Source: Alphaproteobacteria bacterium (GTDB lineage Bacteria; Pseudomonadota; Alphaproteobacteria; Elsterales; Elsteraceae). From it: DNA of 64,000 nucleotides. Under the pieces are notes generated by a model, which was not told where the DNA came from, did not search any database, and saw only the letters and a program-made list of their open reading frames with translations. Positions 1-64,000 of this stretch are shown one piece after another; the first letter of the stretch is position 1, and the number at the start of each line of letters is the position of its first letter. Made by a program: the position numbers and the translations under genes. Location of the stretch: contig JAAFIC010000007.1 of assembly GCA_013298565.1 (NCBI GenBank), forward strand, positions 3,196-67,195, read 5' to 3'.

Positions 1-2464
1 AGCCGCCAAGATTAGGCAGCAGCCCGAACCAGCCATCCAGCGCCAACCCGGCGCGGGCCTGGGCGCGATACAGCGCAATTCCGAGCACGCCCGTTAGAAT
101 CGGGGCGAACGTCGCGCCACTTTGCGTAACGAGATTCTCCAGGCTGCTGCTATCAGAATAATTCATTGCCGCGCCGACGGGCAGGGTTTGGCCATCGACG
201 ATAAGGGCGGGCGCCCCGACCGCCATCGACCAGTCCCAGCCGGTCGCAGGCCCCCAGTTCAGCACTAAGGCGGATGGGCCAACAGCGAGAGCAGCGCCCG
301 CGACCGCAGGCGTGGTAAAGCCGTTGGGCAGGCCGGCGGTGACGGCAATCACCGGGAACGGCGTCGGCGCGCTAATTGCTCCAGCATTGGCGGTGAGTGC
401 CAGCAGCCCGGCGTTTAGCCGCAGATCGAGCGGTGTACTTTTGGCTAAGGTGATGCTGGACCCCGCCGCTAGCCCAACCGTTAGGCGCGTGCCGCCCGTG
501 GTAGGAGAATCGAGGAAGGCCGCCAGCGAAATGATCGTGCCGCTCGGCCCCAAGGCGACCAACCAAGGGTCGCTCGCGGTGCCGTCCCCCGTCACGCCGC
601 CGGGCGATGCGCCGGAGAGGGTGAGCAAATCGCCCAAGGCCGCAATCATGTAATGGAGCGGTTTTTGCGTGCCGATGGTCTCGCTGCTGGCGATCACATT
701 GGCCCAATAGGTGCTGAAGGCCGTGACCGGGTTCTGGAAACTGTTCAGAATCGCGCTGGGTCCGAACGGCGGCGCAAGATCGGCGGGCCAAATCTGGTTC
801 TGCGACAGGGCGGGTGTGCCAACCCCCAGGAGGGCGGCGAGCGATTGACCGACTGTGGTTGATTCACTGCCGAACAGGCGATTGAAAGCGGCAGTGAGCG
901 CGGTCGCGAGTTGATCGGCGGCGACCTGCACTACGTCTTGCGGATCGAGCAGATTGATACTGCCGTAACTGCCCGTCGGCGTGGTTACAGCGTTCAAGGT
1001 AAAGGTTGGCAGAAGAGTGACGCCTTCGGTTGGGTTGAGCAAGCTCACCCCACCGCTAACGCTGCCGAAAACGAAAGTCTGCCCGCCAACCTCGCCTGAA
1101 AACAGCGGCTTGCCGTCGGTACCGCTTAAGTGCAGGCCAGCGGAAAAATTACCCGTCAGGCTGGCGGAACTGCCACCGGGGGTGAGCAGAAAATCCATCA
1201 ACTCCAGCGCGGCGACGGCTTGGAACTGCGTGCTTCCGCCGATAATCTTGCCCGCCGACTGGTAGGTAAGGCCCGGATACAGGTGCCGCAGTCCGCTCGC
1301 ATCGACGGCAGTGCCAACGCTCAGGGCGAGCGCGCCAATCGAACTCACCGAGAACAGCGGAATTTGATAGGGATCGACGCGGCTGCCGCTGCCGGAAATC
1401 GCGGGCGTCTCGCCCGTCGCACCCGCAACGAGACCGCCAACCGCCGCAAGCCATGCCTGCAACAGGGTGGCATCGCCCGCAATCGCCGTGAACCAATCGC
1501 GGATCGGTTGGGCGATGTCGCCGCCTGCGACAGCGAGCGCGGCGAATTGATCCCAGCGCAGGATCGGCAGGGTCACGTCGGCGATGCCGGGAACGCTTGG
1601 CCCCAAACCCACGGCGGGCAGAATATAGCCGGTCGCGGCAGTCTCGCCGATAGCGCGCGTTAGCGCCCCCATCGCCAAGGCGGCAACCAAGGCTAAAAGC
1701 TCGGCCCCGCCAATGGCTTCGAGATCGGCGAGGGTATAATCTTTCGCCACCGACTCAGTTGGCAGAACGAGATTTTCGATGACTAAGGACACGCCAACGG
1801 CGGGGTTTGGCACAAACGATAAATCGCAGGTTAAGCGCACGCCGGTGAACGCGAAGCCATTGGTGGAAATCAGGCTTTCGCCTTCGCCCGCCGTCACGTC
1901 GAACCCGATTGTAATAGCGCCTTCGGCAGTGCCGAGTGCGACCGCAACCGACCCATCCATTTTCAGCAGCGGTACGAGACCCCAGACATTGAGGTTAATT
2001 TTATCTGGCCCGCTCAGTCCCGCCGCCGCCGCGCTCACCTCAACTTCAGAGAGGGCGACGCTGGTTTGATAGAGCGTGCCGACGCCCAAAATACTGCCGC
2101 TACTGCCCGTGGGCGTGCTGGCGATGTAGAGGCCCGTGGGTTTGGGGGCAGGGGTCGCCTCCGGGTTTAGAATCGGATACCAAACCCCCAAATTGGCCGG
2201 GGCCTGCGCGGGAATGCCAAGCGAGCCGCCCGAGGCTTGCCCAATAAGCTGCGCGATTAAGGCCGCAAGGGCAGGGCCACCCGAGGCCAAGCCGTCGCCA
2301 GTCTTGCCAATCGGGTTAGCGAACCAGTCCGGGTTGAGACTAAAGCTGCCCGGCGTGCCGGGGTCTTCGGTCAAAAGCCCAATGGCCGTGCCGAGGGTTA
2401 AGATCGGCGGATCAGCTTCCGTCGCGGTCAGCGTAAAGGGGTTGTCGGTCAGCGTGGCAATCAT
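1..2464 (-). CDS. N-terminal 821 codons of a very large hypothetical protein (3' end lies beyond the window start)
   Basis: This ORF is absent from the supplied track because it has no in-window stop. Hand translation of the minus strand from ATG 2464 (MIATLTDNPFTLTATEADPPILTLGTAIGLL...LRWDQFAALAVAGGDIAQPIRDWFTAIAGDATLLQAWLAA...) stays open to position 2. Third codon positions are GC-rich. The only track ORFs in this span are short and lie in other frames. The product is Ala/Gly/Leu/Thr-rich, with no signal peptide and no domain I can name. Confidence 0.6.
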   Translation of the reverse strand, partial: MIATLTDNPFTLTATEADPPILTLGTAIGLLTEDPGTPGSFSLNPDWFANPIGKTGDGLASGGPALAALIAQLIGQASGGSLGIPAQAPANLGVWYPILNPEATPAPKPTGLYIASTPTGSSGSILGVGTLYQTSVALSEVEVSAAAAGLSGPDKINLNVWGLVPLLKMDGSVAVALGTAEGAITIGFDVTAGEGESLISTNGFAFTGVRLTCDLSFVPNPAVGVSLVIENLVLPTESVAKDYTLADLEAIGGAELLALVAALAMGALTRAIGETAATGYILPAVGLGPSVPGIADVTLPILRWDQFAALAVAGGDIAQPIRDWFTAIAGDATLLQAWLAAVGGLVAGATGETPAISGSGSRVDPYQIPLFSVSSIGALALSVGTAVDASGLRHLYPGLTYQSAGKIIGGSTQFQAVAALELMDFLLTPGGSSASLTGNFSAGLHLSGTDGKPLFSGEVGGQTFVFGSVSGGVSLLNPTEGVTLLPTFTLNAVTTPTGSYGSINLLDPQDVVQVAADQLATALTAAFNRLFGSESTTVGQSLAALLGVGTPALSQNQIWPADLAPPFGPSAILNSFQNPVTAFSTYWANVIASSETIGTQKPLHYMIAALGDLLTLSGASPGGVTGDGTASDPWLVALGPSGTIISLAAFLDSPTTGGTRLTVGLAAGSSITLAKSTPLDLRLNAGLLALTANAGAISAPTPFPVIAVTAGLPNGFTTPAVAGAALAVGPSALVLNWGPATGWDWSMAVGAPALIVDGQTLPVGAAMNYSDSSSLENLVTQSGATFAPILTGVLGIALYRAQARAGLALDGWFGLLPNLGG

Positions 2465-2489
2465 GGCCTGCGCGTTTTTAAGAGACTCA

Positions 2490-3533
2490 TCAGGCATCGG
2501 CGGGATCCTTTCCCTCGGTCCAGACTATTGAAATAGGAATACCGTCAGCGCCCGTGCGCCCGTGCGATCCAACCCGACCTAGCGACCCATCGGGGGCACC
2601 AAGCCCGGCGTTCCCCGGCGTTCCGGCGATCCCGCCATGACCGCCGAGTGCAGTTGGCGTGATGAGGCCTAGGCGCGCGCCGTCGGCCCGGTCGCGAATA
2701 CCAATCTCGAAGCGCCCGCCCGCACCGCCGCGTCCACCATCGCCACCATCGCCGCCGTCGCCGCCGTTACCGCCGCCGCCCATATCGAAAAAGGCGATAG
2801 CATGACCGCGCCCACCATCGCCGCCCCCGCCGCCGGGGCCGCCGTCGCCCCCTTGTCCGGCCTGGGCTTCTATGTCGATACGCCCGGCAAGATGGTGCAG
2901 GAAGATTGATTGATCGGGCAGCGCTTGGCCGGGTTGTCCGTCGCTTCCAACGCTGCCCGCTGTTCCTGCAACCCCATCGGGAATGTCGCGGCTGCCGCTT
3001 GATCCTGTTGAACCAGCGGAGCCGGGGCTTCCCGCCTGCCCAGGTGGTGCCCGATATACAATCCGGCCCGGCGCTTGCGGATCGGCATAGGCCGAGCGCG
3101 GGTGCGTTAGTCCAAGGAGTTGGCCCACCGTGAGCGTTAGCGGTGCCGCCACCTGCAAAACCCCGCCCGGTTCAATCGCCAGCCGATACGCGATGAGATC
3201 GACAGGATCACCGAAGGGCGATTCGATCAGCAGAGTTTTGCCACTGCGGATAATGAGATCGTCGAAGGCAAAGCGAACCCGCTCGTGCCGGAAGGTTTGC
3301 ATGGCGTCATAGTCGGAGCGCCGCGCCACCCAGGACAGGCGGCAGATGTCGCGCTGGCGACAGGTGTCGATATAGGCGGGCCGCACCGGCGTGGGGTCGA
3401 GCCTATGGAATGCCAAAACCCGGTCGATAGCCTGCGCCGCTGCCTCGGGGATTTCGGCATGGCCCATACAGCGCCGCGCCGTCCAGGTTGGGCGGGGTAG
3501 GGTTTGCGGGATCAGGGGGCGGGCGGCGCGCAT
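2490..3533 (-). CDS. Glycine-repeat protein with an N-terminal globular domain of about 170 aa (hypothetical)
   Basis: Track ORF 2490..3551 begins with TTG. An ATG at 3533 lies 10 nt after the upstream stop. The C-terminal half alternates short hydrophobic strands (SIFLHHLAGRIDIEA, AIAFFDM, RFEIGIRD, IPISIVWTEG) with Gly tracts (GQAGSPGSAGSTGSSGS, GGDGGPGGGGGDGGRG, GGGGNGGDGGDGGDGGRGGAGG). Confidence 0.6.
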   Translation of the reverse strand: MRAARPLIPQTLPRPTWTARRCMGHAEIPEAAAQAIDRVLAFHRLDPTPVRPAYIDTCRQRDICRLSWVARRSDYDAMQTFRHERVRFAFDDLIIRSGKTLLIESPFGDPVDLIAYRLAIEPGGVLQVAAPLTLTVGQLLGLTHPRSAYADPQAPGRIVYRAPPGQAGSPGSAGSTGSSGSRDIPDGVAGTAGSVGSDGQPGQALPDQSIFLHHLAGRIDIEAQAGQGGDGGPGGGGGDGGRGHAIAFFDMGGGGNGGDGGDGGDGGRGGAGGRFEIGIRDRADGARLGLITPTALGGHGGIAGTPGNAGLGAPDGSLGRVGSHGRTGADGIPISIVWTEGKDPADA

Positions 3534-3543
3534 TGACTGAGAT

Positions 3544-5286
3544 TTACCCAACGCTCAAAAGCTGCGCGTAGAGCGATGCTGCGTGATAGCTCGTGCTATT
3601 GGCCGCCGTTGTGTCGCCGCCAGTCACCTGTATCGCCGTCGGCACGCCATACGTGGCCCCGCTGCCAAGGCGCTGGGTCAGCACATCGGCGGGTCGCTGC
3701 ACTTGAAAGCTGATTAGCCCGCTTGCCGAATAGAGGCTATTGGCGAGGGTAAAATCGGCGAAAGGCTGAGTGCCGAAACCATAAACGGCAGCGGCTTTCG
3801 GCAGTGCAGTGGGGTTGTTGATTTGCGCCTGATAGGCCAAGGTCGCCGCCGCAGCCCCGCCGTAATCATGACCGACATAGTAAACGCCCCCGGCTGTGGA
3901 TTGTTCGGCAAGCGCTGCGCTTAGGGCAGGCAGCAGCAGATCGACAAAGGCCAGAACGCCGCCGTTGATACGGCCATCGGTCATCCAGGTTGGGCGCGTG
4001 GTATAGCCGGGGCCGTTGATGAACCCTGTTTCTGCCAATGTCGCCGGGCCGCGAATAACAATGACCAGGGCATTGTTCGCGGGGTTTCTAAACAAAACTG
4101 CCCAGGGTAGGTTCGTCCAACTCTGCCCCGCCAGCAATACTGACCCCACGACCGTGTAGGGCGCGGGTACCGAAACCGCCGCACCGGGGTGCTGGCAGAG
4201 ACCATAGGTCGCCACGCATAGCTGCGCGAAAGCGGCGGCCAAATGCGGATCGAACCCTGTGGGCGGGGTGATGAGCGTGCCTGTTCCAGCTTGCGCTGGG
4301 ATTGCGCCGCCAAAGCCTTGCGAATAGACCGCCGGGGTACGATCGTACCACGGGGTATCGAGCGTGGTGCCAACTGTAAGGGTTAGGGTTTGCGGCGTGC
4401 CAAGCGTTAGAATGCCTGATGGTAAGCCAAAACCGCTCGGCCATAAATCGGTGTTGGGGGCGTTGATGCTGAACAGGCCCGAAACTGCCTTCGTTGCGAC
4501 GGTCGAAAAACTGCTGTCGCCCAACGGCGCGGCGGAGAACGCATAGCAACCGATGTCGGAGGCCGGGCTAACCTGCGTCGCCCCAAGCGGGCCGGTTTGG
4601 CCGGGGCGAAGGTCCAGCGCCGCCAGTTGTGCAATCGCGGCACTTGGACCCATGCCAACGCACAACAACGGGATCGAAGTATTGAAACCGGGTACATTCT
4701 GGAGCATCGGGAGCATCGACCAGATGGCGCTGCGGGCGTTGCTGTAGAAACTATTTGCCAGAAGTAGAATATTTCCCGTGGCAGCCGACGCATCCAACTC
4801 TAGCGCGGCGCGGCGCTGGTTGGCAGGCAGACGGGCCAGGGCAACCAGCGGGCTATCGATCTGGCCCCCAGTTTCGTCGGCACGCAGGCGCAGCACCTCA
4901 AGGCTGATTTCTGCCTCGGCGAGGGCATTGGTAAGCTCTATATCGTCGTGCGCCTCCGCCTTGCCTTGCAGTCCCCCGAAGGACAAATAACTCGGCGTGG
5001 CGCTCATCGTCGTGAACAGCGATGATTTAGCCCCGTAGAAAAAATCGGCCCAGCGGCAGCCGAAGGCCAGAATGGCGACGGGGGTATTGTTCCCGCCAAT
5101 CGGCAGTGTCGCTGTCAGCAGCAAGCCTTGCAGGCCGCCTGCTTGCCCGCCTGAAACCGAAAAACTGGTCACGAGATTGAACGTCGGGGGAACCCAAGCC
5201 TCTGTTACCGGGAGTGTCCCCGCCGGATCAATCAGTTGCAGCAGAGAGTTCGCGAGGCTGGGCGAATAGTTGGAAAAAATAGACAT
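3544..5286 (-). CDS. Tandem lipase class 3-like (alpha/beta hydrolase-like) protein with the nucleophile Ser missing in both halves
   Basis: A 580-aa ORF preceded by a GGGAG SD. The second half has LVIVIRGPAT ... VYYVGHDYGGAAAATLAY, which resembles lipase_3 (xVVAFRGT ... GHSLGGALA) with Ser replaced by Asp. The first half has VAILAFGCRW ... LLCVGMGPSAAIAQLAAL, with Ser replaced by Gly. No signal peptide is visible. Confidence 0.6.
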   Translation of the reverse strand: MSIFSNYSPSLANSLLQLIDPAGTLPVTEAWVPPTFNLVTSFSVSGGQAGGLQGLLLTATLPIGGNNTPVAILAFGCRWADFFYGAKSSLFTTMSATPSYLSFGGLQGKAEAHDDIELTNALAEAEISLEVLRLRADETGGQIDSPLVALARLPANQRRAALELDASAATGNILLLANSFYSNARSAIWSMLPMLQNVPGFNTSIPLLCVGMGPSAAIAQLAALDLRPGQTGPLGATQVSPASDIGCYAFSAAPLGDSSFSTVATKAVSGLFSINAPNTDLWPSGFGLPSGILTLGTPQTLTLTVGTTLDTPWYDRTPAVYSQGFGGAIPAQAGTGTLITPPTGFDPHLAAAFAQLCVATYGLCQHPGAAVSVPAPYTVVGSVLLAGQSWTNLPWAVLFRNPANNALVIVIRGPATLAETGFINGPGYTTRPTWMTDGRINGGVLAFVDLLLPALSAALAEQSTAGGVYYVGHDYGGAAAATLAYQAQINNPTALPKAAAVYGFGTQPFADFTLANSLYSASGLISFQVQRPADVLTQRLGSGATYGVPTAIQVTGGDTTAANSTSYHAASLYAQLLSVG

Positions 5287-5328
5287 TCTGTCGCTCCCTT
5301 AAATGGGGCCGGGGAAAAGGGCATAAAC

Positions 5329-5354
5329 GGGGGCAGCGCACGCGCACCGCCCCC
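5329..5354 (-). terminator. Intra-operon GC-rich stem-loop, possibly a partial terminator or attenuator
   Basis: GGGGGC...GCCCCC arms enclose a GC-rich loop. On the minus strand the stem-loop is followed by GTTTATGCCCTTTTCC. It sits between the stop of the 243-aa Gly-repeat gene and the start of the lipase-like gene. Confidence 0.35.
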
Positions 5355-5371
5355 AAAGCTGACTGGAAAAA

Positions 5372-6103
5372 CTAAGCGGTGCGGCTGATCGTATAAGTTC
5401 CGGCGGCCCCGCTTGTGGCGGTCGCGCCGCTGGCACCACCACTGCCATTGATGCCGCTTCTGGCAGAGCCGGTATTGGCTTCGTTAAGCCCACCGGCCCC
5501 GCCGTTACCGCCGTTGCCTGCGACTCCCCCGGTGCCGCCGACGCCGCCCATCGGTTGGCAGTAAATGAGGCCCATGCTGGTTTTCCACAGAACAGTGACA
5601 GAGCCACCATCGGCCCCTGTACCGCCGCCGCCGCCGTTACCGCCATTGCCGGCAGCGCCGCCCGCCCCACCAACAACAGGGCTGGTTTTATGCGTGTTGA
5701 GGCATTTCGAGATATAGTCCGACGAGTCGCTTTGAGGGGCGTCGCCGCCCTTGCCGCCATTCCCGCCGTTGCCACCACTTCCGCCGCTACCACCGTTGCC
5801 GCTTACGGACACGATGCTGAGAGGACCGACGAGCGTGTCGTAAATCAGGCTCAAGGCCGGAGCGATTGTGCCAGATGTTCCACCAGTGCCCGACTTGCCC
5901 GCTTCGCCCGCCGTACCGGGGGCACCGGAGGATGATGGCGCGCAGGTTCCCGAGGGGCAGCAACCGCCGCTGGTGTTGTAACTCCCCGGCGTTCCATCTG
6001 TCCCGGCCTTGCCAGGGCTACCAGGGGTGCCGTTTGCGCCATCCGTTCCGTCAACCCCGAGGATTCTTATCTGGTAGCCGCTCAAATCCAGTGCGCGTGC
6101 CAT
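5372..6103 (-). CDS. Glycine-repeat protein A (collagen-like GXY tracts plus GGN/GGS tracts; hypothetical)
   Basis: A 243-aa ORF preceded by an AGGAA SD. It contains QIRILGVDGTDGANGTPGSPGKAGTDGTPG (eight consecutive G-X-Y triplets), the Cys loop GGCCPSGTCAP, LSIVSVSGNGGSGGSGGNGGNGGKGG, the loop YISKCLNTHK, GGAGGAAGNGGNGGGGGTGADGG, and SVTVLWKTS. It ends in TYTISRTA. Confidence 0.7.
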   Translation of the reverse strand: MARALDLSGYQIRILGVDGTDGANGTPGSPGKAGTDGTPGSYNTSGGCCPSGTCAPSSSGAPGTAGEAGKSGTGGTSGTIAPALSLIYDTLVGPLSIVSVSGNGGSGGSGGNGGNGGKGGDAPQSDSSDYISKCLNTHKTSPVVGGAGGAAGNGGNGGGGGTGADGGSVTVLWKTSMGLIYCQPMGGVGGTGGVAGNGGNGGAGGLNEANTGSARSGINGSGGASGATATSGAAGTYTISRTA

Positions 6104-6212
6104 GGAATGATTTCCTTTGTGCTAGAGCAAATTCCGGGCAGATGGGTTCACCTGCAACGGTGCCTTTGCTTCAAAATCAATGACTGGAAAACGCTGCCGC
6201 GACCCCGAAGGA

Positions 6213-6896
6213 TCAGGCCGGTTGAAAGATGATCTGACCGATTTGGGAGGGAGACGTGGGCGCGCCGTTAGCGCCAGTTGAGCCGCCGCTGCCATAACCG
6301 AGATCCCCGTTGCCCGTCCCTGGTGCCCCGCCGTTCCCGCCCGAGGCCCCTTGACCCGCCCAACCGTATTTGCTCGTGTCCATCGTCATGCTGGTTGCAT
6401 TGTTCTGCTCGAACGTGATCAGAACCGTTGGGCCTTTGGGGGCACCATTGCCACCATTGCCGCCTCTGCCGCCGCCGCCGCCCTGACCGCCTTTGGCGTT
6501 GGCATAGGAAGTCGAGTTGCAGCAACTAACAGCAGTGCCGCCAGCTCCGCCGGTCCCGCCGGTCCCGCCGCCGCCGCCAACTCCGCCGCTGCCGCCCTGG
6601 CCACCGAGAACCTGAAAGATAAAAGCGCCTGTGATTACCTGAGTATAGTTGGTGAAGTCAGGTGCCGGTGAGCCGTCTGTGCCCCGGCCCCCGTCTATTC
6701 CGGCTTGGCCCGTGCCGCCATTTTGCGGCGGGCTTGCCGATGTCCCACAGTTTTGATTTTTGTTGCCGCTACAGGCACCCGCGTAGAAAGCAGCCCCGCT
6801 AGAACCGGCCCCTCCGGTAGCTCCGGCCCCGCCAGCGGTCCCGTTCGCTCCCATGACAAAAAATGTAGGAACAGCATCTGTAGAAACGGAAGTCAT
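6213..6896 (-). CDS. Glycine-repeat protein B (paralog of 5372..6103; hypothetical)
   Basis: A 227-aa ORF preceded by an AGGAGA SD. It has the same module order as protein A: TFFVMGANGTAGGAGATGGAGSSG, the Cys loop ACSGNKNQNC, GGTGQAGIDGGRGTDGSP, AFIFQVLGGQGGSGGVGGGGGTGGTGGAGG, the loop SCCNSTSYAN, GGQGGGGGRGGNGGNG, and TVLITFEQN. It ends in IGQIIFQPA. Confidence 0.7.
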   Translation of the reverse strand: MTSVSTDAVPTFFVMGANGTAGGAGATGGAGSSGAAFYAGACSGNKNQNCGTSASPPQNGGTGQAGIDGGRGTDGSPAPDFTNYTQVITGAFIFQVLGGQGGSGGVGGGGGTGGTGGAGGTAVSCCNSTSYANAKGGQGGGGGRGGNGGNGAPKGPTVLITFEQNNATSMTMDTSKYGWAGQGASGGNGGAPGTGNGDLGYGSGGSTGANGAPTSPSQIGQIIFQPA

Positions 6897-6919
6897 AATT
6901 TTCTCCTGATTTTAGGGTT

Positions 6920-7549
6920 TTATTTGCTAATTATTTGATTTGAAGTGATGCTAACCGGGACATTCATTTGAACGTATCCGCCAGACTCAATGGTAATCGT
7001 CCCGAAGGTTAACTGTGCCGGGTAAGAGCTATCAATGATTAGCGGATTGCTTGCCGTAATCGTAATATCTTGACCGGGCGTGTACGTAATCATCATCGGG
7101 AAATGCAGGCTATTGATAGCGTCTTCATGTTCCGACGAAACGCGGCGGCTATCGCCCAGCACATAGGAGCGCATGTGCGTTGAGAGCGTATCAATATCGT
7201 CTGCCGACAGCAGCGATTTGAACGTGCAGCTATCAGTCTTAGCGCGCTCGATGAGCGCCCGGAAATTGGTAGGGGAGGCCCCTAGGTACGTAATGTGGCG
7301 ATCTGCCCCCGGCGTAGCATCGAAATGCGCGTTGGGAACGCCGCCAATAGCCTTGTATTGGGCGATGTTAGCAACTTCGACTTGCTGGGAGCCAAGGTTA
7401 TCGCGCGATGGATTGCTCGAAATAACCATCGGGCCTTTGTGCGTATTCGGCCCAAAGAAGCGACCTGATAGCGCTTCTACACTCGAGCCAAGCGCCTTTA
7501 AGCGCGGCGCCAGAAAGTTCTGCTGATCTTGGGTAAGCAAAGTGGCCAT
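6920..7549 (-). CDS. Hypothetical protein, first gene of the orphan operon
   Basis: The track ORF extends to 7630. ATG 7549 (MATLLTQDQQNFLAPRLK...) is preceded by AGGAG at 7 nt spacing. The C-terminus looks beta-rich (ITITASNPLIIDSS...LTFGTITIESGGYVQMNVPVSITSNQIISK). I recognise no family. Confidence 0.65.
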   Translation of the reverse strand: MATLLTQDQQNFLAPRLKALGSSVEALSGRFFGPNTHKGPMVISSNPSRDNLGSQQVEVANIAQYKAIGGVPNAHFDATPGADRHITYLGASPTNFRALIERAKTDSCTFKSLLSADDIDTLSTHMRSYVLGDSRRVSSEHEDAINSLHFPMMITYTPGQDITITASNPLIIDSSYPAQLTFGTITIESGGYVQMNVPVSITSNQIISK

Positions 7550-7623
7550 GGAAATTACTCCTGGGAACAAGCCAAGCGGGTGGATTTGGGAAAAGAGCAG
7601 CCTTAAGGCGAAGAAGTCGAAAA

Positions 7624-7649
7624 AACGCAAATTCTGGCTTGCATGTTCA
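7624..7649 (-). promoter_or_regulatory. EcfG-like promoter candidate (tGAAC-N17-CGTT) upstream of the orphan operon
   Basis: The minus strand reads TGAAC-atgcaagccagaatttg-CGTT about 75 nt upstream of ATG 7549. Compare the perfect GGAAC-N16-CGTT sites in this same window at 21926-21950 and 22816-22840. This site has one mismatch in the -35 element. Confidence 0.3.
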
Positions 7650-7801
7650 CCGCCTACGTCTCGCTTCAGGCATAACCCTCATATTATAATATTCTGAAAA
7701 GCGCAACACCCTAAGATGTATTTTGAAAATATATTCTTTTTTGAATCATACTTAAATGCGTGTAGCTTTGATCGAGTTTGGACGGTTGAAAGGATTTTTC
7801 C

Positions 7802-8587
7802 ATGTCGCCTCGGCCCCTCACCGATACGCCTGCGGCCCGTATTCCTCGGTTAAAACCTTGGCTGCGCCGATTGCGGCGGCGGTTTGCGCTCTATAATCTT
7901 GCTGGCTGGTTGAACCCGGTGTTCGATCTGTGGGTTGGTGGGCGGCAACGCCAGGTGTTCTATGATATCGATCACGACGCCCCCGCCTTGCGGCAGTTGG
8001 ATGCAGCTTTTCCCGAAATTCTATCGACCTTTGAAAGGGTTATGGGGCATCTGGAGCGGCTGCCCGCGTATCACACGCTGGATCACGACGTGATTTATTC
8101 ATCGGGCCGCGCGCAGCGGGATGCGCGCTGGGGCGTCTTTATGATTACCTGTTTTGGTCATAAGCCGAAGGCGGCGACGACCTTATGCCCGGACCTGATC
8201 GCGCGGCTTGAAGCAATCCCCGGTCTCTATCAAGCCTTCTTCTCGGTGCTTGAGCCGGGAAAATCAATACCGGCGCACGTTGGCCCGTCGCGGGTTTATC
8301 TCCGCTATCACCTTGGCTTACAGGTGCCGACCGAGGCGACGCCAACGCTGCGCGTTAAGGATCAAACCTACCGCTGGAAAACCGGCGAAAGCATTCTCTT
8401 CGACGATTCTTGGGATCATGAAATTGAAAATCATTGCCCTAAGATGCGGGCCATTCTTATCGTCGATGTCCAGCGGCCCTTGCCGTGGCCTTTAACCTGG
8501 ATCGCCTGGGTTCAACGCAAAACAGCGGCGCTGCATTATGCACGCCGGATTGTTGCTGCGGCGGATCGTTTGATCCCATCTTCTTAG
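7802..8587 (+). CDS. Aspartyl/asparaginyl beta-hydroxylase family (2OG/Fe(II) oxygenase, LpxO/AspH-like)
   Basis: A 261-aa ORF with the family-typical stretch GKSIPAHVGPSRVYLRYHLGLQVP followed by ILFDDSWDHEIENH. An AAAGGA SD precedes it. It is divergent from the orphan operon across an AT-rich 252-bp spacer. Confidence 0.8.
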   Translation: MSPRPLTDTPAARIPRLKPWLRRLRRRFALYNLAGWLNPVFDLWVGGRQRQVFYDIDHDAPALRQLDAAFPEILSTFERVMGHLERLPAYHTLDHDVIYSSGRAQRDARWGVFMITCFGHKPKAATTLCPDLIARLEAIPGLYQAFFSVLEPGKSIPAHVGPSRVYLRYHLGLQVPTEATPTLRVKDQTYRWKTGESILFDDSWDHEIENHCPKMRAILIVDVQRPLPWPLTWIAWVQRKTAALHYARRIVAAADRLIPSS

Positions 8588-8680
8588 CGCACCCTCGTTA
8601 AGCGCGATGAAAACCATTGCTGTTTGACGGGGCGACTCTGATACTAAGATGCTGTTGAATCGTCGAGGGGACTGCGGGGT

Positions 8681-10129
8681 ATGGCTGTAAGTATCGAGAG
8701 TGCGGATACAGGACAGCTTAGATTAACCGCCGCTCAAGGCTACGCCCGCTATTTATCGGTTGCGGTTGTAGGGCAGCGGTTTGCCATTCCTTTAGATCGC
8801 GTTATCGGTGTTACCGAGAGTACAACGCTAACCCCCCTACCGTTTAGCCCACCACCGTTCGAGGGGCTTGTTCTAGCGATGGGGCAAGTGGTGCCGCAAA
8901 TCGGCCTTGCCGCGCTGCTGGGGCTGAAAACCCAGGAAGCGGGCGTGCTTGTCTTGATCTCCGATTTTGGCGGCAGTGTTGGGCTGCGGGTGGACCAGGT
9001 TCATGCTATGATCCAGGTCGATCTCGAACAAGTTACGCTCACCTCCTCGGAGGAGCGAGCCGATGCGCCGATGATCCTTGGGAGATTTGGGGAAGGGGCT
9101 TTAGCGTGCTCCTTGCTCAATCTCGATCACCTCACCACCGATACCGGCATGATGAGCTTCGCCGAGAGCGGGGCGGTTTTGCTAGCGTCTGAAATCGGGG
9201 CCGGGGCGCTGGAGGCGGATGAGGCTAGCTCGGATCAGACCCAGCCCTACTTGATGCTCGACGTTAGCGACGAAGTTTATGCGATCAAAATTGATCATCT
9301 GGTCGAACTGTTGGAGCTTTCCACTCTGCGCCCGGCCCCCCACGCGCCCGCCTGGATCGCTGGGTTGATTGACCGGCGCGGCGCACCGCTGTTGGGATTG
9401 TCGCTCGCGGTGCTCTTGGGACGGCCTGAAGGAAGATCTGGCAAGCTCGGTGTTGTGGTCGCGCTTGAAACGGGGGATGTTGCGCTGATTGCCGATCACA
9501 GCCTTGGGATCGAGCGTTATGCCGCCGATCAAGTGCATGGCTTGCGCGAACCCGTGGCGGGAATTGCGAGCTATCTGGTGAATGCCGATGGCAGCATCGT
9601 GGGCATCCTCGATACGCAAACGCTGCTGAACCCAGTGCAGGATGACGTATGCCTCTGGACGCCCAAGGCAACCACCTCCCCGGTTGCGGTGGCCGGGCCA
9701 GTGACGCCGATGGAATTCCATCAATATCTCACTTTGCGGATTGGGCGGGAGTTTTTGGCCGTGCCGCTGGACCGGATTCAACGGGTGGAAGCTTCCATCG
9801 AGATGACCCCGATCCCGGATCGGGGAACCGGCTTTCATGGGCTGGCTGATGTGGGTGATGCGGTGGTGCCGGTGATTGATCTGCGGCAAGTGCTCAGCGG
9901 TGGGGCCGAGCCGATTGTGCTGGAGGCCAATCCACCGTGTTTGCTGGCGATGGTCGAAGGTGGGATTGCCGGGGTTATCGTTCATCAGGTTCTGCGGATC
10001 GAAACCGTGCCGGAAAACCAGATTAGTCTGGCGGAGGATGTGAATAATTTGCCGATTTCACAAATTATTCACGTTCAGGACCGTCTCATGAGTGTTGTTT
10101 CACTCGACCGGTTGCTTCCACCCCTGTAA
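8681..10129 (+). CDS. Scaffold protein with three tandem CheW-like domains
   Basis: Three repeats of the CheW signature are present: QRFAIPLDRVIGVTE...FEGLVLAMGQVVPQIGLAALLG; EVYAIKIDHLVELLE...IAGLIDRRGAPLLGLSLAVLLG; REFLAVPLDRIQRVEA...FHGLADVGDAVVPVIDLRQVL. Confidence 0.85.
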   Translation: MAVSIESADTGQLRLTAAQGYARYLSVAVVGQRFAIPLDRVIGVTESTTLTPLPFSPPPFEGLVLAMGQVVPQIGLAALLGLKTQEAGVLVLISDFGGSVGLRVDQVHAMIQVDLEQVTLTSSEERADAPMILGRFGEGALACSLLNLDHLTTDTGMMSFAESGAVLLASEIGAGALEADEASSDQTQPYLMLDVSDEVYAIKIDHLVELLELSTLRPAPHAPAWIAGLIDRRGAPLLGLSLAVLLGRPEGRSGKLGVVVALETGDVALIADHSLGIERYAADQVHGLREPVAGIASYLVNADGSIVGILDTQTLLNPVQDDVCLWTPKATTSPVAVAGPVTPMEFHQYLTLRIGREFLAVPLDRIQRVEASIEMTPIPDRGTGFHGLADVGDAVVPVIDLRQVLSGGAEPIVLEANPPCLLAMVEGGIAGVIVHQVLRIETVPENQISLAEDVNNLPISQIIHVQDRLMSVVSLDRLLPPL

Positions 10130-10179
10130 CCCTGAATGCGTAACGCTGATCGTGTGTGTGAGCGTTAGAGAGTACGTCC

Positions 10180-10581
10180 GTGGCGAATACCTGCGTGGTC
10201 CTTATTGGTTTCGAGCCTGTTATGCACGATCTGCTCTTGGATCGGTTGCAGGCGGATTTCCTCAAGCTCACCGCCGCAATAGGCCTTGATGCGGCCTTAA
10301 GCGCGGCGCGCGGCGCAACGGCGGCGGATCGTCTTCTGATTGATATTGATGGTTGCCCGCAGGAGCCTGCGGGGGTCATCGCCAAACTCCGCCTGGTCAG
10401 TGCCGCGCCAATTATCGTTCTCAGTGCCACGGTTGCGCCGGGCAGTGCCAATGCCAGCGCCTTTTTGCAGGCAGGAGCTTCGGCACTGGTCACAAAACCC
10501 GCAGGCGCATTGCCGTTGGTGTGGTCCGGCGAGGCCGGGGAGCCACTTCTCCACGCCCTTCGGGAGGCGCTGACCCGATGA
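10180..10581 (+). CDS. Single-domain receiver-like protein (divergent CheY-like)
   Basis: A 133-aa ORF. LLIDIDGCP is a candidate phospho-Asp site, and IIVLSAT and LVTKP occupy the T/S and K positions. The N-terminal acidic pair is degenerate (LIGFEP). Its stop overlaps the cheA ATG (ATGA). Confidence 0.55.
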   Translation: MANTCVVLIGFEPVMHDLLLDRLQADFLKLTAAIGLDAALSAARGATAADRLLIDIDGCPQEPAGVIAKLRLVSAAPIIVLSATVAPGSANASAFLQAGASALVTKPAGALPLVWSGEAGEPLLHALREALTR

Positions 10582-13313
10582 GCACCAATAACTCCGATCT
10601 GGTCGAACAGTTTGCGATTGAAACCCAGCAGCATCTGGACGAAATCGAACCTATTCTGTTTTTGCCGGAAGGCGAGCTTCCCGATCAAGCCACGATTGCG
10701 GCGCTGTTTCGCGGGTTCCACTCGATCAAGGGTCTCGCCCGCGTGCTGGGGCTGCGCGGGCTGGAGGCGCTGGCCCACCATACAGAAAGCCTGCTGGCGG
10801 AGGTGCGGAGCGCGCGCCAACCGTTCACGCTTGCACTGCGCGATTTGCTGTTGGAAAGCCTCGACGCGATTCGCACACTGCGGGAACACGGCATCGTCGG
10901 TGGTTTGGACGAACGCGCGCCGCCTGCCTTGTTAAACGCGCTGGAGGCGGCGCTGCACTCTGGGGCGAAAGGTGCAACCTTAAACGATGCAAGCCCGCAA
11001 GTTCCCGAAGGCGCGCTCCACCCTGATGCCGAAACGCTCACCTATTTTGCGGAAATGCTGGCGGATTGCCTGCCGGGCCTCGCCGTGCTCGCCGGGGTAA
11101 CTGGCTGGCGCGATCAGGCAGTGAGCGATCTTGAGATGCTGCTGGTGGCGGCTGAAAAATTGGCGTTCCACGGTCTGTCTGCCCGGCTGTATGCGCTGGC
11201 CCCGACCGTCGATCCCGCGAATATCGAGCCTTTTGCCGCTGTCATCGCCGATGCCCGGCGCTTTGGTCGATTGATTGAGCAGGATGTGGGGGCCGAGGCC
11301 GCGTTGGCTGCAATCGCCCCGCTATTGCGCCTGACCCGTGCCGAGATTGCGGCAGATCTGCTGCCCGCTCTTGGCCTCAACGCTACCGAAGCTCGCACGC
11401 TGACCGCACGGCTCGTGACGATTGCAGCGGCAGGGCTTAGCGATGGCGAGATTTCTCTTAACGTGATGCAGAGTTTGGACGCGCCTGCGGTCTATCCGGC
11501 CTTACGTGCCGCGCTTGAAACCTTGGTGAGGGGTGGTAGCTCCGGTAGCGACGACCTCCTGGAGCTAGCCGGGGATCGGCTACGCGAGGCGATTGCGGCC
11601 CCTTGGGTTTTGTCGCCGCCCGTGCGTAAACTTCTCGAAGATCGCGGTATTGCGCCCGCGTTGTTGGGTGATTTGTCGCAAGATCGGATTGGCCCGCTGC
11701 TGGAAATTTTGGCCGGGAGCGAGCGAAGACTGCTGCTGCTCACCCTTGCCTTGCCAGTGCGGGGCGCGCGGGCCGATTTTCTCGCTTGGCTCAACCAGCG
11801 CTTCTTCCCCACGGCGGCGCGCGCGTTCACGCAGAGCGGGGTTGACGTCGCAGCGCTCCTGGTTGTGAGCGCCGACGCCCCACGCGCTATACGCGCCGAT
11901 ATTTTGGCGGCTTACCCCGATCTAGCCTTTGTCGATACCCGCGTGCTAATTGACGATTCAGTGGAAACCCCGTGGTCGCCGCCCCGAACCGCCAACAAAA
12001 TCAGAGGGAGCGACCCTGCCGACAATCAGGTGCGCGTTCCCGTTGAGATTCTGGATCGGTTGTTCGGGCGTATTGGCGAGTTTTTCAGCATCAGTAGCGC
12101 GCTGAACGTCTTGATCGTCGATTCGCAAGTTCCGACCATCCTTCATAAGCTGGCCGATCACGCCATGATCAAGGAACCGGCGCTGCTGCCGATGATCGAC
12201 ACGCTCCAACGCCAGCAGAACGATCTGTCGCAGGTGGAAGCCGAAGTGCATCGGCTGGTCAGCCTCATTCACGAGGCGACGTTGGGGCTGCGGGTCATTC
12301 CGCTCGATATCGTTTTCAACCGTTTCCCGCGCATGGTCCGGGAGTTCGCGAAAGAGGAAGGCAAGCAAATCCGCTTCGAGGCGCGGGCTGACGGCATTAA
12401 GGTCGATAAAGGCATGACCGAGTTGCTGGCTGATCCGCTGATGCACATGCTGCGGAACGCCGTCGATCACGGTATCGAAAGCGCGGCGGAGCGGGCGGCA
12501 ACCCATAAACCGCCGCTCGCTCATATCCGCCTGAGTGCCGAGCAACTCGGCAACCGCATCGTTATCGAAATCCGCGACGATGGCCGGGGTATTGATAGCG
12601 AGCGCGTCCGGCGACGGGCGGTAGCCCAAGGGCTTGTGACCGATTACGACAGCCGCAAGCTCTCGGTAGAGCAGATCAATCGTTTTATCTTCGCGCCCGG
12701 CTTTTCCACTGCCGATAAGGTCAGTGAAACCTCGGGCCGAGGCGTCGGTATGGACGTGGTGCTCATCAACATCTCGCGCCTCGGCGGGCGGATCGACGTT
12801 CGCACAGTGGTGGGGCAAGGGGCGATCTTCCGGCTCGATATGCCGCTGTCGGCGGCGATGCAAACCGTGCTGCTGGCCGAAACTTCGGTTCAAACGGTGG
12901 CCTTCCCCGAACGCATGGTGGTCGAAGCGGCAACCGTGCAACGCGACACTATTCAATACGTCAACGGTCAGCGCGCTATTTTGCACCATGACCGCTTCTT
13001 ACCTTTGTTCGGGCTAACCGACCTGCTTCATATCCCGGCGGGGGTGGATCGGGAAGAGCAGGGGGATTTGTCGGTTATCATCGTCTCCTCCGGGCGCTTT
13101 CGCTATGGGGTTGAAGTCACGCGCATTTTGCGCCGTCACGAAATGCTGATCCGCGAAACTCACCCGCGCATCGCCCAGCTTCCCGGCATCGGTGGGGTCT
13201 CGACCCTCGGCACCGACAGGATTGTGCTGGTGGTCGATCCCGAAGGGCTGACCGATCTTGCCCGCCGGGCCATCGTGCCGGGGATGCGCGTGCCGTCTCA
13301 GGCGGCGGAGTGA
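10578..13313 (+). CDS. cheA: Chemotaxis histidine kinase CheA (911 aa, with a long insert after the HPt domain)
   Basis: The start is taken at ATG 10578 (MSTNNSDLVEQFAIETQQHLDEIE). The upstream part of track ORF 10353.. overlaps the previous gene and looks non-coding (Cys/Arg/Gly-rich). Motifs present: HPt FHSIKGLARVLGL, N-box HMLRNAVDHGIE, DDGRGID, GRGVGMDVV, and a C-terminal CheW-like domain. Confidence 0.9.
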   Translation: MSTNNSDLVEQFAIETQQHLDEIEPILFLPEGELPDQATIAALFRGFHSIKGLARVLGLRGLEALAHHTESLLAEVRSARQPFTLALRDLLLESLDAIRTLREHGIVGGLDERAPPALLNALEAALHSGAKGATLNDASPQVPEGALHPDAETLTYFAEMLADCLPGLAVLAGVTGWRDQAVSDLEMLLVAAEKLAFHGLSARLYALAPTVDPANIEPFAAVIADARRFGRLIEQDVGAEAALAAIAPLLRLTRAEIAADLLPALGLNATEARTLTARLVTIAAAGLSDGEISLNVMQSLDAPAVYPALRAALETLVRGGSSGSDDLLELAGDRLREAIAAPWVLSPPVRKLLEDRGIAPALLGDLSQDRIGPLLEILAGSERRLLLLTLALPVRGARADFLAWLNQRFFPTAARAFTQSGVDVAALLVVSADAPRAIRADILAAYPDLAFVDTRVLIDDSVETPWSPPRTANKIRGSDPADNQVRVPVEILDRLFGRIGEFFSISSALNVLIVDSQVPTILHKLADHAMIKEPALLPMIDTLQRQQNDLSQVEAEVHRLVSLIHEATLGLRVIPLDIVFNRFPRMVREFAKEEGKQIRFEARADGIKVDKGMTELLADPLMHMLRNAVDHGIESAAERAATHKPPLAHIRLSAEQLGNRIVIEIRDDGRGIDSERVRRRAVAQGLVTDYDSRKLSVEQINRFIFAPGFSTADKVSETSGRGVGMDVVLINISRLGGRIDVRTVVGQGAIFRLDMPLSAAMQTVLLAETSVQTVAFPERMVVEAATVQRDTIQYVNGQRAILHHDRFLPLFGLTDLLHIPAGVDREEQGDLSVIIVSSGRFRYGVEVTRILRRHEMLIRETHPRIAQLPGIGGVSTLGTDRIVLVVDPEGLTDLARRAIVPGMRVPSQAAE

Positions 13314-13317
13314 CGCG

Positions 13318-13806
13318 ATGGAGTTTCACTATCTCCACGTCCGCTGTGGCCCTTACCGCATTTTGCTCCCTGGCAAAAACATTGGTGGTATTGATTCCGC
13401 GACCGATGCACCAACGGGACGGCAATCCTTTCGCCGCGCTCGCCGCGAAGGCCGGTTGCCAATGATTGATGCGCGGCGGCTGTTGGGTCTGGCAGCAGAG
13501 GGCGGCGGCACCCCTGTGCACATCTTCTGGCGTCAGCCGGACGGGGCGGTTTGCGCGATTTTAGCGGTGGATGGTGTCGAGGGTCTACGCGGCGGGTTCG
13601 AGGCGGAGTTTCTGCCGCTGCCGCGCGCGCCGCTGGGGTTTCATGAGATGTTTGATCGCTTGGTGTACGATAAGGATGGCAGCTTTCTGCTGCGATTGCG
13701 GCAGAATTTTCAGCCATTTTTGGGCGATATTCCGGGGCGTCGGCGGTTTTTAGGGGCCATTACCGGGGCAACGTGCGGCCCTGCTAGCGGGAAGGTTGCG
13801 CCATGA
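13318..13806 (+). CDS. Divergent CheW-like coupling protein
   Basis: ATG 13318 lies 4 nt after the cheA stop (MEFHYLHVRCGPYRILLPGKNIGGID...ILAVDGVEGLRG...FLLRL). The resemblance to CheW is weak. Its position in the operon supports the call. Confidence 0.5.
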   Translation: MEFHYLHVRCGPYRILLPGKNIGGIDSATDAPTGRQSFRRARREGRLPMIDARRLLGLAAEGGGTPVHIFWRQPDGAVCAILAVDGVEGLRGGFEAEFLPLPRAPLGFHEMFDRLVYDKDGSFLLRLRQNFQPFLGDIPGRRRFLGAITGATCGPASGKVAP

Positions 13807-15500
13807 ACGACCTCGCCAAAAAACGCATTTTGATCGTCGATGATAGTTTCATTATGCGGCGGCTGGTTCGGGAACTGGTGGAAGGCGATCCCGATTTCGA
13901 GGTGGTCGATACTGCCGAAGATGGGCGCATGGCGTTGCAAAAAGTGCGGAGTTGCAAGCCCGATCTGGTTTTGCTCGATATCGAGATGCCTGAAATGTCG
14001 GGGCTGGAAACACTGCGGCGGCTGGGGCTTCGCAGTAAATCGAAAATCGTCATTCTCTCCTCCCTCGGCGGGGCGGGCACGGCAGAGACCGCAGAGGCCC
14101 TGCGCCTCGGCGCGGCTGCGGTGCTGGAGAAACCGTCTGGCGCAATCAGTCTCGATCTACAGGCCCGCAAGGGACACGAGATCGTGCGGACGATGCGGAG
14201 CGTGCTGGATCTTCCCATCCCGGAAGACGTTCAGGCCGCCACCAAAGGCGATGCGTCAGCCCCGAACGGCGAGCAACTCGCTGGGGGGGCGCAGACAGCG
14301 CTGTTTGATGCCGTGTTGAACGGGCTTGGCACGGGGGTGTTGGTTTTCAGCGGCACCGGGCGGTTGCGGGTTTCCAACGCCGCCGCCTTGCACCTGTTGG
14401 GCCGTGACGATACGGCACCCGGCGAACTAACCCTGGAGGCGTTATTCGACGATTATAACGAGGGCATTCTGGCCGACCTGCGCGGCGTGCTCGCGACCGG
14501 CGACGCGCTGGGGCCGGAGTTGACCGATTTCGCCCTGCCCGATGGCGCGTGGCGACCGTTGCGCCTCGCCGCCTCCCGCCTCAACTCTGGCGACGGCGAA
14601 ACCCAAATTCTGGTACTGCTGGAGGATGCGACGCGGGAGAAGGAGATGAAAACCATCCTGTCACGCACGCTGTCGGAGACGGTGGCAACTCAGGTTTTGG
14701 CCGGGCAGTCGCTTAATCTGGGCGGCACGATGCAGGAAACCTCGATCTTATTTTCCGACATCCGCAGCTTTACCACCCTGTCGGAGGAGTTGGGCGCGGC
14801 GGGGATTGTGGAAACGCTGAACGAATATTTCTCCTTCATGGAAGACGTGATTAAGGAGAGCGGCGGCGTTATAGATAAATATATTGGCGACGCGGTTATG
14901 GCGCTGTTCGGTGTTCCGGCTCGGCTGGGTCAAGACCATGACCGGGCAGTGCAGGCGGCGCTTGCGATGCTGGCGGCGCTTGACGTGCTGAACAAGGACC
15001 GGGCGCGGCGCGGGCATCGGCCCATCAACATCGGGATAGGGATTAGCACGGGGCAGGTGATCGCGGGCAACATCGGCTCGCCGACGCGCTCTAACTACAC
15101 GGTTATCGGCGATGCGGTGAACTTGGCCGCGCGCATCGAATCGCTCACCAAACATTACGGCACCGGGATTATGATCTGCGGCGAAACCTTGCGCCGCTTA
15201 GAGCGGCCCGTAACGACGCGCTTGATTGATCGGGTGGAGGTGAAGGGGCAATCGACCGAAACCGCGCTCTATCAGGTCTTTCGTCCAGAAACGCCGCTTA
15301 ACCAAATCTGGCTCGACACTTACGCGCGCGGCTTTCAGTCCTACTGCGACGGCAATTGGTCGAAAGCGCTGACCTGGATGGAAGAAGCCCTTGCCCTAAT
15401 GCCTGACGATAAAGCGGCGGTTCTCATCGCAGATCGCTGTCGTGCGCTTCTTGCCGCATCCCCAGATACCTGGACGGGCGTTTGGGCCTATCATTCCTAA
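13803..15500 (+). CDS. Response regulator: CheB-type receiver, PAS-like domain, class III adenylate/guanylate cyclase and TPR-like tail
   Basis: Receiver: KRILIVDDSFIMRRLVRELVEGDPDFEVVDTAEDGRMALQKVRSCKPDLVLLDIEMPEMSGLETL...VILSSLGG...AVLEKP. Cyclase: ILFSDIRSFTTLSE, VIDKYIGDAVMALFG, YTVIGDAVNLAARIES. Its ATG overlaps the upstream stop. Confidence 0.85.
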   Translation: MNDLAKKRILIVDDSFIMRRLVRELVEGDPDFEVVDTAEDGRMALQKVRSCKPDLVLLDIEMPEMSGLETLRRLGLRSKSKIVILSSLGGAGTAETAEALRLGAAAVLEKPSGAISLDLQARKGHEIVRTMRSVLDLPIPEDVQAATKGDASAPNGEQLAGGAQTALFDAVLNGLGTGVLVFSGTGRLRVSNAAALHLLGRDDTAPGELTLEALFDDYNEGILADLRGVLATGDALGPELTDFALPDGAWRPLRLAASRLNSGDGETQILVLLEDATREKEMKTILSRTLSETVATQVLAGQSLNLGGTMQETSILFSDIRSFTTLSEELGAAGIVETLNEYFSFMEDVIKESGGVIDKYIGDAVMALFGVPARLGQDHDRAVQAALAMLAALDVLNKDRARRGHRPINIGIGISTGQVIAGNIGSPTRSNYTVIGDAVNLAARIESLTKHYGTGIMICGETLRRLERPVTTRLIDRVEVKGQSTETALYQVFRPETPLNQIWLDTYARGFQSYCDGNWSKALTWMEEALALMPDDKAAVLIADRCRALLAASPDTWTGVWAYHS

Positions 15501-15544
15501 CCTTTCCCCTCTCATGCTGACACTTGGCCTCTTGGAGACACATC

Positions 15545-17251
15545 ATGTTTCGTTCCCTTAAGATCAGAGAGAAACTTTTGTTTCCAATCGGCCTGTTGAT
15601 TGCCGTTCTGATTGGCTCGACCTATATGCTCGTAACGGAACTGAGCCGTACGACCAAGACGTTCGAGAGCTTGATTCAAACCGAGTTGCGTGCCCGGTTT
15701 ATCTCCAAAGACCTGTCGGCGATCCTGTCAGATAGTGGCCGCTTGGCCAATCTTATGCTGCTTCAGCGGGAAGCGGCGGATTTCACGGCGACCGCAGATA
15801 GATTACGCAGCTATCTTGCGCTCATCCAACCTCGCCGTGACGAGTTGGGGCGGCTCGCCCCCCATAAGGCCACTGCGCTGGAGAAGGTTACGCTGGCGCT
15901 GGTCTCGATGGAGAAGTCCCTACAACCGACTTTGGACCTAAAGCTCGCTCGGGATTTCGAGGGGGCGGCGGCCTATTGGGCCGCAAATGGCCGTTCCGCG
16001 CTGCTGCCCGCGCTAAACGCCATGAACGAAGCCGCCGACCAATTGCAAGCCGCCGCTGCGAAGGCCGTGGTCGATCAGGTCGATGAGGTCAACGAGCTTG
16101 TCTTGGATTTGGTTATCGGCTTGAGCGCGGTTATTTTCGTAATTGCTGCGTTGGCGCTGCTGATCGTGCTGCGCGGTGTCGTCGCGCCGATCAAACGGCT
16201 TACGGCAAAGATCACTCAACTCTCAGGGGGCGATGGCAATTTCGAGTTGCCGGAAGCCGAACGCGGGGACGAGTTGGGGGCGATGGGCCGCGCGTTGCTG
16301 GTTTTCCGCGAGAACGCTGAGAAAATCAAAGTCGCCATGACCGCCGAAGCCGTGACCATCGAGATTGGGGAGGTGATCGCCCAGGCCGCCCGGAACGATC
16401 TAACCGTTCGAGTGAATCTTGACAATAAAACCGGCTTTCTGCGAAACATCGGCGCGCAGATCAACCAGTTGGTTGAAGGCAGCAATAATACGCTGAGGGA
16501 TATTGGCCTAAAGACCCGGCAAGTGGCAGTGGCCGTAGCGGAAGCCAGCGCGGCGGTGGGCCAAGTTTCGGGCGGGGCGCGCGTGCAGAATAATGCCGTT
16601 GGGCAGGTCACGCAGTCCTTGACGGAATCGGCCAAAGCCATCCGTATGGTTTCGACCAGCGCCAATGTCGCCAATGAAAAGGGCGTGCTGGCCGCCAATC
16701 TGGTGGAACGCGGGCGTGGGTCGGCAGAAGATTTGTCGCGGATTGTCGAAAAAGTCGCCCAGAACAGCCGTAAAATCAGCCAGATCACGCAAGTTATCGC
16801 CGGGATCGCCAACCGCACCCATATTCTATCACTGAACGCTGCCATCGAAGCCGCGCGCGCCGGCGAACACGGCAAGGGCTTCGTCGTCGTCGCTCAGGAA
16901 GTGGGCAAGCTCGCCGAAAGCGCGGCCCAGAACGCCCAACAGATCACCGATATCGTCGAACAAGCAACAGCAGACGCGGCGGCAGGCCATACCGCCTCGA
17001 TGCTGGTGAAGCAGACGATGGAGTCGATTGCAGGCGAGGTTTCGGAAACCAGCCAGATGATCCGGTCGATTGCGGTGGCGATGGAAGAACAGCAGGCTAT
17101 TGTTTCGCAAATCGAAGGCAATGTGACCGAGTTGCGCGGTATCGCTTCGGGCAATGCGGTCGCGGCGGAAGAAATCACCGCTACTATGATCCAACTCTCG
17201 CAACTGGCCGACGATCAGCGCAAGCAGGTCGATCAGTTCAAAACCCAATAA
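15545..17251 (+). CDS. Methyl-accepting chemotaxis protein (2 TM helices, HAMP, MCP signalling domain)
   Basis: ATG 15545 follows a GGAG SD (the track ORF starts at TTG 15524). There are two hydrophobic helices. The signalling hairpin is [41 protein letters not shown]. Confidence 0.9.
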
Positions 17252-17269
17252 CCCCGCTGTGATCAGAAT

Positions 17270-18079
17270 ATGAGCGCGGGGGACGCGGCGATACAGAGCG
17301 TGATGGCGCTGATCGAGGCGCGTTACGGCCTTAATCCGCGCTTGCAGCATGATCGGCTGTCAGCTTTTTTTGCCGACCGTTCCGCCCTTCAGCGTCAAAA
17401 CTTGGCCGATCATCTGCACACCGCGCCGGAGACCGATTCGGTGTGGCAGGCGTTGATCGAAGCCATGCTGGTGCATGAAACCTTCTTCTTTCGCCACAAT
17501 GATCAACTCGCGGTGGTCGCGCGCGATATTTTGCCGGTGTTGCGGCAGCGCGCGCTTGGTAAGCCCTTACAATTGTGGTGCGCGGGTTGCTCGACGGGCG
17601 AGGAAGCCTATACGCTGGCATTTTTGCTGCGGGATACGGGCTGCACTGGAAAAATCCTCGCGAGCGACCTTAGTCCCGAGTCCGTCGCGGAGGCTGTGGC
17701 GGGCCTCTACCGCCGCAAACCCGGCCTTAACAGTTTCCGCGCACTCCCCGAGGCGGCGTGGCGCTATTTCGAGGCGGTCGCGGGAGACGGGTGGCGGGTT
17801 ATGCCAGAGGTGCGCGCGATGGTGTCGTTTCAGGTCCATAATCTGATGCGAACGCTGCAACCGCCCTTGGCCGCCGATCTTATATCCTGCCGGAATACGA
17901 TGATTTATTTCAGCGATGACAGTCGCCGTCACGTCGAAGCAAGCCTGGTTGCCGCCGCCAAGCCCGGCACGGTCCTGCTGCTCGGCCCGGCAGAACGCTT
18001 GCGCTACACCGATGTGTTCGTGCCGATGACCGACGCGCACCCGCAGATTCTGCACTGGCCGCTACCGGGGGGCGCGTAA
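17270..18079 (+). CDS. cheR: Chemotaxis protein methyltransferase CheR
   Basis: ETFFFRH is present, together with the SAM-binding motif LWCAGCSTGEEAYTLAFLL and the CRNTMIYF motif. Confidence 0.9.
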   Translation: MSAGDAAIQSVMALIEARYGLNPRLQHDRLSAFFADRSALQRQNLADHLHTAPETDSVWQALIEAMLVHETFFFRHNDQLAVVARDILPVLRQRALGKPLQLWCAGCSTGEEAYTLAFLLRDTGCTGKILASDLSPESVAEAVAGLYRRKPGLNSFRALPEAAWRYFEAVAGDGWRVMPEVRAMVSFQVHNLMRTLQPPLAADLISCRNTMIYFSDDSRRHVEASLVAAAKPGTVLLLGPAERLRYTDVFVPMTDAHPQILHWPLPGGA

Positions 18080-19080
18080 TGGCGATCCGCGCGGGGTTGA
18101 TTGTGCAAACGGAGTTTCTGCGGCTGGTTTTGCGCCAGTTGTTGCGCCGACAGGTGGGCGTGGAAATCGTTGGGGAGGGCGCGTCTTTGGCCGAGGCAGG
18201 CCAGCTTGCCGCCGTCAATCTGCTGCTGATCGAACGCAGCCTTTGCGCCAGTGCGGCGGAGGTTTTAACCTTGCTTATCCGTTCCCCGACGACGCATTTA
18301 ATGCTGGTCGGGAACGGGGAGGCGGTGGCAAATCTTGCCGGGATTCCGCCCGAGCGCCTAACGCTTCTGGCCGCCGGTAGCGCCTCGGTGGCTCTTGATC
18401 CCTCCTTGCTCGCGGCGCGGCTTGAGGCGGCGCTGCGCGCGTGGCACGTACTTCCCGAGATGCCGTGCCACGTGCCTACCACGGTCCAGCCGCCTCGGCC
18501 CGCCAAGCCGCGCGCGCGCCCGGTAATGATCGGGATTGCCGCTTCCACTGGCGGGCCGGATGCGTTGCAAGACCTGCTGCTGGCGCTCGATCCGCCGCCA
18601 TGCCCCATTGTTGTGGCGCTGCATATTCCGGCGGGGCATACGGCGGGCTTGATCGGTCATCTGGCCCATGCAAGCCGACATCGGGTCTCTCTTGGGGAAA
18701 CCGGGGCGGTGCTAACCCCCGGCATTATTATTCTGCAAGGCGGGATTGATCACGCCGTGGTCCGCGCACGAGATCAGTGGCAGTTGCGCTGCGTGCGCGA
18801 CGGCACGTCGGTATTTCACCCCAATGGCGATATTCTGCTCGGGAGTCTCGCGCGCTTGGGCGTGCCTGTCGCCGGGGTAATTTTGACGGGAATGGGCAAA
18901 GATGGCTGCGCGGGGGCGGAGGCGCTGGCGGCGGTAGGCTATCCCGTTCTCGCGCAAAGCCTCGCGACCTGCGCCGTTCCGGGGATGCCCGCAGCGGCGA
19001 TTGCGGCAGGGGTTGTGACCGACATCGCCTCACCCGCCGACATCGCCCATCGCCTCAATGAGTTCTTTCGCCTGCCGTAG
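18079..19080 (+). CDS. cheB: Protein-glutamate methylesterase CheB with a degenerate N-terminal receiver
   Basis: The catalytic domain is intact: GIAASTGGPDAL (Ser), ALHIPAGH (His), TGMGKDGC (Asp). The N-terminal 110 aa is receiver-like, but the acidic pair is replaced by QTE and the phospho-Asp position reads LLLIERSL (Glu). Confidence 0.85.
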   Translation: MAIRAGLIVQTEFLRLVLRQLLRRQVGVEIVGEGASLAEAGQLAAVNLLLIERSLCASAAEVLTLLIRSPTTHLMLVGNGEAVANLAGIPPERLTLLAAGSASVALDPSLLAARLEAALRAWHVLPEMPCHVPTTVQPPRPAKPRARPVMIGIAASTGGPDALQDLLLALDPPPCPIVVALHIPAGHTAGLIGHLAHASRHRVSLGETGAVLTPGIIILQGGIDHAVVRARDQWQLRCVRDGTSVFHPNGDILLGSLARLGVPVAGVILTGMGKDGCAGAEALAAVGYPVLAQSLATCAVPGMPAAAIAAGVVTDIASPADIAHRLNEFFRLP

Positions 19081-19221
19081 GGGGGGGATTCTGGGGAGTG
19101 ACGCGCATCCGCCACCCCCGTGCCACTGTGCTATGATCAGGATTGCGCCGTCGCCAATGGATCATACCCTAAGGTTAGATCGTCGCGGCCCTCCTTTGCA
19201 ATCAAAAGCCGCAGTCAGAGC

Positions 19222-19461
19222 TTACTTCCAGAGCGGATCGCCCAAGTCGAGATCTTTCTTCTTGGTCAAACCGCCAACCCCAGCGCCAACCGCGCCGCCA
19301 ACAACCGCGCCCGTAACCGGGGAGCCGAGTAGCGCCCCGCCGACTGCGCCAGTCGCGGCACCGATACCGGCACCCGATAGCGCACGGTCCCCCGTGGTGT
19401 TCCCGCAGGCCGCAAGCGCGACTAAGGAACCCGCGAGGAGTAATTTTACGATGGTCATCAT
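19222..19461 (-). CDS. Small glycine-zipper lipoprotein
   Basis: The lipobox is LVALAAC. It is followed by GAGIGAATGAVGGALLGSPVTGAVVGGAVGAGVGG. A GGAGG SD precedes the gene. Confidence 0.7.
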   Translation of the reverse strand: MMTIVKLLLAGSLVALAACGNTTGDRALSGAGIGAATGAVGGALLGSPVTGAVVGGAVGAGVGGLTKKKDLDLGDPLWK

Positions 19462-19491
19462 AGACCTCCCTTTGTAAGCGATTTGGTGATT

Positions 19492-19523
19492 AGAGCCGCG
19501 CGCCTTAACTCTGGCGCGGCTCT
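19492..19523. repeat. Perfect 10-bp-stem inverted repeat in the 5' region of the lipoprotein gene
   Basis: The sequence is AGAGCCGCGC-(12 nt)-GCGCGGCTCT. There is no U-run on either strand. Confidence 0.5.
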
Positions 19524-19541
19524 AAAAGCCGCATCAGGCGT

Positions 19542-19562
19542 GTTTGACACGCCAAGCGTGTC
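19542..19562. repeat. Copy of a dispersed palindromic element (GTTTGAYRCGC..AA..GCG)
   Basis: The sequence is gtttGACACGCcaaGCGTGTC. It is related to the copies at 46041, 46106 and 47623. Confidence 0.5.
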
Positions 19563-19650
19563 GGGTGAGGCGGCGGCCAAGGGCGCGGACGCGCCCGGCC
19601 AAGCGCTTGGCGCGTCAACGCACCTGGCGGCGAGGGCTAAAAGAAAGCGA

Positions 19651-19684
19651 GAGCATCGTGCGTTATAGTTGACGCACGATGCTC
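19651..19684 (-). terminator. Intrinsic terminator of csbD
   Basis: A 12-bp perfect stem, GAGCATCGTGCG-(10 nt)-CGCACGATGCTC, starts at the stop codon. On the minus strand it is followed by GCTTTCTTTT. Confidence 0.6.
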
Positions 19685-19875
19685 TAAGCCTTATCGACAG
19701 CTTTCTTCACGGCATCCTTGGCTTTGCCAACGGCGTGTTGGGCATTGCCCTTCACTTCTTGGGCCACGCCCTCGCGGCGTAGCTGGTTATCGTCGGTGGC
19801 CGAGCCTAAAGATTGTTTGGTCTTTCCAACAATTTCATTAATAGTGCCTTTGATTTTATCAGAGGTACTGCTCAT
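19684..19875 (-). CDS. csbD: CsbD-family stress response protein
   Basis: A 63-aa ORF: KIKGTINEIVGKTKQSLGSATDDNQLRREGVAQEVKGNAQHAVGKAKDAVKK. This is typical of the CsbD family. Confidence 0.85.
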   Translation of the reverse strand: MSSTSDKIKGTINEIVGKTKQSLGSATDDNQLRREGVAQEVKGNAQHAVGKAKDAVKKAVDKA

Positions 19876-20056
19876 AGTTAAAACCCTTTCGTGTTGTGTG
19901 GTGCATCAATGCCTGAGTTTTAGAAGAAAATTCTTCTTATCTCAAAGTTATGATGCTTGGAGTAATTTCAATAATACTGAAGTTTGTGTCGATATTATGG
20001 AGAAGTAAACTTATTTTTTATTTGAAATAATTTAATATACTCTCTGCCGTAACCTG

Positions 20057-21025
20057 CTAGGCGTCCTGCCCCAACCGGTCGATGGGGAAACGAAGGGTCC
20101 AGCGGACACCTTCCGGCGCGAAGATAAGGTGGGAGGTTCCTTCAATTGCGCGGGGCACGAGGCGTTCGATGAGCGACCGCCCAAAACCAAAACGCTCTGG
20201 CGGGGAAACGGTTGCACCGCCCGTTTCGATCCACGTCAATTCAAGCACGATCCGGTTTTCCACCTGCACCCGCTGCCAGGAAATGACAATCGAGCCGAGC
20301 GGGCCGGACAGCGCGCCGTAGCGGTAAGCATTGGTGAGCATCTCGTGCAGGCCGAGGGCCAGATTTTGTGCCGCCTCCGGCCCTACAATCTCCCGCTCGC
20401 CCCGGATCGTTAGGCGATTTTGCAGCGGTGGGTAATCGCCGCCGGTTTCCAGCAGGATCAATTCGCGCAACTCTACCCCGCGCCAGGAATGTTCGATCAG
20501 CAACCCATGCGCGTCGGCTAAGGTTTGCAGGCGGGCGCTGAAGCCTTCCATAAACTCCGGCAGCGTTGCCGCCGAGTTTGCGGTTTGCCGGGCAATTCCG
20601 TTAACAATTGCGAGAAGGTTTTGCGAGCGGTGAGTGAGTTCCCGCAGCACGCTATGAAGGTGCTTTTCTGCGCTCATCAACGGCTCGATCCGCGCCGGGA
20701 GCTTCGAGCACAAGGCCACGGCTGCAAACAGCGCGAGCAACGTCGCCCCTAACCCAGTAGCCTCGATCAACTCTGTCGATACCGGGAGCCAGCGTAGTGC
20801 CACCCCAGTGATTTGGCTAACCCCCCCAGCAAAGGCAAATAACAAGGCGAGAGATGCAGCCCTTTTATACGCTTTGGCCAAGCCTTGATGGCGGTGCATA
20901 GTCCAGATCAACCCGCCCGCCATACAAAAACACGCGAGCGCCAGAATGCTTTCTGAAATCACGGGAAACAGATCGTTTGGGGAGAGGGTCATACCGTCAA
21001 AAAAAGATGGGAAGATTTCCTGCAT
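20057..21025 (-). CDS. Membrane-bound HWE-family sensor histidine kinase (PhyK-like)
   Basis: The N-terminal region has TM helices. The H-box is LTHRSQNLLAIVNGIARQTA, followed by LTWIETGG and ERFGFGRSLIE (HWE signature). It lies immediately downstream of phyR. Confidence 0.8.
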   Translation of the reverse strand: MQEIFPSFFDGMTLSPNDLFPVISESILALACFCMAGGLIWTMHRHQGLAKAYKRAASLALLFAFAGGVSQITGVALRWLPVSTELIEATGLGATLLALFAAVALCSKLPARIEPLMSAEKHLHSVLRELTHRSQNLLAIVNGIARQTANSAATLPEFMEGFSARLQTLADAHGLLIEHSWRGVELRELILLETGGDYPPLQNRLTIRGEREIVGPEAAQNLALGLHEMLTNAYRYGALSGPLGSIVISWQRVQVENRIVLELTWIETGGATVSPPERFGFGRSLIERLVPRAIEGTSHLIFAPEGVRWTLRFPIDRLGQDA

Positions 21026-21064
21026 TGCAGATACTCACCCTATTCCCCTCAGAAAAACGGCGGA

Positions 21065-21865
21065 TTACGCTACTCTGCCGGCTTGCGCGGTTGGCGTTTC
21101 CCCGAAGAACAGCGCTTGGCTAACCACGGCGGTTACGGTTTCTTCGCGGAATGGTTTCGTGATGAGGAATGTCGGCTCCGGGCGTTTTCCGGTTAGCAGG
21201 GATTCAGGGTAGGCGGTGATGAAAATTACCGGTATGTCGAAGGTCTCCAGAATCTCATTCACCGCTTCCAGGCCCGAACTGCCGTCGGCCAGCCGAATAT
21301 CGGCGAGCACCAGGCCGGGGCGGGTTGATTTGGCCAGCATCACCGCTTCCGTATGCGTGCGGGCGTTACCAACGACGGCATGGCCGAGACCGGAAACGAG
21401 AACCTCAAGATCCATCGAGATAATCGGTTCATCCTCGATAATCAGCACGCGCGTCGCAATCTGGCTGCCGATCTCCTGACCCGCGCTGACCATCAACGCG
21501 GTACAATCTTCCAGCAGTAACTCCAGAATCGTCGCGACTTCCTCGGGTCTAAACCCTTCGACGACCGACAGAAGAAAGGCTTGCCGGGGCAGCGGCGTAA
21601 TCCCGCCAATTCGGCGTTCGGTGGGCGAAGCTGGGTCAGCTTCCTCTGCGGTGGCGAGGGGTTGGGCTGAATTCCAAATTTGCGAGAACAGCTTGTACAG
21701 GCTAACGCGCGGATTTCCTGCCTTCTCAAAAACGGCTGGATCGGCAATCAGCGCCTCCAGCAGCGCTACCACATAGGCATCGCCACTCGCTTGAGTGCCT
21801 GACAGCGCCCGCGCATAACGCCGGAGTAAGGGTAATTGTGGGGCGACAAGAGCAGAAATAGACAT
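21065..21865 (-). CDS. phyR: PhyR anti-anti-sigma factor (ECF sigma-like domain plus receiver)
   Basis: The N-terminal part is sigma-like (LLRRYARALSGTQASGDAYVVALLEAL...FLLSVVEGFRPEEVATIL). The C-terminal part is a receiver (VLIIEDEPIISMDLEVLV...LVLADIRLADGSSG). Confidence 0.9.
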   Translation of the reverse strand: MSISALVAPQLPLLRRYARALSGTQASGDAYVVALLEALIADPAVFEKAGNPRVSLYKLFSQIWNSAQPLATAEEADPASPTERRIGGITPLPRQAFLLSVVEGFRPEEVATILELLLEDCTALMVSAGQEIGSQIATRVLIIEDEPIISMDLEVLVSGLGHAVVGNARTHTEAVMLAKSTRPGLVLADIRLADGSSGLEAVNEILETFDIPVIFITAYPESLLTGKRPEPTFLITKPFREETVTAVVSQALFFGETPTAQAGRVA

Positions 21866-21925
21866 GGGGTAATAACCTCGCCCGGCATTTCACAAACCCC
21901 AATATCGGGTCAGTCCACCTTACGA

Positions 21926-21950
21926 AACGCCTTGGGCAAAACTAAGTTCC
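21926..21950 (-). promoter_or_regulatory. EcfG-type promoter for phyR (GGAAC-N16-CGTT)
   Basis: The plus strand reads AACG-N16-GTTCC, which is a perfect consensus on the minus strand. It lies about 60 nt upstream of the phyR ATG. Confidence 0.65.
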
Positions 21951-21978
21951 CGATATTGGGAGAATTAAGCTGACCGGC

Positions 21979-22003
21979 GGAACTTTTAACACAGCGGGGG
22001 GTT
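21979..22003 (+). promoter_or_regulatory. EcfG-type promoter candidate for nepR-ecfG (GGAAC-N16-GGTT)
   Basis: The sequence is GGAAC-ttttaacacagcgggg-GGTT, about 40 nt upstream of the nepR ATG. The -10 element matches at 3 of 4 positions. Confidence 0.45.
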
Positions 22004-22043
22004 TTACTGTCACCCTCGCCCCCGCTATGAAAGTAGAGAACGG

Positions 22044-22259
22044 ATGACCTCCCCCCCAGAAGATGATCGTTTCCCCCGAAAACCAGTCCTGAAAATCGAG
22101 GGTAAATTGCAGGCTCAGATTGGCGAACGGCTCCGAACCTATTACGCCTCAATCGCCTCCGAACCCGTACCCGATCGGTTCAAGGCCCTGCTCGATCAGT
22201 TGGAGAGCGCCGAAAAATCGACCCCTGCGGCTCCCGGCCCGGCTAAAAAGGATGAGTAA
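22044..22259 (+). CDS. nepR: NepR anti-sigma factor
   Basis: A 71-aa ORF with the motif IGERLRTYYASIASEPVPDRFKALLDQLE. It lies between phyR and the ECF sigma gene and overlaps the latter by 8 nt. Confidence 0.7.
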   Translation: MTSPPEDDRFPRKPVLKIEGKLQAQIGERLRTYYASIASEPVPDRFKALLDQLESAEKSTPAAPGPAKKDE

Positions 22260-22806
22260 TGTCGCCCACCGCTTGAAAGAAGCGCTACTGGCTGAGATCC
22301 CGTCGATCAGAGCCTTTGCTATTTCTCTTAGTGGTAATTTGGACCGCGCCGACGATCTCGTTCAAGAGACGCTGATGAAAGCCTGGGCCGCCGCAAACTC
22401 CTTTCAGGAAGGCACCAGCCTGCGGGCGTGGTTGTTCACGATTATGCGGAACACCTTTTATAGCCAATATCGCAAGCGCTGGCGCGAAGTGCAGGATGTC
22501 GATGGCGTTGCCGCCGCGCAGTTGGGGCATTTGGATCTTGCCGATTTTCGCGTACTGCTCGCCCAACTTCCGTTCGATCAGCGCGAGGCGCTGGTTCTGG
22601 TCGGCGCGACCGGCTTCACTTACGAAGAGGCGGCTAAGATTTGCGGCGTGCCGATTGGCACGATCAAGAGTCGGGTCAACCGTGCCCGTCAGCGCCTGAT
22701 GCAGCAGATGGCCATAACCTCTGCCGATGATTTCGGCCCTGACCTTGCCGTTGTCCGCGATGGCCCCTACGCCGCAGAAAAAATATCCTCCTCTGGTGGT
22801 GAGTGA
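22252..22806 (+). CDS. ecfG: ECF sigma factor, EcfG (general stress response) type
   Basis: ATG 22252 (MSNVAHRLKEALLAEIPSIRAFAISLSGNLDRADDLVQETLMKAW). Region 4 reads REALVLVGATGFTYEEAAKICGVPIGTIKSRVNRAR. Confidence 0.85.
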   Translation: MSNVAHRLKEALLAEIPSIRAFAISLSGNLDRADDLVQETLMKAWAAANSFQEGTSLRAWLFTIMRNTFYSQYRKRWREVQDVDGVAAAQLGHLDLADFRVLLAQLPFDQREALVLVGATGFTYEEAAKICGVPIGTIKSRVNRARQRLMQQMAITSADDFGPDLAVVRDGPYAAEKISSSGGE

Positions 22807-22815
22807 ATTTTAGCA

Positions 22816-22840
22816 GGAACTAAATTAAGTGTTAAGCGTT
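22816..22840 (+). promoter_or_regulatory. EcfG-type promoter (perfect GGAAC-N16-CGTT) for the DUF883 operon
   Basis: The sequence is GGAAC-taaattaagtgttaag-CGTT, in an AT-rich spacer about 100 nt upstream of ATG 22938. Confidence 0.7.
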
Positions 22841-22937
22841 GTGTTTAGGAGCCGTGTTGATAGATCAACGCTTGAGTATTTAGCGAAAAAAAGCGTTAAT
22901 ACTTCCTTCTATTATCTCTACAGAGAGAAGTAAAACC

Positions 22938-23216
22938 ATGTTCTCGTCAGAAAAACATGAAAATAACCGTGTGGCGGCCGATGGCTATTCCGCACGCCTT
23001 GATGCAGCAGCAGAGACTGCCGTGACGGCAGCGCAGGAAGCTGCCGCGCAGGCTGGTGAAAAAATCGAGGCGCTCACACACAATGCTTTGCATAGGGGCG
23101 AAAACGGCATCGACGCTCTCAGCAAGCTGGTGGGCCGTAACCCTATGGCAGCGATGGGTATTGCCGCAGGCATCGGCCTATTGGCTGGCCTGATGTGTCG
23201 CCGGGATAGTCGCTAA
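22938..23216 (+). CDS. DUF883 (ElaB/YqjD-like) tail-anchored stress protein
   Basis: It has an Ala/Glu-rich helix followed by the C-terminal anchor NPMAAMGIAAGIGLLAGLMCRR. Confidence 0.75.
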   Translation: MFSSEKHENNRVAADGYSARLDAAAETAVTAAQEAAAQAGEKIEALTHNALHRGENGIDALSKLVGRNPMAAMGIAAGIGLLAGLMCRRDSR

Positions 23217-23626
23217 TGGGCCTGCTCGCCGGGATTATAGGCTTTAGCGCCTCTGATCTGCGGCGGCGGGCGGCGGTTCTGATTGGCGGCATTATTCTTG
23301 GCGGGGTCTTGTTGACCGTGGCATTGGCCTTCCTCTGCGTTGGCTTTTACCTCACGCTACAGGCGCATGTATCGCCCCGCGCGGCAGCCCTGCTCATTGC
23401 CCTTCTCGGTTTGCTTCTCGCCGTTATGGTCTTCGGCTGTGTCGCGATAGCACTCCGCCGCACGCAACGGATGATCGACCGGGCCGTCCGCGCGAGTGTG
23501 ATCGCCAGCTTGGCACCGCCCGCTCTGTCGCTCGCCGTGCGTCATGTGGGTGTTGCGAGCGTTGTTCTCGCTGCCGGAATCGCTTTCTTCGTCGCCCGTC
23601 GGCGCTCGTTTTTTCGGAGGGTGTGA
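23216..23626 (+). CDS. YqjE-like (phage-holin-family/DUF1469-like) membrane protein
   Basis: A 136-aa ORF with hydrophobic helices. Its ATG overlaps the stop of the DUF883 gene, matching the yqjD-yqjE type gene order. Confidence 0.5.
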   Translation: MGLLAGIIGFSASDLRRRAAVLIGGIILGGVLLTVALAFLCVGFYLTLQAHVSPRAAALLIALLGLLLAVMVFGCVAIALRRTQRMIDRAVRASVIASLAPPALSLAVRHVGVASVVLAAGIAFFVARRRSFFRRV

Positions 23627-23799
23627 TGACTTTAAAACTTGCTGTCGGCGTGTTGGCGATGAGCGCCACGGCCTATCTTGCCCTGTTGGGCGGTTTGCAC
23701 GGCCCTTCCTGGCAGCAATCGGTGGCCGAAGCGATTTTGGTGATTCCCAGCACGCTCTGTGCCGCGCAGCGCTGTTCCGGGCAGATTGAGCTTCGATAA
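23626..23799 (+). CDS. Small (57 aa) putative membrane protein
   Basis: This ORF is below the track cutoff. Its ATG overlaps the upstream TGA. The sequence is MTLKLAVGVLAMSATAYLALLGGLHGPSW.... Confidence 0.35.
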   Translation: MTLKLAVGVLAMSATAYLALLGGLHGPSWQQSVAEAILVIPSTLCAAQRCSGQIELR

Positions 23800-23808
23800 T
23801 TCGCAGCG

Positions 23809-24915
23809 TTATTCCTGAGAAAACTCCAACAGCACCCGCGTTCCGCGCTTTTGAGCCGGATGCTGCACGACGGCTTTAAGGCTGGTTGCCATTGCGGCCA
23901 GAATTTTTATCCCCAAACCCGTGCCTAAGCTCGGCAACTGCGGATCGAACCCCCGGCCATCGTCTTCCACCGTCAGGCAAATCATCTCGGTTGGGGTTAG
24001 CGCAATCGAAATCCGAATATCGCCGCTTTGGCCAACGCCATAGGCGTATTTGAAGGCGTTGGTCACTAATTCCCCCACGACAATACCAACCGAAATGGCC
24101 TTATCGGTCGTAATCATCAAGCGCTCGGCGGATAGGCGCAAAGTGCAAGGATGTTCGTCGTCGGCAAGGGATGCTTGCAGCTCTTCGACGAGATGCGTGA
24201 GGTAATCGCTAATCTCAACCCGGCCAATATGATCGGACGTATAGAGCCTGCGGTGAACCCCGGCGATGGCATTGATGCGGGCTTGGGTTTCTTGCAGCGC
24301 CGAAATAGCCGCAGGATCGGACACGACGGCGGCCTGTAAGCGCACCATCGCCACGACCAACCCCAGACTATTGGCGATCCGGTGATTGACCTCCTCCAGC
24401 AGCAGTTCCGCGCGGTCGCGTGCTTCGCGCACGGCGCGTTCGTCTTCTGCTTTTTGGGTTTTGAGCCGCCACCGCTCGATCACATTGCCGATGGCGGTCA
24501 TCAGCAGTTCATAAAACTCCGGCGACGAATCTTTGATAACATATTCATCCGCCCCTCGCCGCAGGGCTTGCAACACCAGCCGGGCATCGGCTGATCCGGT
24601 GACATAAATCACGGGCGACCGCGTGTGGCGCGGGCCGAGGCGGGCCAAAACGTCCAAACCGGTTTCGGATGGCATGGCGTGTTCCACGGCGATCACGTCG
24701 AACGCCTGTTGGCCGAGCATGATGAAGGCTTCCCCGCTGGACGTAACCGGCGTTACGCTCAGGCCCTGCTCTTCAAGCGCGTGCTTAACCCGTAAGCCCA
24801 GGCCCACATTGGCGTCCAGGTAGAGCACACGAACGCCACCGTCAATCCCGGGGGCCGAAGCGATAGGGGCGTGGGGACCAACCGCCGGGAAAACGGGTTG
24901 TGCAAACTCAATCAT
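23809..24915 (-). CDS. Receiver-HisKA_2 histidine kinase with Glu at the phospho-acceptor position
   Basis: The receiver reads VRVLYLDAN...FDVIAVEHAMPSETGLDVL...VIYVTGS...YVIKD. The H-box is EVNHRIANSLGLVVAMVRLQA. The ATPase motifs are ELVTNAFKYAY and DDGRGF. Confidence 0.8.
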   Translation of the reverse strand: MIEFAQPVFPAVGPHAPIASAPGIDGGVRVLYLDANVGLGLRVKHALEEQGLSVTPVTSSGEAFIMLGQQAFDVIAVEHAMPSETGLDVLARLGPRHTRSPVIYVTGSADARLVLQALRRGADEYVIKDSSPEFYELLMTAIGNVIERWRLKTQKAEDERAVREARDRAELLLEEVNHRIANSLGLVVAMVRLQAAVVSDPAAISALQETQARINAIAGVHRRLYTSDHIGRVEISDYLTHLVEELQASLADDEHPCTLRLSAERLMITTDKAISVGIVVGELVTNAFKYAYGVGQSGDIRISIALTPTEMICLTVEDDGRGFDPQLPSLGTGLGIKILAAMATSLKAVVQHPAQKRGTRVLLEFSQE

Positions 24916-25163
24916 CGAGAAGCCTCAGCGTATATAGCAAAGGGGCGGGGATGGAGGCTGGCGCTAGCCGTCTTCAAACCATAATAAAATGCCAGAACCA
25001 CTCTATCCGGTATTGTACTCGCGCGCCGATTTATTTTCGTAAGGCTGCGCTACCAGGCCCGCCGATACAGCGCCAGCATATCGCCCAAAGACAGGGCTAG
25101 CCCGGCAGTTGTACTACCGCTATGCTGCCGCATATAAATCATACAGTTAAGTTGGAGCGCACG

Positions 25164-26171
25164 ATGAGCAAAACCGTTACCTGGGGGGTTCTCAGCACAG
25201 CGAAAATCGGCCTCGATAAAGTCATTCCGGCGATGATGCGCGGCGAGGTTGCCGTCGTGGCCGCTATCGCCTCGCGCGATCTCAACACCGCGCGCACTGC
25301 CGCCGATCAGCTTGGTATTGCCAAGGCTTACGGCAGTTACGAAGACCTGTTGGCCGATCCCGAGATTGATGCCATCTATAACCCACTCCCCAATCATCTG
25401 CATGTGCCGTGGACGATTAAAGCCTTGCAGGCCGGAAAGCATGTGCTGTGCGAAAAGCCGATTGGCCTGACTGCCGAGGACGCCAAGGCGCTGATAGCAG
25501 CGCGCGATGCGTCTGGCAAGCGCGTGGCCGAAGCCTTTATGATTCGGTTCCATCCGCAGTGGGCGCGCGCCCGCGAAATCGTGCGTTCGGGGCAGTTGGG
25601 GGAGGTGCGGGCGATTCAAACCTTCTTTTCCTACTATAACGTCGATCCCAATAATGTGCGGAACAAGGCCGATATTGGCGGCGGCGGGTTGCTGGATGTT
25701 GGCTGCTATGCCGTGGCAACCGCGCGCTATCTCTTCGGGGCCGAACCGGAGCGGGTCGTGGGGCAGATGGATTTAGACCCAACCTTCGGCACCGACCGGC
25801 TGGTGAGCGGGCTTGCGGCTTTCCCCGGCGGGCGGCAGCTTAGTTTTATCTGCTCGACCCAGTTGGCAAGCTATCAGCGCGTGCAGATTGTCGGCACGCT
25901 GGGGCGGCTTGAAGTGGAAATCCCCTTCAACGCCCCGCCAGGGCACGGCTGCTCCTTACTGCTCGATACCGGGGCAGACCTTAAAGGCGGCTCGATCACG
26001 CGGGAAACGCTGCCCGCGTGCGATCACTTCACGCTTCAGGGCGATGCTTTCTCTCGTATGATCTTAGGCGAAGCGCCGCAGGAGTTTGGCCTGGAAGACG
26101 CGCTGTCGAACATGCGCGTGCTCGATGCTTTTGCAAGGTCAGCCCAGCGCGGAGGTTGGGAAATACTATAA
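25164..26171 (+). CDS. Gfo/Idh/MocA family oxidoreductase
   Basis: ATG 25164 follows a GGAG SD. The Rossmann N-terminus is TWGVLSTAKIG. The family motif HVLCEKP is present. Confidence 0.85.
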   Translation: MSKTVTWGVLSTAKIGLDKVIPAMMRGEVAVVAAIASRDLNTARTAADQLGIAKAYGSYEDLLADPEIDAIYNPLPNHLHVPWTIKALQAGKHVLCEKPIGLTAEDAKALIAARDASGKRVAEAFMIRFHPQWARAREIVRSGQLGEVRAIQTFFSYYNVDPNNVRNKADIGGGGLLDVGCYAVATARYLFGAEPERVVGQMDLDPTFGTDRLVSGLAAFPGGRQLSFICSTQLASYQRVQIVGTLGRLEVEIPFNAPPGHGCSLLLDTGADLKGGSITRETLPACDHFTLQGDAFSRMILGEAPQEFGLEDALSNMRVLDAFARSAQRGGWEIL

Positions 26172-26175
26172 GATG

Positions 26176-28152
26176 CTATAATGAAAGTTCCAGATCGTCC
26201 ACAAATCCACGTGTGGCCGCCTGCAAGCGGTCGCTGACAGAGGCCAAATTGGTCGCGACTTGGGTTAGATGGTCTGTTGCCAGTCGGCACCGGCGGGCGG
26301 CATCGCTGACTTGATCGACGGCAACAGTCATCGTGCCAGTCACCGCTTGCGCCCCGTCGGCACTCGCGGCAATTGTTGCGGCCAGCCGTTTTTGCTCTTC
26401 CAGATCATTTGAAATGTCTCCGGCCATTGTATCAATCGTGCTGATTGTCCCGACGATTGCACGCAAAGCGCTATCGGCTGCGTGGGAGGCCGTTTGAATA
26501 TCGGCGATCTGGCGGCCAATCACTTTGGTGGCGTCGGCGGTTCGTAAGGCCAGGGTTTTGACTTCACCTGCGACAACGGCGAACCCGCGTCCGGCGGCAC
26601 CGACCCGTTGTGCTTCAATTGTTGCATTTAGGGCCAGCAGGTTCGTGCGTCCAGCAATCTCCGAAACAACGCCTGCGACCGCGCCGACGGCATCGGCATT
26701 TTGGCGCAAGCCCAACATTTGCACCTGCGATTGCTCGGCTTCCCGCACCGCCCGCCCGGCAATATGCACAGTGGTTTTCATCCGCCCGCCTAACTGGTTG
26801 ACTGATCCTGCGAGCGCCGCGACCGAGGCTGCAACCGTTGCCACATGGCTCGCCGCACTGCCGGTCGCCTGGGCGGCGGCCTCTGCCCCGCTTTGGGTTT
26901 CTTGCGCGAGGTTGGCAAGAGCATTGATCTCGCTCCGCAGGACCGTTAGCGCTTCGGCCACAGTTTCGCCCGCAGTGCGGATTTCTTGTTCTACCCGTTG
27001 AGCGAGGGCTTCGATGAAGGTGCGGCGTGCGGCTTCGCGTTCTTCTCGGTCGCGGTGGCGCGCAAGGCGCAAATCGGCGGCCTCGATGGCATGTTGCCTC
27101 AGCGTCTCGATTGCGCGCGCAAGCCCGCCAAGCTCGTCTTGCCTTAACAGGCCGGGGGGCGGTGCCGCCAGATCGCCCCGCTCCAATGCCCCAACGGCGC
27201 GGGTCAGCCCAAAAATGGGCCGCGTAATCGAGCGCGCGGCCCACAGGCTGCTGAGGGCGAGCAAACTTGCCGACAGGATGGCCCCTATGCCAAGGTTCCG
27301 GCCAATCGCAACAAGTTCAGCCGTGGCGGCCTCTCTTGCGATACCCGCGTCGCCAACGGCCCGCGCGGAGAGCGCAAAAAAAGCTTTCTCCACAGCCTGC
27401 TGGCGGGGTTCCACCGCATCCGTCCAGGTTTGGGCGAGTGCGGTGAGCGTTTCAGCAAGCGCCTGAACCGGGCTGGTCAGGCTTTGGGCGGCGGCAACAT
27501 CGGCATCGGCAAGGGCCGTCAGCGCTTGTTCCACGCTGCCGCGTCGATCTATGCCTGCCGCGCTGACATCGAGGGTGAGGGCGCGGAAAATTGCGGTTTC
27601 GGTGGCTGCAATCCGCGCGATCCGGGCTGTTTTTTCCGGCCCGTCCGCTAAGGAAACCAGCGCACGTTTAGCGTCGGTGAGACGGCTTTCCAGCTCCCAG
27701 TCTCGCGTGTTGAGCAGGGCTGTGCGCTGATCTACCAGGGTTTGCAGGGCTTCGGTTAGATCGGTCTGGAGCGCCAGGGTTCGCGCAATGTCATCGCGTA
27801 GCGCGCTTGGGTCTGGGGTAAGGTTGCGCGCCCGCAGGAGTGTTTGGCGCGAGACGCGGGCGGCCCCAGACAGCGCCGCTTGGGCGGCCCCAAGCTCCAG
27901 ATTATCCTGCGCGCTCAGAATGGCCCTACCTGCTTCCGGTAGGCGCATCATCGCAATCAACGCCTCTTGGATAGTTGTTGCCAGAACGTCGCTTTCCGAC
28001 CCAGCCGTGATGCGAAGCGTGAGCCGGGTGAGGCCGCTCTGTGTCCAGAGAGCCGAGCCTGCGAAGAGCGCAAGGGCCGCAATAGCCGCAAGTAAGAGCT
28101 TGCCGCGCACACCGAACGTCTGGCGGAAGGGGTAAAAGCGACGGAAACTCAT
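26176..28152 (-). CDS. Methyl-accepting chemotaxis protein (orphan)
   Basis: An N-terminal TM helix, a large periplasmic-type region, a second TM helix and HAMP are followed by the signalling hairpin [38 protein letters not shown]. Confidence 0.9.
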
Positions 28153-28215
28153 GATCGTGTTTCCTTACAGGTCCGAGCGGGCAGCCCCGATCAGGGCGAG
28201 CCTGCGCTGGGACGG

Positions 28216-28854
28216 TTAAACGTCTCTGGTAAACGTCTCTGGCAACAAGAGGGCTTCGGCAAGGGCGCGCGGCAGGAGGTGTGGGGTCCGTAGTCGCAAA
28301 ACACCTGGCAAAATTGGCGCCCCGGCGAGGCCGAACACGGGGCGGCCAAAGCGCAGACCAAGAGCGACTTCTGATAGAGTCCCCCAGCTATCGCCAATAG
28401 CGATCAAGCAGGCACCCGCGCGGGCTATCAGCGCGTTTCGGGCCTCGCCGATACCGGTTGCCAAGGGGATGGTAAGGTAGGGATTCGCTTCTGATGTATC
28501 CTCGCCGGGGAGGAGGCCGACGGTTATGCCGCCAGCGCTCATCGCACCTTTGCAGGCGGCTTCCATAACACCGCCGCGTCCACCGCAGAGCAGAACAAAC
28601 CCAGCTTCGGCCACCAGTACCCCCACGGCTTCTGCGGTGGCGAGCGCGCGAGGCGTGGCACTACTTGGGCCGATCACCGCGAGAGGCGCACAGATTGGCG
28701 CACCGCTGTCTTTCTGTCGCCAGCGCAGGGCTTCGAGCGGGGTTAAGCTGTGCGTATCGCCAATAGGCACAGTGGCAGGCATCCAGCTTTTCTGGACCGG
28801 ATCGAAGACCTGGTTTCCGTAGAGAAGCTGGCCTTGGTTAGTGCGGGCGAACAT
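28216..28854 (-). CDS. TIGR00725/LOG-like (SLOG fold) protein, paralog 1
   Basis: VLLCGGRGGVMEAACKGAMSAGGITVGLLPG is present, and IAIGDSWGTLSEVAL matches the PGGxGTxxE-type motif. The start is taken at the MFARTN ATG. Confidence 0.7.
   Translation of the reverse strand: MFARTNQGQLLYGNQVFDPVQKSWMPATVPIGDTHSLTPLEALRWRQKDSGAPICAPLAVIGPSSATPRALATAEAVGVLVAEAGFVLLCGGRGGVMEAACKGAMSAGGITVGLLPGEDTSEANPYLTIPLATGIGEARNALIARAGACLIAIGDSWGTLSEVALGLRFGRPVFGLAGAPILPGVLRLRTPHLLPRALAEALLLPETFTRDV
28217..28242. repeat. Perfect 13-bp tandem duplication at the 3' end of the LOG-like gene
   Basis: taaacgtctctgg occurs twice (28217-28229 and 28230-28242). The second copy supplies the present stop codon. Confidence 0.9.
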
Positions 28855-29653
28855 GGCGGGCCTCCCACTGGGCAATCGTCATCTCGGCGACCGCCATAAT
28901 CAGGCTGCATACCGCGAGCAGCACGAGCGACAGGGCGGCGGCGAGGGGGAAATCGGAACCTGCATCGGCAATCAAACTATAAAGCCGAAGCGGAAGAATA
29001 TTGAGCTGCGTTCCCACCAACGCGAGTGCAGTGCCATAAGCACCCAGAGCAACGGCGGCAACGAGGCAGAAGGACGCGACTAAGGTTGGCGCAAGTTGGG
29101 GGCCGACAATATCAACGGCAACGCGCCAGCGTGGCGCTCCCAGCGAGGCCGCTGCGGCCAATTGTGCGCGATCAAGATTGAGAAGCACGGGGACTAACAT
29201 CAAGACCACGCGCGGCGTCAAAAAATAGGTATAGGCAAGAGCGAGGCCGAGCGGCCCATAAAACCATCCCGAAATCACCACAGGATCACCGCCCAAAGCC
29301 GCCAGCACTTGCGTGATGAACCCAGCGCGCCCCAGCATCAAAATAAAGCCATAAGCGACGATCAACCCGGAAAAGGTGAGCGGCAACGCGATGACCACCT
29401 GCATCCAGGCCCGAACCGAAGGGCGCAACCGGCTAAGGTGGACGGCGACCGGCACGCCTATGATGACAGCAAGAAGGCCGGAACAGCCGCCGAGCAGCAA
29501 TGATTGCCCTAAGGCGGCGCGCAGGTCGGCGGTATTCCACAGCCGTGCCAAAACCTCAAGCGACGCCCCTTCGATCAGAACGAGGGTGAGCGGTAGCAGG
29601 AAAAAAAGCCCCAGCACCAGAACGGCTGGGAGGGAGAGCAGAAACAGGCGCAT
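28838..29653 (-). CDS. ABC transporter permease (PotB/PotC-like)
   Basis: A 271-aa polytopic membrane protein that lies in an operon with an SBP and an ATPase. Confidence 0.85.
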   Translation of the reverse strand: MRLFLLSLPAVLVLGLFFLLPLTLVLIEGASLEVLARLWNTADLRAALGQSLLLGGCSGLLAVIIGVPVAVHLSRLRPSVRAWMQVVIALPLTFSGLIVAYGFILMLGRAGFITQVLAALGGDPVVISGWFYGPLGLALAYTYFLTPRVVLMLVPVLLNLDRAQLAAAASLGAPRWRVAVDIVGPQLAPTLVASFCLVAAVALGAYGTALALVGTQLNILPLRLYSLIADAGSDFPLAAALSLVLLAVCSLIMAVAEMTIAQWEARHVRPH

Positions 29654-29687
29654 GGGGCTTTTCCGTTTAGGTTAGAGCAAATCCCGA

Positions 29688-29705
29688 GCGGGTGAAATCA
29701 CCCGC
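29688..29705. other. Intercistronic hairpin between the SBP and permease genes
   Basis: GCGGGTGA-aa-TCACCCGC forms a perfect 8-bp stem. Confidence 0.4.
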
Positions 29706-29774
29706 GACGACGCATTTGCTTAAAAAACAAAAACTTAGAGCGGTTGATGTGAGCCAATGCGAACGGAAAACGCT

Positions 29775-30848
29775 CTAATTGCCAAGGGCGGCTTTAACCC
29801 AACCCGCATCGACTTCGGCTTTCTTCTGAGCGGCGACGACAACATCGAGGGGCCGAACCTGCGGGGATGCGGGCAGCTTATCGGCAACATCCGACGGCAG
29901 CTTAATGCCCGGAACCGAGGGGCGCACAAAACCTTGCGCGAAGATCGCTTGGCCTGCGTCACTCATAGTGAAATTCAGCCAAAGTTTAGCCGAGTTGGGG
30001 TTCGGGCCGTTCTTCACTAGGCTGATGGCATAGGGCGCGGCAACCGAGGCTTCTTGAGGGGTTACGACCTGCACGGCATCGCCAAGACCGTCAGTATGCT
30101 TTGCCTTCAACCCATCGTTCTCATATCCAATCCAGATTGGAATTTCGCCCTTCAAAAACTTTGCGTAGGGCGTGGTCCCCTCAACGCGCAACACATTACC
30201 CGCTTGATGCAGTTTACGAACATAATCGAAGCCCGGCTGAAGGTTCGTCATATCGCCGCCATTGCCAAAGGCAGCGGCAAACATCGTGACTTGGCCGACA
30301 CCCGCCGAGCGCGGATCGAGATAGACAACCGAGTTTTTATACTCAGGCTTCAGCAAATCGGCCCAGCTTTGGGGTACGTTTTTCACGAGCTTGGTATTGA
30401 CCAAAAACGCGATTTGCAGCGAGTGAATGGTGAACCATTCGCCCGTCGGATGGCGAAAAACCTCCGGCAGCTTCTCGAAATTCACCGGCTTAAACGGGGC
30501 GAGTAGGCCCTTGGTGGTCGCATCAATGGCCGAAGCCGCGAAATAATAGGCGGTATCGGCCTGCGGGCGATTGCGGGCCTTGTCGAGTGCAACGACGGTG
30601 GCTGCCGAGCCGAGATCATTGTAAGTAATTTCGACTTCGGGGTAACGCTGCTTGAAGGCGCGGAACTGAGCCGCCCAGTTTGCCCAAGTCGGGCCGGTAT
30701 CGAACGAGACGACGAGACCTTCCTTAGACGCGGCTTGATAGAGGCCGCGTTCGCCCGAATAATATTCAGGGCCGTCGAACGCCTGAGCGGTATTCGTGAG
30801 AAGGGGAATGGCACCAAGCAGTACCAGAAGCGAACGGGCAAGCATCAA
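29775..30848 (-). CDS. ABC transporter periplasmic solute-binding protein (family 1, polyamine/iron-type)
   Basis: The signal peptide is MMLARSLLVLLGAIPLLTNTAQA. The protein is 357 aa, and the ATPase gene lies directly upstream. Confidence 0.85.
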   Translation of the reverse strand: MMLARSLLVLLGAIPLLTNTAQAFDGPEYYSGERGLYQAASKEGLVVSFDTGPTWANWAAQFRAFKQRYPEVEITYNDLGSAATVVALDKARNRPQADTAYYFAASAIDATTKGLLAPFKPVNFEKLPEVFRHPTGEWFTIHSLQIAFLVNTKLVKNVPQSWADLLKPEYKNSVVYLDPRSAGVGQVTMFAAAFGNGGDMTNLQPGFDYVRKLHQAGNVLRVEGTTPYAKFLKGEIPIWIGYENDGLKAKHTDGLGDAVQVVTPQEASVAAPYAISLVKNGPNPNSAKLWLNFTMSDAGQAIFAQGFVRPSVPGIKLPSDVADKLPASPQVRPLDVVVAAQKKAEVDAGWVKAALGN

Positions 30849-30856
30849 TAGTCTCC

Positions 30857-31903
30857 TTAACGAGCGGTGAGAGCGGGGAATAGCCTAATCGCCTCGGGAG
30901 GGACGGCGATTGCGGTAATCGCGGCGCGGCTCGCGGTCTCTCCCAACACACGGCCTGCGCCGCTATCGAAATCGAACCTGCGAAGCGCGCCGAGAAAGCG
31001 GTCGGCGGTGATGTGGCCGCTAAAGCGGTTCACCTCGGGAAGAAACTCTGGCGCAGGCGCGGTCAGAAGCTGCTCAGGCCGGAAAAATGCTAAGACATTG
31101 CTGCCCGGCAGTAGCCCCTTGGCGTGGCACGACAGCAGACCCAGCGCGGTTTCCACACAGCGCTCATTCCGAACCAGCGCGGGCAGCAGATTGGCCTGAC
31201 CGACGAACGCCGCCACTGTCGCATCTATGGGATGATCGTAGAGCGTGCGCGGGGAGGCAACTTGCAGCAGACGGCCCTCATGCAGCACGGCAACGCGATC
31301 TGCAATCGACAGCGCCTCTTCTTGATCGTGCGTGACGTGGATTGTCGTAATCCCGTGCTCCTGCTGTAGCCCCCGGATTTCATCGCGCAAGGCAACGCGG
31401 TGGGCAGCATCGAGCGCCGACAACGGCTCGTCGAGCAGCAACGCTTGCGGCGAAAACACCAGCGCCCGTGCTAAAGCGACCCGCTGTTGCTGCCCGCCTG
31501 AAAGCTGGGCTGGAAGCCGCTCCCCAAACCCGTCTAGCCGGGCACGATGCAGCATTGCTTCCGCTCTTGCGCGGCGTTCAGCAGCGGGAATCCCCCGTAA
31601 CTTCAGCGGGTAAGCGATGTTTTCAGCCGCAGTCATGTGCGGGAATAAGGCATAACTTTGGAAGACGACGCCCAAGTTCCGCGCGCGGGGCGGAACCCCC
31701 TGAACCGCCCGCCCGGCAATCTGGATCACACCCGAGTCGGGGTTCAAGAACCCAGCAATCAACTTCAGCAGGGTCGATTTTCCGCAACCAGAGGGACCAA
31801 TGAGCGCGCAAAGCTCCCCCTTTTGAACGTCGAGAGAAACACTCTCCACGCCGCTGGTCTGGCCGGGGTAGCGATAACTAACAGTGTCGAGAATAAGGCT
31901 CAT
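30857..31903 (-). CDS. ABC transporter ATP-binding protein (PotA/FbpC-like)
   Basis: Walker A is GPSGCGKST, the signature is LSGGQQQRVALARAL, and Walker B is LLLDEP. There is a C-terminal regulatory/TOBE-like extension. Confidence 0.9.
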   Translation of the reverse strand: MSLILDTVSYRYPGQTSGVESVSLDVQKGELCALIGPSGCGKSTLLKLIAGFLNPDSGVIQIAGRAVQGVPPRARNLGVVFQSYALFPHMTAAENIAYPLKLRGIPAAERRARAEAMLHRARLDGFGERLPAQLSGGQQQRVALARALVFSPQALLLDEPLSALDAAHRVALRDEIRGLQQEHGITTIHVTHDQEEALSIADRVAVLHEGRLLQVASPRTLYDHPIDATVAAFVGQANLLPALVRNERCVETALGLLSCHAKGLLPGSNVLAFFRPEQLLTAPAPEFLPEVNRFSGHITADRFLGALRRFDFDSGAGRVLGETASRAAITAIAVPPEAIRLFPALTAR

Positions 31904-32742
31904 GCCACCCCCCTCTGGTTTGCTGCTTGATTGCCGACCCGTGCAGACGTGAGGGATGCTGCCAAGGCCAAGACGAGCAGCACGATGGTTCCGGCGCAGG
32001 CAAAGCCTGTTGCGCCATAAAAGGCTTGCAGAAGGACGACCGGATAGGGCCGGGCTAGAAAGCCTGCGATCAAATTCGAGAGTTGAAACTCGCCAATCGA
32101 GAGGGCGGCGACCAGGACCAGACCCGAGGCCAAACTATGCCGTAGAGCCGGCAAAATAATACCAATCAGCCGTTGCGGCAGTGTTGCCCCAAGAGATTCC
32201 GCTGCCCGTTCCAGCGTGGCTAAATCCTGATGGCGCATGTCTGCGATAAGCGTTTGCAGCAGGTACGGCAGCGTCATCACCGTGTGGCCTGCGATCAGAA
32301 GCCCTGGCGTGCCCATCCACGGGAGAGTTTCAGAGGAAAAAACCAGCAAAAAGCCGAACCCGAGCACAAGCGGCGGGGCGGCAATGGGGAGAAGAAATAA
32401 GATCCGCGCCGCCAATCTCCAGCCACGCCCAGCGGCGGCATACAAGGCATAAGCGAACGGAACTGCGATTATGGCGGTGGCTACGCATGTCGCTAAACTT
32501 ACAGTAATGCTGGTCACAAAGCCTCGCTGGAAGCTCGGGTCTGTTACAATATCAACATACCAACGACCGGTGAGACCGTGGGGCAATAGGGTATTCGTCC
32601 AAATCTCCCCAACTGACCCAACGGCGAGCAGCAGGATTGGTGTGATGATAAAGCCAAGGTAGAGCCAAAAAACCACAACCATTGATGCATCCGTTCCCTT
32701 AGCGGTAATGGGCCTAATCCGATAAGGACGGTATAACGGCAT
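31900..32742 (-). CDS. ABC transporter permease
   Basis: A polytopic membrane protein whose stop overlaps the ATPase start. An alternative start at ATG 32682 is possible. Confidence 0.85.
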   Translation of the reverse strand: MPLYRPYRIRPITAKGTDASMVVVFWLYLGFIITPILLLAVGSVGEIWTNTLLPHGLTGRWYVDIVTDPSFQRGFVTSITVSLATCVATAIIAVPFAYALYAAAGRGWRLAARILFLLPIAAPPLVLGFGFLLVFSSETLPWMGTPGLLIAGHTVMTLPYLLQTLIADMRHQDLATLERAAESLGATLPQRLIGIILPALRHSLASGLVLVAALSIGEFQLSNLIAGFLARPYPVVLLQAFYGATGFACAGTIVLLVLALAASLTSARVGNQAANQRGVA

Positions 32743-32788
32743 TCGTTGACAGAAATATTACAAAATGTACGTTTTCTTCCAAAAATAA

Positions 32789-33484
32789 TCAATAGTTGCC
32801 AATCGAAGGCAGCCGCGTGAGCAGATGGGCGCACACCCGTTCCACCGCATCAGCCACCGAGGTGCAAACTATTGGTCCGCCCCGAGTGTTGGGCGGTAGC
32901 GCCGACCAAGGCGCGAGGCTGAGAACCAGCCGGTCGAACTGAAGCCCGAAAGCAATTTCCGACACGGTGCCCGCCCCGCCGCCAACGGCGACCAGCGCGA
33001 AGGCCGCCCGCGCTATCACGGCATTTCGCGCGGACCCCAGCCCCGTTGCGAGGGCGATTTGAATGCCCGGCGCGGCTGTTGTCCAGGTCTCATCGGGCAA
33101 AAGCCCTACGGTAATGCCTCCCGCCGCGCGCGCGCCCTCTGCTGCCGCAGCCATCACCCCAGTTCGGCCACCACACAGCAGCACAAGGCCGCAGCCCGCA
33201 AGGCTATACCCGAGCGCCTCGGCAGCATCGGCCTGTGCGGGCGACGCATCGCGCCCGCCGATCACGGCCACCGGCAGCCCGCACAGCGCAACCCCTGTTG
33301 TTCGGAGGAGCATCAGAGCCTCGGTCGCCGTCGCGAGCGGTTGTGGCTCCGTCAGGGGGGCGTCCAGATTCTGCCAAGTTAGGCGCTTCGGCTCAAAAAA
33401 TGCCCATGTGCCCGCAGTCCGCCGCAGCAGGCGGCGTTCAGCCGCGTCAAAAAACAGCGAAAGCGGGGCGGGGGTAACGGTCAT
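32789..33484 (-). CDS. TIGR00725/LOG-like (SLOG fold) protein, paralog 2
   Basis: VLLCGGRTGVMAAAAEGARAAGGITVGLLPD and VAVGGGAGTVSEIAF are present. It is the first gene of the ABC operon. Confidence 0.7.
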   Translation of the reverse strand: MTVTPAPLSLFFDAAERRLLRRTAGTWAFFEPKRLTWQNLDAPLTEPQPLATATEALMLLRTTGVALCGLPVAVIGGRDASPAQADAAEALGYSLAGCGLVLLCGGRTGVMAAAAEGARAAGGITVGLLPDETWTTAAPGIQIALATGLGSARNAVIARAAFALVAVGGGAGTVSEIAFGLQFDRLVLSLAPWSALPPNTRGGPIVCTSVADAVERVCAHLLTRLPSIGNY

Positions 33485-33568
33485 ACTTCACTCTAAATCG
33501 AAAGACGTGATAGTTTAATCTCAGATTGGTCTCGTCGGGCCGTCCCTAAGCACTAATTTTGGTAGGGT

Positions 33569-34384
33569 ATGATAGTTTTCGATCATGAGGACCGGGAGAA
33601 TGACCGGGAGAATGTAGGTGTTAGCCTTCGGCAGCGCCAGATTCTGACCATTGTTCAGCGTCAAGGTTATGCCACTGTCGAAGCTCTGGCCGCTGAATTT
33701 CAGGTTTCGACCCAAAGCGTGCGCCGCGACATCATTCGGCTTGATACACTCGGCTTACTCCAGCGTTTCCACGGCGGGGTGGGGGTGCTGGATGCGCCAG
33801 TCAGATTGGGCTATGAGCAAAAATTGACCGTGGCGATTTCCGCTAAAGATCGCATCGCTCAGGCAACGGTCGCGTTACTGCCGCCCGGTCAGGCTATCTA
33901 TCTCGATTATGGGACAACGTGTGAAGCCGTTGCGCGCGCGCTGCGCGGGCGGGATGATGTGCGGGTTGTGACGGCAAGCCTTGCAGTCGCCCAAGCCTTA
34001 ACCGGTGCCCACACTGTCCCCGGATTTGAGCCTGTTATGCTGGGGGGGCAGTTGCGCGGCGCGGAAGGCGCGGCTTTGGGGGAACTCACGCTCTCCGCGC
34101 TGGCTCAGTTTCGCTTCGATGTCGCGGTGCTCGGCTGCTCGGGCTTTGATAGCGATGGCGCGCCGACCGATTTCGATTTAGATAAGATCGCCGTTAAGCG
34201 CATGGCGCTGGTTCAGGCGCGCGCCGGGATGATCGTTGCCGACGCCAGCAAGTTTCCGCGCTTGGCCCTTGCCCGGCTTGCCCCGCTAACATCCCTGCAT
34301 CGCCTCGTCACCGACGCCGCTCCCCCCGTCGATTTAGCGCAGGCGTTTCGGCAAGCTGGCCTGTCGATCGTCGTCGCGGATTGA
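33569..34384 (+). CDS. DeoR/GlpR family transcriptional regulator
   Basis: The HTH is RQRQILTIVQRQGYATVEALAAEFQVSTQSVRRDIIRLDTLGLLQRFHGG, followed by a sugar-phosphate-binding-type C-domain. It is divergent from the LOG/ABC operon. The exact start is uncertain. Confidence 0.8.
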   Translation: MIVFDHEDRENDRENVGVSLRQRQILTIVQRQGYATVEALAAEFQVSTQSVRRDIIRLDTLGLLQRFHGGVGVLDAPVRLGYEQKLTVAISAKDRIAQATVALLPPGQAIYLDYGTTCEAVARALRGRDDVRVVTASLAVAQALTGAHTVPGFEPVMLGGQLRGAEGAALGELTLSALAQFRFDVAVLGCSGFDSDGAPTDFDLDKIAVKRMALVQARAGMIVADASKFPRLALARLAPLTSLHRLVTDAAPPVDLAQAFRQAGLSIVVAD

Positions 34385-34445
34385 GTTTTTTACGGCCCTA
34401 AACGAATTTAATCAAAGAAGAGTTCATTTAGGGCCGTCAAACGGG

Positions 34446-36737
34446 TTATTCCGCGCGCAAGCTTTTGGCGGCGGCCACCATCTGCTGAAGCGCGGGTTTT
34501 ACCTCCTCCCAGCGCCGGGTTTTGAGACCGCAATCCGGGTTTACCCAAAGCTGTTCGGGCGGCAAGTGGGCGCGTGCCTTGTGCAGTAGGGCGACCATAT
34601 CGGCCTTGCTCGGCAGGCGTGGCGAGTGGATGTCATAAACGCCCGGTCCGATATCGTTCGGGTAGTGAAAACTCGTAAAGGCGTCCAGCAGTTCCATCTT
34701 GGAGCGCGACGTTTCGATAGAGATAACATCCGCATCCATTGCCGCAATCGCGCCGATGATGTCGTTGAACTCCGAATAGCACATGTGCGTGTGAATCTGC
34801 GTCGCATCGCTCACGCCGGAGGCGGAGAGGCGGAAGCATTCCGCCGCCCACGCTAAATAGGCTTCCCAGTCGGCCCGTCGCAGCGGCAGCCCTTCTCGGA
34901 AAGCGGGTTCATCAATCTGAATAATGCCAATACCTGCCGCTTCCAAATCGCTCACTTCGTCGCGCAGGGCGAGGGCGATTTGACGGCAGACTGTTGCGCG
35001 CGGCAGATCATCGCGCACGAAGGACCAGCACAGCATTGTGACCGGCCCGGTCAACATGCCTTTAACGGGGCGCGGGGTGAGCGATTGAGCGTAGCGCGCC
35101 CAAGCGACCGTCATGGGCTTCAGCCGCGCAACATCACCGTACAGAATGGGCGGGCGCACATAGCGGGAGCCATAGCTTTGCACCCAGCCATGTTGTGTAA
35201 AAGCGTAACCCGAAAGCTGTTCGCCAAAATATTGCACCATGTCGTTACGCTCGAACTCGCCATGAACCAGCACATCAAGATCAATCTCTTCTTGCCAGCG
35301 AATCGCCTGTTCGGTTTCCTGCTTCAAAAAATCCTGGTACTCGGCCTCCGACAGCACCCCCTTACTCACCTGCGAGCGCGCTTTGCGAACACCCTCGGTT
35401 TGAGGAAAGGAGCCGATTGTTGTGGTCGGGAAGAGCGGCAGGTTGAGCTTTTCCTGCTGAGCACGGCGACGGTCTGTAAATGGCCGATAGCGTTGCGCCC
35501 ATGCAGGCACAACCCGGCCAAGCCGCTCGCGCACGGCAGCATTATGCAGCCGGGGCGAGGCTTTTCGCGCATCGCAGGCCGCGCGGGCTGCGGCCAGATC
35601 ATCCGCGACGGCGCTCTGCCCCTCCGTAAGCGCGCAGCGGAGAACCGCGAGTTCATCGAGTTTTTGAACCGCAAAGGCGAGCCAGGAGCGCAAATCGGCA
35701 TCAAGGCTGCGTTCTTGGGTAACATCAATGGGCACATGCAACAGGGAGCACGAGGGCGCGAGAATGAGCTTATCGGGTTCCCAAGCGGCAATAATAGGCT
35801 CTAACTGCGTTAAAAGTGCTTCCAGGTCTGCCCGCCACACAGTGCGCCCGTCGATAATGCCAAGCGATAGCGTGAGGTGTTTGGGGGCCTCGGCCAACAC
35901 GCGCGGCAAATCAGCGGCCCCGCGCACAAGATCGAGATGCACCCCTGCGACGGGCAGAGCGAGGGCAGTGGTTAGGTTTTCTGCCATTGGGCCGAAATAG
36001 CTCGTTACCAACAGCTTCAGCCTTGGTTCCGCCTCGGTTAGAACGGCATAGGTGCGGTGCAGGGCGATGCGGGTTGCGTCGTCGAGATCCAGGGCAAGGC
36101 AGGGTTCATCCATCTGTACCCAGTCGGCCCCGGCGGCCTGCAACTGCCTGAGTAATTCGACATAAACCGGCAGCAGCCGATCCAGAAGCGCCCAAGGCTT
36201 AAAATCGGCGTCGGGTGATTTGGCGAGGCGCAGGAAGGTGACTGGCCCCACCAGCACGGGCCGCGTGTGAATGCCTAAAGCTTGCGCTTCAAGGAACTCC
36301 GTCACGGGCTTGACCGAGGCAAGCTGGAAGGTTTGATCCGCTAAAAGCTCCGGTACGATGAAATGATAGTTGGTATCGAACCATTTCGTCATTTCCTGGG
36401 CGGCGAGACCTGTACCCGATACGCCGCGTGCTAAGGCGAAATAGGTTTCCGCCGAAACCTCCCCCCCGGTCCAGCCATACCGCGCCGGGATAGCCCCGAC
36501 CATGACGCTGGTATCGAGAATGTGATCGTACAGCGAGAAATCATTGCTGGGGATATGATCGACCCCCGCCTGGTGTTGCCAGCGCCAGTTTTCTGCCCGC
36601 AGGCGCGCTGCTGTAGCGTTGAGGTCGTTCAGGGTGGATTTCCCCGACCAATAGGCTTCCAGCGCCTGCTTTAAGTCGCGACGTTGGCCAATACGCGGCA
36701 CGCCGAGCGCGCCGATAGGAAGAGTGAGCTTAGACAT
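34446..36737 (-). CDS. metE: Cobalamin-independent methionine synthase MetE
   Basis: ATG 36737 (MSKLTLPIGALGVPRIGQRRDLKQALEAYW). The protein is 763 aa with two Meth_synt halves and the C-terminal metal-site region HTHMCYSEF. Confidence 0.95.
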   Translation of the reverse strand: MSKLTLPIGALGVPRIGQRRDLKQALEAYWSGKSTLNDLNATAARLRAENWRWQHQAGVDHIPSNDFSLYDHILDTSVMVGAIPARYGWTGGEVSAETYFALARGVSGTGLAAQEMTKWFDTNYHFIVPELLADQTFQLASVKPVTEFLEAQALGIHTRPVLVGPVTFLRLAKSPDADFKPWALLDRLLPVYVELLRQLQAAGADWVQMDEPCLALDLDDATRIALHRTYAVLTEAEPRLKLLVTSYFGPMAENLTTALALPVAGVHLDLVRGAADLPRVLAEAPKHLTLSLGIIDGRTVWRADLEALLTQLEPIIAAWEPDKLILAPSCSLLHVPIDVTQERSLDADLRSWLAFAVQKLDELAVLRCALTEGQSAVADDLAAARAACDARKASPRLHNAAVRERLGRVVPAWAQRYRPFTDRRRAQQEKLNLPLFPTTTIGSFPQTEGVRKARSQVSKGVLSEAEYQDFLKQETEQAIRWQEEIDLDVLVHGEFERNDMVQYFGEQLSGYAFTQHGWVQSYGSRYVRPPILYGDVARLKPMTVAWARYAQSLTPRPVKGMLTGPVTMLCWSFVRDDLPRATVCRQIALALRDEVSDLEAAGIGIIQIDEPAFREGLPLRRADWEAYLAWAAECFRLSASGVSDATQIHTHMCYSEFNDIIGAIAAMDADVISIETSRSKMELLDAFTSFHYPNDIGPGVYDIHSPRLPSKADMVALLHKARAHLPPEQLWVNPDCGLKTRRWEEVKPALQQMVAAAKSLRAE

Positions 36738-36854
36738 TGGCAGATACCCCATAAAAATGGGGGCAAAGGCCGTAGTGGACGCGACTTCACCAAGCTCGGT
36801 TGACCAAGCTCGTTGCGCCAGCGACACACCGGGAAACCCCGCCCGTGGACGTTA

Positions 36855-37058
36855 TCTGTCATGGCAGGTCTCCTGGCTTACGGGTCGTCACGCGCTGTCC
36901 TGTCTTCCCAAGGCTTTCGCCTCAGTGACATGGGTCGAACAGCGCGCTCGCCGCGTACAGTTGCGGGGGCAGCTCCGGCTTTGGCAGGCTTTTCAGCCTG
37001 GGCCGCACCGGATTCCCTCTTAGCCCGAAGCCGGAAACACCCGACATCAGGAACCATA
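36855..37058 (-). promoter_or_regulatory. Cobalamin (B12) riboswitch in the metE leader
   Basis: The minus strand reads ...AAGAGGGAATCCGGTGCGG...GCCGGAGCTGCCCCCGCAACTGTA...GTCACTGAGGCGAAAGCCTTGGGAAGAC...GTAAGCCAGGAGACCTGCCATG. The B12 box AGCCAGGAGACCTGCC corresponds to plus-strand 36863-36878. Confidence 0.85.
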
Positions 37059-37116
37059 ACGCTGCAAATTTGCGGCACGATTAGCAGCCTGTCAATATAA
37101 AGATTTGTTTATGTCT

Positions 37117-37620
37117 TTATGTCGATAATCGCTTTAGCTTTTCATAGCGCTTCACCAACCGGTCGCGCTTGAGGGAGGAGAGGCGGAAAATCCAGAAAAT
37201 ACCGTCGAGTTGGTCGATTTCATGCTGAAGGCAAACGGACAGCAGCCCCGCCGCCTCTTCTTCCAGAACCTCGCCCGTTAGCGTTTGATAGCGCACGCGC
37301 ACCTTGGCCGGGCGTTCCAGGGTATCCAGCACGCCGGGCATCGACAGGCTACCCTCCTGCTCTCTCACTGTTTCCGGCGATGACCAGATGATCTCGGGGT
37401 TCAGGTAAGTGCGCGGCCCGTCTTCCGGCGACAGCTCGATGACCATAACCCGCGACAGAACGCCGATATGCGGCCCGGTAATGCCTAGGCCCTGAGCCGC
37501 GCGCAGGGTTTCCAGTAAATCTTCAGCGAGGGTGCCAACCTCGGCATCAAAGACGGTCACGGGCGCGGTTTTGGCGCGCAACCGCGCGTTAGGGTAGGCT
37601 ACAATATCTCGCAGGGCCAT
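37117..37620 (-). CDS. Peptide deformylase homolog lacking two metal ligands (probable pseudoenzyme)
   Basis: It is collinear with Def, but motif 1 is GLGITGPHIG (normally GxGxAAxQ), motif 2 is EGSLSMPG (normally EGCLS), and motif 3 is QHEIDQLDG (normally HExxH). Confidence 0.8.
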   Translation of the reverse strand: MALRDIVAYPNARLRAKTAPVTVFDAEVGTLAEDLLETLRAAQGLGITGPHIGVLSRVMVIELSPEDGPRTYLNPEIIWSSPETVREQEGSLSMPGVLDTLERPAKVRVRYQTLTGEVLEEEAAGLLSVCLQHEIDQLDGIFWIFRLSSLKRDRLVKRYEKLKRLST

Positions 37621-37844
37621 AGCGGAGGCTTTCTGAACGGGGAGACCGTATCAACCATAGGTTCGTTCTGAAGTCCAGCGGTCCCCAGCCCCCGCAAAAA
37701 AGATCATCCACTTAGGCAATCTCTAGGCGCGTTAAGCGCCGCTTGATCTTTTTGATCCTCACGAAAGCGCCAGAGTGCATAAAAAATAGACTATGGTCAC
37801 ATTATTGCATACATATTTTCGCTGTGGATGACGGGAGCAAAAAA

Positions 37845-39674
37845 ATGTGGACACTGGCGGAGTATTGGGCCGAAGCCCAGGCAACAGGATCGGCTGAAGC
37901 GGGGGTTCGCGCGGTTTACGCGCGCGTGCGCGCTTGGGCTGATCCGGCGCTGTTCATCGCCTTGCGTCCGGAAGAGGAAGCGCTGGCGCTCGCCAAAGCG
38001 CTCGCTGGAAAAACCCACCTGCCCCTCTTCGGCGTTCCCTTCGTTGTAAAGGATAACATCGACGTAGCGGGCCTGCCCACAACAGCGGGTTGCCCGGAGT
38101 TCGCTTATACGCCGATGGTCTCGGCCTTTGCCGTGGCGCGGTTAGAAGCCGCTGGGGCGATTGTTATTGGCAAAACCAACCTCGATCAGTTTGCCACCGG
38201 CCTTGTTGGCGTGCGCTCGCCTTATGGGATTCCGCGCAACAGCGTTCGGGCCGATCTGGTGCCAGGGGGGTCTTCGTCGGGTTCCGCCACCTCGGTCGGT
38301 GCAGGCATTGTCCCCTTTGCCTTGGGAACGGATACCGCAGGCTCAGGCCGGGTTCCGGCGGCGTTAAACGGTATCGTCGGCCTGAAACCAAGTTTGGGGG
38401 CGGTGTCGGCGTGCGGCACGGTGCCCGCCTGCCGCACGCTCGATACGATTTCGATTTTCGCGCTGACCGCTGATGATGCTTGGACGGTCTATGAGATTCT
38501 CGCGGGGTACGACGCTGCCGATGCTTACGCTAGGCCCTTAGCGCTTGGGAAGCCGGGGGCGCTTGCGCCAGGGGTGCGGGTTGGCGTGCCGAACCCGTCC
38601 AGTCGGCAGTTCTTCGGCGATTGTGCTTCCGAGGCGGCGTTTACCGCCGATATAGCGGCGGTGCAGGCGCTGGGGTCAACCCTGGTCGAGATTGATCTTC
38701 AACCCTTTTACGCCGTCGCTCGCCTGCTTTATGAAGGGCCGTGGGTGGCCGAACGCTATGCCGCGCTGCGCCGCCTGATAGAGACCATGCCGGACCTGAT
38801 CTACCCTGTCACGCGCGGGATTATCGAGAAAGCGCGTGACTTCGATGCGCCACAGGTGTTCGAGGCACTTTACAAACTGGCCGATCTGAAACGGGCGACC
38901 CAACCCGTATGGGATGCTATTGATGTGATGCTGGTGCCAACCTTGCCGCGTCCCTACACAGTGGCGCAGGTGCTGGCCGATCCTGTGCGCCTCAACTCTC
39001 ACCTCGGCACCTACACGAATTTCGTCAATCTGCTCGATCTCTGTGCGCTAACGGTACCCTCGTCGCGCAGAAACGATGATTTACCCGCGAGCGTCACCCT
39101 GATCGCTCCGGCGGGGCAAGATGCACGGTTGCTGTCGCTCGGGCGGCAGATTCAAGCTGCCTCGGGCCTCACCTTGGGCGGAACAGGCGCTACGTTACCG
39201 ACGCTCGCACTGCTGGGGACGGGCGAGGAGCCGGACGCAATGGAAGTTTCTGCCGACGTTTCCGTCGAAGTTGCTGTTGTCGGCGCGCATCTATCGGGTT
39301 TGCCACTCAATGGGCAGTTGACCGCGCTGGGTGCTAGATTGCAGCGGACGCTGGCAACCCTTCCCGAGTATCGCCTGTACGCCTTGCCCGGAACCACGCC
39401 GCCGAAGCCCGGCCTACTGCGGGTTGCGCCTACGGAAGGGGCGGCGATTCTCACCGAAGTCTGGGCGTTGCCGGCAGTAGCGTTGGGGGCGTTCGCCGCG
39501 CAAATCCCCACTCCGCTTGGGCTGGGGCGCGTGCGCTTGGCCGATGGTTCAACCCCGCTGGGGTTTTTGGTGGAAGCCGAAGCCACGCATGGGGCCGAGG
39601 ATATTTCGCGCTTCGGCGGCTGGCGCGCGTTTCAAGCTAGTTCGCCAAAGAAAACAAATCTCGGGCGAGTGTAG
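37845..39674 (+). CDS. Allophanate hydrolase (amidase-signature enzyme with AtzF-type C-terminal domain)
   Basis: ATG 37845 follows a GGGAG SD. The amidase signature is GGSSSGSATSVGAGIVPFALGTDTAGSGRVPAA. The length is about 609 aa, including a C-terminal extension. Confidence 0.8.
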   Translation: MWTLAEYWAEAQATGSAEAGVRAVYARVRAWADPALFIALRPEEEALALAKALAGKTHLPLFGVPFVVKDNIDVAGLPTTAGCPEFAYTPMVSAFAVARLEAAGAIVIGKTNLDQFATGLVGVRSPYGIPRNSVRADLVPGGSSSGSATSVGAGIVPFALGTDTAGSGRVPAALNGIVGLKPSLGAVSACGTVPACRTLDTISIFALTADDAWTVYEILAGYDAADAYARPLALGKPGALAPGVRVGVPNPSSRQFFGDCASEAAFTADIAAVQALGSTLVEIDLQPFYAVARLLYEGPWVAERYAALRRLIETMPDLIYPVTRGIIEKARDFDAPQVFEALYKLADLKRATQPVWDAIDVMLVPTLPRPYTVAQVLADPVRLNSHLGTYTNFVNLLDLCALTVPSSRRNDDLPASVTLIAPAGQDARLLSLGRQIQAASGLTLGGTGATLPTLALLGTGEEPDAMEVSADVSVEVAVVGAHLSGLPLNGQLTALGARLQRTLATLPEYRLYALPGTTPPKPGLLRVAPTEGAAILTEVWALPAVALGAFAAQIPTPLGLGRVRLADGSTPLGFLVEAEATHGAEDISRFGGWRAFQASSPKKTNLGRV

Positions 39675-39752
39675 TCGCTCGCTAGGACGCATTTGCCACA
39701 GCAAACAAAATTGTGGAGCATTTTCCGTGAGTTGATGCGAACGGGGAATGCC

Positions 39753-40445
39753 CTACACAGCATGGGCGACCGTGCTGGGCGTCTCATGGTCGGCATACTG
39801 CAAATACGCCTGCTCCACTGTGCCGATGTGCCCCAGCATCGCGGCAGCGGCAGCGGTTTGGTTGCCTTTCAGAATGGCATCGACCACAATATCGTGCTCG
39901 GCGTAGGAGCGCGATAACCGCCCCAATGTGCGGAATTGCGCCCGCCGGAACGGCGATAAGCGCGAGCGGGTGGTGGCGGTGAGTTCCGCGAGATAGGGAT
40001 TATGACTGCCGGCGTAGATCAGCGCGTGGAACGCCACATTCGCTTCATGAAACTGCTGTGGATCGCCTTCGCGCACGAGCGGGGCCATGGCGCGATGCAA
40101 GTTTTCGAGCGCGCGCCGTTCCCGCGCGGTCATCGAAACGGCGGCATAGCCCGCGCACAGCGCTTCCAAATCGGCCATAACGGTAAACATCGCCGCCAAC
40201 TGTTCTTGCGACGGGCGGGCGACGAGAGCGCTGCGGTGCTGGCGGGTTTCGACAAGCCCGCTCGCCCCCAATAGGCGGATCGCCTCCCGCACGGGCGTCC
40301 GCGATACGCCGAAGCGGGCCGCAAGCTCGGTTTCATCCAAGGGGGTGCCGGGCGCAAGAATACCGCGCACAATTTCGTCCGCAAGCTGCTGGCGTAAATC
40401 GTCAGCGCGGGTGCCTCGCCGGGCGGAGGAGCCTAGGCGCGTCAT
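39753..40445 (-). CDS. GntR family (FadR/FCD subfamily) transcriptional regulator
   Basis: The HTH is LDETELAARFGVSRTPVREAIRLLGASGLVE, followed by a helical FCD-like C-domain. Confidence 0.85.
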   Translation of the reverse strand: MTRLGSSARRGTRADDLRQQLADEIVRGILAPGTPLDETELAARFGVSRTPVREAIRLLGASGLVETRQHRSALVARPSQEQLAAMFTVMADLEALCAGYAAVSMTARERRALENLHRAMAPLVREGDPQQFHEANVAFHALIYAGSHNPYLAELTATTRSRLSPFRRAQFRTLGRLSRSYAEHDIVVDAILKGNQTAAAAAMLGHIGTVEQAYLQYADHETPSTVAHAV

Positions 40446-40496
40446 CCAATAGATCCGTTTAGTCTAACCATCGAAGATAGCTTTAACATTATTCGG

Positions 40497-40880
40497 TTAC
40501 AGCGCGGAATTGGCAATAGTGCTGACGTGGGCATGGACGATCCGCCAGCCTTCCGGCAGTTTCGCCCAGGTTTGGCTCTGCCGACCGATCTGCCCCACCA
40601 CCCCTGGATAGCGAAACAGGGTTGAGACCAATACGCAGGTTTCTGACAGGGCGGTGACGCGCGTTTGCTCGCGCACTCGGCCTTCTGGCACCGGCGTTGC
40701 GCTGGCCCGCCAGGCTTTTACCGCGTCGATACCATACTGAATTTCGACGATGCCATAGCGCACCACATCGGGCGAATCCCAGAAAACCGCGTCCATCGCC
40801 GCCACATCGTTGCGGATTAGCGCGTCTTCATAAGCCTCAAAAAGGGCGCGGACTTCGGCCTCGACAAGGGCAAGGCTCAT
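40497..40880 (-). CDS. DUF3225 / NTF2-like protein (AtzH/HpxZ-like)
   Basis: A 127-aa ORF with [45 protein letters not shown]. This resembles oxalurate/1,3-dicarboxyurea pathway proteins as I recall them. Confidence 0.6.
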
Positions 40881-41545
40881 GGGGATACCGCTTTCGCCAA
40901 AGCCGGTAACGTGCAGGTCCAGCCGACGATGCCACCCTGGGCATGGATCATCGCGAGCGTTGCCGCTTTGAACGCAGGGAAATAACTCTCTGTTGCGTCT
41001 TCTACCAGCAAACAGTCGAAGCCGCGATCATTGGCCTCGCGCATCGAGGTTTGCACACAGACCTCGGTCGTGACCCCCGCGAAGACCAACTGGCGAATGG
41101 CCGTTTCCATCAAAATCGCGCTGAGGTTGGTGCGATAGAAAGCCCCCTTGCCGGGCTTATCGATCACAACTTCATTCGGCCATGGTGTGCAGCCCGCCAC
41201 AATTTGATTACCCGGCTCGCCACGCACCAGGATCCGCCCCATCGGCCCCAGATCGCCGATGCGGCGCGAGGGTTGACCGCGCAACCGTTTCGCCGGAGGG
41301 CAGTCTGATAGGTCCGGCAAGTGTGATTCGCGCGTATGGATAACTGGCCAGCCTTTCTGGCGGAACAGGCCGATCAACTCGGCCACGGCAGGAATAATGG
41401 CAGTGAGGCGCGACACATCATTCCCCAAACTCGCACCAAAACCGCCGGGTTCGACAAAATCACGCTGCATATCTATAACGATCAGCGCGACGGCGGCAGG
41501 ATCGAGCGGGAACGGACCGGGTTCAGCAGGAATATCTATCATCAT
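40877..41545 (-). CDS. Isochorismatase-family cysteine hydrolase B (BiuH/TrtA/RutB-like)
   Basis: The Asp-Lys-Cys triad context is present: [37 protein letters not shown]. Confidence 0.8.
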
Positions 41546-41551
41546 CAGTCC

Positions 41552-43066
41552 TCAGTGTCCCGCCATCGCGTGACCGATAGCCGTGCGGTCGGCCTCGCCG
41601 GCAGGGGCGAGATAGGTGATATGGCCTTCGGACATTACGGCGATCCGGTCGGAAAGCTCCAGAATCTCATCGAGATCTTCGGAGATCAGCAGAATCGCCG
41701 TACCCTTGTTGCGTAACGCCAGCAATTGGCCGCGAATATCGGCAACCGAGGCAAAATCGAGACCGAAACAGGGGTTCGCTATTACGAGCACTGCCACATC
41801 GCCCGAAATCTCCCGCGCCAGCACTGCGCGCTGTACATTGCCGCCCGATAGCGCCTCCATCGGCGTTTCGGGGGAGCGGGTACGGATATTGTAACGCTCG
41901 ATTAGGGCCTCGGCCTTAGCGCGGATTTCTTTGCCAGACAGAAACCAGCGGGCTTTGGTTAAGGGCGCTTTGTCGAAACTGCGGAAGGCGAGATTTTCTG
42001 CTACGCTCATGCGCGGTGCTGTGGCGTTTTTCAGTGGCTCTTCGGGCAGGCTGAACACTTTCATCAGGTCCATCTCGGCGCGTTTGGGGGTGAACGGCTT
42101 GCCTTGGACGAAAATCCGTCCTTCGGCTAAGGGGCGTTGCCCGGCGAGTATTTCCAGCAATTCCACCTGCCCATTGCCCGACACGCCCGCCAGCCCCAGA
42201 ATTTCGCCCTCATGCACCTTCAGGTCGAGTTCCTTCACCGCCGGTAAACCGTCGTCGCCAGTGCCATAGAGGGCAATGAGATCGACCATGATCGGGGTTA
42301 CGCCGTGATCGACCCGCTCGGCGCGCTTTGGCACCTGGGTTTCGCCGATCATCAGCTTTGCCATCGCGTCGGTGGTCAGTTCCGAGACTAAGCCGCCGCC
42401 CACCTTGCGACCCCGGCGCAGCACGGTCACGCCATCGCAAAACTCGGTCACTTCGCGGAATTTATGAGTGATCATCAAGACGGTGAGGTCGCCCGCCTGG
42501 GTCATGCCGCGCAGCAGCCCGAGGATTTCGGTTGCTTCATTGGGGGTGAGAACGGAAGTTGGCTCGTCGAGAATGAGGAAGCGTTGATTGAGGTAAAGCT
42601 GCTTTAGAATTTCCAGCTTTTGCTTCTGCCCGGCGGCGAGGCCGGACAAGGGCAGATCGAGCGGCACGCGAAAGGGCATTCGGTCGAGGAAGTCATTCAG
42701 CGCTTTGGTTTCCTTTGCCCAATCCACCACCAACGGCACATCGGCGCGCGCCATCACCAGATTTTCCGCCCCCGTCAGCGAGGGCACTAGCGTGAAATGC
42801 TGATACACCATGCCAATGGCAAGCGCCCGTGCCTCGCGCGGTGCGGCAATCGTTACCTGCTTGCCATTAAGCAGAATGTCGCCGCCATCGGGCTGGTAGA
42901 AGCCCATCAGGCATTTCACTAGGGTCGATTTCCCCGCACCATTCTCTCCCAGCAGCGCATGGAACGAGCCAGCGGGAACGGAGATCGACACATCGTCGAG
43001 CGCTTGGAATGCGCCGAAGCGCTTGCCCATACCGAGAATATCAATACTGAGAGCGCGCTTGGTCAT
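41552..43066 (-). CDS. ABC transporter ATP-binding protein with duplicated ATPase domains
   Basis: Walker A is GENGAGKST in the first half and GVSGNGQ in the second. LSGGNVQR is present. The protein is 504 aa. Confidence 0.9.
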
Positions 43067-43740
43067 GGCAGGGTCGCCAACAGCACGTCGGAGGTTGCGA
43101 CCGCGCCGAACACGCCGCCCTGCATCTTCACCATGCTAAGGGCGGCCAGATGATTATTCGGGTCGGTCGCCCCGCAGCAATCTTCCAGCAGCAGGCACTC
43201 ATAGCCCCGATCATTGGCCTCGCGCAGGGTGGTATGAACGCAAACGTCCGTTGTGATGCCAGTGAGGATGAGATTGGCGATGCCGTTTTGGCGCAAGATC
43301 AGGTCTAAGTCGGTCGCGCAGAAGCTGCCTTTACCGGGCTTGTCGATAATTACTTCGCCCGGTAGCGGCGCAAGCTCGGGAATAATCTCCCAGCCGGGTT
43401 CACCGCGCACCAAAATTCGCCCGCACGGCCCCGGATCGCCGATACCCGCGCCGATTTGCTGCGAGCGCCAGCGCTTGTTCGGCGGCAAATCAGCCAGATC
43501 GGGGCGGTGGCCCTCGCGGGTGTGGAGGATGAAATAGCCCTTTTTACGCATTACCGCCAACAACCGTTTAATCGGTTCAATCGGCGCGCGCGTCAGCGAC
43601 AGATCATAGCCCATGGTATCGACATAGCCGCCCGTACCGCAAAAGTCGGTCTGCATGTCGATGACGATCAACGCGGTATTCTGCGGGCGCAAATCGGCGT
43701 TCCAGGGCCATTCATAGGGGGCAGAGGCAACGAGGGGCAT
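43063..43740 (-). CDS. Isochorismatase-family cysteine hydrolase A (BiuH/TrtA/RutB-like)
   Basis: [18 protein letters not shown] and [19 protein letters not shown] are present. It shares the [10 protein letters not shown] insert with paralog B. The gene is embedded between the permease and ATPase genes. Confidence 0.8.
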
Positions 43741-43802
43741 GGGATTCTCCTAGAGTAAACAACCCTCAAGCAGCGCAAAGCGCGGCAGGACGCACAAAGT
43801 TA

Positions 43803-44726
43803 CTAGCGCGTTATCGAAAGCTCGCTGGGCGCATCCTTCAAGCTGCGTTTCGGCGAAACCGAGACGATCATGATGAGCAGTGTCAGAATGTATGGAGCGG
43901 CATTGAAGAGATAGTAACCCTGGCTAACGCCGATAGATTGCAGCGCCGGGCCGAGGGCACCTGCGCCGCCGAACAGCAATGCCGCCACAAAGCACCGCAG
44001 CGGGTTCCAGCGCGCGAAGATCACCAAGGCTACGGCGATCAACCCTTGCCCGGACGACAGGCCCTCGTTCCAGCTTCCAGGATAGGACAGCGACAGGAAG
44101 GAGCCGCCGATTCCCGAAAGGAAACCGCCCAAGGCCGTGCAGATGAGGCGGACTCGGCCAAGCGAATAGCCCATTGCCCGCGCTGCCGCCGCGCTATCGC
44201 CGACCATGCGGACGATCAGGCCCCAGCGGGTTGTCTTGAACCCCCACGCCATTATCCACGCTAGCGCCCCGCCGACAAAAAACAGCGGGTTGATGTCGAG
44301 TGCCGAGGCGATGGCGGTATTGCCGGTCCAATCGCCGAGGGGAATCCCTGGTAAGCGCGGGGCTGCCGGCTGAATGAAGGGCTTGCCGAAAAAGAAGGCA
44401 AGGCCGGTGCCAAACAACATCAGCGCAATCCCAACCGCCACATCGTTGATGCGCGGCAGATTGCACAACAGCCCGTGCAGTACGCCGAGACTCAATCCCG
44501 CAAACCCCGCCACCAGCACGCCTAGCCAGGGCGAACCGGTGGTGTAGGCGGTGGCGTAAGCGCTCATCGCGCCGAAGATTAACGTGCCTTCCAACCCCAA
44601 ATTGACGCGCCCGCTTTTCTCCGTCAGGCATTCGCCCAAGGAAACGAACAGAAACGGCGTCGAGACACGGATGGCCCCCGCGAAGATGGCAAGAAGGACG
44701 GTCCAGACTCCCGGATCTTGGCTCAT
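43803..44726 (-). CDS. ABC transporter permease (BMP/nucleoside-type system)
   Basis: A polytopic membrane protein whose ATG overlaps the upstream stop. Confidence 0.85.
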   Translation of the reverse strand: MSQDPGVWTVLLAIFAGAIRVSTPFLFVSLGECLTEKSGRVNLGLEGTLIFGAMSAYATAYTTGSPWLGVLVAGFAGLSLGVLHGLLCNLPRINDVAVGIALMLFGTGLAFFFGKPFIQPAAPRLPGIPLGDWTGNTAIASALDINPLFFVGGALAWIMAWGFKTTRWGLIVRMVGDSAAAARAMGYSLGRVRLICTALGGFLSGIGGSFLSLSYPGSWNEGLSSGQGLIAVALVIFARWNPLRCFVAALLFGGAGALGPALQSIGVSQGYYLFNAAPYILTLLIMIVSVSPKRSLKDAPSELSITR

Positions 44727-45799
44727 TGCACAGTGCTCCTTTGGTCGGCAGGGCGGAAGAAAGGCAGGCGGCCATATAGGGTTTCGCTCGCCAGCAGCGT
44801 CACGAAAATCACCCCCTGCATGAGCAAAACTGTGGCATCGGGCAGGCCCATGCGCCTCTGAATGAGACCGCCGCTGGCCGCGATCCCCCCGAACAGCAGG
44901 GCGACGGGCAAAATTGCCAGCGGATTATGCCGGGCAAGAAAAGCCACCAGAATGCCTGTGAAGCCGTAACCCGCCGCCAGCGAGGCATTCGCTCGCCCGT
45001 GGATTGCGGCGACCTCGAAGAAACCGGCTAATCCTGCCGCCGCCCCCGCCAACATCGAAAAGCCGACAATGAGTTTCCCCACAGGCAGCCCTTGCGTTTT
45101 AGCGGCGCGCATATTGCCGCCCGTTACCCGCGCCGCGAACCCGATCGTGGTATGATCGATTAGGATATAGAAGCCGACGCACAGCAGTGCGCCGACGATC
45201 AGGCCCCAATGGATCTCCAGCCCCGGAATCGGCCCCACCATCGCCTCGTGCGGCAGGGGAAAAGTTGAGGGTTTATTCTGGCTGGCAGGGTCGCGGAACG
45301 GCCCCTCTACCGAAAAATTCAGAATAGCGATGGCGATGTAAACCATCAGCAACCCGGCAATCGTTTCGTTCACGCCGCGAAACGCCCGCAACGCGCCGAT
45401 AAGCCCGATCCACACACCCCCCGCGAGCGCAGCCACCAACGCCATGAGCAGCATCACCGCCCAACCCGGCCATACCCCCGCAATTGGCAGCACCACAATC
45501 GCGCAGGCAAGCCCGCCGATCACAAGCGCCCCTTCGCCGCCGATAATCACCAGCCCTAACCGCGCGGGCAGAGCGACGCACAGGGCGGTCAAAATTAAGG
45601 GGGCCGCCCGCAGCAACGCATTCTGGAGCGAAAACCATGTGCCAAATCCACCGCGCCAGATCAACGCAAAAAAATCCGTTGGAGATTTCCCCAACGCCCA
45701 TAAAAACAGCGAAAACAGCAACGCCGAGACCAGTAGCGCGCCCAACGGTACCACCACATACTCGCTGCGGGTTCTCCAGCGATCCAGCCGCACGGCCAT
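44723..45799 (-). CDS. ABC transporter permease (BMP/nucleoside-type system)
   Basis: ATG 45799 (MAVRLDRW...) follows a GGAG SD at 7 nt spacing. The track ORF starts 57 nt upstream. Confidence 0.85.
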   Translation of the reverse strand: MAVRLDRWRTRSEYVVVPLGALLVSALLFSLFLWALGKSPTDFFALIWRGGFGTWFSLQNALLRAAPLILTALCVALPARLGLVIIGGEGALVIGGLACAIVVLPIAGVWPGWAVMLLMALVAALAGGVWIGLIGALRAFRGVNETIAGLLMVYIAIAILNFSVEGPFRDPASQNKPSTFPLPHEAMVGPIPGLEIHWGLIVGALLCVGFYILIDHTTIGFAARVTGGNMRAAKTQGLPVGKLIVGFSMLAGAAAGLAGFFEVAAIHGRANASLAAGYGFTGILVAFLARHNPLAILPVALLFGGIAASGGLIQRRMGLPDATVLLMQGVIFVTLLASETLYGRLPFFRPADQRSTVQ

Positions 45800-46027
45800 C
45801 GGCGTCTCCTGTTCGAGCGGTGTACGTGTCAGGGGCTTTGCTCCCGACACCCCCAACCAAGGGGCTTACCCCCTTGGTCATCCCATTTTTTGTCACTGCC
45901 TTTGGAGCAATTCCGGGGCCAGGAATAAGGGATTCTTAAGGGCCGACCGGCACCTAGGGAGTTTCTCGTTCGCTTTGCCTCACGTTAAACGCTCTAACTC
46001 TTTGTTTTTTTAACAAATTCGTCGTCA

Positions 46028-46070
46028 CGGGTGCCAGCGCGTTTGACGCGCAAAGCGCATTGGGCACCCG
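46028..46070. repeat. Intercistronic palindromic element (extended hairpin around the GTTTGACGCGCAAAGCG core)
   Basis: The sequence is CGGGTGCCAGCGC-gtttgacgcgcaaa-GCGCattGGGCACCCG, between the SBP and permease genes. Confidence 0.55.
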
Positions 46071-46104
46071 CTCGGGATTTGCTCCAAGTAGAGTGCGTCC
46101 TGGT

Positions 46105-46139
46105 CGTTTGACGCGCAAGCGCGTCGGAGGCAGCGCCTC
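46105..46139. repeat. Second copy of the palindromic element plus an adjacent small hairpin
   Basis: cgtttGACGCGCaaGCGCGTC has perfect 7-bp arms. It is followed by GAGGCagcGCCTC. Confidence 0.55.
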
Positions 46140-46143
46140 TGCG

Positions 46144-47262
46144 TTAGGTCAACGACCCGATCACACCCTCAAGCAGGTAATTGCTGTTCTCAAGCCCAGT
46201 GTCGTAGTTATCCAAGCTCTTTCCAGCGCCGACGATTTCCTTGCCTTTATTGTCTTTGAGCGGGCCGACGTAGATGGGAGTTTTGGCAACAAGGGCGGCT
46301 TTAGCCTCGGTTGCGGCTTTGACGGCCTCGGGAGACGCGCCTGCACCGAAGGCGGTATTCTGGACGTAATCGAGATCGTAGCCGCCCCGCACGAAGTTCG
46401 GCAGTTTTTCGCCTTTGGTGAGGGATGCTGCGAACTGTTTGTAGATGGTTTCCCACTTATACTCCGCGCCGGTAATGAAGCCTTTCGGAGCGAGGGGGCC
46501 TTGATTGGCGTTATGACCGCAGGATTTAACGCCGCGCTTCTCGGCGGTCTGGATTACGACCTTCGGGCTATCGACGTGGCAGGTTATAACATCGCAGCCA
46601 GCATCCACCAGCGCATTGGTGGCTTCGGCTTCGCGCACGGGCAGGGACCAGTCGCCCGTAAAAATCACCTGCACGGTGGCGTTCGGGTTGGTTTTGCGCG
46701 CGCCAAGCAGGAAGGAGTTGATGTTGCGGATCACCGTACCGATGGGTTTTGCGGCGATGAAGCCGAGCTTATTACTCTTGGTTGACAGCCCGGCCGCGAC
46801 GCCATCGACGTAATGGGCTTGATCAATATAACCTAAGTAACTGCCTGCGTTCTTCGGGTGCTTATCGGCCTGCCACAGCCCAACCGCGTGGCGGAACTCG
46901 ATAGCGGGGTATTTCTTCGCCATTTCAATCATATGCGGATCGAAATAACCGAAGGAGGTGGCAAAGATAAGTTTCGCGCCATCGAGGTTAATCATCGATT
47001 CCATCGTCTTTTGGACGGCGACGGTTTCGGGCACATTTTCTTCTTCGATAACAGTGACGCCCGGCACGGCTTTGAGGGCTTGCGCGCCAACCGCATGGGC
47101 CTGGTTCCAGCCGAAATCGTCACGCGGGCCGACGTAGATAATCCCGATGGTCAACCCTGCGGCCCGAGCACTGCGAAACGGCAACCCGCCTGCAGCCAAG
47201 CCCAAGGCCCCGAACGCACCGCTTTTCAGGATAGAGCGGCGGCTGATCTGCTTTATGGTCAT
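46144..47262 (-). CDS. BMP-family ABC transporter substrate-binding protein (Tat-type signal)
   Basis: ATG 47262 (MTIKQISRRSILKSGAFGALGLAAGGLPFRSARA). The mature part resembles the Med/BMP basic membrane protein family. Confidence 0.85.
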   Translation of the reverse strand: MTIKQISRRSILKSGAFGALGLAAGGLPFRSARAAGLTIGIIYVGPRDDFGWNQAHAVGAQALKAVPGVTVIEEENVPETVAVQKTMESMINLDGAKLIFATSFGYFDPHMIEMAKKYPAIEFRHAVGLWQADKHPKNAGSYLGYIDQAHYVDGVAAGLSTKSNKLGFIAAKPIGTVIRNINSFLLGARKTNPNATVQVIFTGDWSLPVREAEATNALVDAGCDVITCHVDSPKVVIQTAEKRGVKSCGHNANQGPLAPKGFITGAEYKWETIYKQFAASLTKGEKLPNFVRGGYDLDYVQNTAFGAGASPEAVKAATEAKAALVAKTPIYVGPLKDNKGKEIVGAGKSLDNYDTGLENSNYLLEGVIGSLT

Positions 47263-47622
47263 GTTTTTGGCCCTTTTCTGCTGAGATTTACCAAAACCTT
47301 GGAATGCTATCAGCAACTTGTATGCCAGGGTTGAAAGATGATTTTTTTCAATAGCTTGACCCCAGATCAAGGCTGTGGGGTCGCCCTAATTGTATGCAAA
47401 GACAATAAATAAGCCTAAAATATAGGCATAACTAAAAATTGCCTACAAGAAAGGCTGCCCGCGCGATCAATCCCCAGCTCCCCATAGCTTGCTGCCGCTT
47501 GCGGAAATTTTTTTTCGGGTTAGCCGCAGAATTTGAAATGTTGACGGACAAAAAAACTCTCATCGCATTAGTTAACACTCAACCACAACGCTATGGACGG
47601 TTCTTAGCCCTCGCCGCCCCAT

Positions 47623-47642
47623 GCGTTTGATGCGCCAAACGC
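47623..47642. repeat. Copy of the dispersed palindromic element
   Basis: GCGTTTG-atgcgc-CAAACGC has perfect 7-bp arms. Confidence 0.5.
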
Positions 47643-47794
47643 ACTATGCTTTAACCGCAGTGGCGGGGATTACCGCTGCTGAGGACTATCCCACGAAACC
47701 GATCACGGTCATCGTGCCGTTGCTCGCCGGGGGAGCTTTCTCTCCAAGCATGTGGCTGCGGCAGCGCGCTTATCCGTATGCCATAACGCTCTGA
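47630..47794 (+). pseudogene. Truncated remnant of a Bug/TctC-family periplasmic receptor gene (N-terminal about 35 aa only)
   Basis: A short ORF, MRQTHYALTAVAGITAAEDYPTKPITVIVPLLAGGAFSPS..., contains the hallmark N-terminal motif of mature Bug proteins (YPxKPIxxIVPxxAGG). It then degenerates and runs into the convergent ocd 3' end. Confidence 0.45.
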
Positions 47795-48831
47795 TGCCGC
47801 AGCAGCATCCCATACAGATCGCGCGGCTCGTCGGGGTCGGCCAACAGGTCGAGATTCACGTAAAGGCCCGTGGCCGTTAGCTTGTCACGCACGTAGCGCA
47901 GGGCCGAGAAATCTTCGATGGCAAAGCCTACCGAATCGAACAGTGTGATCTGGCTGGGGTCGCGCCGCCCTTGGGTTTTGCCAACCATCACTTCCCAAAG
48001 CTCGATCACCGGGTAGTCGGCGGGAAGCTGCTGGATTTCGCCTTCAATGCGCGTTTGCGGTGGGTATTCCACGAAGATATCCGAGCGGGTGAGAATATCC
48101 TTGTGCAGTTCCGTCTTGCCGGGGCAGTCGCCGCCGACAGCATTAATATGCACGCCAGCACCAACCATATTGTCGGTCAGAATCGTGGCGCATTGCTTGT
48201 CTGCGGTAACGGTGGTGATGATATGCGCGCCTTCAACCGCGTCCTGCGACGTTTTGCACTGAGTAATCTCGAACCCGGCCCCGGCAAGATTGCGCGCGCA
48301 TTTTTCGGTCGCAACGGGATCAATGTCGTAGAGCCGCAGCTTGGTGATGCCCAGAATGGCCTTGAAGGCCATCGCCTGAAACTCGGACTGCGCGCCATTG
48401 CCGATAATCGCCATCGTATCGGAACCCTTGGGTGCCAGATATTTGGCGGCGACGGCTGACATGGCGGCAGTGCGGAGGGCGGTGAGAATCGTCATTTCCG
48501 TCATCAACACGGGATAGCCGGTGCCAACATCGGCGAGCACTCCGAAGGCGGTAACGGTTTGGCGACCGTCGCGGATATTCTTTGGGTGGCCGTTAACGTA
48601 TTTGAACCCATACAGCGCGCCGTCGCTCGTTGGCATAAGTTCGATCACGCCGTCGAGCGAGTGGGACGCCACCCGCGCGGTTTTATCGAAACTCTCCCAG
48701 CGCTTGAAATCATCCTCGATATACTCGGCAAGCTCGGTCAGGAAGCGTTCGGTGCCAATCGTTAGCACCAGCTTCATCATGTGATCGACTGAAACGAAGG
48801 GAACGATATTGAGATTGGGGGCGCGGGTCAT
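47770..48831 (-). CDS. ocd: Ornithine cyclodeaminase
   Basis: NLNIVPFVSVDHMMKLV...ELMPTSDGALYGFKYVNGHP...IIGNGAQSEFQ. The length (353 aa) and the position downstream of arginase match the alphaproteobacterial arginase-OCD operon. Confidence 0.85.
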   Translation of the reverse strand: MTRAPNLNIVPFVSVDHMMKLVLTIGTERFLTELAEYIEDDFKRWESFDKTARVASHSLDGVIELMPTSDGALYGFKYVNGHPKNIRDGRQTVTAFGVLADVGTGYPVLMTEMTILTALRTAAMSAVAAKYLAPKGSDTMAIIGNGAQSEFQAMAFKAILGITKLRLYDIDPVATEKCARNLAGAGFEITQCKTSQDAVEGAHIITTVTADKQCATILTDNMVGAGVHINAVGGDCPGKTELHKDILTRSDIFVEYPPQTRIEGEIQQLPADYPVIELWEVMVGKTQGRRDPSQITLFDSVGFAIEDFSALRYVRDKLTATGLYVNLDLLADPDEPRDLYGMLLRHQSVMAYG

Positions 48832-49796
48832 CGGTAAGTCCCTTTCGAGCGGTCGAGAATAGAGCGGCCCAGCAGGCTGCCAACGAGATCGACCATGAGC
48901 GTTGCCGTGCGGCCCCGCTCGTCGAGGAAAGGGTTCAGTTCCACAAGGTCGAGACTAGTCACGCGCCCGCATTCGTGCAGCATTTCCATCAATAGATGGG
49001 CTTCCCGCAGTGTCGGGCCACCTTGAACAGGGGTGCCAACGCCGGGGGCGATGGAGGGATCGAGAAAATCCACATCGAAGCTCACGTGCAGCAGGCCGTT
49101 GGCGTCTGTTACGCGGTTCAGGAAGGCGGTGAGCAGCGGCGCAATGCCGTAATCGTCGATCGCGCGCATGTCATGAATCGTGATGTCCGTATCGCGCAGC
49201 GCAGCGCGCTCGGCGGCATCGACAGAGCGAATACCCATCATGCACACATTCTTCGGGTCAACGACTGTTGGCAGCGGCGGAAACACCCCGTCGAAACTGT
49301 TAAGCCCGGTGAAGTAAGCCACCGGCGTTCCGTGCAAATGGCCGCTGGTGGTCGATTCCAGCGTGTGAAAATCCGGGTGTGCGTCGAGCCACAGCACGAA
49401 GAACGGGCGGCCCTGTTCGGCCGCTCTGCGGGCAAGGCCGGGGATCGTGCCTGCGGCCAGCGAGTGATCGCCGCCGACGAAAATGGGGAAGCCTTCGGCA
49501 CTGGCCTGATACGCCGCCTCGGTCAGCGCTTCGATCCAGGCTACGACGTCCGGCAGCGCTTTTAGCGCCGGGTTCGGGTGATGCAGGTCGCGCGGCTGGG
49601 CGGGTATGACCGTGCCAAGATCGCGCACGCTATGGCCAAGCTCGGTGATCGCGCCCGTAAGCCCGGCGGCACGAAAAGCGGCAGGCCCCATCTCGCACCC
49701 CAAGCGCCCGGCACCCTCTTGAACGGGGACGGCAAGAATTTTGCAGGCTAAAACAGTGTGGGCTAAAACGGCGGGGGAGGCGGGGGTTTGGGCCAT
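48828..49796 (-). CDS. rocF: Arginase
   Basis: The Mn-site motifs are present: FVGGDHS, WLDAHPDFH, SFDVDFLDPSIAPGVG. Confidence 0.9.
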   Translation of the reverse strand: MAQTPASPAVLAHTVLACKILAVPVQEGAGRLGCEMGPAAFRAAGLTGAITELGHSVRDLGTVIPAQPRDLHHPNPALKALPDVVAWIEALTEAAYQASAEGFPIFVGGDHSLAAGTIPGLARRAAEQGRPFFVLWLDAHPDFHTLESTTSGHLHGTPVAYFTGLNSFDGVFPPLPTVVDPKNVCMMGIRSVDAAERAALRDTDITIHDMRAIDDYGIAPLLTAFLNRVTDANGLLHVSFDVDFLDPSIAPGVGTPVQGGPTLREAHLLMEMLHECGRVTSLDLVELNPFLDERGRTATLMVDLVGSLLGRSILDRSKGTYR

Positions 49797-49925
49797 TGGA
49801 ACTCTGCCTTACTCGTGAACATCCTTATTAGATCATTCCTTCCTGGCACTATGAATACAGGATATTGGCAAAAATCATGATAGGATTAGCCAAATTGGTT
49901 AATTACTCTGCCGAAATGGAAGGTT

Positions 49926-50363
49926 ATGGATCATCTCGACGAACGGCTCATCACACTGCTGCGCCACAACGGGCGGCGGAGCGTGTCGGATTTAGCGCTG
50001 GAATTAGGGGCGTCACGCGCCACCGTCCGCGCCCGGATGGAGCGGTTGGAGCGAAGCGGCGCAGTGCTGGGCTATACCGTCATCCTACGTGCCGACGCCG
50101 TGGAACTGCCGGTACGCGGTATCATGCTGGTTGAAATCGAGGGCCAGATGGGCGACCGCGTTATCCGCGCACTGGGGGGGTTTGCCGAAGTCTCGGAGAT
50201 TCACACCACGAATGGCCGCTGGGATCTGGTGGTGGAGTTGGGGGCGGCGACCTTGACCGATTTCGATACTGTATTGCGCCGCATTCGGCTTATCCCCGGC
50301 ATTACGGGCAGCGAAACCAGCCTGTTGCTGGCAACCCCGCGCAGCACGAAGGCGCGGCTTTAG
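49926..50363 (+). CDS. Lrp/AsnC family transcriptional regulator
   Basis: The HTH is MDHLDERLITLLRHNGRRSVSDLALELGASRATVRARMERLERSG, followed by an RAM/ASnC_trans_reg domain. It is divergent from the arginase operon. Confidence 0.85.
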   Translation: MDHLDERLITLLRHNGRRSVSDLALELGASRATVRARMERLERSGAVLGYTVILRADAVELPVRGIMLVEIEGQMGDRVIRALGGFAEVSEIHTTNGRWDLVVELGAATLTDFDTVLRRIRLIPGITGSETSLLLATPRSTKARL

Positions 50364-50402
50364 GTCCAAAATACACGCGCCCCCATGCGTCCCACCAATA
50401 CG

Positions 50403-50594
50403 TCACCGAGTGCGGTTCTGACGCGCTGGTTTCACAAAAAGCTCCCAGGCACAAAGCGCGGTTACGCCGACCGCAAGCGTCGCCCAAAACGGCTCGCCCC
50501 AAAAACTTTCAACGGCTATCCAACCGACACAGACCAGCAGGACGACCAAGCGGACCCAAAGAGGGTGAAGCCACGAGGGCAGAGGGTTACTCAC
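50403..50594 (-). CDS. Small (63 aa) two-helix membrane protein, hypothetical
   Basis: It has two hydrophobic segments (LWVRLVVLLVCVGWIAV and WATLAVGVTALCAW). There is no other support. Confidence 0.4.
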   Translation of the reverse strand: MSNPLPSWLHPLWVRLVVLLVCVGWIAVESFWGEPFWATLAVGVTALCAWELFVKPARQNRTR

Positions 50595-50627
50595 AAGCGG
50601 CTCGCCCCTTCAAGAAAGCGTTTCAAG

Positions 50628-50665
50628 ATTTTTATCATGGGCCAGAATTTTTATCATGGGCCAGA
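50628..50665. repeat. Perfect 19-bp tandem duplication upstream of mmsA
   Basis: atttttatcatgggccaga occurs twice (50628-50646 and 50647-50665). Confidence 0.9.
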
Positions 50666-50795
50666 GGATAACCGAGTTTGGGCCGCTTTGCAGTAGTCAA
50701 GCGCCCCTTGTAGGGCTTGCGGGAATGCGGGGGAGTTACGCTATGGTGAAGCCAGACCTAGTCTCAATCTTGGGGAACGGTTTAGGGAGAGAAAA

Positions 50796-52292
50796 GTGGC
50801 TCAAGAGATTTCGCATTGGATCAACGGTAAACTCCAGGCAGGCACCAGCGGCCAGTTCGCTCCGGTGTTCAACCCGGCAACGGGCGAGCAGAGCGGCAGG
50901 GTTGCCCTTGCCAGTGTTGCGGAAGTGGATGCGGCAGTGGCCGTGGCGAAAGCGGCTTTTCCGGCCTGGGGCGGCCTGTCGCCATTGCGCCGGGCGCGGG
51001 TGATGTTCCGCTTCAAGGAACTGCTGGAGCGCGACCGGGCGGAGCTTGCCGCGATTGTGACCGCCGAACACGGCAAAGTTCTATCGGACGCCGATGGCGA
51101 AGTAACGCGCGGGCTGGAAGTTGTGGAATTCGCCTGCGGTATTCCGCACCTGTTGAAGGGCGACTATACCGAGCAGGTTGGGCCGGGGATTGATAGCTGG
51201 TCCAATCGGCAGGCGCTGGGGGTTGTCGTCGGGATAACGCCGTTCAACTTCCCCGTCATGGTGCCGCTGTGGATGGCTCCGGTAGCGCTGGCCACGGGGA
51301 ACTGCTTCATTCTGAAACCGTCTGAAAAAGACCCGTCTGCCGCGCTGAAAATGGCGGCGTTGCTGACTGAAGCCGGATTGCCGGACGGTGTGTTCCAGGT
51401 CGTGCAGGGCGGGCGCGAAGCAGTGGAACGGCTGCTGGTTCACCCGGATATTCAGGCAATTTCTTTCGTCGGCTCTACCCCCATTGCCGAAACCATCTAC
51501 CGCGTCGGCTCGGCACACGGCAAGCGCGTGCAGGCTTTGGGCGGGGCAAAGAACCATATGGTCGTGATGCCCGATGCCGATCTCGATCAGGCCGTCGATG
51601 CCCTCATGGGCGCGGCGTATGGCTCGGCGGGGGAGCGCTGCATGGCGATTTCGGTCGCGGTTGCCGTCGGTGGTGTTGGCGATGCCTTGATGAAAAAGCT
51701 AGAGCCGCGCGTGCGCGCCCTCAAAGTCGGACCAGGCACCGATCCTGCCGCCGAAATGGGGCCGCTGGTGACGGCAGATCATTTCGCCAAGGTGCAATCC
51801 TATATCGATTTGGGCGTTGCTGAAGGCGCGAACCTCGTTGTCGATGGGCGGGGCCTTAAGCTGCAAGGCTATGAGGATGGCTTCTTCCTGGGCGGCAGCT
51901 TGTTCGATAATGTGACGCCGGACATGCGGATTTATCGGGAAGAAATCTTCGGCCCCGTGTTGGGTGTTGTGCGGTCCGATAGTTTTAGCGATGCCGTGGA
52001 CTTGATTAACGCGCACGAGTTCGGCAATGGCACTGCGATTTTCACCCGCGATGGCGATGCCGCGCGGGAGTTCGCCAACCGCATTCAAGTGGGCATGGTC
52101 GGCGTGAATGTGCCGATTCCGGTGCCGATGGCCTTTCACAGCTTCGGCGGTTGGAAGCGCTCCTTATTCGGCGATCACCACATGCACGGGCCGGAGGGCG
52201 TGCGCTTCTATACGCGCCTGAAAACCATCACCCAGCGCTGGCCCACCGGTATTCGGGCGGGCGCGCAGTTTACGATGCCGACGCTGGGGTGA
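50796..52292 (+). CDS. mmsA: Methylmalonate-semialdehyde dehydrogenase (CoA-acylating)
   Basis: A GTG start follows a GGGAGAG SD. The protein is a 498-aa aldehyde dehydrogenase with [14 protein letters not shown] and the catalytic-Cys context [11 protein letters not shown]. Confidence 0.9.
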
Positions 52293-52300
52293 TGTACGGA

Positions 52301-52338
52301 AGGCACTCCCCGCACCGGGTTGGGGGCGGGGAGTGCCT
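52301..52338. terminator. Hairpin between convergent mmsA and the flotillin gene (13-bp stem)
   Basis: AGGCACTCCCCGC-(12 nt)-GCGGGGAGTGCCT begins 9 nt after the mmsA stop and overlaps the flotillin stop. The U-run is weak. Confidence 0.55.
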
Positions 52339-54049
52339 ATTCGTGCGGGCTTTCCGGCAGTGTCGGTTTCGGCCCGAGTATTGGTGCGAGCGCGCTGGCA
52401 ATACCGGTAATACCGGCGTTAGAAAGGCCAGCCTCTTTCATAACCGCGTCGATTATCGGCTTTGCCATCTGATACTGAAGCGCGGAATTCATCACCTGTT
52501 CGGGGAAGGTTGCGCCTGAACCACCGCCGCTCTGGCCCAAACTATTGTTTCCGCTTGCGCCGTCGCCAAGGCCCGAGACTTGAACGATGCGGATCGAATC
52601 AATCCGTTCCATCGGTTTTACCGCTTTTTCCAGAATCTCCGGTAACTGCTGAAGTAGCAGCGTGCGGACTTGCAGGTCGATTTGCGCGGCGGAAAGCGTG
52701 TTGAGCGCCGCATTCAGCGCCCGGCGGCCTTCGGCATCGGCCAGGGCCGCTTCTTGCCGGGCCTTAGCTTCGATCGTGATCGCGTCAGCGCGGTCCATCG
52801 CGGCTGCTTTTTCGGCAGAGGCGGAAACGCGCACGGCAATGGCGCTTTGTTCAGCCAGCTTTTCGGCTTCGATCAATTGGATGGATTTTTCGCGCTCGGC
52901 GGCGGCCACCTGCCGGGCGGTGGTAACGGATTCCTCGGCTTTGGCCGCTTCAGCGCGGGCAAGATTAGCGGCGGCTTCGGCTTCGGACTGGTCGCGCGAC
53001 TTTTGCGAAATGGCGATTTGCGTGTCCTGCCGAGCGATTTCCACTTCTTTGCGCTGTTCGGCGGTGAGGACTTGGGTGTTCCGCTCCACGTCGATTTCCT
53101 GCGTGCGGATGGCGAGGTTCTTGTCGATCTCCGCTGCTTTTACCTGCCGTTCGGCTTCGATGCGCTTTTGGCTGATTTGCCGCTCGGCTTCCACCTTCAC
53201 GGTTTCGGCCTCAAGGTTGCGGTTGGCCTGTTCCGTAGCAATCAGCGCCATTTGCTCGGCTCGCGCGGTTTCTATTTCGCGCTGCTGACTGAACTGGGCG
53301 AACTCTTGATCCTTTTCAATCGCCAGTTTTTGACGGTTTGCGTCCAAATTCTTGGCGCGCACCTGCATTTCAGTATCCTGCTCCACATCGTTGCGCTGCT
53401 TGCGCCGCGCTTCGGTTTGCTCGGTCAGGCGGGTCAAGCCTTCGGCATCGAAGGCGTTATTCGGGTTGAAGAACTGCTTATCGGTCTGGTCTAGGCTGGT
53501 GAGCGAGACGGATTCAAGCTCCAGCCCGTTTTTCTCCAAATCCTCGGCTACGGCATTTTGCACGGCCTGAACAAAATCGCGGCGCTTATCTTGCAACTCC
53601 TGAATGGTCATCGTTGCGGCAGTGGCGCGCAGGGAGTCAACGAACTTATCTTCCACCAGCGTGCGAAGCTCGTCGGGGCTTAGGGTGCGGGCGCCCAAGG
53701 TTTGAGCGGCAGTGCTTACGGCCTCTTCGGTTTGTTTCACGCGGACGAAAAAGCCGACGTTTACATCGACCCGCATCCGGTCTTTGGTGATAAGGCTTTC
53801 GCGCTCGCGCCGATACACGTCGAGCTTCAGTGTGTTCATATTCACGTGAATAAGCTCATGGAACACCGGCAGCACAATCGCCCCGCCGTCCATAATCACT
53901 TTCTGCCCGCCAAGGCCCGTGCGGACGAAGGCTAACTGCTTGGTTGCGCGCCGATACAGCCGGGCAAGAACCGCCCCGATACCGATTAGGGCAATCAGCG
54001 GAATGAGCGCAATGACTGTCAGGTCCGAAAAGAGGATCTTTTCAAGCAC
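52337..54049 (-). CDS. Flotillin-like SPFH/band-7 protein (YqiK-like)
   Basis: A GTG start follows a GGAG SD. An N-terminal TM helix and an SPFH domain are followed by a long Ala/Glu/Gln/Arg-rich coiled coil. Confidence 0.85.
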   Translation of the reverse strand: MLEKILFSDLTVIALIPLIALIGIGAVLARLYRRATKQLAFVRTGLGGQKVIMDGGAIVLPVFHELIHVNMNTLKLDVYRRERESLITKDRMRVDVNVGFFVRVKQTEEAVSTAAQTLGARTLSPDELRTLVEDKFVDSLRATAATMTIQELQDKRRDFVQAVQNAVAEDLEKNGLELESVSLTSLDQTDKQFFNPNNAFDAEGLTRLTEQTEARRKQRNDVEQDTEMQVRAKNLDANRQKLAIEKDQEFAQFSQQREIETARAEQMALIATEQANRNLEAETVKVEAERQISQKRIEAERQVKAAEIDKNLAIRTQEIDVERNTQVLTAEQRKEVEIARQDTQIAISQKSRDQSEAEAAANLARAEAAKAEESVTTARQVAAAEREKSIQLIEAEKLAEQSAIAVRVSASAEKAAAMDRADAITIEAKARQEAALADAEGRRALNAALNTLSAAQIDLQVRTLLLQQLPEILEKAVKPMERIDSIRIVQVSGLGDGASGNNSLGQSGGGSGATFPEQVMNSALQYQMAKPIIDAVMKEAGLSNAGITGIASALAPILGPKPTLPESPHE

Positions 54050-54070
54050 GGGGGCGTCTCCGATGAAGTG

Positions 54071-54715
54071 TTAAGAAAGGGGAGGCTTTAGAATGGGTTG
54101 GATCTGCGGGTCACGAATGCCCCGGAAGAAAGCCCCTTGTTTAGCGACGATGATAATGGGGGTACCGATAGCAAACTGGTCGCCGTCCCTATCCGGCTCG
54201 ACCATCAGGTAATGGCTGCGGCCATGATGATCCTTCACCAGCGTCTGCGCTGCCATCCCGTGCCGGGCAATACCACCCGTGATTAGCCCGCCGCGCCCGA
54301 TAAAACTGGCCTCGCTCACCGCGCTCGATTCATCGTGGGGCACGAGCCGCCCCAGCGCCGTTCCGAACCAGCGAACGCTCAGGAACCCCAACGGTACAGC
54401 GGCGAGGCTGGCGAGCGTTCCTGACAGATAATCGCCCAGAAGGTTGAGGCTAATCCACTGCACGCCATAACCGCCTAGGGAGAAGCCGGTTAGCAGCACG
54501 AGCAGTAAGACCAGCACGGGCACCCGCCCTACGTGCAACCACCCCAGCAAACCGTCCACCGCGCCATCGTTTTCAACATGCGGTATCAAATCATCGAGCA
54601 AGGCAGAGGGGTTGAGCGCCAAGAGCAGTCCAATGGCTTCCAGCAGCACTAGCCCCACTAACACAAGTGCTGCAACGCCGAAGGGGGCGGTAGGGGCAGC
54701 AGTGAAAAAATCCAT
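54071..54715 (-). CDS. NfeD-like/YqiJ-like membrane protein
   Basis: ATG 54715 (MDFFTAAPTAPFGVAALVLVGLVLLEAIG). It has several TM helices and a C-terminal soluble beta-rich domain, and lies directly upstream of the flotillin gene. Confidence 0.65.
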   Translation of the reverse strand: MDFFTAAPTAPFGVAALVLVGLVLLEAIGLLLALNPSALLDDLIPHVENDGAVDGLLGWLHVGRVPVLVLLLVLLTGFSLGGYGVQWISLNLLGDYLSGTLASLAAVPLGFLSVRWFGTALGRLVPHDESSAVSEASFIGRGGLITGGIARHGMAAQTLVKDHHGRSHYLMVEPDRDGDQFAIGTPIIIVAKQGAFFRGIRDPQIQPILKPPLS

Positions 54716-54824
54716 AGACCAATCCCAATGCCAAGGCACATCTGGCGCAGAGAATAGCGGGTTTGCAGCCCGAAGGCTGCGGCAACTTATGTCATACGTT
54801 AAAAAATTCTTACTACTGCACGCT

Positions 54825-56531
54825 CTACGCAATCAGCCGGAAGCGGTCCACATCCACTAAGCCAAAGTCGGTGATTTTCAAATGCGGGATAACTGGGAGC
54901 GGAAGGAACGCCAGTTGTAAGAACGGCTCCTCCAGCGGGCAGCCCATCGCTTTCACAGCAGCGCGAAGGGTTTGCAGTTGGGCATCGACCCCCTCGAACG
55001 GCAGCAGGCTCATCAAGCCCGCAACGGGCAAGGGCAGATCGGCCAGCACGGCCCCGTCTTTGACCGCAACAAAGCCGCCGCCCAGTGCGATCACGCGGTT
55101 CACGGCAGCGGCCATATCGGCCTCGTTGGTTCCGACAACGCAAATATTGTGGCTATCATGCCCAACTGAGGACGCGAGCGCCCCGGCCTTAAACCCGAAG
55201 CCCTGCACAAAGCCGCGCCCGATATTGCGGTTCACCCCGTGCCGGGCGAGTACGGCGATTTTCAGCACGTCTTGCGCTATATCGGCCTTCAGCCCATCGG
55301 CCCCGAAGGCCAGCGTGGCGGTGCGGAATTCCGTCACGATTTTGCCCGGTAGCACGCCGATCACCGGCTGCGTCGCGGCGGCGGCGGGATGAGCGAAATG
55401 CGATGCTGTGACGGGATCGAGCTTGACGGAGTTGAGGCCGACGATTTCGGGCAGTGTGCGGCCCATAAAACTTTCGGGCGTAATCAGCTTGCCCGCTTGG
55501 ATCACGCGGCCAACCGAGCAGCTTTCGTAATCATCGAGCAACACGATATCCGCCCGCCACCCCGGCGCGATCAACCCGCGATCCCGCAGGCCAAAGTGTT
55601 GCGCGCTGGACCAGCTTGCCGCCCGGTAGGCGTCCGCAGGGTCTGCCCCGAGCTTGATGGCCGTGCGGATTAAATGATCCATATGGCCTTCTTGGGCGAT
55701 TTCCAGCGGGTTGCGGTCATCGGTGCAAAAGCCGCAGAACGGGGCAGTGCGCGCGTTGAGAATGGGGGTGAGGGCTGCGACATCGCGGCTGACGGAGCCG
55801 TCGCGGATGAGCACCTGCATCCCCTTACTCAGCTTTTCGCGCGCTTCCTGCGCGCTGGTGGTTTCATGGCAGTTGCGGATTCCGGCGGAAAGATAGGCGT
55901 TTAGCTCCTTCCCCCGCACCAGCGGTGCGTGTCCGTCAATATGGGAGCCAGCAAAATCGGCTAGTTTTTCCAAAACGTCGCCGTCTTTGGCGAACAGCCC
56001 TGGATAATTCATGAACTCCGCCAACCCTAGCGTGCGCGGGTGGTTCTTATATTTCCGCAGCACCGAGGCCCCCAGCGTTGCCCCGGAAGTCTCTAACCCC
56101 GTCGCAGGAACGCAGGAGGAGAGTTGTACGCGCAAATCCATCACCAGCGCCTCGGACGCCTCCAGAAAATAGCGCAGGCCCGCTTCGCCCAACACATTGC
56201 TGATTTCATGGGGATCGCACACCGCCGTTGTCGTGCCGCGCGGCAGCACGCAGCGGTCGAACTCGCCAGGCGTGACGAGGGAGGATTCCACGTGCACATG
56301 CGCGTCGATAAACCCCGGCACGGCCACCTGATCGGACCCGTCGATCTCGCGCACGCCGGAGTAGGTATCGAACGTGCCGACGATTTTGTCGCCGCAGAGG
56401 GCTATATCGGAACGGTGCAAGGTGCCTGAGACAACATCGAGCAGCCTGACGTTCTTAATCACCACGTCGGCTTTTTCGGTTCCCAACGCTTGATCTATAC
56501 GGCGGGCGATGTCAGCGGTCGAAACGGTCAT
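54825..56531 (-). CDS. ade: Adenine deaminase
   Basis: A 568-aa amidohydrolase with VPGFIDAHVHVESS. The overall layout is typical of Ade. It overlaps xdhC by 20 nt. Confidence 0.85.
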   Translation of the reverse strand: MTVSTADIARRIDQALGTEKADVVIKNVRLLDVVSGTLHRSDIALCGDKIVGTFDTYSGVREIDGSDQVAVPGFIDAHVHVESSLVTPGEFDRCVLPRGTTTAVCDPHEISNVLGEAGLRYFLEASEALVMDLRVQLSSCVPATGLETSGATLGASVLRKYKNHPRTLGLAEFMNYPGLFAKDGDVLEKLADFAGSHIDGHAPLVRGKELNAYLSAGIRNCHETTSAQEAREKLSKGMQVLIRDGSVSRDVAALTPILNARTAPFCGFCTDDRNPLEIAQEGHMDHLIRTAIKLGADPADAYRAASWSSAQHFGLRDRGLIAPGWRADIVLLDDYESCSVGRVIQAGKLITPESFMGRTLPEIVGLNSVKLDPVTASHFAHPAAAATQPVIGVLPGKIVTEFRTATLAFGADGLKADIAQDVLKIAVLARHGVNRNIGRGFVQGFGFKAGALASSVGHDSHNICVVGTNEADMAAAVNRVIALGGGFVAVKDGAVLADLPLPVAGLMSLLPFEGVDAQLQTLRAAVKAMGCPLEEPFLQLAFLPLPVIPHLKITDFGLVDVDRFRLIA

Positions 56532-57339
56532 GGTCGTGTTCCTCCGTTGCGGGGAAACCCACTGCCGGAACTAGCGCGCCGCTTGCAATTTGCAGCAGTT
56601 GCGCTGCCGTGGCGATGGCGATTTCGCGCGGGTCTTTGCCGCCCGTACTGGGCAGACCGATGGGGCAAACGAGGCGAGTAGCCGCAGCTTCCGCAAGCCC
56701 AATCGCCGCTAGCCTCTTCAAAAACCGCGCTCTCTTTGTGGCCGAACCAATGAGGCCAACATAGGGCAGATCGGCCCGCCCGAGGGCGGCGGCGGTAATA
56801 TCCAGATCTAGCGCATGATCGTGGGTCATTACGAGCACGAAACATCCAGCAGGCAGGCTCGGGATGATTGATGCCGCGTGCGGGGTAACATGGACGGCGA
56901 CCTGCGACGGCAGGCTTTCGGGAAATTCATCTGGGCGGGCATCAATCCAATCAATCCGCCGGGGCAGCGGGCCAAGTACCGCCACCAGCGCCTTTGCGAC
57001 ATGGCCCGCGCCGAACAGCGCAAGGGTGAGAGCGGGGGGGAGAATCGGCTCGAAACTCACCGTTACGCTGCCTCCACAACATTGCCCCAAGGTTGGCCCC
57101 AGCGGCCATTTTCGCGTTACCGGCACGGCGGCCCGCTTTACCAAAAGCTCCCGGCCCAGGGCAATCGCCTCGAACTCCAATGCGCCGCCGCCAATTGTGC
57201 CGAGAACCTTCCCCGCGCTCACGGCCATTTTGGTTCCGGCTTGTCGGGGGGTAGAGCCTTGGGCGTCGAGCAGAGTGATGAGCACGAGAGGCGTGCCCGC
57301 GCGTTCCCAATCAGCCAAAGCAGCAAAGAACCCCCTCAT
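56512..57339 (-). CDS. xdhC: Xanthine dehydrogenase accessory protein XdhC
   Basis: It has an XdhC/CoxI-type N-domain (LVLITLLDAQGSTPRQAGTKM) and a Rossmann-like C-domain (LALFGAGHVAKALV). Its ATG overlaps the xdhB stop. Confidence 0.8.
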   Translation of the reverse strand: MRGFFAALADWERAGTPLVLITLLDAQGSTPRQAGTKMAVSAGKVLGTIGGGALEFEAIALGRELLVKRAAVPVTRKWPLGPTLGQCCGGSVTVSFEPILPPALTLALFGAGHVAKALVAVLGPLPRRIDWIDARPDEFPESLPSQVAVHVTPHAASIIPSLPAGCFVLVMTHDHALDLDITAAALGRADLPYVGLIGSATKRARFLKRLAAIGLAEAAATRLVCPIGLPSTGGKDPREIAIATAAQLLQIASGALVPAVGFPATEEHDHDRFDR

Positions 57340-59675
57340 GCGGTGCCGGAGAGGGTCATGATGGCCGTTAGAACCCGCTCCGGCGTCGCGGGCGCATCCA
57401 GCGGCACGGGGCCGCCGGGCAGGGGGCCGGGCAGGGGGGCAGTCGCGGCCACGGCATCGCGCAGGGCGAAGAATACGGCATTGGCCAGCATCAAGGGGGG
57501 TTCGCCCACGGCTTTGGAGTGGTGGATCGTATCTTCCCGGTTAGGTTCGTCCCACAGGGTTACGGTGAAAGCCTCCGGTACGTCGCGGCACACCGGGATT
57601 TTGTACGTGGAAGGGGCGTGAGTCCGTAAGCGGCCTTGCGCGTCCCACACCAACTCTTCCATCGTGAGCCAGCCCATGCCTTGAATGAAACCGCCTTCGA
57701 TTTGGCCCTTATCCAGCGCCGGGTTTAGCGAGGTGCCGCAATCGTGCAGAATATCCGCCCGCAGCAACCGATTTTCCCCGGTGAGGCAATCGACTTCGAC
57801 TTCGGCAACCGCTGCGCCATAGGCGTAGTAAAGAAACGGCCTGCCGCTGAAAGTTGCGCGGTCGAAATGAATTTTTGGTGTGGCATAGAAGCCGGTTGCG
57901 GAGAGCGAGACGCGCGCAAGATAGGCCGCGCGGACGAGATCGGCAAACCCGACCCGCGCTTCCCCTGCCTGCACCTGCCCACCGACGAAGCAAACCGCCG
58001 CTTCCGGCACGCCATATTTTTGCGCCGCGAAGGCTGCCAGCCGCCCGCGAATGGTCAGCGCTGCTGCTTCCGCCGCTTTGCCGTTCATATCGGCCCCGGA
58101 GGAGGCGGCGGTAGCGGAGGTGTTCGGTACTTTCCCAGTGGTCGTTGCCGTCGCGAGGATTCTGTTCAAACCGATACCGAAACAATCGGCTACAACCTGC
58201 CGGATTTTCTGATAGAGCCCCTGGCCCATCTCGATCCCGCCGTGGTTCACCTGCACCGATCCGTCGGTATAGACGTGGATCAAGGCCCCCGCCTGATTGA
58301 GAAAAGTGGTCGTGAACGAAATCCCAAATTTCACCGGGGTTAGGGCCAAACCGCGCTTAACAAAGCGGTTTTGGGCGTTGAAGCGCGCAATCGCTGCGCG
58401 CCGCGCGGCATAATCCGCACTTTCCGCTAGTCGGGCAATCAGGCGCGGGCCGATGCCGTCATCAACCGTCTGTCCATAGGGGGTTACGTCGCGCCCCGGC
58501 CCATAAAGATTTGCTCGGCGAACCGCCAGCGGATCGAGACCGCGCACACGGGCAATGTCGTCCAACACCGCTTCAATCGCTAGCATCCCCTGCGGCCCCC
58601 CAAAGCCGCGAAAGGCGGTATTGGAGACCGTGTTGGTCTTCAATCGGTATGAATCCACCGCCACATGGGGCAGATAATAGCAGTTGTCGATATGGAACAT
58701 GGCGCGGTCGTTAATCGCACCCGACAGGTCTGCCGAATAACCGCAGCGCGCGGCAAGCTCGACCGCTAGCCCTTCGATTCGGCCCTCTGCGTCGAACCCA
58801 ACCTGATAGCGCACGCGGAAGTCATGGCGCTTGCCGGTCATCACCATATCATCGTCGCGGTCGAGCCGCAGCTTAACGGGCCGCCCGGTTTTGAGCGCGA
58901 ACAGGGCGGCGAGCGCGGCAAACTGCGCGGCCTGGGTTTCCTTACCGCCGAAGCCGCCGCCTAAACGCCGAACTTCGACCGTTACTAAGGCATCGGGAAT
59001 GCCGAGGGCGTGGGCGACGAGATGCTGCACTTCCGACGGATGCTGCGTGGAGCAATAAACCAAAACCCCGCCTTCCTCGGTGGGGATGGCGAGGGAGATT
59101 TGACCTTCCAGATAAAAATGATCCTGCCCACCCATCTCAAGCGTGCCGGATAACCGATGCGCGGCCCCGGCAATAGCGGTTGCCGCATCGCCGCGCGCCA
59201 TTCGTTCCGGCTTCAGAATGAAACTCTCGACCGCCATCGCGTCGCCAATGGTTAGGATCGCTGGGAGCGGTTCGACCTCGGCCACCTCCAGGCGGGCTGC
59301 CCTTCTCGCTGCGTGCAGGGTGTCGGCAGCCACGGCGAAGAGGGCTTGACCGTGGAACTCGATGAGGCTTTCCGCCAAAATCGGGTCGTCCTTCACCACG
59401 GGACCAACATTATTCTCGCCAGGAATATCCGCCGCGCTCAACACGGCGATAACGCCGGGAAAGGCGAGAACTTTGGCGAGATCGAGTGCCTTTAGCCGTC
59501 CGTGCGCGTGGCGACTGAGGCCGATTGCTGCGTGCAACAACCCAGCTGGCTCCGGCAGATCGTCGATATAGGGTGCCGTGCCGCGCACATGGCGGCAGGC
59601 AGCATCGTGGGGCTGGGACGTGCCGACGGTGGGAACGGGGGGAGTAGAGGCGAGTGGGAGGGCACCGTCCTTCAT
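57336..59675 (-). CDS. xdhB: Xanthine dehydrogenase molybdopterin-binding subunit
   Basis: A 779-aa protein with GGGFGGKE and the FRGFGGPQG motif. It shows ATGA overlap with xdhA. Confidence 0.9.
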
Positions 59676-61105
59676 TGAGCGGCCTCCTGATCGTCTGCGC
59701 CCGTCTCCCGCAAGTAGAAGCGCAGCAGCAGGTTTCGCGCGACGGTAAGCCGATAGGCTGCTGACGCCCGCATATCGCTGAGGGGGCTGAAATCTTCCGC
59801 AAGTGCGTCCATCGCGCCCCGGATTGTTGTCTCCTCGAACGGTTTGCCGCGCAGCGCCGCTTCTGCCGCCCGCGCCCGCGCCGGAACCCCGGCCATGCCG
59901 CCAAAGCCAAGACGGGCAGCGGTAATAATCCCGCCCTCAAGCTCCAGCCGATAGGCGGCGCAGACGGCTGAAATATCCTGATCCATCCGCTTAGAAATCT
60001 TATCGGTTCCGTAACGAGAGTTATTTTCCAGCTTTAAGATCGAAATCGAAACAATAAACTCCCCCAACTGCCGGGCGGTTTTACGGTACTCCAGAAAATA
60101 ATCTTCCAACGGCAACGACCGTTCTACGGAGCCTTTCCGTAGGGTGACGGTCGCCCCAAGGGCAATGAGCGCAGGCATCGAGTCACCAATCGGCGAGCCG
60201 TTGCCGATATTGCCGCCCAAGGTGCCGCTATTGCGGATTTGAACGGAGCCGATGCGCTTAAACAGCCGCTCTAAATCTAAGTGAATTTTGGCAAGATACG
60301 GCAGGGAGTCGGCAAAGCTAACCCCCGCACCAAAGCGGATAACTGTCGGCGTTTCCTCGATTTCTTTCAAGGTGGCCACGGCACCGACAGAAATCAGATG
60401 CGGCATAGAGCGGTGCTGTTTCGTAACCCACAGGCCAATATCGGTGGCACCCGCCAGCAAGTCCGCCTGGGGGAACCGTTCCACCAGATCGGCTAGGGCA
60501 TCCAGCGTCACCGGCGCATCGAACCGTTGACCCGTATCACTAATAATCGACAGTGCTTCGCCGCGCTGGAGTTGCTGAAGCAGGGCCACGGGCGGCTCGG
60601 CAGCGGGGCGGGGCAGGTTGAACATGCTCGCCGCCGCCGCGATGATCGGCGTATAGCCCGTGCAACGGCACAGGTTTCCGGCTAACGCCGTGTCGATCTC
60701 TTCCCGCGCGGGGGGCGTGGTGCGTGACTGATAGAGGGTATAGAGGCTCATAACGAAGCCGGGTGTGCAGAAACCGCATTGGCTGGCGTGTTCCGTTACC
60801 ATCGCCTGCTGGACTGGGTGCAGAGCGGCGTCTGAGGTGGCAAGGTCTTCCACCGTCACGAGTTCCTTGCCATCGAGCATGGGGAGGAACTGAATGCAAG
60901 CGTTAACGGCCTGATAGGTCACGCCCCCGCCCGCTAGTGTGCCGATAGTAACCGTGCAGGCACCGCAATCGCCCTCGGCACAGCCTTCCTTCGTGCCGGG
61001 GCGACGGGCACTGCCGCGCAGCCAATCGAGCACGGTTAGGGTCGGGTCAGAGACGACAACCTCTTGAATCAGTCGGCCCATGAGGAAGCGGATTGGCGTC
61101 TGCAT
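59672..61105 (-). CDS. xdhA: Xanthine dehydrogenase small subunit (2Fe-2S plus FAD-binding)
   Basis: ATG 61105 follows a GGAGA SD. The motifs are [19 protein letters not shown] and CRCTGY, followed by a FAD-binding domain. Confidence 0.9.
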
Positions 61106-61152
61106 CCCGTTCTCCAAATTATTCTAAATCCTGTCCCGATTTGACCCTTCGG

Positions 61153-61944
61153 TCAACCACCGCCGTGGAGACCCCCATCAGTTCCGCGCGTCGCCCAATG
61201 GGCAAGCCGCCGCTCCATCACGACCGCAGCCGCATACATGATGATTCCCAAGACTGCAATCACCACTAGACCCGCAAACAGCAACGGCGTGCGGAAGGAC
61301 GAAGAGGCGACCAACATCAAATGACCGATGCCATTGTTTGCGGCGACGGTTTCGGCAATCACCGAGCCAACGAAGGCTAAGGAAATGGCCACTTTCAACG
61401 ACGCAAAGAAATAAGGTAGCGCACGCGGCAACCCTACTTTCCATAGAATATCGCGCTTTCGGGCGCCTAACGAGCGCAGAACGTCTTGCAATTCCGGCTC
61501 TAGCGTTGCAATTCCGGCGGCGACGTTTACGGCGATGGGGAAGAAAGAGATTAGGAAGGCGGTGATAATCGCTGGAACCGTACCAATGCCAAACCACATG
61601 ACCAAAATCGGCACCAGGGCTACCTTCGGGATAGCATTAAAGCCGATCAGCAGCGGGCCGAGAGCGCGATAAAGCAGCGGTGCTGCCCCGATTGCGACCC
61701 CCAGAGCGAGGCCGAACAGCACCGCAAGGCCAAAGCCGACCAGCGTGGTGAAAAGCGTCTGGCCTGCATTCAGCCAAATCGCCTCGCGATATTGAACGAG
61801 GGCTTTCAGCGTGGCTGTTGGTGTCGCCAGAATGCTTTCAGGGACTTGGAAAACGACGCACACGAACTCCCACAGCACGAATAGCCCGAGCGCGGAAAGC
61901 CACGGTAACGCCATGCGGAAGGCTTTGCGCTGCCGGGCGGTCAT
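61153..61944 (-). CDS. ABC transporter permease (NitT/TauT family)
   Basis: A polytopic 263-aa protein whose start overlaps the stop of the upstream ATPase gene (61941..62750) by 4 nt. Confidence 0.85.
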   Translation of the reverse strand: MTARQRKAFRMALPWLSALGLFVLWEFVCVVFQVPESILATPTATLKALVQYREAIWLNAGQTLFTTLVGFGLAVLFGLALGVAIGAAPLLYRALGPLLIGFNAIPKVALVPILVMWFGIGTVPAIITAFLISFFPIAVNVAAGIATLEPELQDVLRSLGARKRDILWKVGLPRALPYFFASLKVAISLAFVGSVIAETVAANNGIGHLMLVASSSFRTPLLFAGLVVIAVLGIIMYAAAVVMERRLAHWATRGTDGGLHGGG

Positions 61945-62750
61945 GCGGCCCCCAAGGATAGCGGGACTTGCCGTGCAACATCAATCTTGGCGCGAATTTC
62001 GTGCAGCAAAGCATTGAAATCGGGAGAAAAGCGCAAATCGAGCGAGCGGGGGCGAGGGAAATTGACCTCGCAAGCAGCGGCGATTTTACCGGGCCGTTGC
62101 GAGATAACGATGATTCGATCCGCCAGCATCGCGGCCTCTTGCAGGTCGTGGGTGACGAGCAGGGTGGTGAAGCGCCGCTCCAGCCATAAGGCTTGCAGCG
62201 CGTCCCACAGTTCCTCGCGTGTGAACGTATCGAGCGCGCCGAAGGGTTCATCCAACATCAACAGCGCCGGTTCGTGGATAAGCGCGCGGCAGAGCGAGAC
62301 CCGTTGCTGCATTCCGCCCGAAAGTTGCCAGGGGTAGTGATCCTCAAACCCGGTCAGGCCAACTTTTGCTAAGAGTTGCCGGGCTTTATTCTCGTAACTC
62401 CGCCGATCTGCGCGAAAATTACGCCGATGCGGCTCTACCACTTCCAGCGGCAGCAGCACGTTTTCGAGCGCCGTGCGCCACGGCAGCAGTGTAGGGTTCT
62501 GGAACGCCATGCCGACGATTTTCAGCGGTCCCGTTACCTTTTGCCCCGCGACCGTCACTGATCCGGCAGAGGGCGGGCGCAGGCCGGAGATGAGCTTCAG
62601 CAGGGTCGATTTCCCGCAACCGGAGGGGCCGACGACGGCCAGAAACTCGCCCTCCTGCATTGTAAGATCAATGCCTTGGAGGGCGAGAACACCGCCCTCT
62701 TCGCCATAGGTGAGATCGGCGCCCTCAATGCGAATGAACGGCTCGCTCAT
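61941..62750 (-). CDS. ABC transporter ATP-binding protein (NitT/TauT family)
   Basis: GPSGCGKSTLL, LSGGMQQRVSLCRAL and LLMLDEP are present. Confidence 0.9.
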   Translation of the reverse strand: MSEPFIRIEGADLTYGEEGGVLALQGIDLTMQEGEFLAVVGPSGCGKSTLLKLISGLRPPSAGSVTVAGQKVTGPLKIVGMAFQNPTLLPWRTALENVLLPLEVVEPHRRNFRADRRSYENKARQLLAKVGLTGFEDHYPWQLSGGMQQRVSLCRALIHEPALLMLDEPFGALDTFTREELWDALQALWLERRFTTLLVTHDLQEAAMLADRIIVISQRPGKIAAACEVNFPRPRSLDLRFSPDFNALLHEIRAKIDVARQVPLSLGAA

Positions 62751-63778
62751 AGTTTCCGATCAGCCGCAGGCGGCAGGAAGGAGGCATCGAACACTTGCTC
62801 GGGGGTCGGCACGGTTTTTAGGGTTGCCGCCAGCGCCACTTGATCAATAGAGCGCTTCAGCCGCGCCATATCGACGCCGCCGATACCGTCGCGCTTGACG
62901 TTGGGAGTAACGATATTGGTACTAATCGCGAGTTCCAGGCGTTCCATTTCCAGTGCTTCTTCGATCAATGGATCCTTTTTCTTGGTCGCGGCGATCCCGG
63001 CTTTCGGATCGGCGATCATTTCTTTCAGGCCCTTAAGGGTGGCTCTAATGAAGCTTTTCACCGCCTCTGGTTTCTCCGCGATAATCTTCGGCGAGGCAAT
63101 CAGCCCGTTGCCGTAGAAATCCATTCCGAAGTCTGAATACCGCATCGCTACAATATCTTCGGCCTTCACGCCCTTGGCCTTAAGGTCCAGAAACGAGGAG
63201 AAATAGTGACCGGAGATGAAATCCACCTCTTTCCGTACCAACATGGCCTCGCGCAACGACGGATCCATATTCTTGCGTGGCACGGCAGTAGCATCAATGC
63301 CAACTTTCTGTGCAAAGGCCGGGAACAGCTTATAAGAGGCATCAAATACAGGTGCGCCGAGGGTTTTACCGACGAGATCGGCAGGTTTAGTAATCCCGCT
63401 ACTCTTCAGCGCATAGACGCCAAACGGTGGGAAGTCATAGACCATCATCACCGCTTTAATCGCCTTATCGGCATTAGCGGCATTATACTCGATGAGGGCG
63501 TTCACATCGGCAAACCCAAGCTCGTAAGCGCTGGAGGCGACACGGTTGACTGCCCCCGCTGACCCTTGACCGGAGTCGATGGTCACATCCAGCCCTTCGG
63601 CCTTATAATAGCCCTTATCCAGCGCCATCAGGAAAAAGCTGGTTGGGCCTTGGTACTTCCAATCCAGTGTTACCTTAACGGCGGTTTGGGCTACAGCGGG
63701 CATTGCCAGGGCCGAGCCTAGCAAAATTGCGAGCATGAGACCTTTTGTAACCCCACGCCGTCCCTGAACCTGAGCCAT
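62747..63778 (-). CDS. ABC transporter substrate-binding protein (NMT1/THI5-like)
   Basis: It has a signal peptide ending in AMPAVAQT, is 343 aa long, and is the first gene of the transporter-xdh-ade string. Confidence 0.85.
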   Translation of the reverse strand: MAQVQGRRGVTKGLMLAILLGSALAMPAVAQTAVKVTLDWKYQGPTSFFLMALDKGYYKAEGLDVTIDSGQGSAGAVNRVASSAYELGFADVNALIEYNAANADKAIKAVMMVYDFPPFGVYALKSSGITKPADLVGKTLGAPVFDASYKLFPAFAQKVGIDATAVPRKNMDPSLREAMLVRKEVDFISGHYFSSFLDLKAKGVKAEDIVAMRYSDFGMDFYGNGLIASPKIIAEKPEAVKSFIRATLKGLKEMIADPKAGIAATKKKDPLIEEALEMERLELAISTNIVTPNVKRDGIGGVDMARLKRSIDQVALAATLKTVPTPEQVFDASFLPPAADRKL

Positions 63779-63932
63779 GCCGGCCTCTCCTTATCGGTCG
63801 CGCCCCTGCTGGAAGCTGGGCTGTCGGCTTCTTAGGGCAAGATCCGTTCCACTCGTGAAAAGATCGTCAGCCTGCGCGTTTTCACGGGTCACGCCGCAAG
63901 CGCGCCTCATTTTTTGACCAAATGAACAATTG

Positions 63933-64000
63933 TTAAGCAGGATGCGTGGCGATCCAGTGGTGGGCGATGTCGATGCGCCGCGTTACCCACACCCCTGAGT
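63933..64000 (-). CDS. Possible 3' end of an upstream minus-strand gene (partial)
   Basis: The frame ...SGVWVTRRIDIAHHWIATHPA* has GC-rich third positions and ends at TAA 63933-63935. It is too short to identify. Confidence 0.25.
   Translation of the reverse strand, partial: SGVWVTRRIDIAHHWIATHPA

Follow-up and report, generated by a model that had tools for sequence, protein, structure and literature searches.

The question raised by this locus is what its genes build together and whether they belong to a system that is already known. In the window (the whole 64-kb stretch of DNA that was analyzed), an initial annotation had described an orphan six-gene operon, the products of which it could place in no named functional family and which it took for a multi-protein structural assembly. 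All six minus-strand open reading frames (ORFs) were found with the coordinates and sizes it had reported, with g6 running off the window. They are listed here in genomic order, together with the divergent neighbor:

1..2497, minus strand: g6, N-terminal 832 aa of a giant of ~3125 aa; its DUF6603 domain and g7–g10 lie beyond the window edge
2490..3533, minus strand: g5, 347 aa; unique N-terminal segment, g1-type beta motif (aa 73–143), and collagen-like/GGX domain
3544..5286, minus strand: g4, 580 aa; tandem Lipase_3-like protein
5372..6103, minus strand: g3, 243 aa; g2 paralog with eight uninterrupted GXY triplets at its start
6213..6896, minus strand: g2, 227 aa; Gly-rich, containing Cys as well as runs of GGX and of collagen-like GXY; hypervariable cassette
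6920..7549, minus strand: g1, 209 aa; stand-alone N-terminal domain of a fibre-like family of the type "g1 domain + Gly-rich"
7550..7801, no strand: AT-rich region between the divergent genes, presumably with the promoters of g1 and the hydroxylase gene
7802..8587, plus strand: Fe/2-OG hydroxylase of the Asp_Arg_Hydrox family (OlsC/LpxO-like; Pfam PF05118, E=5.7e-36), divergent from the operon

In line with the initial annotation, no product was placed in a named functional module by searches of Pfam, NCBIfam, PHROGs, PADLOC, the PDB (sequence and profile), Foldseek, and the literature.

Extent of the operon

Positions 1–7549 of the window hold the promoter-proximal part of an operon with at least 10 genes. 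In L016, the 24-kb contig of a 90%-identical relative, the giant (3125 aa) is followed by genes for proteins of 513, 302, 1263, and 450 aa (g7–g10). The earlier count of six genes was too low, and the conserved core, consisting of the DUF6603 protein and partners A, B, and C (see below), lies mostly beyond the window edge. The more likely start of g6 is the ATG at 2497, which agrees with the start called in L016 and overlaps the g5 stop by 8 nt; the N-terminal peptide of g6 (MPDESL..AQAM) is conserved. The distance between g5 and g6 is therefore −8 nt, instead of the gap of +25 nt first reported. Prediction of intrinsic terminators within the six-gene block gave 9 candidates compared to 10.3 expected, so none above chance.

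The L016 orthologs of g1–g6 (88–95% identical) were used for a codon comparison. The synonymous/non-synonymous codon differences were 48/12 for g1, 51/25 for g2, 45/28 for g3, 78/54 for g4, 52/36 for g5, and 112/39 for g6. Because synonymous differences outnumber non-synonymous ones in every gene and the gene order recurs in relatives, g1–g6 are confirmed as real genes, under purifying selection, and not chance ORFs. This order is kept in relatives from 100% down to 57% identity and also in Niveispirillum. The initial annotation held that its proposal would fail if the genes did not co-occur in related genomes or if profile searches put the set in a known module; the g1–g6 families recur together across relatives, the searches yielded no such placement, and the proposal therefore survives. 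The anatomy of the operon is solid.

A simple hydropathy scan revealed no transmembrane helix or signal peptide in any product, as had been claimed. Lys and Arg make up just 2–6% of most products and up to ~10% of g1 and g5.

The giant g6 and the DUF6603 cassette

The window part of g6 is 95% identical to L016 g6 over 832 aa. The DUF6603 domain lies outside the window, and membership was shown via the L002/L016 giant, in which PF20248 (DUF6603) is matched over aa 2047–2536 with 446.2 bits (E=1.8e-133; gathering score 27 bits). The term "orphan" does not hold for this locus: DUF6603 has at least 588 relatives, and the g1 family comprises 130 cluster representatives at E≤1e-3. The DUF6603 family has no known function and returned no literature match.

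DUF6603 proteins typically have 880–1000 aa, and a compact version of 490 aa is encoded in L013. In the giant, in contrast, ~2000 aa corresponding to upstream genes are fused on. In L010, the giant is represented by separate genes for 106, 800, 159, 602, 889, and 282 aa, while the Niveispirillum giant has 3238 aa and is 46% identical. In this lineage, fusion of the DUF6603 protein with several upstream genes has given the 3125-aa giant.

The DUF6603 protein belongs to a cassette with partner A (~715–930 aa), partner B (~1050–1420 aa), and usually a fourth gene, C, which encodes ~450–530 aa in most loci; homology among the fourth genes could not be demonstrated in every case. As the window ends within g6, matches to the partners were established in L016, by comparison with L010, L011, L012, L004, and L005. 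Partner A is represented by g7 together with g8 (E down to 1e-136) and partner B by g9 (E down to 1e-82); the counterpart of g10 is the Ig-like protein of L010. The arrangement of the giant followed by partner genes is the same as in the DUF6603 loci of Pseudomonas, Paenibacillus, Streptomyces, and Acetobacteraceae. Unlike in typical DUF6603 loci, partner A is split in two here, and Gly-rich and lipase-like genes have been added.

The cassette recurs in L004, L005, L010, L011, L012, L017, and L018; it was found in Pseudomonas, Paenibacillus, and Acetobacteraceae and on Streptomyces plasmids. Its distribution is patchy, extending over plasmids, across Bacteria, and to haloarchaea. On plasmids, the partner B matches adjoin the DUF6603 matches, and one cassette is flanked by integrases (tyrosine recombinases). 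Genes for Hint-domain and PLD-like proteins follow the cassette. The DUF6603 cassette with its three partners is thus widespread, mobile, and previously uncharacterized, and the operon is a Rhodospirillales-specific elaboration of it, found in Elstera-like bacteria and Niveispirillum. The accessory genes added in this lineage are three members of one Gly-rich family (the split pair g1+g2, g3, and g5) and g4, probably along with the divergent OlsC/LpxO-like hydroxylase gene.

The AF2 model of DUF6603 was confident (pLDDT 77.5, core >90). It predicts a 28-strand antiparallel meander of amphipathic strands with one hydrophobic face. Foldseek returned generic large beta-barrels and belts only, with outer-membrane barrels as the best matches, at TM-scores ≤0.2; therefore, a "barrel or shell" is not established. 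As for transmembrane outer-membrane beta-barrels, which are closed, carry a signal peptide, and are confined to diderm bacteria, no signal peptide was seen here, and the family also occurs in Paenibacillus, Streptomyces, and haloarchaea.

Glycine-rich proteins

All 36 members of the g1 family with ≥380 aa have the g1 domain fused to a Gly-rich/collagen-like C-terminus (36/36). The g2 protein is collinear with the C-termini of such fused homologs, e.g., P0143, and the pair g1+g2 is a split form of this family. The g5 protein matches the g1-family HMM (hmmsearch E=1.5e-9; hhalign probability 92.6%, E=4.6e-7) and is a fused-type member, encoded directly upstream of the giant. Similarly, in L010 the gene for a g5 homolog of 238 aa immediately precedes the split giant. 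Most members of the Gly-rich family contain 2–8 Cys residues. Neither Pfam nor the PDB returned a match to the g1 domain; its motif drew weak PDB hints (E 0.02–0.05), which gained no support from hhalign against a VgrG.

The nucleotide identity to L001 falls to 60–69% exactly over 6203–7001, compared to 82–94% elsewhere, and the amino-acid identity of g2 is 61% compared to 86–95% for the other genes. The g2 gene is a sharply bounded hypervariable cassette. The paralogy of g2 and g3 noted previously was upheld by a full-length collinear alignment (33% identity, 56 invariant columns), although composition-corrected BLAST between the two was not significant.

The Gly-rich proteins may be likened to PGII-type/collagen-like fibres, such as phage gp38-type adhesin tips, mycobacterial PGRS, snow-flea antifreeze proteins, Bacillus BclA, and streptococcal Scl. 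As in such fibres, short beta segments are interspersed with GGX and GXY triplet runs, and the allelic hypervariability of g2 resembles that of receptor-binding tips. In contrast to these proteins, the operon family has a unique N-terminal g1 domain and shows neither a sequence match to them nor LPXTG, exosporium, or PE domains. Classification as Scl/BclA-type collagen-like proteins was rejected: the GXY runs comprise 5–8 triplets, the Pfam Collagen scores were 16.4 bits (g3) and 22.3 bits (both below the cut-off of 27.2), and NCBIfam SclB scored 12.7 bits against a cut-off of 325 bits.

The lipase-like protein g4

The g4 protein matches Pfam Lipase_3 (PF01764) in two stretches (35.3 bits, cut-off 22). 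As the initial annotation had observed, the nucleophile Ser is missing from both halves, neither of which contains a GxSxG elbow. The N-terminal half is degenerate (G-M-G-P-S/G/A), and the C-terminal half has GHDYG with invariant Asp474 where Ser is expected. GHDYG, Asp534 (RPxDVLT), and His568 (SYHAA) are invariant in the nine homologs and in a 38%-identical Niveispirillum protein; close homologs number only 9 in 5.8 billion proteins. The AF2 model of g4 is of low confidence (pLDDT 48.7; <50 over 505–580), and with this low-confidence model, Foldseek retrieved class-3 lipases (Rhizomucor, Thermomyces) and feruloyl esterase A (AnFaeA). Judging from motif order, in a region where the model is poor, Asp534 and His568 may occupy the acid and His positions of the Lipase_3 triad. 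Because the GHDYG/Asp/His set is invariant, g4 is not clearly dead. The "catalytically dead scaffolds" proposed initially are at odds with this Asp/Asp/His set, which the C-terminal half conserves down to 38% identity. With class 3 lipases, g4 shares the Lipase_3 match of its C-terminal half and the conserved putative acid and His positions, but it differs in having Asp for Ser, a second, degenerate copy fused N-terminally, and no signal peptide.

Comparison with known systems

Tc (ABC) toxins are multi-subunit secreted complexes without signal peptides. Like Tc/Rhs toxins, the cassette encodes multiple co-transcribed proteins of very large size that lack signal peptides, is mobile and patchily distributed, has a predicted beta-rich, shell-like fold, and has VgrG/PAAR/Rhs neighbors in three loci. 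Unlike Tc and Rhs/PAAR toxins, however, no cassette protein contains an RHS or PAAR domain. A Tc complex was rejected, as VRP1, TcA_TcB_BD, SpvB, and RHS were not found in the giant or partners A, B, and C; the Foldseek search with DUF6603 retrieved no Tc or Rhs structures. A type I secretion (T1SS) RTX adhesin locus was likewise rejected, with no match to HemolysinCabind or another RTX Pfam family in the products and no T1SS genes in the sampled window ORFs or L016. More generally, no secretion genes were found in the 64-kb window (ORFs sampled) or the 24-kb L016 contig, which extends to a relative what had been claimed for the window.

Proposed mechanism

With no component in a known functional module and with genes that co-occur, a structural assembly of several proteins is still the likeliest interpretation. 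As to mechanism, we infer, at somewhat below even chances, that the large proteins of the operon build a new kind of extracellular assembly for conflict or adhesion. These acidic, Lys/Arg-poor proteins without signal peptides would form a big beta-rich particle or surface structure that works beyond the cell producing it, in adhesion or in conflict between organisms. The amphipathic 28-strand meander of DUF6603 would form the shell or make contact with membranes. Recognition would fall to the Gly-rich proteins as fibre-like, possibly trimeric elements, with g2 as an exchangeable specificity determinant. The g4 protein may be a lipid-directed enzymatic or lipid-binding component, with an unusual Asp in the nucleophile position that is either used or lost. 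Export would be Sec-independent, by lysis or by T6SS-type spikes, the genes for which often lie nearby. An extracellular location is suggested by composition, Cys content, and hypervariability, and by these only, while trimeric fibres are a conjecture given how short the GXY runs are. Further hints of a conflict role are the VgrG/PAAR/Rhs islands upstream of 3 of 11 loci, the flanking tyrosine recombinases, the CATRA/CHAT neighbors, the Hint-domain and PLD-like genes that follow, and the patchy distribution. Counting against this mechanism, no secretion genes were found in the 64-kb window (ORFs sampled) or the L016 contig, 8 of the 11 loci have no VgrG neighbor, and the cassette is also present in Gram-positives and archaea, which have no outer membrane or T6SS.

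A broader version is more tentative, and we consider it possible but doubtful. Here, DUF6603 with A, B, and C would be an unrecognized mobile machine of Bacteria and some Archaea that builds a new class of extracellular particle, independent of signal peptides, to deliver toxins or mediate adhesion. The Rhodospirillales form would be armed with exchangeable Gly-rich/collagen-like fibres (g2 being swappable) and an Asp-nucleophile enzyme of Lipase_3 fold.

Alternative explanations

The cassette could instead be an intracellular anti-phage/abortive-infection system, in which DUF6603-A-B-C senses infection and kills or arrests the cell, with the Gly-rich and lipase-like genes supplying effectors or sensors particular to the lineage. 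Its occurrence on plasmids and between integrases, its patchy phyletic distribution, and the absence of detectable export signals would fit such a role, as would its neighbors, namely CATRA/CHAT conflict genes and a Fic toxin gene. However, PADLOC-DB v2 gave zero matches for g1–g6, g7–g10, P0010, and the cassette proteins of Pseudomonas. Domain searches over ~6000 aa of conserved protein turned up no NTPase, nuclease, protease, or sensor, and collagen-like/GGX fibres, low Lys+Arg content, and an allelic hypervariable g2 are atypical of defence systems. We regard this explanation as unlikely.

Lipase_3 is a domain of Tle2-type T6SS effectors, and the set could be dedicated to the T6SS, as cargo or an effector complex loaded onto VgrG/PAAR spikes, in which g4 would play the part of a Tle2-like lipase. 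Of 11 independent loci, 3 have a same-strand VgrG/PAAR/Rhs island within the 10 kb upstream. The island consists of VgrG/PAAR/DUF2169/Rhs genes immediately upstream and in the same orientation in Niveispirillum (L014) and Pseudomonas (L011), and of VgrG-like and DUF4280 genes ~8 kb upstream in Paenibacillus (L004). This adjacency is absent from the other eight loci and could simply reflect clustering in variable islands. No vgrG, PAAR, or T6SS core gene was found in the 64-kb window or the relative contigs, and Streptomyces, Paenibacillus, and haloarchaea, which carry the cassette, have no T6SS. Moreover, proteins of 1000–3000 aa far exceed typical cargo. For g4 itself, which has no GxSxG serine, a Tle2-type effector was rejected, as no vgrG, PAAR, or immunity-like gene was found in the window or L001/L016; a vgrG-Rhs island precedes the g4-bearing cluster only in Niveispirillum. 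We consider a T6SS complex quite improbable.

A lipid-associated intracellular or envelope assembly, in which the DUF6603 sheet wraps or contacts lipid like the ApoB beta-belt, g4 binds lipid, and the hydroxylase modifies it, has a small likelihood. It would account for the Foldseek matches of DUF6603 to the ApoB100 beta-belt (E~9e-4, probability 0.97) and outer-membrane barrels, the amphipathic strands, the tandem Lipase_3 fold of g4, the conserved OlsC/LpxO-like neighbor, and the acyl carrier protein (ACP) and ketoacyl-synthase genes after g10 in L016. On the other side, the TM-scores are low, the ACP and ketoacyl-synthase genes were seen in a single contig, g4 is restricted to a few genomes in contrast to the widespread cassette, and the hydroxylase gene is not adjacent to the Niveispirillum cluster or present in other cassette loci.

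A degenerate phage, GTA, or tailocin host-recognition block is very improbable: collagen-like/Gly-rich segments, a hypervariable cassette, a weak collagen-type PHROG "tail protein" match for g3 (E=0.0027), and some low-score BFVD tail-fibre matches for DUF6603 are tail-fibre-like, but g1, g2, g4, g5, and g6 have no PHROG match, DUF6603 had no tblastn match in 50,697 phage records, DUF6603 and partner B have no relatives in 2.9 million IMG/VR contigs, and capsid, tail, and terminase genes are absent from all 11 loci.

Flanking region and wider window

When the window is aligned with L001 and L002, 89% of the columns in the intergenic region 7550..7801 are identical. A promoter scan of it gave one sigma-70-like match on the plus strand, no more than expected by chance, and an EcfG-like match (GAAC-N17-CGTT) was not conserved. 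The best NCBIfam matches of the hydroxylase were OlsC (133 bits, cut-off 450) and LpxO (90 bits). This divergent neighbor is also present in L001 and in a 57%-identity JGI contig and is a possible accessory gene of the operon.

In the rest of the window, the ten large ORFs scanned, the chemotaxis-type ORFs, and the riboswitch represent chromosomal housekeeping functions, among them chemotaxis, purine catabolism, and MetE with its B12 riboswitch. The earlier statement that the operon is not a recent import fits this chromosomal context, but it covers only part of the picture, as the core cassette is mobile elsewhere, on plasmids and once between integrases.

The operon and its continuation in a relative

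Five complete minus-strand ORFs were reproduced at the coordinates of the initial annotation, and a sixth frame runs to the left edge of the window. In transcription order (g1 to g6), followed by the gene upstream of them, these are (in brackets, the lengths encoded, in this order, in every contig with a g4 homolog):

7549-6920, minus strand: g1 (207-209 aa)
6896-6213, minus strand: g2, glycine-rich protein (222-227 aa)
6103-5372, minus strand: g3, glycine-rich protein (242-249 aa)
5286-3544, minus strand: g4, lipase-like protein (577-585 aa)
3533-2490, minus strand: g5, glycine-rich protein (347-350 aa)
2464 to window edge, minus strand: open frame of g6, N-terminal part of a giant protein (3125-3141 aa, with DUF6603)
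7802-8587, divergent: hydroxylase of the Asp_Arg_Hydrox family, with OlsC and LpxO as its closest matches, both scoring well under the respective cut-offs

These ORFs are genes rather than chance frames, because synonymous codon changes exceed non-synonymous ones in all six when compared with a 90%-identical relative contig, L016 (88-95% amino-acid identity). AGGAG-type ribosome-binding sites were found upstream of g1 and g2, as had been claimed, and a simple hydropathy scan likewise agreed that the products have no transmembrane helix or signal-peptide-like N-terminus. A terminator scan inside the g1-g6 block gave no signal above chance. Translation showed that the g6 frame indeed continues without a stop from 2464 to the edge of the window, but the gene probably starts further upstream, at the ATG at 2497, which overlaps the g5 stop by 8 nt, because the peptide encoded from it (MPDESL..AQAM) is conserved and this is the called start in a relative.

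Two parts of the description as an orphan six-gene operon had to be abandoned. The window ends inside gene 6, and in L016, recovered as a whole 24-kb contig, the operon runs on past the giant with genes of 513, 302, 1263 and 450 aa (g7 to g10), at spacings of 18, 40, -4 (overlap) and 42 nt. Nor is the unit an orphan, as the same gene order recurs in all contigs with a g4 homolog, where the giant carries the Pfam domain DUF6603 (PF20248). A compact version is present in Niveispirillum irakense: g1 is fused to a glycine-rich region (463 aa), a 653-aa protein carries Lipase_3, and the giant measures 3238 aa, with 46% identity over 2650 aa. In L016, g10 is followed on the same strand (22566-24088) by an ACP-like gene (weak match to PP-binding_2) and a ketoacyl-synthase gene, with 23-nt and overlapping spacing.

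The giant protein and the DUF6603 cassette

A domain search for DUF6603 returned at least 588 proteins, typically of 880-1000 aa. The neighbourhoods inspected have a co-directional core cassette in common, in which DUF6603 is accompanied by partner A, of 715-930 aa, and partner B, of 1050-1420 aa; in most of them a fourth gene of ~450-530 aa, termed partner C, comes next. The core cassette was found in the following loci:

L010: metagenome-assembled genome (MAG)
L011: Pseudomonas sp. NFXW11
L012: Acetobacteraceae MAG
L004: Paenibacillus polymyxa plasmid
L005, L017 and L018: three Streptomyces plasmids

On plasmids, matches to partner B lie 3-5 kb downstream of the DUF6603 matches in the same records. 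In L016, partner A is split into g7 and g8, and partner B corresponds to g9. The genes in the fourth position are not all demonstrably related: by BLAST, g10 was linked only to a 296-aa protein of L010, and the 528-aa protein of L011 only to Streptomyces proteins of 367 and 378 aa.

Judged by comparison of the loci, the giant is a gene fusion. Its segments are encoded in L010 by six separate genes of 106, 800, 159, 602, 889 (DUF6603) and 282 aa. In L013, another DUF6603 locus, a 490-aa protein is encoded upstream of DUF6603, and its similarity to the giant is confined to the first ~240 aa and the segment just before DUF6603. Therefore, the giant's N-terminus encoded in the window is part of the conserved core, and the middle ~1500 aa are lineage-specific. 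A word-indexed protein search with the 821-aa g6 fragment gave no match, although giants of 90-95% identity exist and the collection searched contains the one from L016. This search returned no protein of at least 3000 aa with either the g6 fragment or DUF6603 as query, and its negatives for giants are not reliable. A metagenome scan recovered only a 5-kb fragment.

The DUF6603 domain and the lipase-like protein g4

The AF2 model of DUF6603, built from a 102-sequence alignment, is confident, with a pLDDT of 77.5, a pTM of 0.71 and a core above 90. It consists of ~28 long antiparallel strands, broken by a single helical insert, and ends in a small beta domain. The strands are amphipathic in the model, a property that does not distinguish a barrel from a sandwich. 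The structures that Foldseek retrieved from PDB and BFVD were all large beta-barrels or belts of a generic kind (SlpA, Occ porins, LptD, ushers, SprA and the ApoB100 belt), and no TM-score exceeded 0.2. The predicted fold class is therefore a large beta-meander with no homolog found in PDB or BFVD.

Only 9 close homologs of g4 were found among 5.8 billion proteins. It is a tandem Lipase_3 fold with a degenerate N-terminal copy. The C-terminal copy carries the motif GHDYG, with an invariant Asp at the position of the serine, and Asp534 and His568 are also invariant. Since all three residues are kept in the 38%-identical Niveispirillum protein, the earlier designation of g4 as catalytically dead is not established. 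The structure model of g4 was poor (pLDDT 48.7), yet it retrieved class-3 lipases.

The glycine-rich proteins

A full HMMER scan identified 130 cluster representatives of the g1 family. All are named 'hypothetical protein' in their sources, and the family has no match in Pfam, NCBIfam or PDB. Stand-alone proteins of ~200-240 aa account for 85 of the representatives. The 36 members that reach 380 aa or more all have, at the C-terminus, a region collinear with g2 that contains 22-42% Gly and runs of GGX. Therefore, g1 and g2 correspond to one protein in split form. The full lengths of g2 and g3 can be aligned collinearly; identity is 33%, and Cys is among the 56 invariant columns. The beta motif at the C-terminal end of g1-family proteins recurs at residues 73-143 of g5 (HMM E = 1.5e-9; hhalign probability 92.6%), where GXY/GGX runs follow it.

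In L010, a g5 homolog immediately precedes the split giant. This collagen-like protein is in turn directly preceded by two TPR/Glyco_transf_41 (O-GlcNAc-transferase-like) genes (1-3131); a different protein-modifying enzyme sits at the place taken by the hydroxylase in the window.

Along the operon, nucleotide identity between the window and the relative L001 is 82-94%, but it falls to 60-69% in the g2 block (6203-7001) and recovers on both sides. Correspondingly, the g2 protein is 61% identical, compared to 86-95% for the other genes. In this alignment, g2 is a sharply bounded hypervariable block, which looks like the result of allelic cassette replacement.

In PDB, the g1 profile weakly matched a DUF1888-type peptidase (E 0.019) and, at E 0.049, a fragment of VgrG. 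As hhalign of the profile to Niveispirillum VgrG gave a probability of 0.3%, these matches were dropped. A tblastn search of plasmids with the fusion of g1 and its glycine-rich region (P0132) gave no match.

Mobility, neighbours and predicted role

Outside the window, the cassette looks mobile and conflict-associated. It is plasmid-borne in Streptomyces, Embleya, Kitasatospora, Paenibacillus and haloarchaea. On the S. europaeiscabiei plasmid NZ_CP107864.1 (L018, 5524-28993), DUF6603, partners A, B and C and a pentapeptide-repeat gene are bracketed by four tyrosine recombinase/integrase genes, which suggests carriage on an integrative element. The cassette adjoins CATRA/CHAT genes and a Fic toxin, and genes with Hint or PLD-like domains come after it. 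Islands of VgrG/PAAR/DUF2169/Rhs precede it on the same strand in 3 of 11 independent loci (L004, L011 and N. irakense, L014). The N. irakense island (AUCG01000004.1, 1-9126) comprises VgrG, DcrB, a prePAAR-PAAR-RHS toxin and CdiI_5 immunity; ~900 nt separate its end from the g1 fusion downstream, the first gene of the DUF6603 operon.

A role outside the cell, in conflict or adhesion, is suggested by the acidic composition (K+R 2-6% in most products), the absence of Sec signals, the cysteines of the glycine-rich proteins, the allelic replacement of g2, the mobility of the cassette and the VgrG/Rhs neighbours. There, the products would form a large beta-rich assembly, with the glycine-rich proteins as putative fibre-like recognition elements and g4 as a possible lipid-directed component. 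This statement as a whole is a tentative best guess. Our confidence in the anatomy of the operon and cassette is high; in the mechanism it is low.

Four less likely readings were considered. A defence cassette would fit the CATRA/CHAT and Fic neighbours; against it, PADLOC, like Pfam, NCBIfam and PHROGs, returned nothing for the six products except Lipase_3. As dedicated T6SS cargo, the cassette would travel with VgrG islands, which were found in the 3 loci named among 11. A lipid-associated assembly would make the Lipase_3 fold of g4 and the resemblance of DUF6603 to the ApoB100 belt central, the latter at the low TM-scores given. A phage-derived fibre block was rejected, as searches of PHROGs, phage genome records and IMG/VR viral contigs all spoke against it.

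No significant match came from PDB sequence and profile searches with g1, g4, the N-terminal part of g6, DUF6603, partner A, partner B or the g1-family profile, and nothing relevant was found in the literature on polyglycine II. Because the only defining features shared with anything known are the Lipase_3 fold (without its serine) and membership of the function-less DUF6603 family, and because a full-text literature search returned no paper mentioning DUF6603 or PF20248, we place the system outside every known kind, with structure comparison covering one domain against PDB and BFVD.

If the extracellular conflict or adhesion reading is true, the loci, which occur in at least hundreds of genomes and on plasmids of Streptomyces, Paenibacillus and haloarchaea, each devote ~6000 aa of conserved protein to a machine without a described relative. 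Such a machine would be a new element in the biology of microbial conflict or of cell surfaces. The giant gene fusion serves as a 'Rosetta stone' linking the parts, and DUF6603 gains a defined genomic context. The add-ons of the Rhodospirillales variant (hypervariable fibre-like gene, Asp-for-Ser lipase fold and giant fusion) offer experimental handles, and culturable carriers of the system are N. irakense, Pseudomonas sp. NFXW11, P. polymyxa YT9 and S. clavuligerus ATCC 27064.

Flanking genes in the window

The Asp_Arg_Hydrox gene is found beside the operon in three relatives, but the genes further out are not the same. On the same side, chemosensory genes are present in the window and the PhyR/NepR/EcfG general stress locus in L001; the hydroxylase and operon have therefore moved as a block relative to their flanks. 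The stress locus prompted a search for an EcfG-type promoter upstream of g1, but the candidate (GAAC-N17-CGTT) is not conserved in L001 or the further relative L002 and was rejected. The chemosensory cluster (8681-17251, plus strand) contains a candidate multi-CheW-like ORF of 482 aa, an ORF with CheA-like features, a response-regulator/adenylate-guanylate cyclase fusion and an MCP. Like CheW/CheA, the other ORFs scanned in the window are ordinary chromosomal genes (MCPs, MetE, xanthine dehydrogenase, adenine deaminase, flotillin and an ABC transporter). A cobalamin riboswitch (36846-37073, minus strand, 119 bits) lies directly upstream of MetE, the cobalamin-independent methionine synthase (34446-36827, minus strand), which is the classic arrangement for repression by B12.

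Follow-up and report, generated by a model that had tools for sequence, protein, structure and literature searches.

The window, a stretch of 64,000 nucleotides of alphaproteobacterial DNA, contains two adjacent genes for glycine-rich proteins, here named A and B, and raises the question of whether such proteins are folded or disordered and of what they may do beside the genes that accompany them. An earlier note, made from the sequence alone, had described A and B as paralogues sharing one layout of hydrophobic strands, Gly tracts and Cys-bracketed loops, and had proposed for both a polyglycine-II (PGII)/polyproline-II (PPII) bundle fold.

Two glycine-rich genes and a third paralogue

The earlier note had placed the limits of both ORFs exactly, on the minus strand (Table 1), and all the peptides that it quoted were found in the order it gave: in A, QIRILGV, GTDGANGTPGSPGKAGTDGTPG, GGCCPSGTCAP, LSIVSVS, KCLNTH, SVTVLWK and TYTISRTA; in B, TFFVMGA, GANGTAGGAGATGGAGSSG, ACSGNKNQNC, AFIFQVL, CCNSTS, TVLITFE and IGQIIFQPA. 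In both genes the ATG is preceded, at 7-9 nt, by a ribosome-binding site of the AGGAG/AAGGA type (AGGAG in B). Orthologues of A show 88, 56 and 47% identity, and those of B 89, 62 and 59%. Because dN/dS against the closest orthologous locus (L007) is 0.19 for A and 0.16 for B, both are coding and under purifying selection. Judged by their Shine-Dalgarno sites and dN/dS values, A and B are real, expressed-looking genes. Glycine makes up 30% of A and likewise 30% of B with a period of three residues: once a Gly stands at i, another follows at i+3 with a probability of 0.68 in A and 0.63 in B, versus only 0.26-0.38 at offsets 1 and 2.

A, B and a third protein, C, showed no significant alignment to one another in composition-corrected pairwise BLASTP (best E value for A/B, 0.05), and paralogy was instead tested with orthologue profiles against shuffled controls. 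B scored 40.4 bits against the profile of four A orthologues, with a maximum of -15.5 bits for residue or triplet shuffles of B (z about 14) and of 16.3 bits when B was shuffled in intact 21-residue blocks (z 6.8). The reverse test gave 35.1 bits, with z scores of 13.5 for residue shuffles and 3.0 for block shuffles, the block-shuffle maximum (36.5 bits) being higher than the real score. Given how the real profiles score relative to the shuffles, the collinear layout common to A and B is more than an effect of composition; the paralogy claimed earlier was borne out, with evidence for the same module order that is only moderate in one direction. By their sequences, the duplication that separates A (A-type, ~245 aa) from B (B-type, ~205-225 aa) is ancient, and A, B, C and their relatives are collinear, with 20-22 invariant Gly columns in the same register.

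The third paralogue, overlooked by the earlier note, is the C-terminal half of a separate ORF (gene C in Table 1), with orthologues in L007, L010, L011 and Azospirillum. The Cys loops and the C-x-N motif, previously presented as part of the shared layout, are indeed present in A and B; they are not family features, as Cys is absent altogether from C and several relatives and C-x-N is missing in the Azospirillum A-type proteins.

Table 1. Features of the locus, in window coordinates.
Feature	Position (strand)	Basis
Giant protein, N-terminal 832 residues, runs off the window	1..2497 (-)	tblastn
Gene C, 347 aa, N-domain fused to Cys-free Gly module	2490..3533 (-)	ORF, alignment, AF2
Lipase_3-like protein, 580 aa, tandem alpha/beta-hydrolase-like	3544..5286 (-)	Pfam PF01764, E 1e-8
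Gene A, 243-aa A-type Gly-rich module	5372..6103 (-), stop codon included	ORF, RBS, orthologues, dN/dS, AF2
A residues 144-166, second GGx tract, then beta-hairpin 168-185	5606..5674 (-)	Sequence and AF2
A residues 123-143, second loop	5675..5737 (-)	One conserved Cys, C134; pLDDT 48-62 (low)
A residues 101-122, GGx tract	5738..5803 (-)	Alignments; pLDDT 96
A residues 42-58, first Cys loop (C47, C48, C53)	5930..5980 (-)	Alignments; pLDDT 58-70
A residues 16-41, first G-x-x triplet tract	5981..6058 (-)	Sequence; pLDDT 98 and 95 (per 10-residue block)
Gene B, 227-aa B-type Gly-rich module	6213..6896 (-), stop codon included	ORF, RBS, orthologues, dN/dS, profile
N-domain gene, 209 aa from M28 of a 236-aa ORF	6920..7549 (-)	Orthologues, BLASTP, 19 loci
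Asp/Asn beta-hydroxylase-family gene, divergent	7802..8587 (+)	PF05118, E 6e-36

Tract register and predicted fold

The earlier note had suggested that slippage could make the Gly tracts vary in length. Across species orthologues of A and B, down to 47-59% identity, the tracts proved instead almost indel-free: the sole indel is an in-register deletion of three residues. The remaining indels affect a hairpin turn, a late loop and the first Cys loop, and the DNA repeats that encode the tracts are short and imperfect. Tract 101-122 of A, which comes after beta-hairpin 84-100, has no indel in the four orthologues compared. The first Cys loop of A differs in length among orthologues; in general the operon loops are fairly conserved. 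As the register of Gly is invariant across the family, the outcome that the note had named as fatal to its hypothesis, disorder with no conserved register, was not observed.

AF2 models were built from alignments of the window and search-derived sequences. The model of A reached a pLDDT of 81.5 and a pTM of 0.74, with Gly tracts at 95-99, and that of C a pLDDT of 84.2 and a pTM of 0.71, with residues 90-340 at ~86-99 in 10-residue blocks; DSSP assigned the Gly tracts, including tract 16-41 of A, neither to helix nor to strand. On these models the tracts of A and B are predicted to be folded rather than disordered. Each module would consist of six tracts with Gly strictly at every third residue, at most 8-9 triplets long and of the GGx type in four of the six, predicted to form left-handed PPII/PGII helices that pack on each other together with three short beta elements. 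Two exposed loops between tracts would hold the four Cys present in A and in B.

We consider it very unlikely that the tracts serve as disordered linkers or form short triple helices like those of collagen, and that the AlphaFold confidence is an artefact of Gly-rich input. Two of the five models of A, for which the alignment was shallow, indeed had a pLDDT of 43-49, and matches to the Pfam Collagen family (PF01391) exist, weak and below its 27.2-bit cut-off (16.4 bits for A, 22.3 for C, no match for B). Disordered linkers, however, do not keep tract length and register invariant in orthologues and family; dN/dS is 0.16-0.19, and all five models of C, made with a 51-sequence alignment, reached a pLDDT of 78-84. 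Collagen has long unbroken G-X-Y arrays, usually rich in Pro, whereas the GGx tracts of A and B are two-thirds Gly and Pro-poor; no trimerisation domain is present. The earlier note's exclusion of RTX proteins was likewise supported, since the full nonapeptide GGxGxDxUx is absent from both proteins and the period is 3, not 9; isolated GGxGxD hexamers occur twice in A and once in B.

Neither A nor B nor the N-domain could be assigned to a family in Pfam, NCBIfam, PADLOC or PHROGs, the sole library matches being sub-threshold Collagen, a chance conotoxin and a marginal collagen-like 'tail protein' PHROG (E 0.003). PDB sequence searches likewise produced no meaningful match, whether made with A, B, the N-domain profile, the giant or four downstream proteins. 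A known defence system was rejected on the PADLOC result, and a phage origin on the lack of any gp38 PHROG and on an empty viral-contig scan with the gene downstream of the giant.

Besides phage gp38 and the springtail antifreezes, the few natural Gly-rich PPII-bundle domains known are those of Obg (its N-domain), acetophenone/acetone carboxylases and ALK/LTK (the glycine-rich domain), together with the predicted PGRS domains (bioRxiv 10.1101/2023.11.25.568672; PMC13243192). Foldseek comparison of models A and C with the PDB placed the springtail antifreeze proteins (7jjv, 3bog and 2pne) at the top, at E values of 1e-5 to 1e-2 (1e-5 and 4e-4 for 7jjv in the two models). The phage gp38 receptor-binding domains were among the weaker matches (E 0.018-8.6, TM about 0.1), with E 0.018 for 9v85 and 2.2 for 6f45_D in the model of C. 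No known PPII bundle reaches a high global TM-score (0.1-0.45 overall, 0.1-0.43 for the springtail antifreezes and about 0.13 for gp38), which is also a point for disorder, and the models include beta-hairpins; the predicted topology is therefore new. The bundle fold proposed earlier stands as a predicted fold class, and not as a copy of sfAFP or gp38.

As in A and B, the springtail antifreezes (snow flea sfAFP, 2pne/3bog; Granisotoma rainieri, 7jjv) have Gly at every third residue and Cys in the connecting segments, and they are built of side-by-side extended helices, non-alpha and non-beta, such as are predicted for the modules; sfAFP is stabilised by disulfides (reviewed in bioRxiv 10.1101/2023.11.25.568672). 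A PDB sequence search with A and B gave no match to 2pne, 3bog or 7jjv. The modules are 2-3 times larger, with beta-hairpins, an additional N-domain and an operon around a giant protein, and A and B lack the signal peptide expected of these small secreted proteins. That A and B are themselves ice-binding proteins is in our estimation extremely unlikely. The structural ranking speaks for it, as does the closest genome, a MAG whose isolate name begins with 'GFS', presumably for glacier-fed stream. Yet Azospirillum, Chitinophaga, Hahella and Marinomonas have this operon too; no export signal was detected; the residues at x are mainly N, D, S, K and T, not a flat Ala/Thr ice-binding face; and an obligatory link to an N-domain within a giant-protein operon is without parallel among antifreeze proteins.

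The tips of gp38 (Salmonella phage S16, 6f45; PP01, 9v85) likewise alternate conserved Gly-rich motifs with variable loops, and they attach to a larger partner by an N-terminal domain whose counterpart here may be the N-domain, unrelated by sequence. The modules gave no match to gp38 by sequence or PHROG, and in contrast to gp38 they are found in one to six tandem gene copies among genes that are not phage genes. PE_PGRS proteins carry long GGx-type repeats predicted by AlphaFold to form bilayers of PPII helices (the PGII sandwich or 'sail') and, like the present family, recurrent lipase or protease cargo domains (PMC9436101, PMC13243192), the fold being only predicted on both sides. Unlike the PGRS arrays, highly variable in length and mycobacterial, the module has a fixed length with six tracts, includes beta-hairpins and the N-domain in its unit and occurs in Gram-negative phyla, the host being an alphaproteobacterium, as its PhyR/HWE kinase also indicates; a Pfam scan at E<=0.1 detected no PE domain.

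The best viral structural match of model A (BFVD) was the Terrestrivirus protein A0A3G4ZNF8 (E 1.3e-5, probability 0.99, TMq 0.27), named DUF7932, whose 1,137 aa resemble in size the bacterial long forms with TIG domains (P0061, 1,125 aa). DUF7932 gave no match at E<=10 in the Pfam copy searched, nor among 50 family members, and a literature search found no paper naming it.

A family of modules linked to an N-domain

An exhaustive profile search retrieved 7,000 cluster representatives at E<=1e-3, at least 2,302 at E<=1e-10 and 76 at E<=1e-30. Members are mostly 390-420 aa long, with the module C-terminal to the N-domain, and no model covering them was present in the Pfam and NCBIfam copies searched. 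In longer members the module is found in fusion with TIG (12 of 50), GDSL lipase, trypsin, B_lectin or FctA pilin domains, and signal peptides occur in some (P0006, P0020). We think it somewhat probable, jointly with the remainder of the explanation developed below, that A and B belong to this large uncharacterised family of folded, non-enzymatic glycine-rich modules. Represented by thousands of clusters and covered by none of the Pfam or NCBIfam models searched, the module would add a large bacterial family to the PPII bundles, and a fixed-length unit that mixes PPII helices and beta-hairpins would be tractable for studies of fold stability and possibly serve as a design scaffold.

A word-indexed search with A returned only eight distant matches and no orthologues, and one with the N-terminus of the giant returned none at all despite existing orthologues of 95% identity. 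Looking up ten Gly-rich proteins by exact sequence in the searched collection likewise retrieved none. Such searches overlook these low-complexity proteins, even at 88-95% identity, a blind spot of the databases.

The N-domain is beta-rich and is fused in front of the Gly module in most relatives, as it is in C; here it is encoded by the gene upstream of B (7549→6920), suggesting that the module requires it. The ORF matched the N-terminal parts of fused proteins by BLASTP (P0008, E 8e-18; P0003, E 3e-10), its orthologues (P0009-P0016) have 207-209 aa, and the gene was found in 19 of 19 genome loci. The separation of N-domain and B as a frameshifted pseudogene was rejected, as an RBS of its own precedes B and all 19 loci keep the two apart.

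The operon and the putative role of the modules

Synteny is conserved across these 19 loci, which span four phyla or classes (Alpha- and Gammaproteobacteria, Bacteroidota and Gemmatimonadota). The operon consists of the N-domain gene, one to six Gly modules (the number differing by species), the lipase-like gene, the DUF6603 giant and, beyond the giant gene in relatives, four further unknown proteins, often with a FAAL-type I PKS (missing in L043 and L046). As no terminator-like site was found between the genes, A and B included, A and B are predicted to be co-transcribed with the lipase-like and giant genes. The N-terminus of the giant (832 residues, tblastn) is 95% identical to that of L007 and 30-76% to that of every other locus. 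Its orthologues, 3,125-3,290 aa long, contain DUF6603 (PF20248), which spans about residues 2060-2610 in all full-length relatives examined, a position outside the window; no paper naming DUF6603 emerged from a literature search. The A modules diverge faster than the giant (88/56/47% versus 95/76/66% identity). In the lipase-like protein neither nucleophile position is Ser, the elbows reading GMGPS and GHDYG instead of the class 3 lipase GxSxG with its catalytic Ser; in other species this position is S, D or G. The protein had no match in a plasmid collection. The operon proteins of four complete loci and the N-termini of those in the window were examined, and neither a signal peptide nor a TM segment was detected.

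The explanation that in our opinion accounts best for these results, and in which we have a little more belief than doubt, is that A and B are PPII/PGII-bundle modules acting as loop-displaying binding subunits of an assembly centred on the giant. They would dock onto the N-domain through their N-terminal strand and serve as rigid scaffolds showing variable loops, and would thereby be interchangeable subunits for binding or recognition in a large multiprotein complex organised around the giant, a role similar to that of the PGII sandwich of gp38, which presents receptor-binding loops. A role in binding or at the surface, our best guess, is backed by the domain fusions, by the signal peptides of some members, by the faster divergence of the modules and by their variable copy number. 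With no signal peptide or TM segment in the operon proteins, an extracellular binding role would need a separate route of export or release, and if the proteins are cytoplasmic the Cys pairs of A and B could not form disulfides. The operon loops are also less variable among orthologues than expected of receptor-binding loops in an arms race.

Elsewhere, the fused form of the module lies directly 3' of an Rhs/YD-shell protein with a C-terminal putative toxin domain, Stv, for which a toxin role has been proposed (bioRxiv 10.1101/2022.08.23.504947). In L032 and L002 a 2,705-2,719-aa SpvB/DUF6443/RHS protein, which in L032 has this C-terminal Stv, precedes an N-domain+Gly protein and then a PKS, and in L001 and L006 other giant proteins, too, are followed by the module. 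This arrangement may point to an accessory function of A and B for giant toxins, as immunity protein, chaperone or adaptor. We hold this to be unlikely: immunity proteins vary with the toxin domain, yet the module is kept in L002, where Stv gave no match, and in the present operon the modules lie upstream of the giant, in one to six copies. The giant itself has no toxin domain recognisable in family-library and PDB sequence searches.

The divergent hydroxylase gene is found beside the operon in L008-L012 and in the Azospirillum loci L015-L018, keeping its position throughout this alphaproteobacterial clade while the genes beyond it change. Together with the richness of the GGx tracts in N and D, and with the lipase-type and PKS genes that recurrently adjoin or fuse with the module, it raises the improbable idea that A and B are substrates of modification (Asn/Asp hydroxylation by this neighbour, or acylation by the lipase-like/FAAL-PKS enzymes) that renders them lipid- or membrane-associated in the manner proposed for the PE_PGRS 'sails'. 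The loci of Bacteroidota and Gammaproteobacteria, however, lack the hydroxylase gene; the nucleophile of the lipase-like protein is not conserved; and L043 and L046 lack the PKS. C-x-N as a hydroxylation motif conserved with the hydroxylase was rejected, since the Azospirillum A-types, which have the enzyme beside them, lack it. Modification of the modules and their role as binding subunits are mutually compatible.

In a bolder extension of the binding-subunit reading, possible if rather doubtful, the operon encodes a multiprotein machine not recognised before, which could be a toxin-like complex that is released or an apparatus at the cell surface, with the modules as its interchangeable target-recognition tips. 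Some 10 genes spanning about 35 kb and found in four or more bacterial phyla or classes, with no component like a described system, would specify PPII-bundle tips, in one to six gene copies, docked via the N-domain on a 3,100-residue DUF6603 scaffold. Such tips would be the cellular counterpart of the gp38-type PGII adhesin, and a dedicated lipid or polyketide product would contribute to the machine, as would Asn/Asp hydroxylation in the Alphaproteobacteria.

Almost every protein of this operon, spread across phyla, is dark, including those of 3,100 and 1,300 aa. The operon is present in cultured species of Azospirillum, Chitinophaga, Hahella and Marinomonas, which makes its function directly testable.

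Genes of the glycine-rich modules

The neighbouring Gly-rich module proteins A and B are encoded in the left part of the window, in one row of closely packed minus-strand genes with a third paralogue, C. A, B and the lipase-like gene are preceded by Shine-Dalgarno sequences, and no terminator-like site was found between 5200 and 7900.

Features of the window, in window coordinates
Feature	Position	Strand	Remarks
N-domain gene	7549→6920	minus	209 aa counted from M28 of a 236-aa ORF; beta-rich domain
B	6896→6213	minus	227 aa
A	6103→5372	minus	243 aa
Lipase_3-like protein gene	5286→3544	minus	580 aa
C	3533→2490	minus	347 aa; N-domain fused to Gly module
Giant gene, start (orthologues carry DUF6603)	2497→off left window edge (window 1-2497)	minus	>832 aa within window
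Asp/Asn beta-hydroxylase family gene	7802-8587	plus	PF05118, E 6e-36; divergent from operon
Chemosensory-type cluster	8681-19080	plus	
HWE histidine kinase gene	20057-21865	minus	

All motifs that the earlier note had quoted from A and B were found, in the order and at the coordinates claimed, and neither protein contains an RTX nonapeptide, as it had stated. Gly makes up 30% of each protein; a Gly is followed by another three positions on with P = 0.68 (A) or 0.63 (B), compared with 0.26-0.38 one or two positions on. The paralogy of A and B was not detected by BLASTP with composition correction, and a profile test was therefore used. An HMM built from four A orthologues scored B at 40.4 bits, whereas 300 residue and 300 triplet shuffles of B peaked at -15.5 bits and 300 shuffles that kept 21-residue blocks intact peaked at 16.3 bits (z 6.8). 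In the reciprocal direction the score was 35.1 bits, with z 13.5 against residue shuffles and only 3.0 against block shuffles, whose maximum of 36.5 bits exceeded the real score. Scores of real versus shuffled sequences indicate that the similarity is not compositional, so that the proposed paralogy was borne out; a common order of modules is supported as well, moderately in one direction, that of the reciprocal block test. When A and B are compared with their orthologues at the closest locus, dN/dS values of 0.19 (A) and 0.16 (B) indicate that both are real genes under constraint.

Predicted fold and register of the Gly tracts

The AlphaFold2 model of A (11-sequence alignment) has a mean pLDDT of 81.5 and a pTM of 0.74, three of the five models being near pLDDT 80 and two poor. 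For C (51 sequences) the values are 84.2 and 0.71, with all five models at 78-84 and 10-residue blocks of about 86-99 over residues 90-340. Both have Gly tracts that reach pLDDT 95-99 and to which DSSP assigns neither helix nor strand, whereas hydrophobic segments are modelled as strands (in A, residues 12-14, 84-91, 95-100, 168-176, 180-185 and 236-241). Confidence is lowest in the Cys loops. Foldseek against the PDB returned for both models, as the closest solved structures, the Granisotoma antifreeze protein 7jjv, a nine-helix polyproline-II (PPII) protein (E 1e-5 and 4e-4), and the snow-flea protein (3bog, 2pne). That the modules are themselves antifreeze proteins seems highly improbable to us. 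Weaker matches of the C model comprise receptor-binding domains of gp38, the T-even phage adhesin (9v85, E 0.018; 6f45_D, E 2.2), along with beta-helix enzymes and tailspikes; the A model matched 9v85 at E 8.6 only. TM-scores to all PDB matches are at most 0.45. Among predicted viral structures, a giant-virus protein that bears the name of DUF7932 matches best (E 1.3e-5, TMq 0.27). The models thus give good support to predicted PPII/polyglycine-II helices packed with beta-hairpins in A and C. Of the bundle proposed in the earlier note, the fold class, already known from a few families only, stood at the level of prediction through tract pLDDT and Foldseek; the predicted topology matches no solved structure.

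Orthologues of A at 88, 56 and 47% identity and of B at 89, 62 and 59% have Gly tracts free of indels except for one in-register triplet, other indels being confined to loop 1, the turn of one hairpin and the loop preceding the last tract. This pattern agrees with a length-constrained fold but not with disorder or slippage-prone repeats, and evolution thus supports the predicted fold independently of structure prediction. We consider it very unlikely that the tracts represent disorder or collagen. In these alignments the register is kept and length changes fall mainly in loops and turns; the slippage suggested in the earlier note finds no support in them or in tract DNA, in which repeats are short and imperfect and Gly codons mixed.

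When A and B are aligned by MAFFT with eight distant metagenomic relatives and the C-terminal half of C, 22 Gly columns are invariant and a single collinear plan emerges: strand, G-x-x tract, loop 1 (in many cases with two Cys), G-x-x tract, beta-hairpin, GGx tract, loop 2 (often with Cys), GGx tract, beta-hairpin, GGx tract, short loop, G-x-x tract and last strand. Homology and conserved register are established for these modules, as is purifying selection on A and B. The Cys loops claimed for A and B are present (3+1 Cys over two loops in A, plus one non-conserved Cys; 2+2 in B) without being general, since C is Cys-free, as are some relatives, two Longimicrobium copies among them. Azospirillum A-type proteins lack the C-x-[ND] motif of A, although their clade keeps the hydroxylase. 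The loops are thus decorations on the scaffold, not features by which the family is defined.

The module family and its N-domain

In several relatives (P0003, P0007, P0008) the module is preceded by a further domain at the N-terminus, to which both the ORF 5' of B (E 8e-18 to P0008, 3e-10 to P0003) and the N-terminal half of C are homologous; the window thus holds one split set (N-domain gene, B and A) and one fused copy. C had been overlooked in the earlier note, and its loops are minimal.

In an exhaustive profile search against 1.84 billion cluster representatives, module matches numbered 7,000 at E<=1e-3, falling to 2,302 at E<=1e-10 and to 76 at E<=1e-30. Top matches are mostly 390-420 aa long with the module C-terminal to the N-domain; others are stand-alone modules of ~240 aa, and some proteins exceed 1,000 aa. 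Among 50 members scanned for domains, a selection biased to longer ones, TIG occurs in 12, GDSL lipase in three, and trypsin-like peptidase, B-lectin and FctA pilin in one each; P0006 and P0020 start with signal peptides. No family covering the module or the N-domain was found in the searched copies of Pfam, NCBIfam, PADLOC and PHROG, nor any description of the module family or operon in the literature. The modules form a large unannotated bacterial family of predicted PPII bundles with a distinct predicted topology, within a wholly uncharacterised conserved operon. Low-complexity families of this sort are systematically under-detected. Exact look-up in a 15-billion-protein collection did not find the Gly-rich proteins, even those whose genes had been called on NCBI contigs, and word-indexed searches overlooked orthologues at 88-95% identity.

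The conserved operon and a putative role

Like the family's size and its split or fused N-domain, conservation of the operon is established. The same gene order occurs in L007-L012 and one hydrothermal-vent gammaproteobacterial contig, and in 19 species-level genomes, carried by an alphaproteobacterial MAG, a MAG labelled Bacteroidota, four Azospirillum, three Chitinophaga, two Hahella, two Marinomonas, Fulvivirga, a Chitinophagales MAG, Saprospiraceae and Lewinella, and Longimicrobium. The best genome match is a MAG labelled Alphaproteobacteria GFS_11880 (lipase-like proteins 90% identical); like PhyR and the HWE kinase in the window, it places the host among the alphaproteobacteria. The N-domain is followed by one to six Gly modules, the lipase-like protein and the giant; Chitinophaga sp. 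Hz27 has six tandem B-type module genes (L025 4985-9479). In Marinomonas rhodophyticola (L031) the lipase-like and giant genes are split into several ORFs, and the operon is apparently decaying there.

The giant has 3,125-3,290 aa in relatives, with DUF6603, of which we found no mention in the literature, at about residues 2060-2610; its start in the window is 95% identical to that at L007. A coupled gene follows, and metagenome loci (L033-L046) continue with proteins of ~505, 305, 1,324 and 480-640 aa. A FAAL-type I PKS comes next in six of eight loci examined (Pfam-confirmed in three) and is absent from two. The four proteins downstream of the giant had no sequence match in Pfam or PDB. The lipase-like protein, a tandem alpha/beta-hydrolase, has GMGPS and GHDYG at its nucleophile positions in the window; the residue is Ser in Chitinophaga, Gly in Hahella, and Asp both in Marinomonas and in the window's clade, which makes canonical lipase chemistry doubtful.

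The gene of the soluble hydroxylase adjoins every alphaproteobacterial version of the operon, that of Azospirillum among them (56% identity), with differing genes beyond it, and is absent from the versions of Gammaproteobacteria, Bacteroidota and the other phyla. That the modules are modification substrates we consider unlikely. In a second recurring context the fused module lies 3' of a 2,700-aa Rhs/YD-type protein (SpvB, DUF6443, RHS repeat) and 5' of a type I PKS (L032 1186-15961; L002 1700-17431), the L032 protein bearing a C-terminal Stv domain. A role as toxin accessory or immunity proteins has an equally low probability in our estimate.

We propose that the modules are rigid non-catalytic scaffolds with exposed loops, which may dock onto the N-domain, because module and N-domain form one confident body in fused relatives, and, in a complex that the giant protein organises, might serve as interchangeable subunits for binding. 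Such a binding or surface role is favoured by fusions to adhesin-type and secreted-enzyme domains, by signal peptides on some relatives, by variable module copy number and by divergence faster than that of the giant. Against it count the lack of an export signal in the operon (no signal peptide or TM segment was found in the operon proteins examined) and the fairly conserved loops of orthologues.

Beyond the hydroxylase gene, the chemosensory-type cluster encodes a 3-CheW-domain protein, a CheA-like kinase, MCP, CheR, CheB and a response regulator fused to an adenylate/guanylate cyclase, and looks like a Che-like pathway with cyclic-nucleotide output. The HWE histidine kinase gene adjoins that of PhyR, the alphaproteobacterial general stress response regulator.

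Follow-up and report, generated by a model that had tools for sequence, protein, structure and literature searches.

A chemosensory gene cluster of an Elsteraceae bacterium with a receiver-fused adenylate cyclase as its predicted output

In the Wsp system of Pseudomonas (WspA-F, WspR), an MCP, CheW-like proteins, CheA, CheR and CheB act on a response regulator that is itself a nucleotide cyclase, the REC-GGDEF protein WspR, and the receptor signal is converted directly into a second messenger, c-di-GMP. The Pil-Chp system of P. aeruginosa places cAMP synthesis by CyaB under chemosensory control; CyaB itself carries no receiver and is under indirect control, exerted by PilG among other factors, and type IV pili are a further target of the system. 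Outside chemosensory systems, CyaC of Spirulina and Anabaena, a class IIIb cyclase, is activated by phosphorylation of its receiver (PMC3009899). CyaC receives its signal from a histidine kinase module of its own or from the phytochrome-like kinase AphC, not from an array CheA, and has no methylation-based adaptation. In CheOp3 of R. sphaeroides (CheA3/CheA4, CheY6, CheB2), a split kinase, CheA3 plus CheA4, drives the flagellar motor via free CheY6, whose elongated beta5-alpha5 loop contacts P1 of the P2-less CheA3 (PMC2817712). In 2012 a supplementary table already listed a che cluster whose regulator is a REC-mononucleotidyl-cyclase (PMC3447774), and full-text literature searches for a study of a Che-coupled REC-cyclase found none. 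The claim of an earlier sequence-only reading of this locus, that a REC-adenylate-cyclase output was uncharacterised, was thus too broad in view of CyaC (PMC3009899) but seemingly holds for the Che-coupled case, the coupling of CheA to the cyclase; activation of a IIIb cyclase by a phosphorylated receiver is already known.

The locus was analysed in a 64,000-nt stretch of the Elsteraceae contig JAAFIC010000007.1 (GCA_013298565.1), hereafter the window, to which all coordinates refer. The cluster at 8681-19080 consists of eight closely packed genes on the + strand, all with intact reading frames, as the sequence-only reading had proposed; the gene identities also matched. The overlapping stop and start codons it had described were found as ATGA overlaps at 10578-10581 (RECL/cheA) and 13803-13806 (WL/cyclase gene) and as a 1-nt overlap of cheR and cheB at 18079, the remaining junctions being gaps of 50, 4, 44 and 18 nt. 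All four parts of the Che core (MCP, CheW, CheA and a receiver-bearing regulator) were matched by Pfam, and no GGDEF domain was detected in the cluster by Pfam. The Pfam scan of about 50 window ORFs, all but a few small ones, revealed no free canonical CheY, no CheZ, CheX, CheC or CheD, no flagellar or other motility gene and no CRP or cNMP-binding gene, in agreement with the absence of canonical CheY and CheZ/CheX noted in the sequence-only reading. A search for CRP-like or cNMP-binding effectors, which had been put forward as a check, was run on the window and gave none by Pfam; a cNMP-binding protein used as tblastn query likewise had no match anywhere in it. Such a gene adjoins the cluster at one orthologous locus only, that of Humitalea rosea.

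The fifth gene (13803..15500, +) encodes a 565-aa response regulator with Pfam matches to Response_reg, PAS and Guanylate_cyc (E 1.2e-27 for the last) and with REC at aa 7-134, a linker, PAS at 164-275, a helical linker, the cyclase domain at 307-492 and a TPR-like tail at 501-551 (AF2 model, pLDDT 82.6). The REC-PAS-cyclase part of the layout given in the sequence-only reading was therefore correct; of its TPR part there is one TPR-like motif below threshold (TPR_2, 19.7-23.5 bits against a Pfam cut-off of 27 bits), and the tail is modelled by AF2 as three confident helices only. The motifs quoted for the cyclase (FSDIRSF, DKYIGD, IGDAVMA and AVNLAARIE) are all present in the translation. They contain the metal-binding residues D319 and D363, the adenine-specifying K359 (DKYIGD) and the transition-state pair N440 and R444; together with the second specificity residue T433 (YTVIGD), these are invariant in 30 relatives. 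The domain is placed in class IIIb because Thr stands at the second specificity position, where class IIIa has Asp. Foldseek retrieved Cya2, P. aeruginosa CyaB and CyaC as structural matches. CyaC is alike in combining a receiver with a IIIb catalytic domain carrying Lys/Thr, and the cyclase domain is 37% identical to that of CyaB (TM 0.88). Unlike in the Pil-Chp system, the receiver is fused to the cyclase here and pilus genes are not linked.

By identity, the closest solved cyclase is the guanylyl cyclase Cya2 (40%), so that the nucleotide specificity rests on two residues, K359 and T433, which we take to be the specificity positions from established knowledge of CyaC and mammalian cyclases. 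Cya2 carries Glu and Gly at these positions, whereas the adenine-specifying IIIb pair of the present family, shared with CyaC, is invariant. The earlier prediction of cAMP from the metal-binding Asp pair, the Lys and the Asn/Arg pair is thus upheld as a prediction from sequence. It is unlikely that the same architecture works with another chemistry, in which the cyclase is inhibited by phosphorylation or makes cGMP or a different cyclic nucleotide; the sequence match to a guanylyl cyclase speaks for this option, as does the negative action of one receiver of Dictyostelium ACR on its cyclase (PMC3009899), while the invariant Lys/Thr pair and its divergence in Cya2 argue against it.

The receiver of the cyclase has the complete phospho-acceptor set D13, D14, D59, S86 and K110 (CheY D12, D13, D57, T87 and K109 as the canonical reference), which is invariant in 30 relatives, and it is the only receiver of the cluster with the full D-D-D-S/T-K set. 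The view that the sole canonical receiver sits on a class III cyclase was accordingly confirmed across 30 family members. The small receiver protein RECL (133 aa; 10180..10581, +) has no Pfam match; its family profile matched R. sphaeroides CheY6 in the PDB (3kyj_B, E 3.2e-14). RECL keeps the phospho-Asp position D55, S83 and K106-P, the acidic pair being replaced by G-F. Elsewhere in the family the acidic pair is poorly conserved, with one acidic residue retained in some orthologues, and RECL itself is conserved wherever a cluster extends over its position. The cyclase receiver and RECL are both of the CheY6 type, with an elongated beta5-alpha5 loop after the conserved Lys-Pro (KPSGAISLDLQARKGHE in the cyclase receiver and KPAGALPLVWSGEAGEP in RECL) that aligns with the loop of CheY6, KPSGTVSHDLEEKTGGE.

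The CheA histidine kinase (911 aa; 10578..13313, +; Pfam Hpt, HATPase_c and CheW) bears His48 in its P1 (Hpt) domain (FHSIKG). After P1 come a middle region, variable and about 360 aa long, a segment resembling P3, and the P4 and P5 domains. Across 8 orthologues His48 does not vary, nor do the N, G1, F and G2 boxes. No P2 was recognisable in the middle region, which had no Pfam match even at E<=1. The long receiver loop (KPSG...) and the P2-less CheA are shared with CheOp3; unlike there, a single complete CheA is present and the receiver of CheY6 type forms one protein with the cyclase. The kinase shows no similarity to the phosphatase region of CheA3 by tblastn, and it lacks the C-terminal receiver of the Wsp kinase.

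Two genes encode CheW-type proteins. The first is a triple-CheW scaffold of 482 aa (8681..10129, +; three stretches of Pfam CheW, E 5e-51), with orthologues of 457-485 aa in every cyclase-linked cluster that reaches that far. The second, WL (162 aa; 13318..13806, +), is a divergent CheW member, since Pfam CheW fails to match it. In its AF2 model (pLDDT 79.9) it has a CheW fold, the top 18 Foldseek matches all being CheW or CheA-P5 (best E 1.5e-5, TM about 0.6), and its profile matched CheW 2qdl at E 0.07. The guesses of a receiver-like and a CheW-like protein were therefore borne out by the CheY6 profile and these Foldseek matches. The WL family is rare, with 105 clusters at E<=1e-3 among 1.84 billion representatives, and its gene always lies between cheA and the cyclase gene.

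The transmembrane MCP (568 aa; 15545..17251, +; Pfam HAMP and MCPsignal) has two hydrophobic, presumably membrane-spanning segments that flank a sensor domain of about 155 aa without a Pfam or PDB match, followed by HAMP and the signalling domain. Its bundle has the length of that of E. coli Tsr (36 heptads, 36H-like), and the C-terminal pentapeptide is absent. The C-terminal arm aligns with that of Tsr without gaps, barring one column opened by an unrelated receptor, and all four orthologues compared have 126-127 aa beyond the tip Glu. The Glu-Glu pair at the Tsr E493 methylation site is conserved. The window encodes one more MCP, an orphan whose bundle is longer, at 26176-28152. The adaptation enzymes are CheR (269 aa; 17270..18079, +; Pfam CheR, E 3e-41) and a CheB methylesterase of 333 aa (18079..19080, +; Pfam CheB_methylest, E 3e-40), whose catalytic triad S156, H182 and D275 is invariant. 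Judged by these residues, the set for methylation-based adaptation (CheR, the CheB triad and the receptor Glu-Glu pair) appears complete. The N-terminal domain of CheB is a pseudo-receiver: it has no Pfam receiver match even at E<=1, and none of the six cyclase-linked clusters compared has the acidic pair and the Lys, which the Azospirillum relatives keep.

Comparison with Wsp shows the same set of MCP, CheW-like protein, CheA, CheR and CheB with a nucleotide cyclase as regulator, and a receptor signal that would be passed directly to a second messenger. The systems differ in output (a class III mononucleotide cyclase, predicted to make cAMP, instead of GGDEF), in the Tsr-length receptor bundle and in the presence here of the triple-CheW protein, a pseudo-CheY, a dedicated divergent CheW and a CheB with a pseudo-receiver. 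The label of an 'alternative cellular function' pathway given in the sequence-only reading seems reasonable in the functional sense, the only canonical receiver being on a cyclase and the window ORFs scanned holding no motility gene. As to ancestry, the receptor with its 36 heptads and the receivers of CheY6 type suggest an origin in a flagellar-type lineage, not in the Wsp-type class. Receptors of the 36H class are typical of flagellar systems. This association would fit a cluster that still controls motility, with RECL or a CheY from elsewhere as the main phospho-acceptor acting on the motor and the REC-cyclase as a side branch or phosphate sink, and so would the retention of D55, S83 and K106 in a RECL conserved wherever its position is covered, as well as the free CheY6-type proteins used by the nearest cyclase-less relatives (Azospirillum type) and by Rhodobacter CheOp3. 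We nevertheless consider motility control improbable: the Mg-binding acidic pair of RECL is G-F here and poorly kept elsewhere, Pfam does not match RECL as a receiver, the window ORFs scanned hold no motility genes, and the fused receiver with its invariant D13, D14, D59, S86 and K110 is far more constrained. RECL, a pseudo-CheY, is probably either an evolutionary leftover or a P1-binding modulator; as it keeps Asp, Ser and Lys, with one acidic residue in some orthologues, it could still take phosphate as a second output or sink.

The same eight genes surround the cyclase gene in 14 of 14 contexts, from Alphaproteobacteria and from Verrucomicrobiota and Acidobacteriota MAGs. Wherever a context spans the RECL-CheA-WL-cyclase block, its make-up is unchanged; the remaining genes differ in their order. 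In an NJ tree the fused receivers group in a single clade (81/100 bootstraps), which points to one origin. Two of the three receiver domains are degenerate, and the CheA middle region and MCP sensor domain belong to no recognisable family, so one might suspect a chemotaxis operon in decay that no longer functions. Such decay is highly implausible, given eight intact frames, a gene set conserved across phyla and catalytic residues of CheA, CheB and the cyclase that are invariant even though the cyclases of the compared clusters share only about 45-80% mutual identity.

Split relatives of the cluster were found in Stellaceae, Reyranella, Enhydrobacter and Acetobacteraceae MAGs (L170, L173, L174, L176 and L178). 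They have an MCP, CheR, multi-CheW, CheB and CheA of the same type, a homologous CheW-like gene after cheA (confirmed in L173) and a PAS-cyclase-TPR-like protein 40-43% identical to residues 149/169-560 of the present regulator; in L178 the counterpart is a GAF-PAS-cyclase with 35% identity over residues 72-561. Unlike in the fused type, their cyclase has no receiver, the position of the pseudo-CheY is taken by a free canonical CheY that shares 52-56% identity with the fused receiver, and CheB retains a canonical receiver. RECL matched the free CheY of the split clusters with an hhalign probability of 97.4%. Since the split relatives pair CheY-CheA-WL with a REC-less cyclase, the link between Che proteins and cyclase is independent of the fusion.

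The cluster is likely to form a dedicated chemosensory pathway with cyclic AMP output, as the sequence-only reading had suggested: the one receiver that is still intact belongs to the same protein as a predicted adenylate cyclase, and the output is therefore most likely cAMP and not motility. The single MCP would sense a periplasmic ligand in an array with CheA, the triple-CheW protein and WL, and CheA would autophosphorylate at His48 of P1. The phosphoryl group would then pass from P1 to Asp59 of the CheY6-type receiver of the cyclase, as CheA3-P1 serves CheY6 in Rhodobacter; direct transfer is proposed because CheA has no P2 docking domain. Phosphorylation may act through the PAS domain and the helical linker to alter the pairing of the obligately dimeric IIIb domains and thereby change cAMP synthesis, with activation more probable than inhibition if CyaC and WspR are a guide. 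The cAMP would presumably act on downstream effectors, none of which was found in the window by the Pfam and tblastn searches. CheR and CheB would adapt the receptor through methylation, and as the CheB receiver is degenerate, demethylation probably lies outside CheA feedback. WL, always encoded beside the cyclase, may tether it to the array. Cross-talk with other Che systems elsewhere in the genome may occur.

Beyond this cAMP pathway, the cluster could tentatively, and with considerable doubt, be viewed as a distinct and rare chemosensory lineage in which the cyclase is an array component recruited by WL, perhaps also through the TPR-like tail, all CheA flux goes to the cyclase, CheB adapts the receptor without kinase feedback, and the genes have spread between phyla by horizontal transfer. 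Recruitment by WL is proposed because translation of its gene would be coupled to that of the cyclase gene and because the split locus L173 keeps it too. The phosphoryl flux would be exclusive since pseudo-receivers are all that is left of the ancestral CheY and of the CheB receiver. If true, the family would represent a methylation-adapting, array-amplified cAMP generator that has moved horizontally between phyla.

Eight plus-strand reading frames with high third-position GC occupy positions 8681–19080, and Pfam searches bore out the eight-gene Che cluster that had been recognized there from the sequence. The first gene (8681–10129), whose 482-aa product contains three CheW domains, is followed by genes for a 133-aa protein without Pfam match (10180–10581), CheA (10578–13313; 911 aa from the start at 10578; Hpt, HATPase_c and CheW), a 162-aa protein, also without Pfam match (13318–13806), and a 565-aa response regulator-cyclase (13803–15500) matching Response_reg (E = 2.9e-22), Guanylate_cyc (E = 1.2e-27) and, below threshold, PAS and TPR_2. 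An MCP (15545–17251; HAMP and MCPsignal), CheR (17270–18079; Pfam CheR) and CheB (18079–19080; methylesterase match only) complete the set. The genes are packed like an operon: the 133-aa gene overlaps cheA, and the 162-aa gene overlaps the cyclase gene, each at an ATGA; cheR and cheB share 1 nt, and the remaining gaps are 4–50 nt.

The sequence motifs quoted in the sequence-only reading were all found in translation. Alignment of 30 cyclase-family members (47–80% identity) showed that D13, D14, D59, S86, K110 and P111 of the receiver and D319, D363, K359, T433, N440 and R444 of the cyclase domain are invariant, which bears out the catalytic residues proposed earlier (the metal Asp pair, the Lys and the Asn/Arg pair). 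D319 and D363 are the metal-binding positions, K359 and T433 those of purine specificity, and N440 and R444 those of the transition state. The combination of Lys and Thr is the class IIIb adenylate cyclase signature. An AlphaFold2 model of the protein (pLDDT 82.6) was divided into REC (residues 7–134), a disordered linker (144–163), PAS (164–275), a helical linker (277–299), the cyclase domain (307–492) and three confident C-terminal helices (501–551). The REC, PAS and cyclase parts of the architecture claimed earlier were thus retained; the "TPR" tail is, as modeled, one TPR-like motif with a sub-threshold Pfam score. Foldseek matched the catalytic domain to Cya2 (40% identity), Pseudomonas aeruginosa CyaB (37%, TM 0.88) and S. 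platensis CyaC (33%), the last of which is activated by receiver phosphorylation (PMC3009899). A system in which regulation is inhibitory, or in which the product is another nucleotide, appears unlikely.

Relatives with 46% identity or more to the cyclase over near full length make up at least 120 database clusters (90% identity grouping), nearly all of them 547–595 aa. Judged by its nearest relatives, the window seems to come from a Rhodospirillales bacterium close to Elstera. The same che genes flank the cyclase gene in 14 of 14 inspected contexts, namely the window, Pannonibacter carbonis, Rhizobium sp. RU36D, Humitalea rosea, two metagenome contigs, five MAGs and three further long contigs; the fullest hold all eight genes and the short contigs those that fit. 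The MAGs are labeled Vicinamibacteria, Chthoniobacteraceae (two), Bradyrhizobium and Xanthobacteraceae, labels to be read with caution. The order small receiver, CheA, CheW-like protein and cyclase is constant wherever a contig covers the block, and the positions of the triple-CheW gene and of the MCP-CheR-CheB unit vary between contexts. Beyond the 14, the short contig L167 (CAMCIN010000212.1) shows the same partial arrangement; it is labeled Akkermansia muciniphila and its best relatives are Chthoniobacteraceae MAGs. Another locus, L049, labeled Klebsiella pneumoniae, carries an unrelated REC-cyclase, and both taxon labels may be wrong. PAS-less REC-cyclases (L003–L055; 35–40% identity) were considered as members of the same family and rejected as a different one because they lie outside che clusters. 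Cultured strains, including Humitalea rosea, Pannonibacter, Rhizobium sp. RU36D and Elstera relatives, also carry the cluster, so the system is directly testable.

His48 of CheA (FHSIKG) is invariant among the orthologues compared, as are the N, G1, F and G2 boxes. P1 and a P3-like segment are separated by a variable stretch of about 360 aa (residues about 100–480; window 10875–12017), which had no Pfam match even at E ≤ 1, with no recognizable P2 domain, and part of which is deleted in the orthologues of Pannonibacter and Rhizobium. Its start looks, by sequence, like a second Hpt domain without the His. A role of this region as a Rhodobacter CheA3-type CheY-P phosphatase was considered and found unsupported, as tblastn against CheOp3-type loci matched P1 and P3–P5 only. 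The receiver of the cyclase has a long β5-α5 loop, KPSGAISLDLQARKGHE, typical of CheY6; in the CheA3-P1/CheY6 complex, the long loop touches P1, and CheA3 is without a P2 domain (PMC2817712).

The catalytic residues S156, H182 and D275 of CheB are kept. Its N-terminal domain gave no receiver match in Pfam even at E ≤ 1, and in six of six cyclase-linked clusters compared both the acidic pair and the Lys of this domain are gone, whereas a canonical CheB receiver is kept in related clusters without the fused cyclase. Such losses could be read as those of a cluster that is a decaying relic; next to the residues kept in CheA, CheB and the cyclase, this is highly improbable.

In the MCP, two hydrophobic, presumably transmembrane segments surround a sensor domain of about 155 aa, for which no sequence match was found in Pfam or PDB. 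The bundle is 36-heptad-like as judged from sequence, without tether or pentapeptide, because 126–127 residues follow the hairpin-tip Glu in all four orthologues compared and the C-terminal arm aligns with Escherichia coli Tsr gaplessly to the last residues (FKTQ vs FRIQ), save for a column opened by the second receptor of the window. A conserved Glu-Glu pair occupies the position of the Tsr methylation site E493. The second receptor, an orphan MCP (26176–28152, minus strand; HAMP and MCPsignal), has a different tip motif and belongs to a longer heptad class, because its C-terminal arm is extended by a 14-residue insertion compared with Tsr and the cluster MCP; it probably signals to another Che system, with genes elsewhere.

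Both small proteins had been guessed correctly as receiver-like and CheW-like. A word-index search with the 133-aa protein returned only four relatives, and orthologues were therefore drawn from syntenic loci; five of these, with three database relatives and the window protein, form the alignment. The protein is classed on its sequence as a receiver, because the family profile matched Rhodobacter sphaeroides CheY6 in PDB (3kyj_B, E = 3.2e-14; then many other receivers) and because it aligns over its full length with the free CheY of related clusters (hhalign probability 97.4%), but as a degenerate one. D55 (the phospho-Asp position), D57 and K106 are invariant in the family; the acidic pair is G-F in the window genome and poorly conserved in other members, and the Thr/Ser position is variable. 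Motility as the main output, exerted through this small receiver with its invariant D55, is improbable; among about 50 other window ORFs scanned, Pfam revealed no free CheY, CheZ/X/C/D, flagellar, pilus, CRP or cNMP-binding protein. The 162-aa protein, with 18 database relatives, was modeled by AlphaFold2 with pLDDT 79.9, and its top 18 Foldseek matches in PDB (TM about 0.6; E down to 1.5e-5) were CheW or CheA-P5 without exception. It is a specialized CheW paralogue, and a rare one, since its profile found only 105 relatives at E ≤ 1e-3 (23 at E ≤ 1e-10) among 1.84 billion representative proteins.

A split form, with a cyclase (PAS-cyclase or GAF-PAS-cyclase) that lacks a receiver, was found in five loci, from Stellaceae, Reyranella, Enhydrobacter, Acetobacteraceae and an unclassified alphaproteobacterium. 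The gene order is MCP, CheR, multi-CheW (seen in three of the five), CheB with canonical receiver, free CheY (52–56% identical to the fused receiver), CheA and cyclase; the window has its small degenerate receiver where these loci have the CheY. One split-form locus, L173, encodes a CheW-like homologue of ~130 aa (hhalign probability 96.6%) between CheA and the cyclase. Clusters of this che type also occur in Azospirillum species, there with no cyclase. Fused receivers formed one clade in an NJ tree (81/100); their sister group was placed at 7/100, and specific descent from the split-form CheY was looked for in this tree and not supported. The simplest reading is a Che system already equipped with a PAS-cyclase, one fusion of a CheY6-type receiver, and subsequent decay of the original CheY and of the CheB receiver.

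Cluster neighbors differ between genomes, and nothing beyond the eight genes is co-conserved. In Humitalea rosea (QKYU01000007), the MCP gene of the orthologous cluster adjoins a gene (15620–16156, minus strand) for a 178-aa cNMP_binding protein, a candidate cAMP effector, after which come genes for a type I secretion ABC/C39 exporter. The cNMP_binding protein is not kept beside the cluster in other genomes, and tblastn with it gave no match in the window or other orthologous loci. Two tandem 1116-aa SAM-Guanylate_cyc-AAA_16 proteins lie just downstream of the cluster on a metagenome contig (L083, 14742–21526, minus strand), and near another orthologous cluster, beside NiFe hydrogenase genes, a chemoreceptor with Cache_3-Cache_2, HAMP, MCPsignal and a C-terminal PilZ is encoded (L243, 17938–19923, minus strand).

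In the window, the cluster is directly followed by an alphaproteobacterial general-stress-response locus (19222–24915), an adjacency not seen in orthologous loci. It encodes a Gly-zipper lipoprotein (19222–19461, −), CsbD (19684–19875, −; then a strong hairpin at 19650–19685), an HWE histidine kinase (20057–21025, −), PhyR (21065–21865, −), an ECF sigma factor (22120–22806, +) and a REC-HisKA_2 kinase (23809–24915, −); nepR, a small anti-sigma gene that such loci would be expected to contain, was not located at 19222–24915. Upstream, an ORF of >840 aa without Pfam match runs off the window start (2–2524, −), three ORFs of 227–243 aa without Pfam match lie at 5372–7630 (−), and GC at 6–8 kb is 0.556, below the flanks.

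The reading of the cluster as a Che pathway with cyclic-nucleotide output is supported at the sequence level. In the proposed mechanism, the MCP array would govern CheA, whose P1 would hand its phosphate straight to D59 in the receiver of the cyclase; from there the signal would reach the dimeric catalytic domains by way of PAS and the helical linker and alter cAMP synthesis, activation being the likelier direction by analogy with CyaC. CheR and CheB would adapt the receptor, with CheB probably not activated by CheA, and docking of the cyclase at the array may be the task of the CheW-like protein. Among known systems, the nearest counterparts are Wsp/WspR in logic, Pil-Chp/CyaB in messenger, CyaC in enzyme regulation and Rhodobacter CheOp3 in receiver type. 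A 2012 survey of CheR-TPR clusters lists a che cluster with a REC-mononucleotidyl-cyclase regulator (PMC3447774). The earlier statement that a REC-adenylate-cyclase output is uncharacterized does not hold for REC-to-cyclase control, given CyaC (PMC3009899), and seems to stand for the CheA-coupled case, on which a full-text literature search of incomplete journal coverage, in which absence is not proof, found no experimental work. Control of a cyclase by a receiver is already known, and coupling of CheA to a cyclase seems to be the new part.

Chemosensory arrays offer high gain, wide dynamic range and methylation-based memory. Motility aside, their best-understood direct second-messenger output is c-di-GMP (Wsp), and the known chemosensory cAMP link, Pil-Chp with CyaB, is indirect and of unclear mechanism. 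If CheA phosphorylates the cyclase-fused receiver, no simpler wire from chemoreceptor to cAMP would be possible than this cluster. The cluster would then provide a clean model for control of class III cyclases by receiver phosphorylation, for adaptation with CheB outside kinase feedback, and for the roles of pseudo-receivers and extra CheW paralogues, and the fused and split forms represent a natural experiment in the evolution of Che-cyclase wiring.
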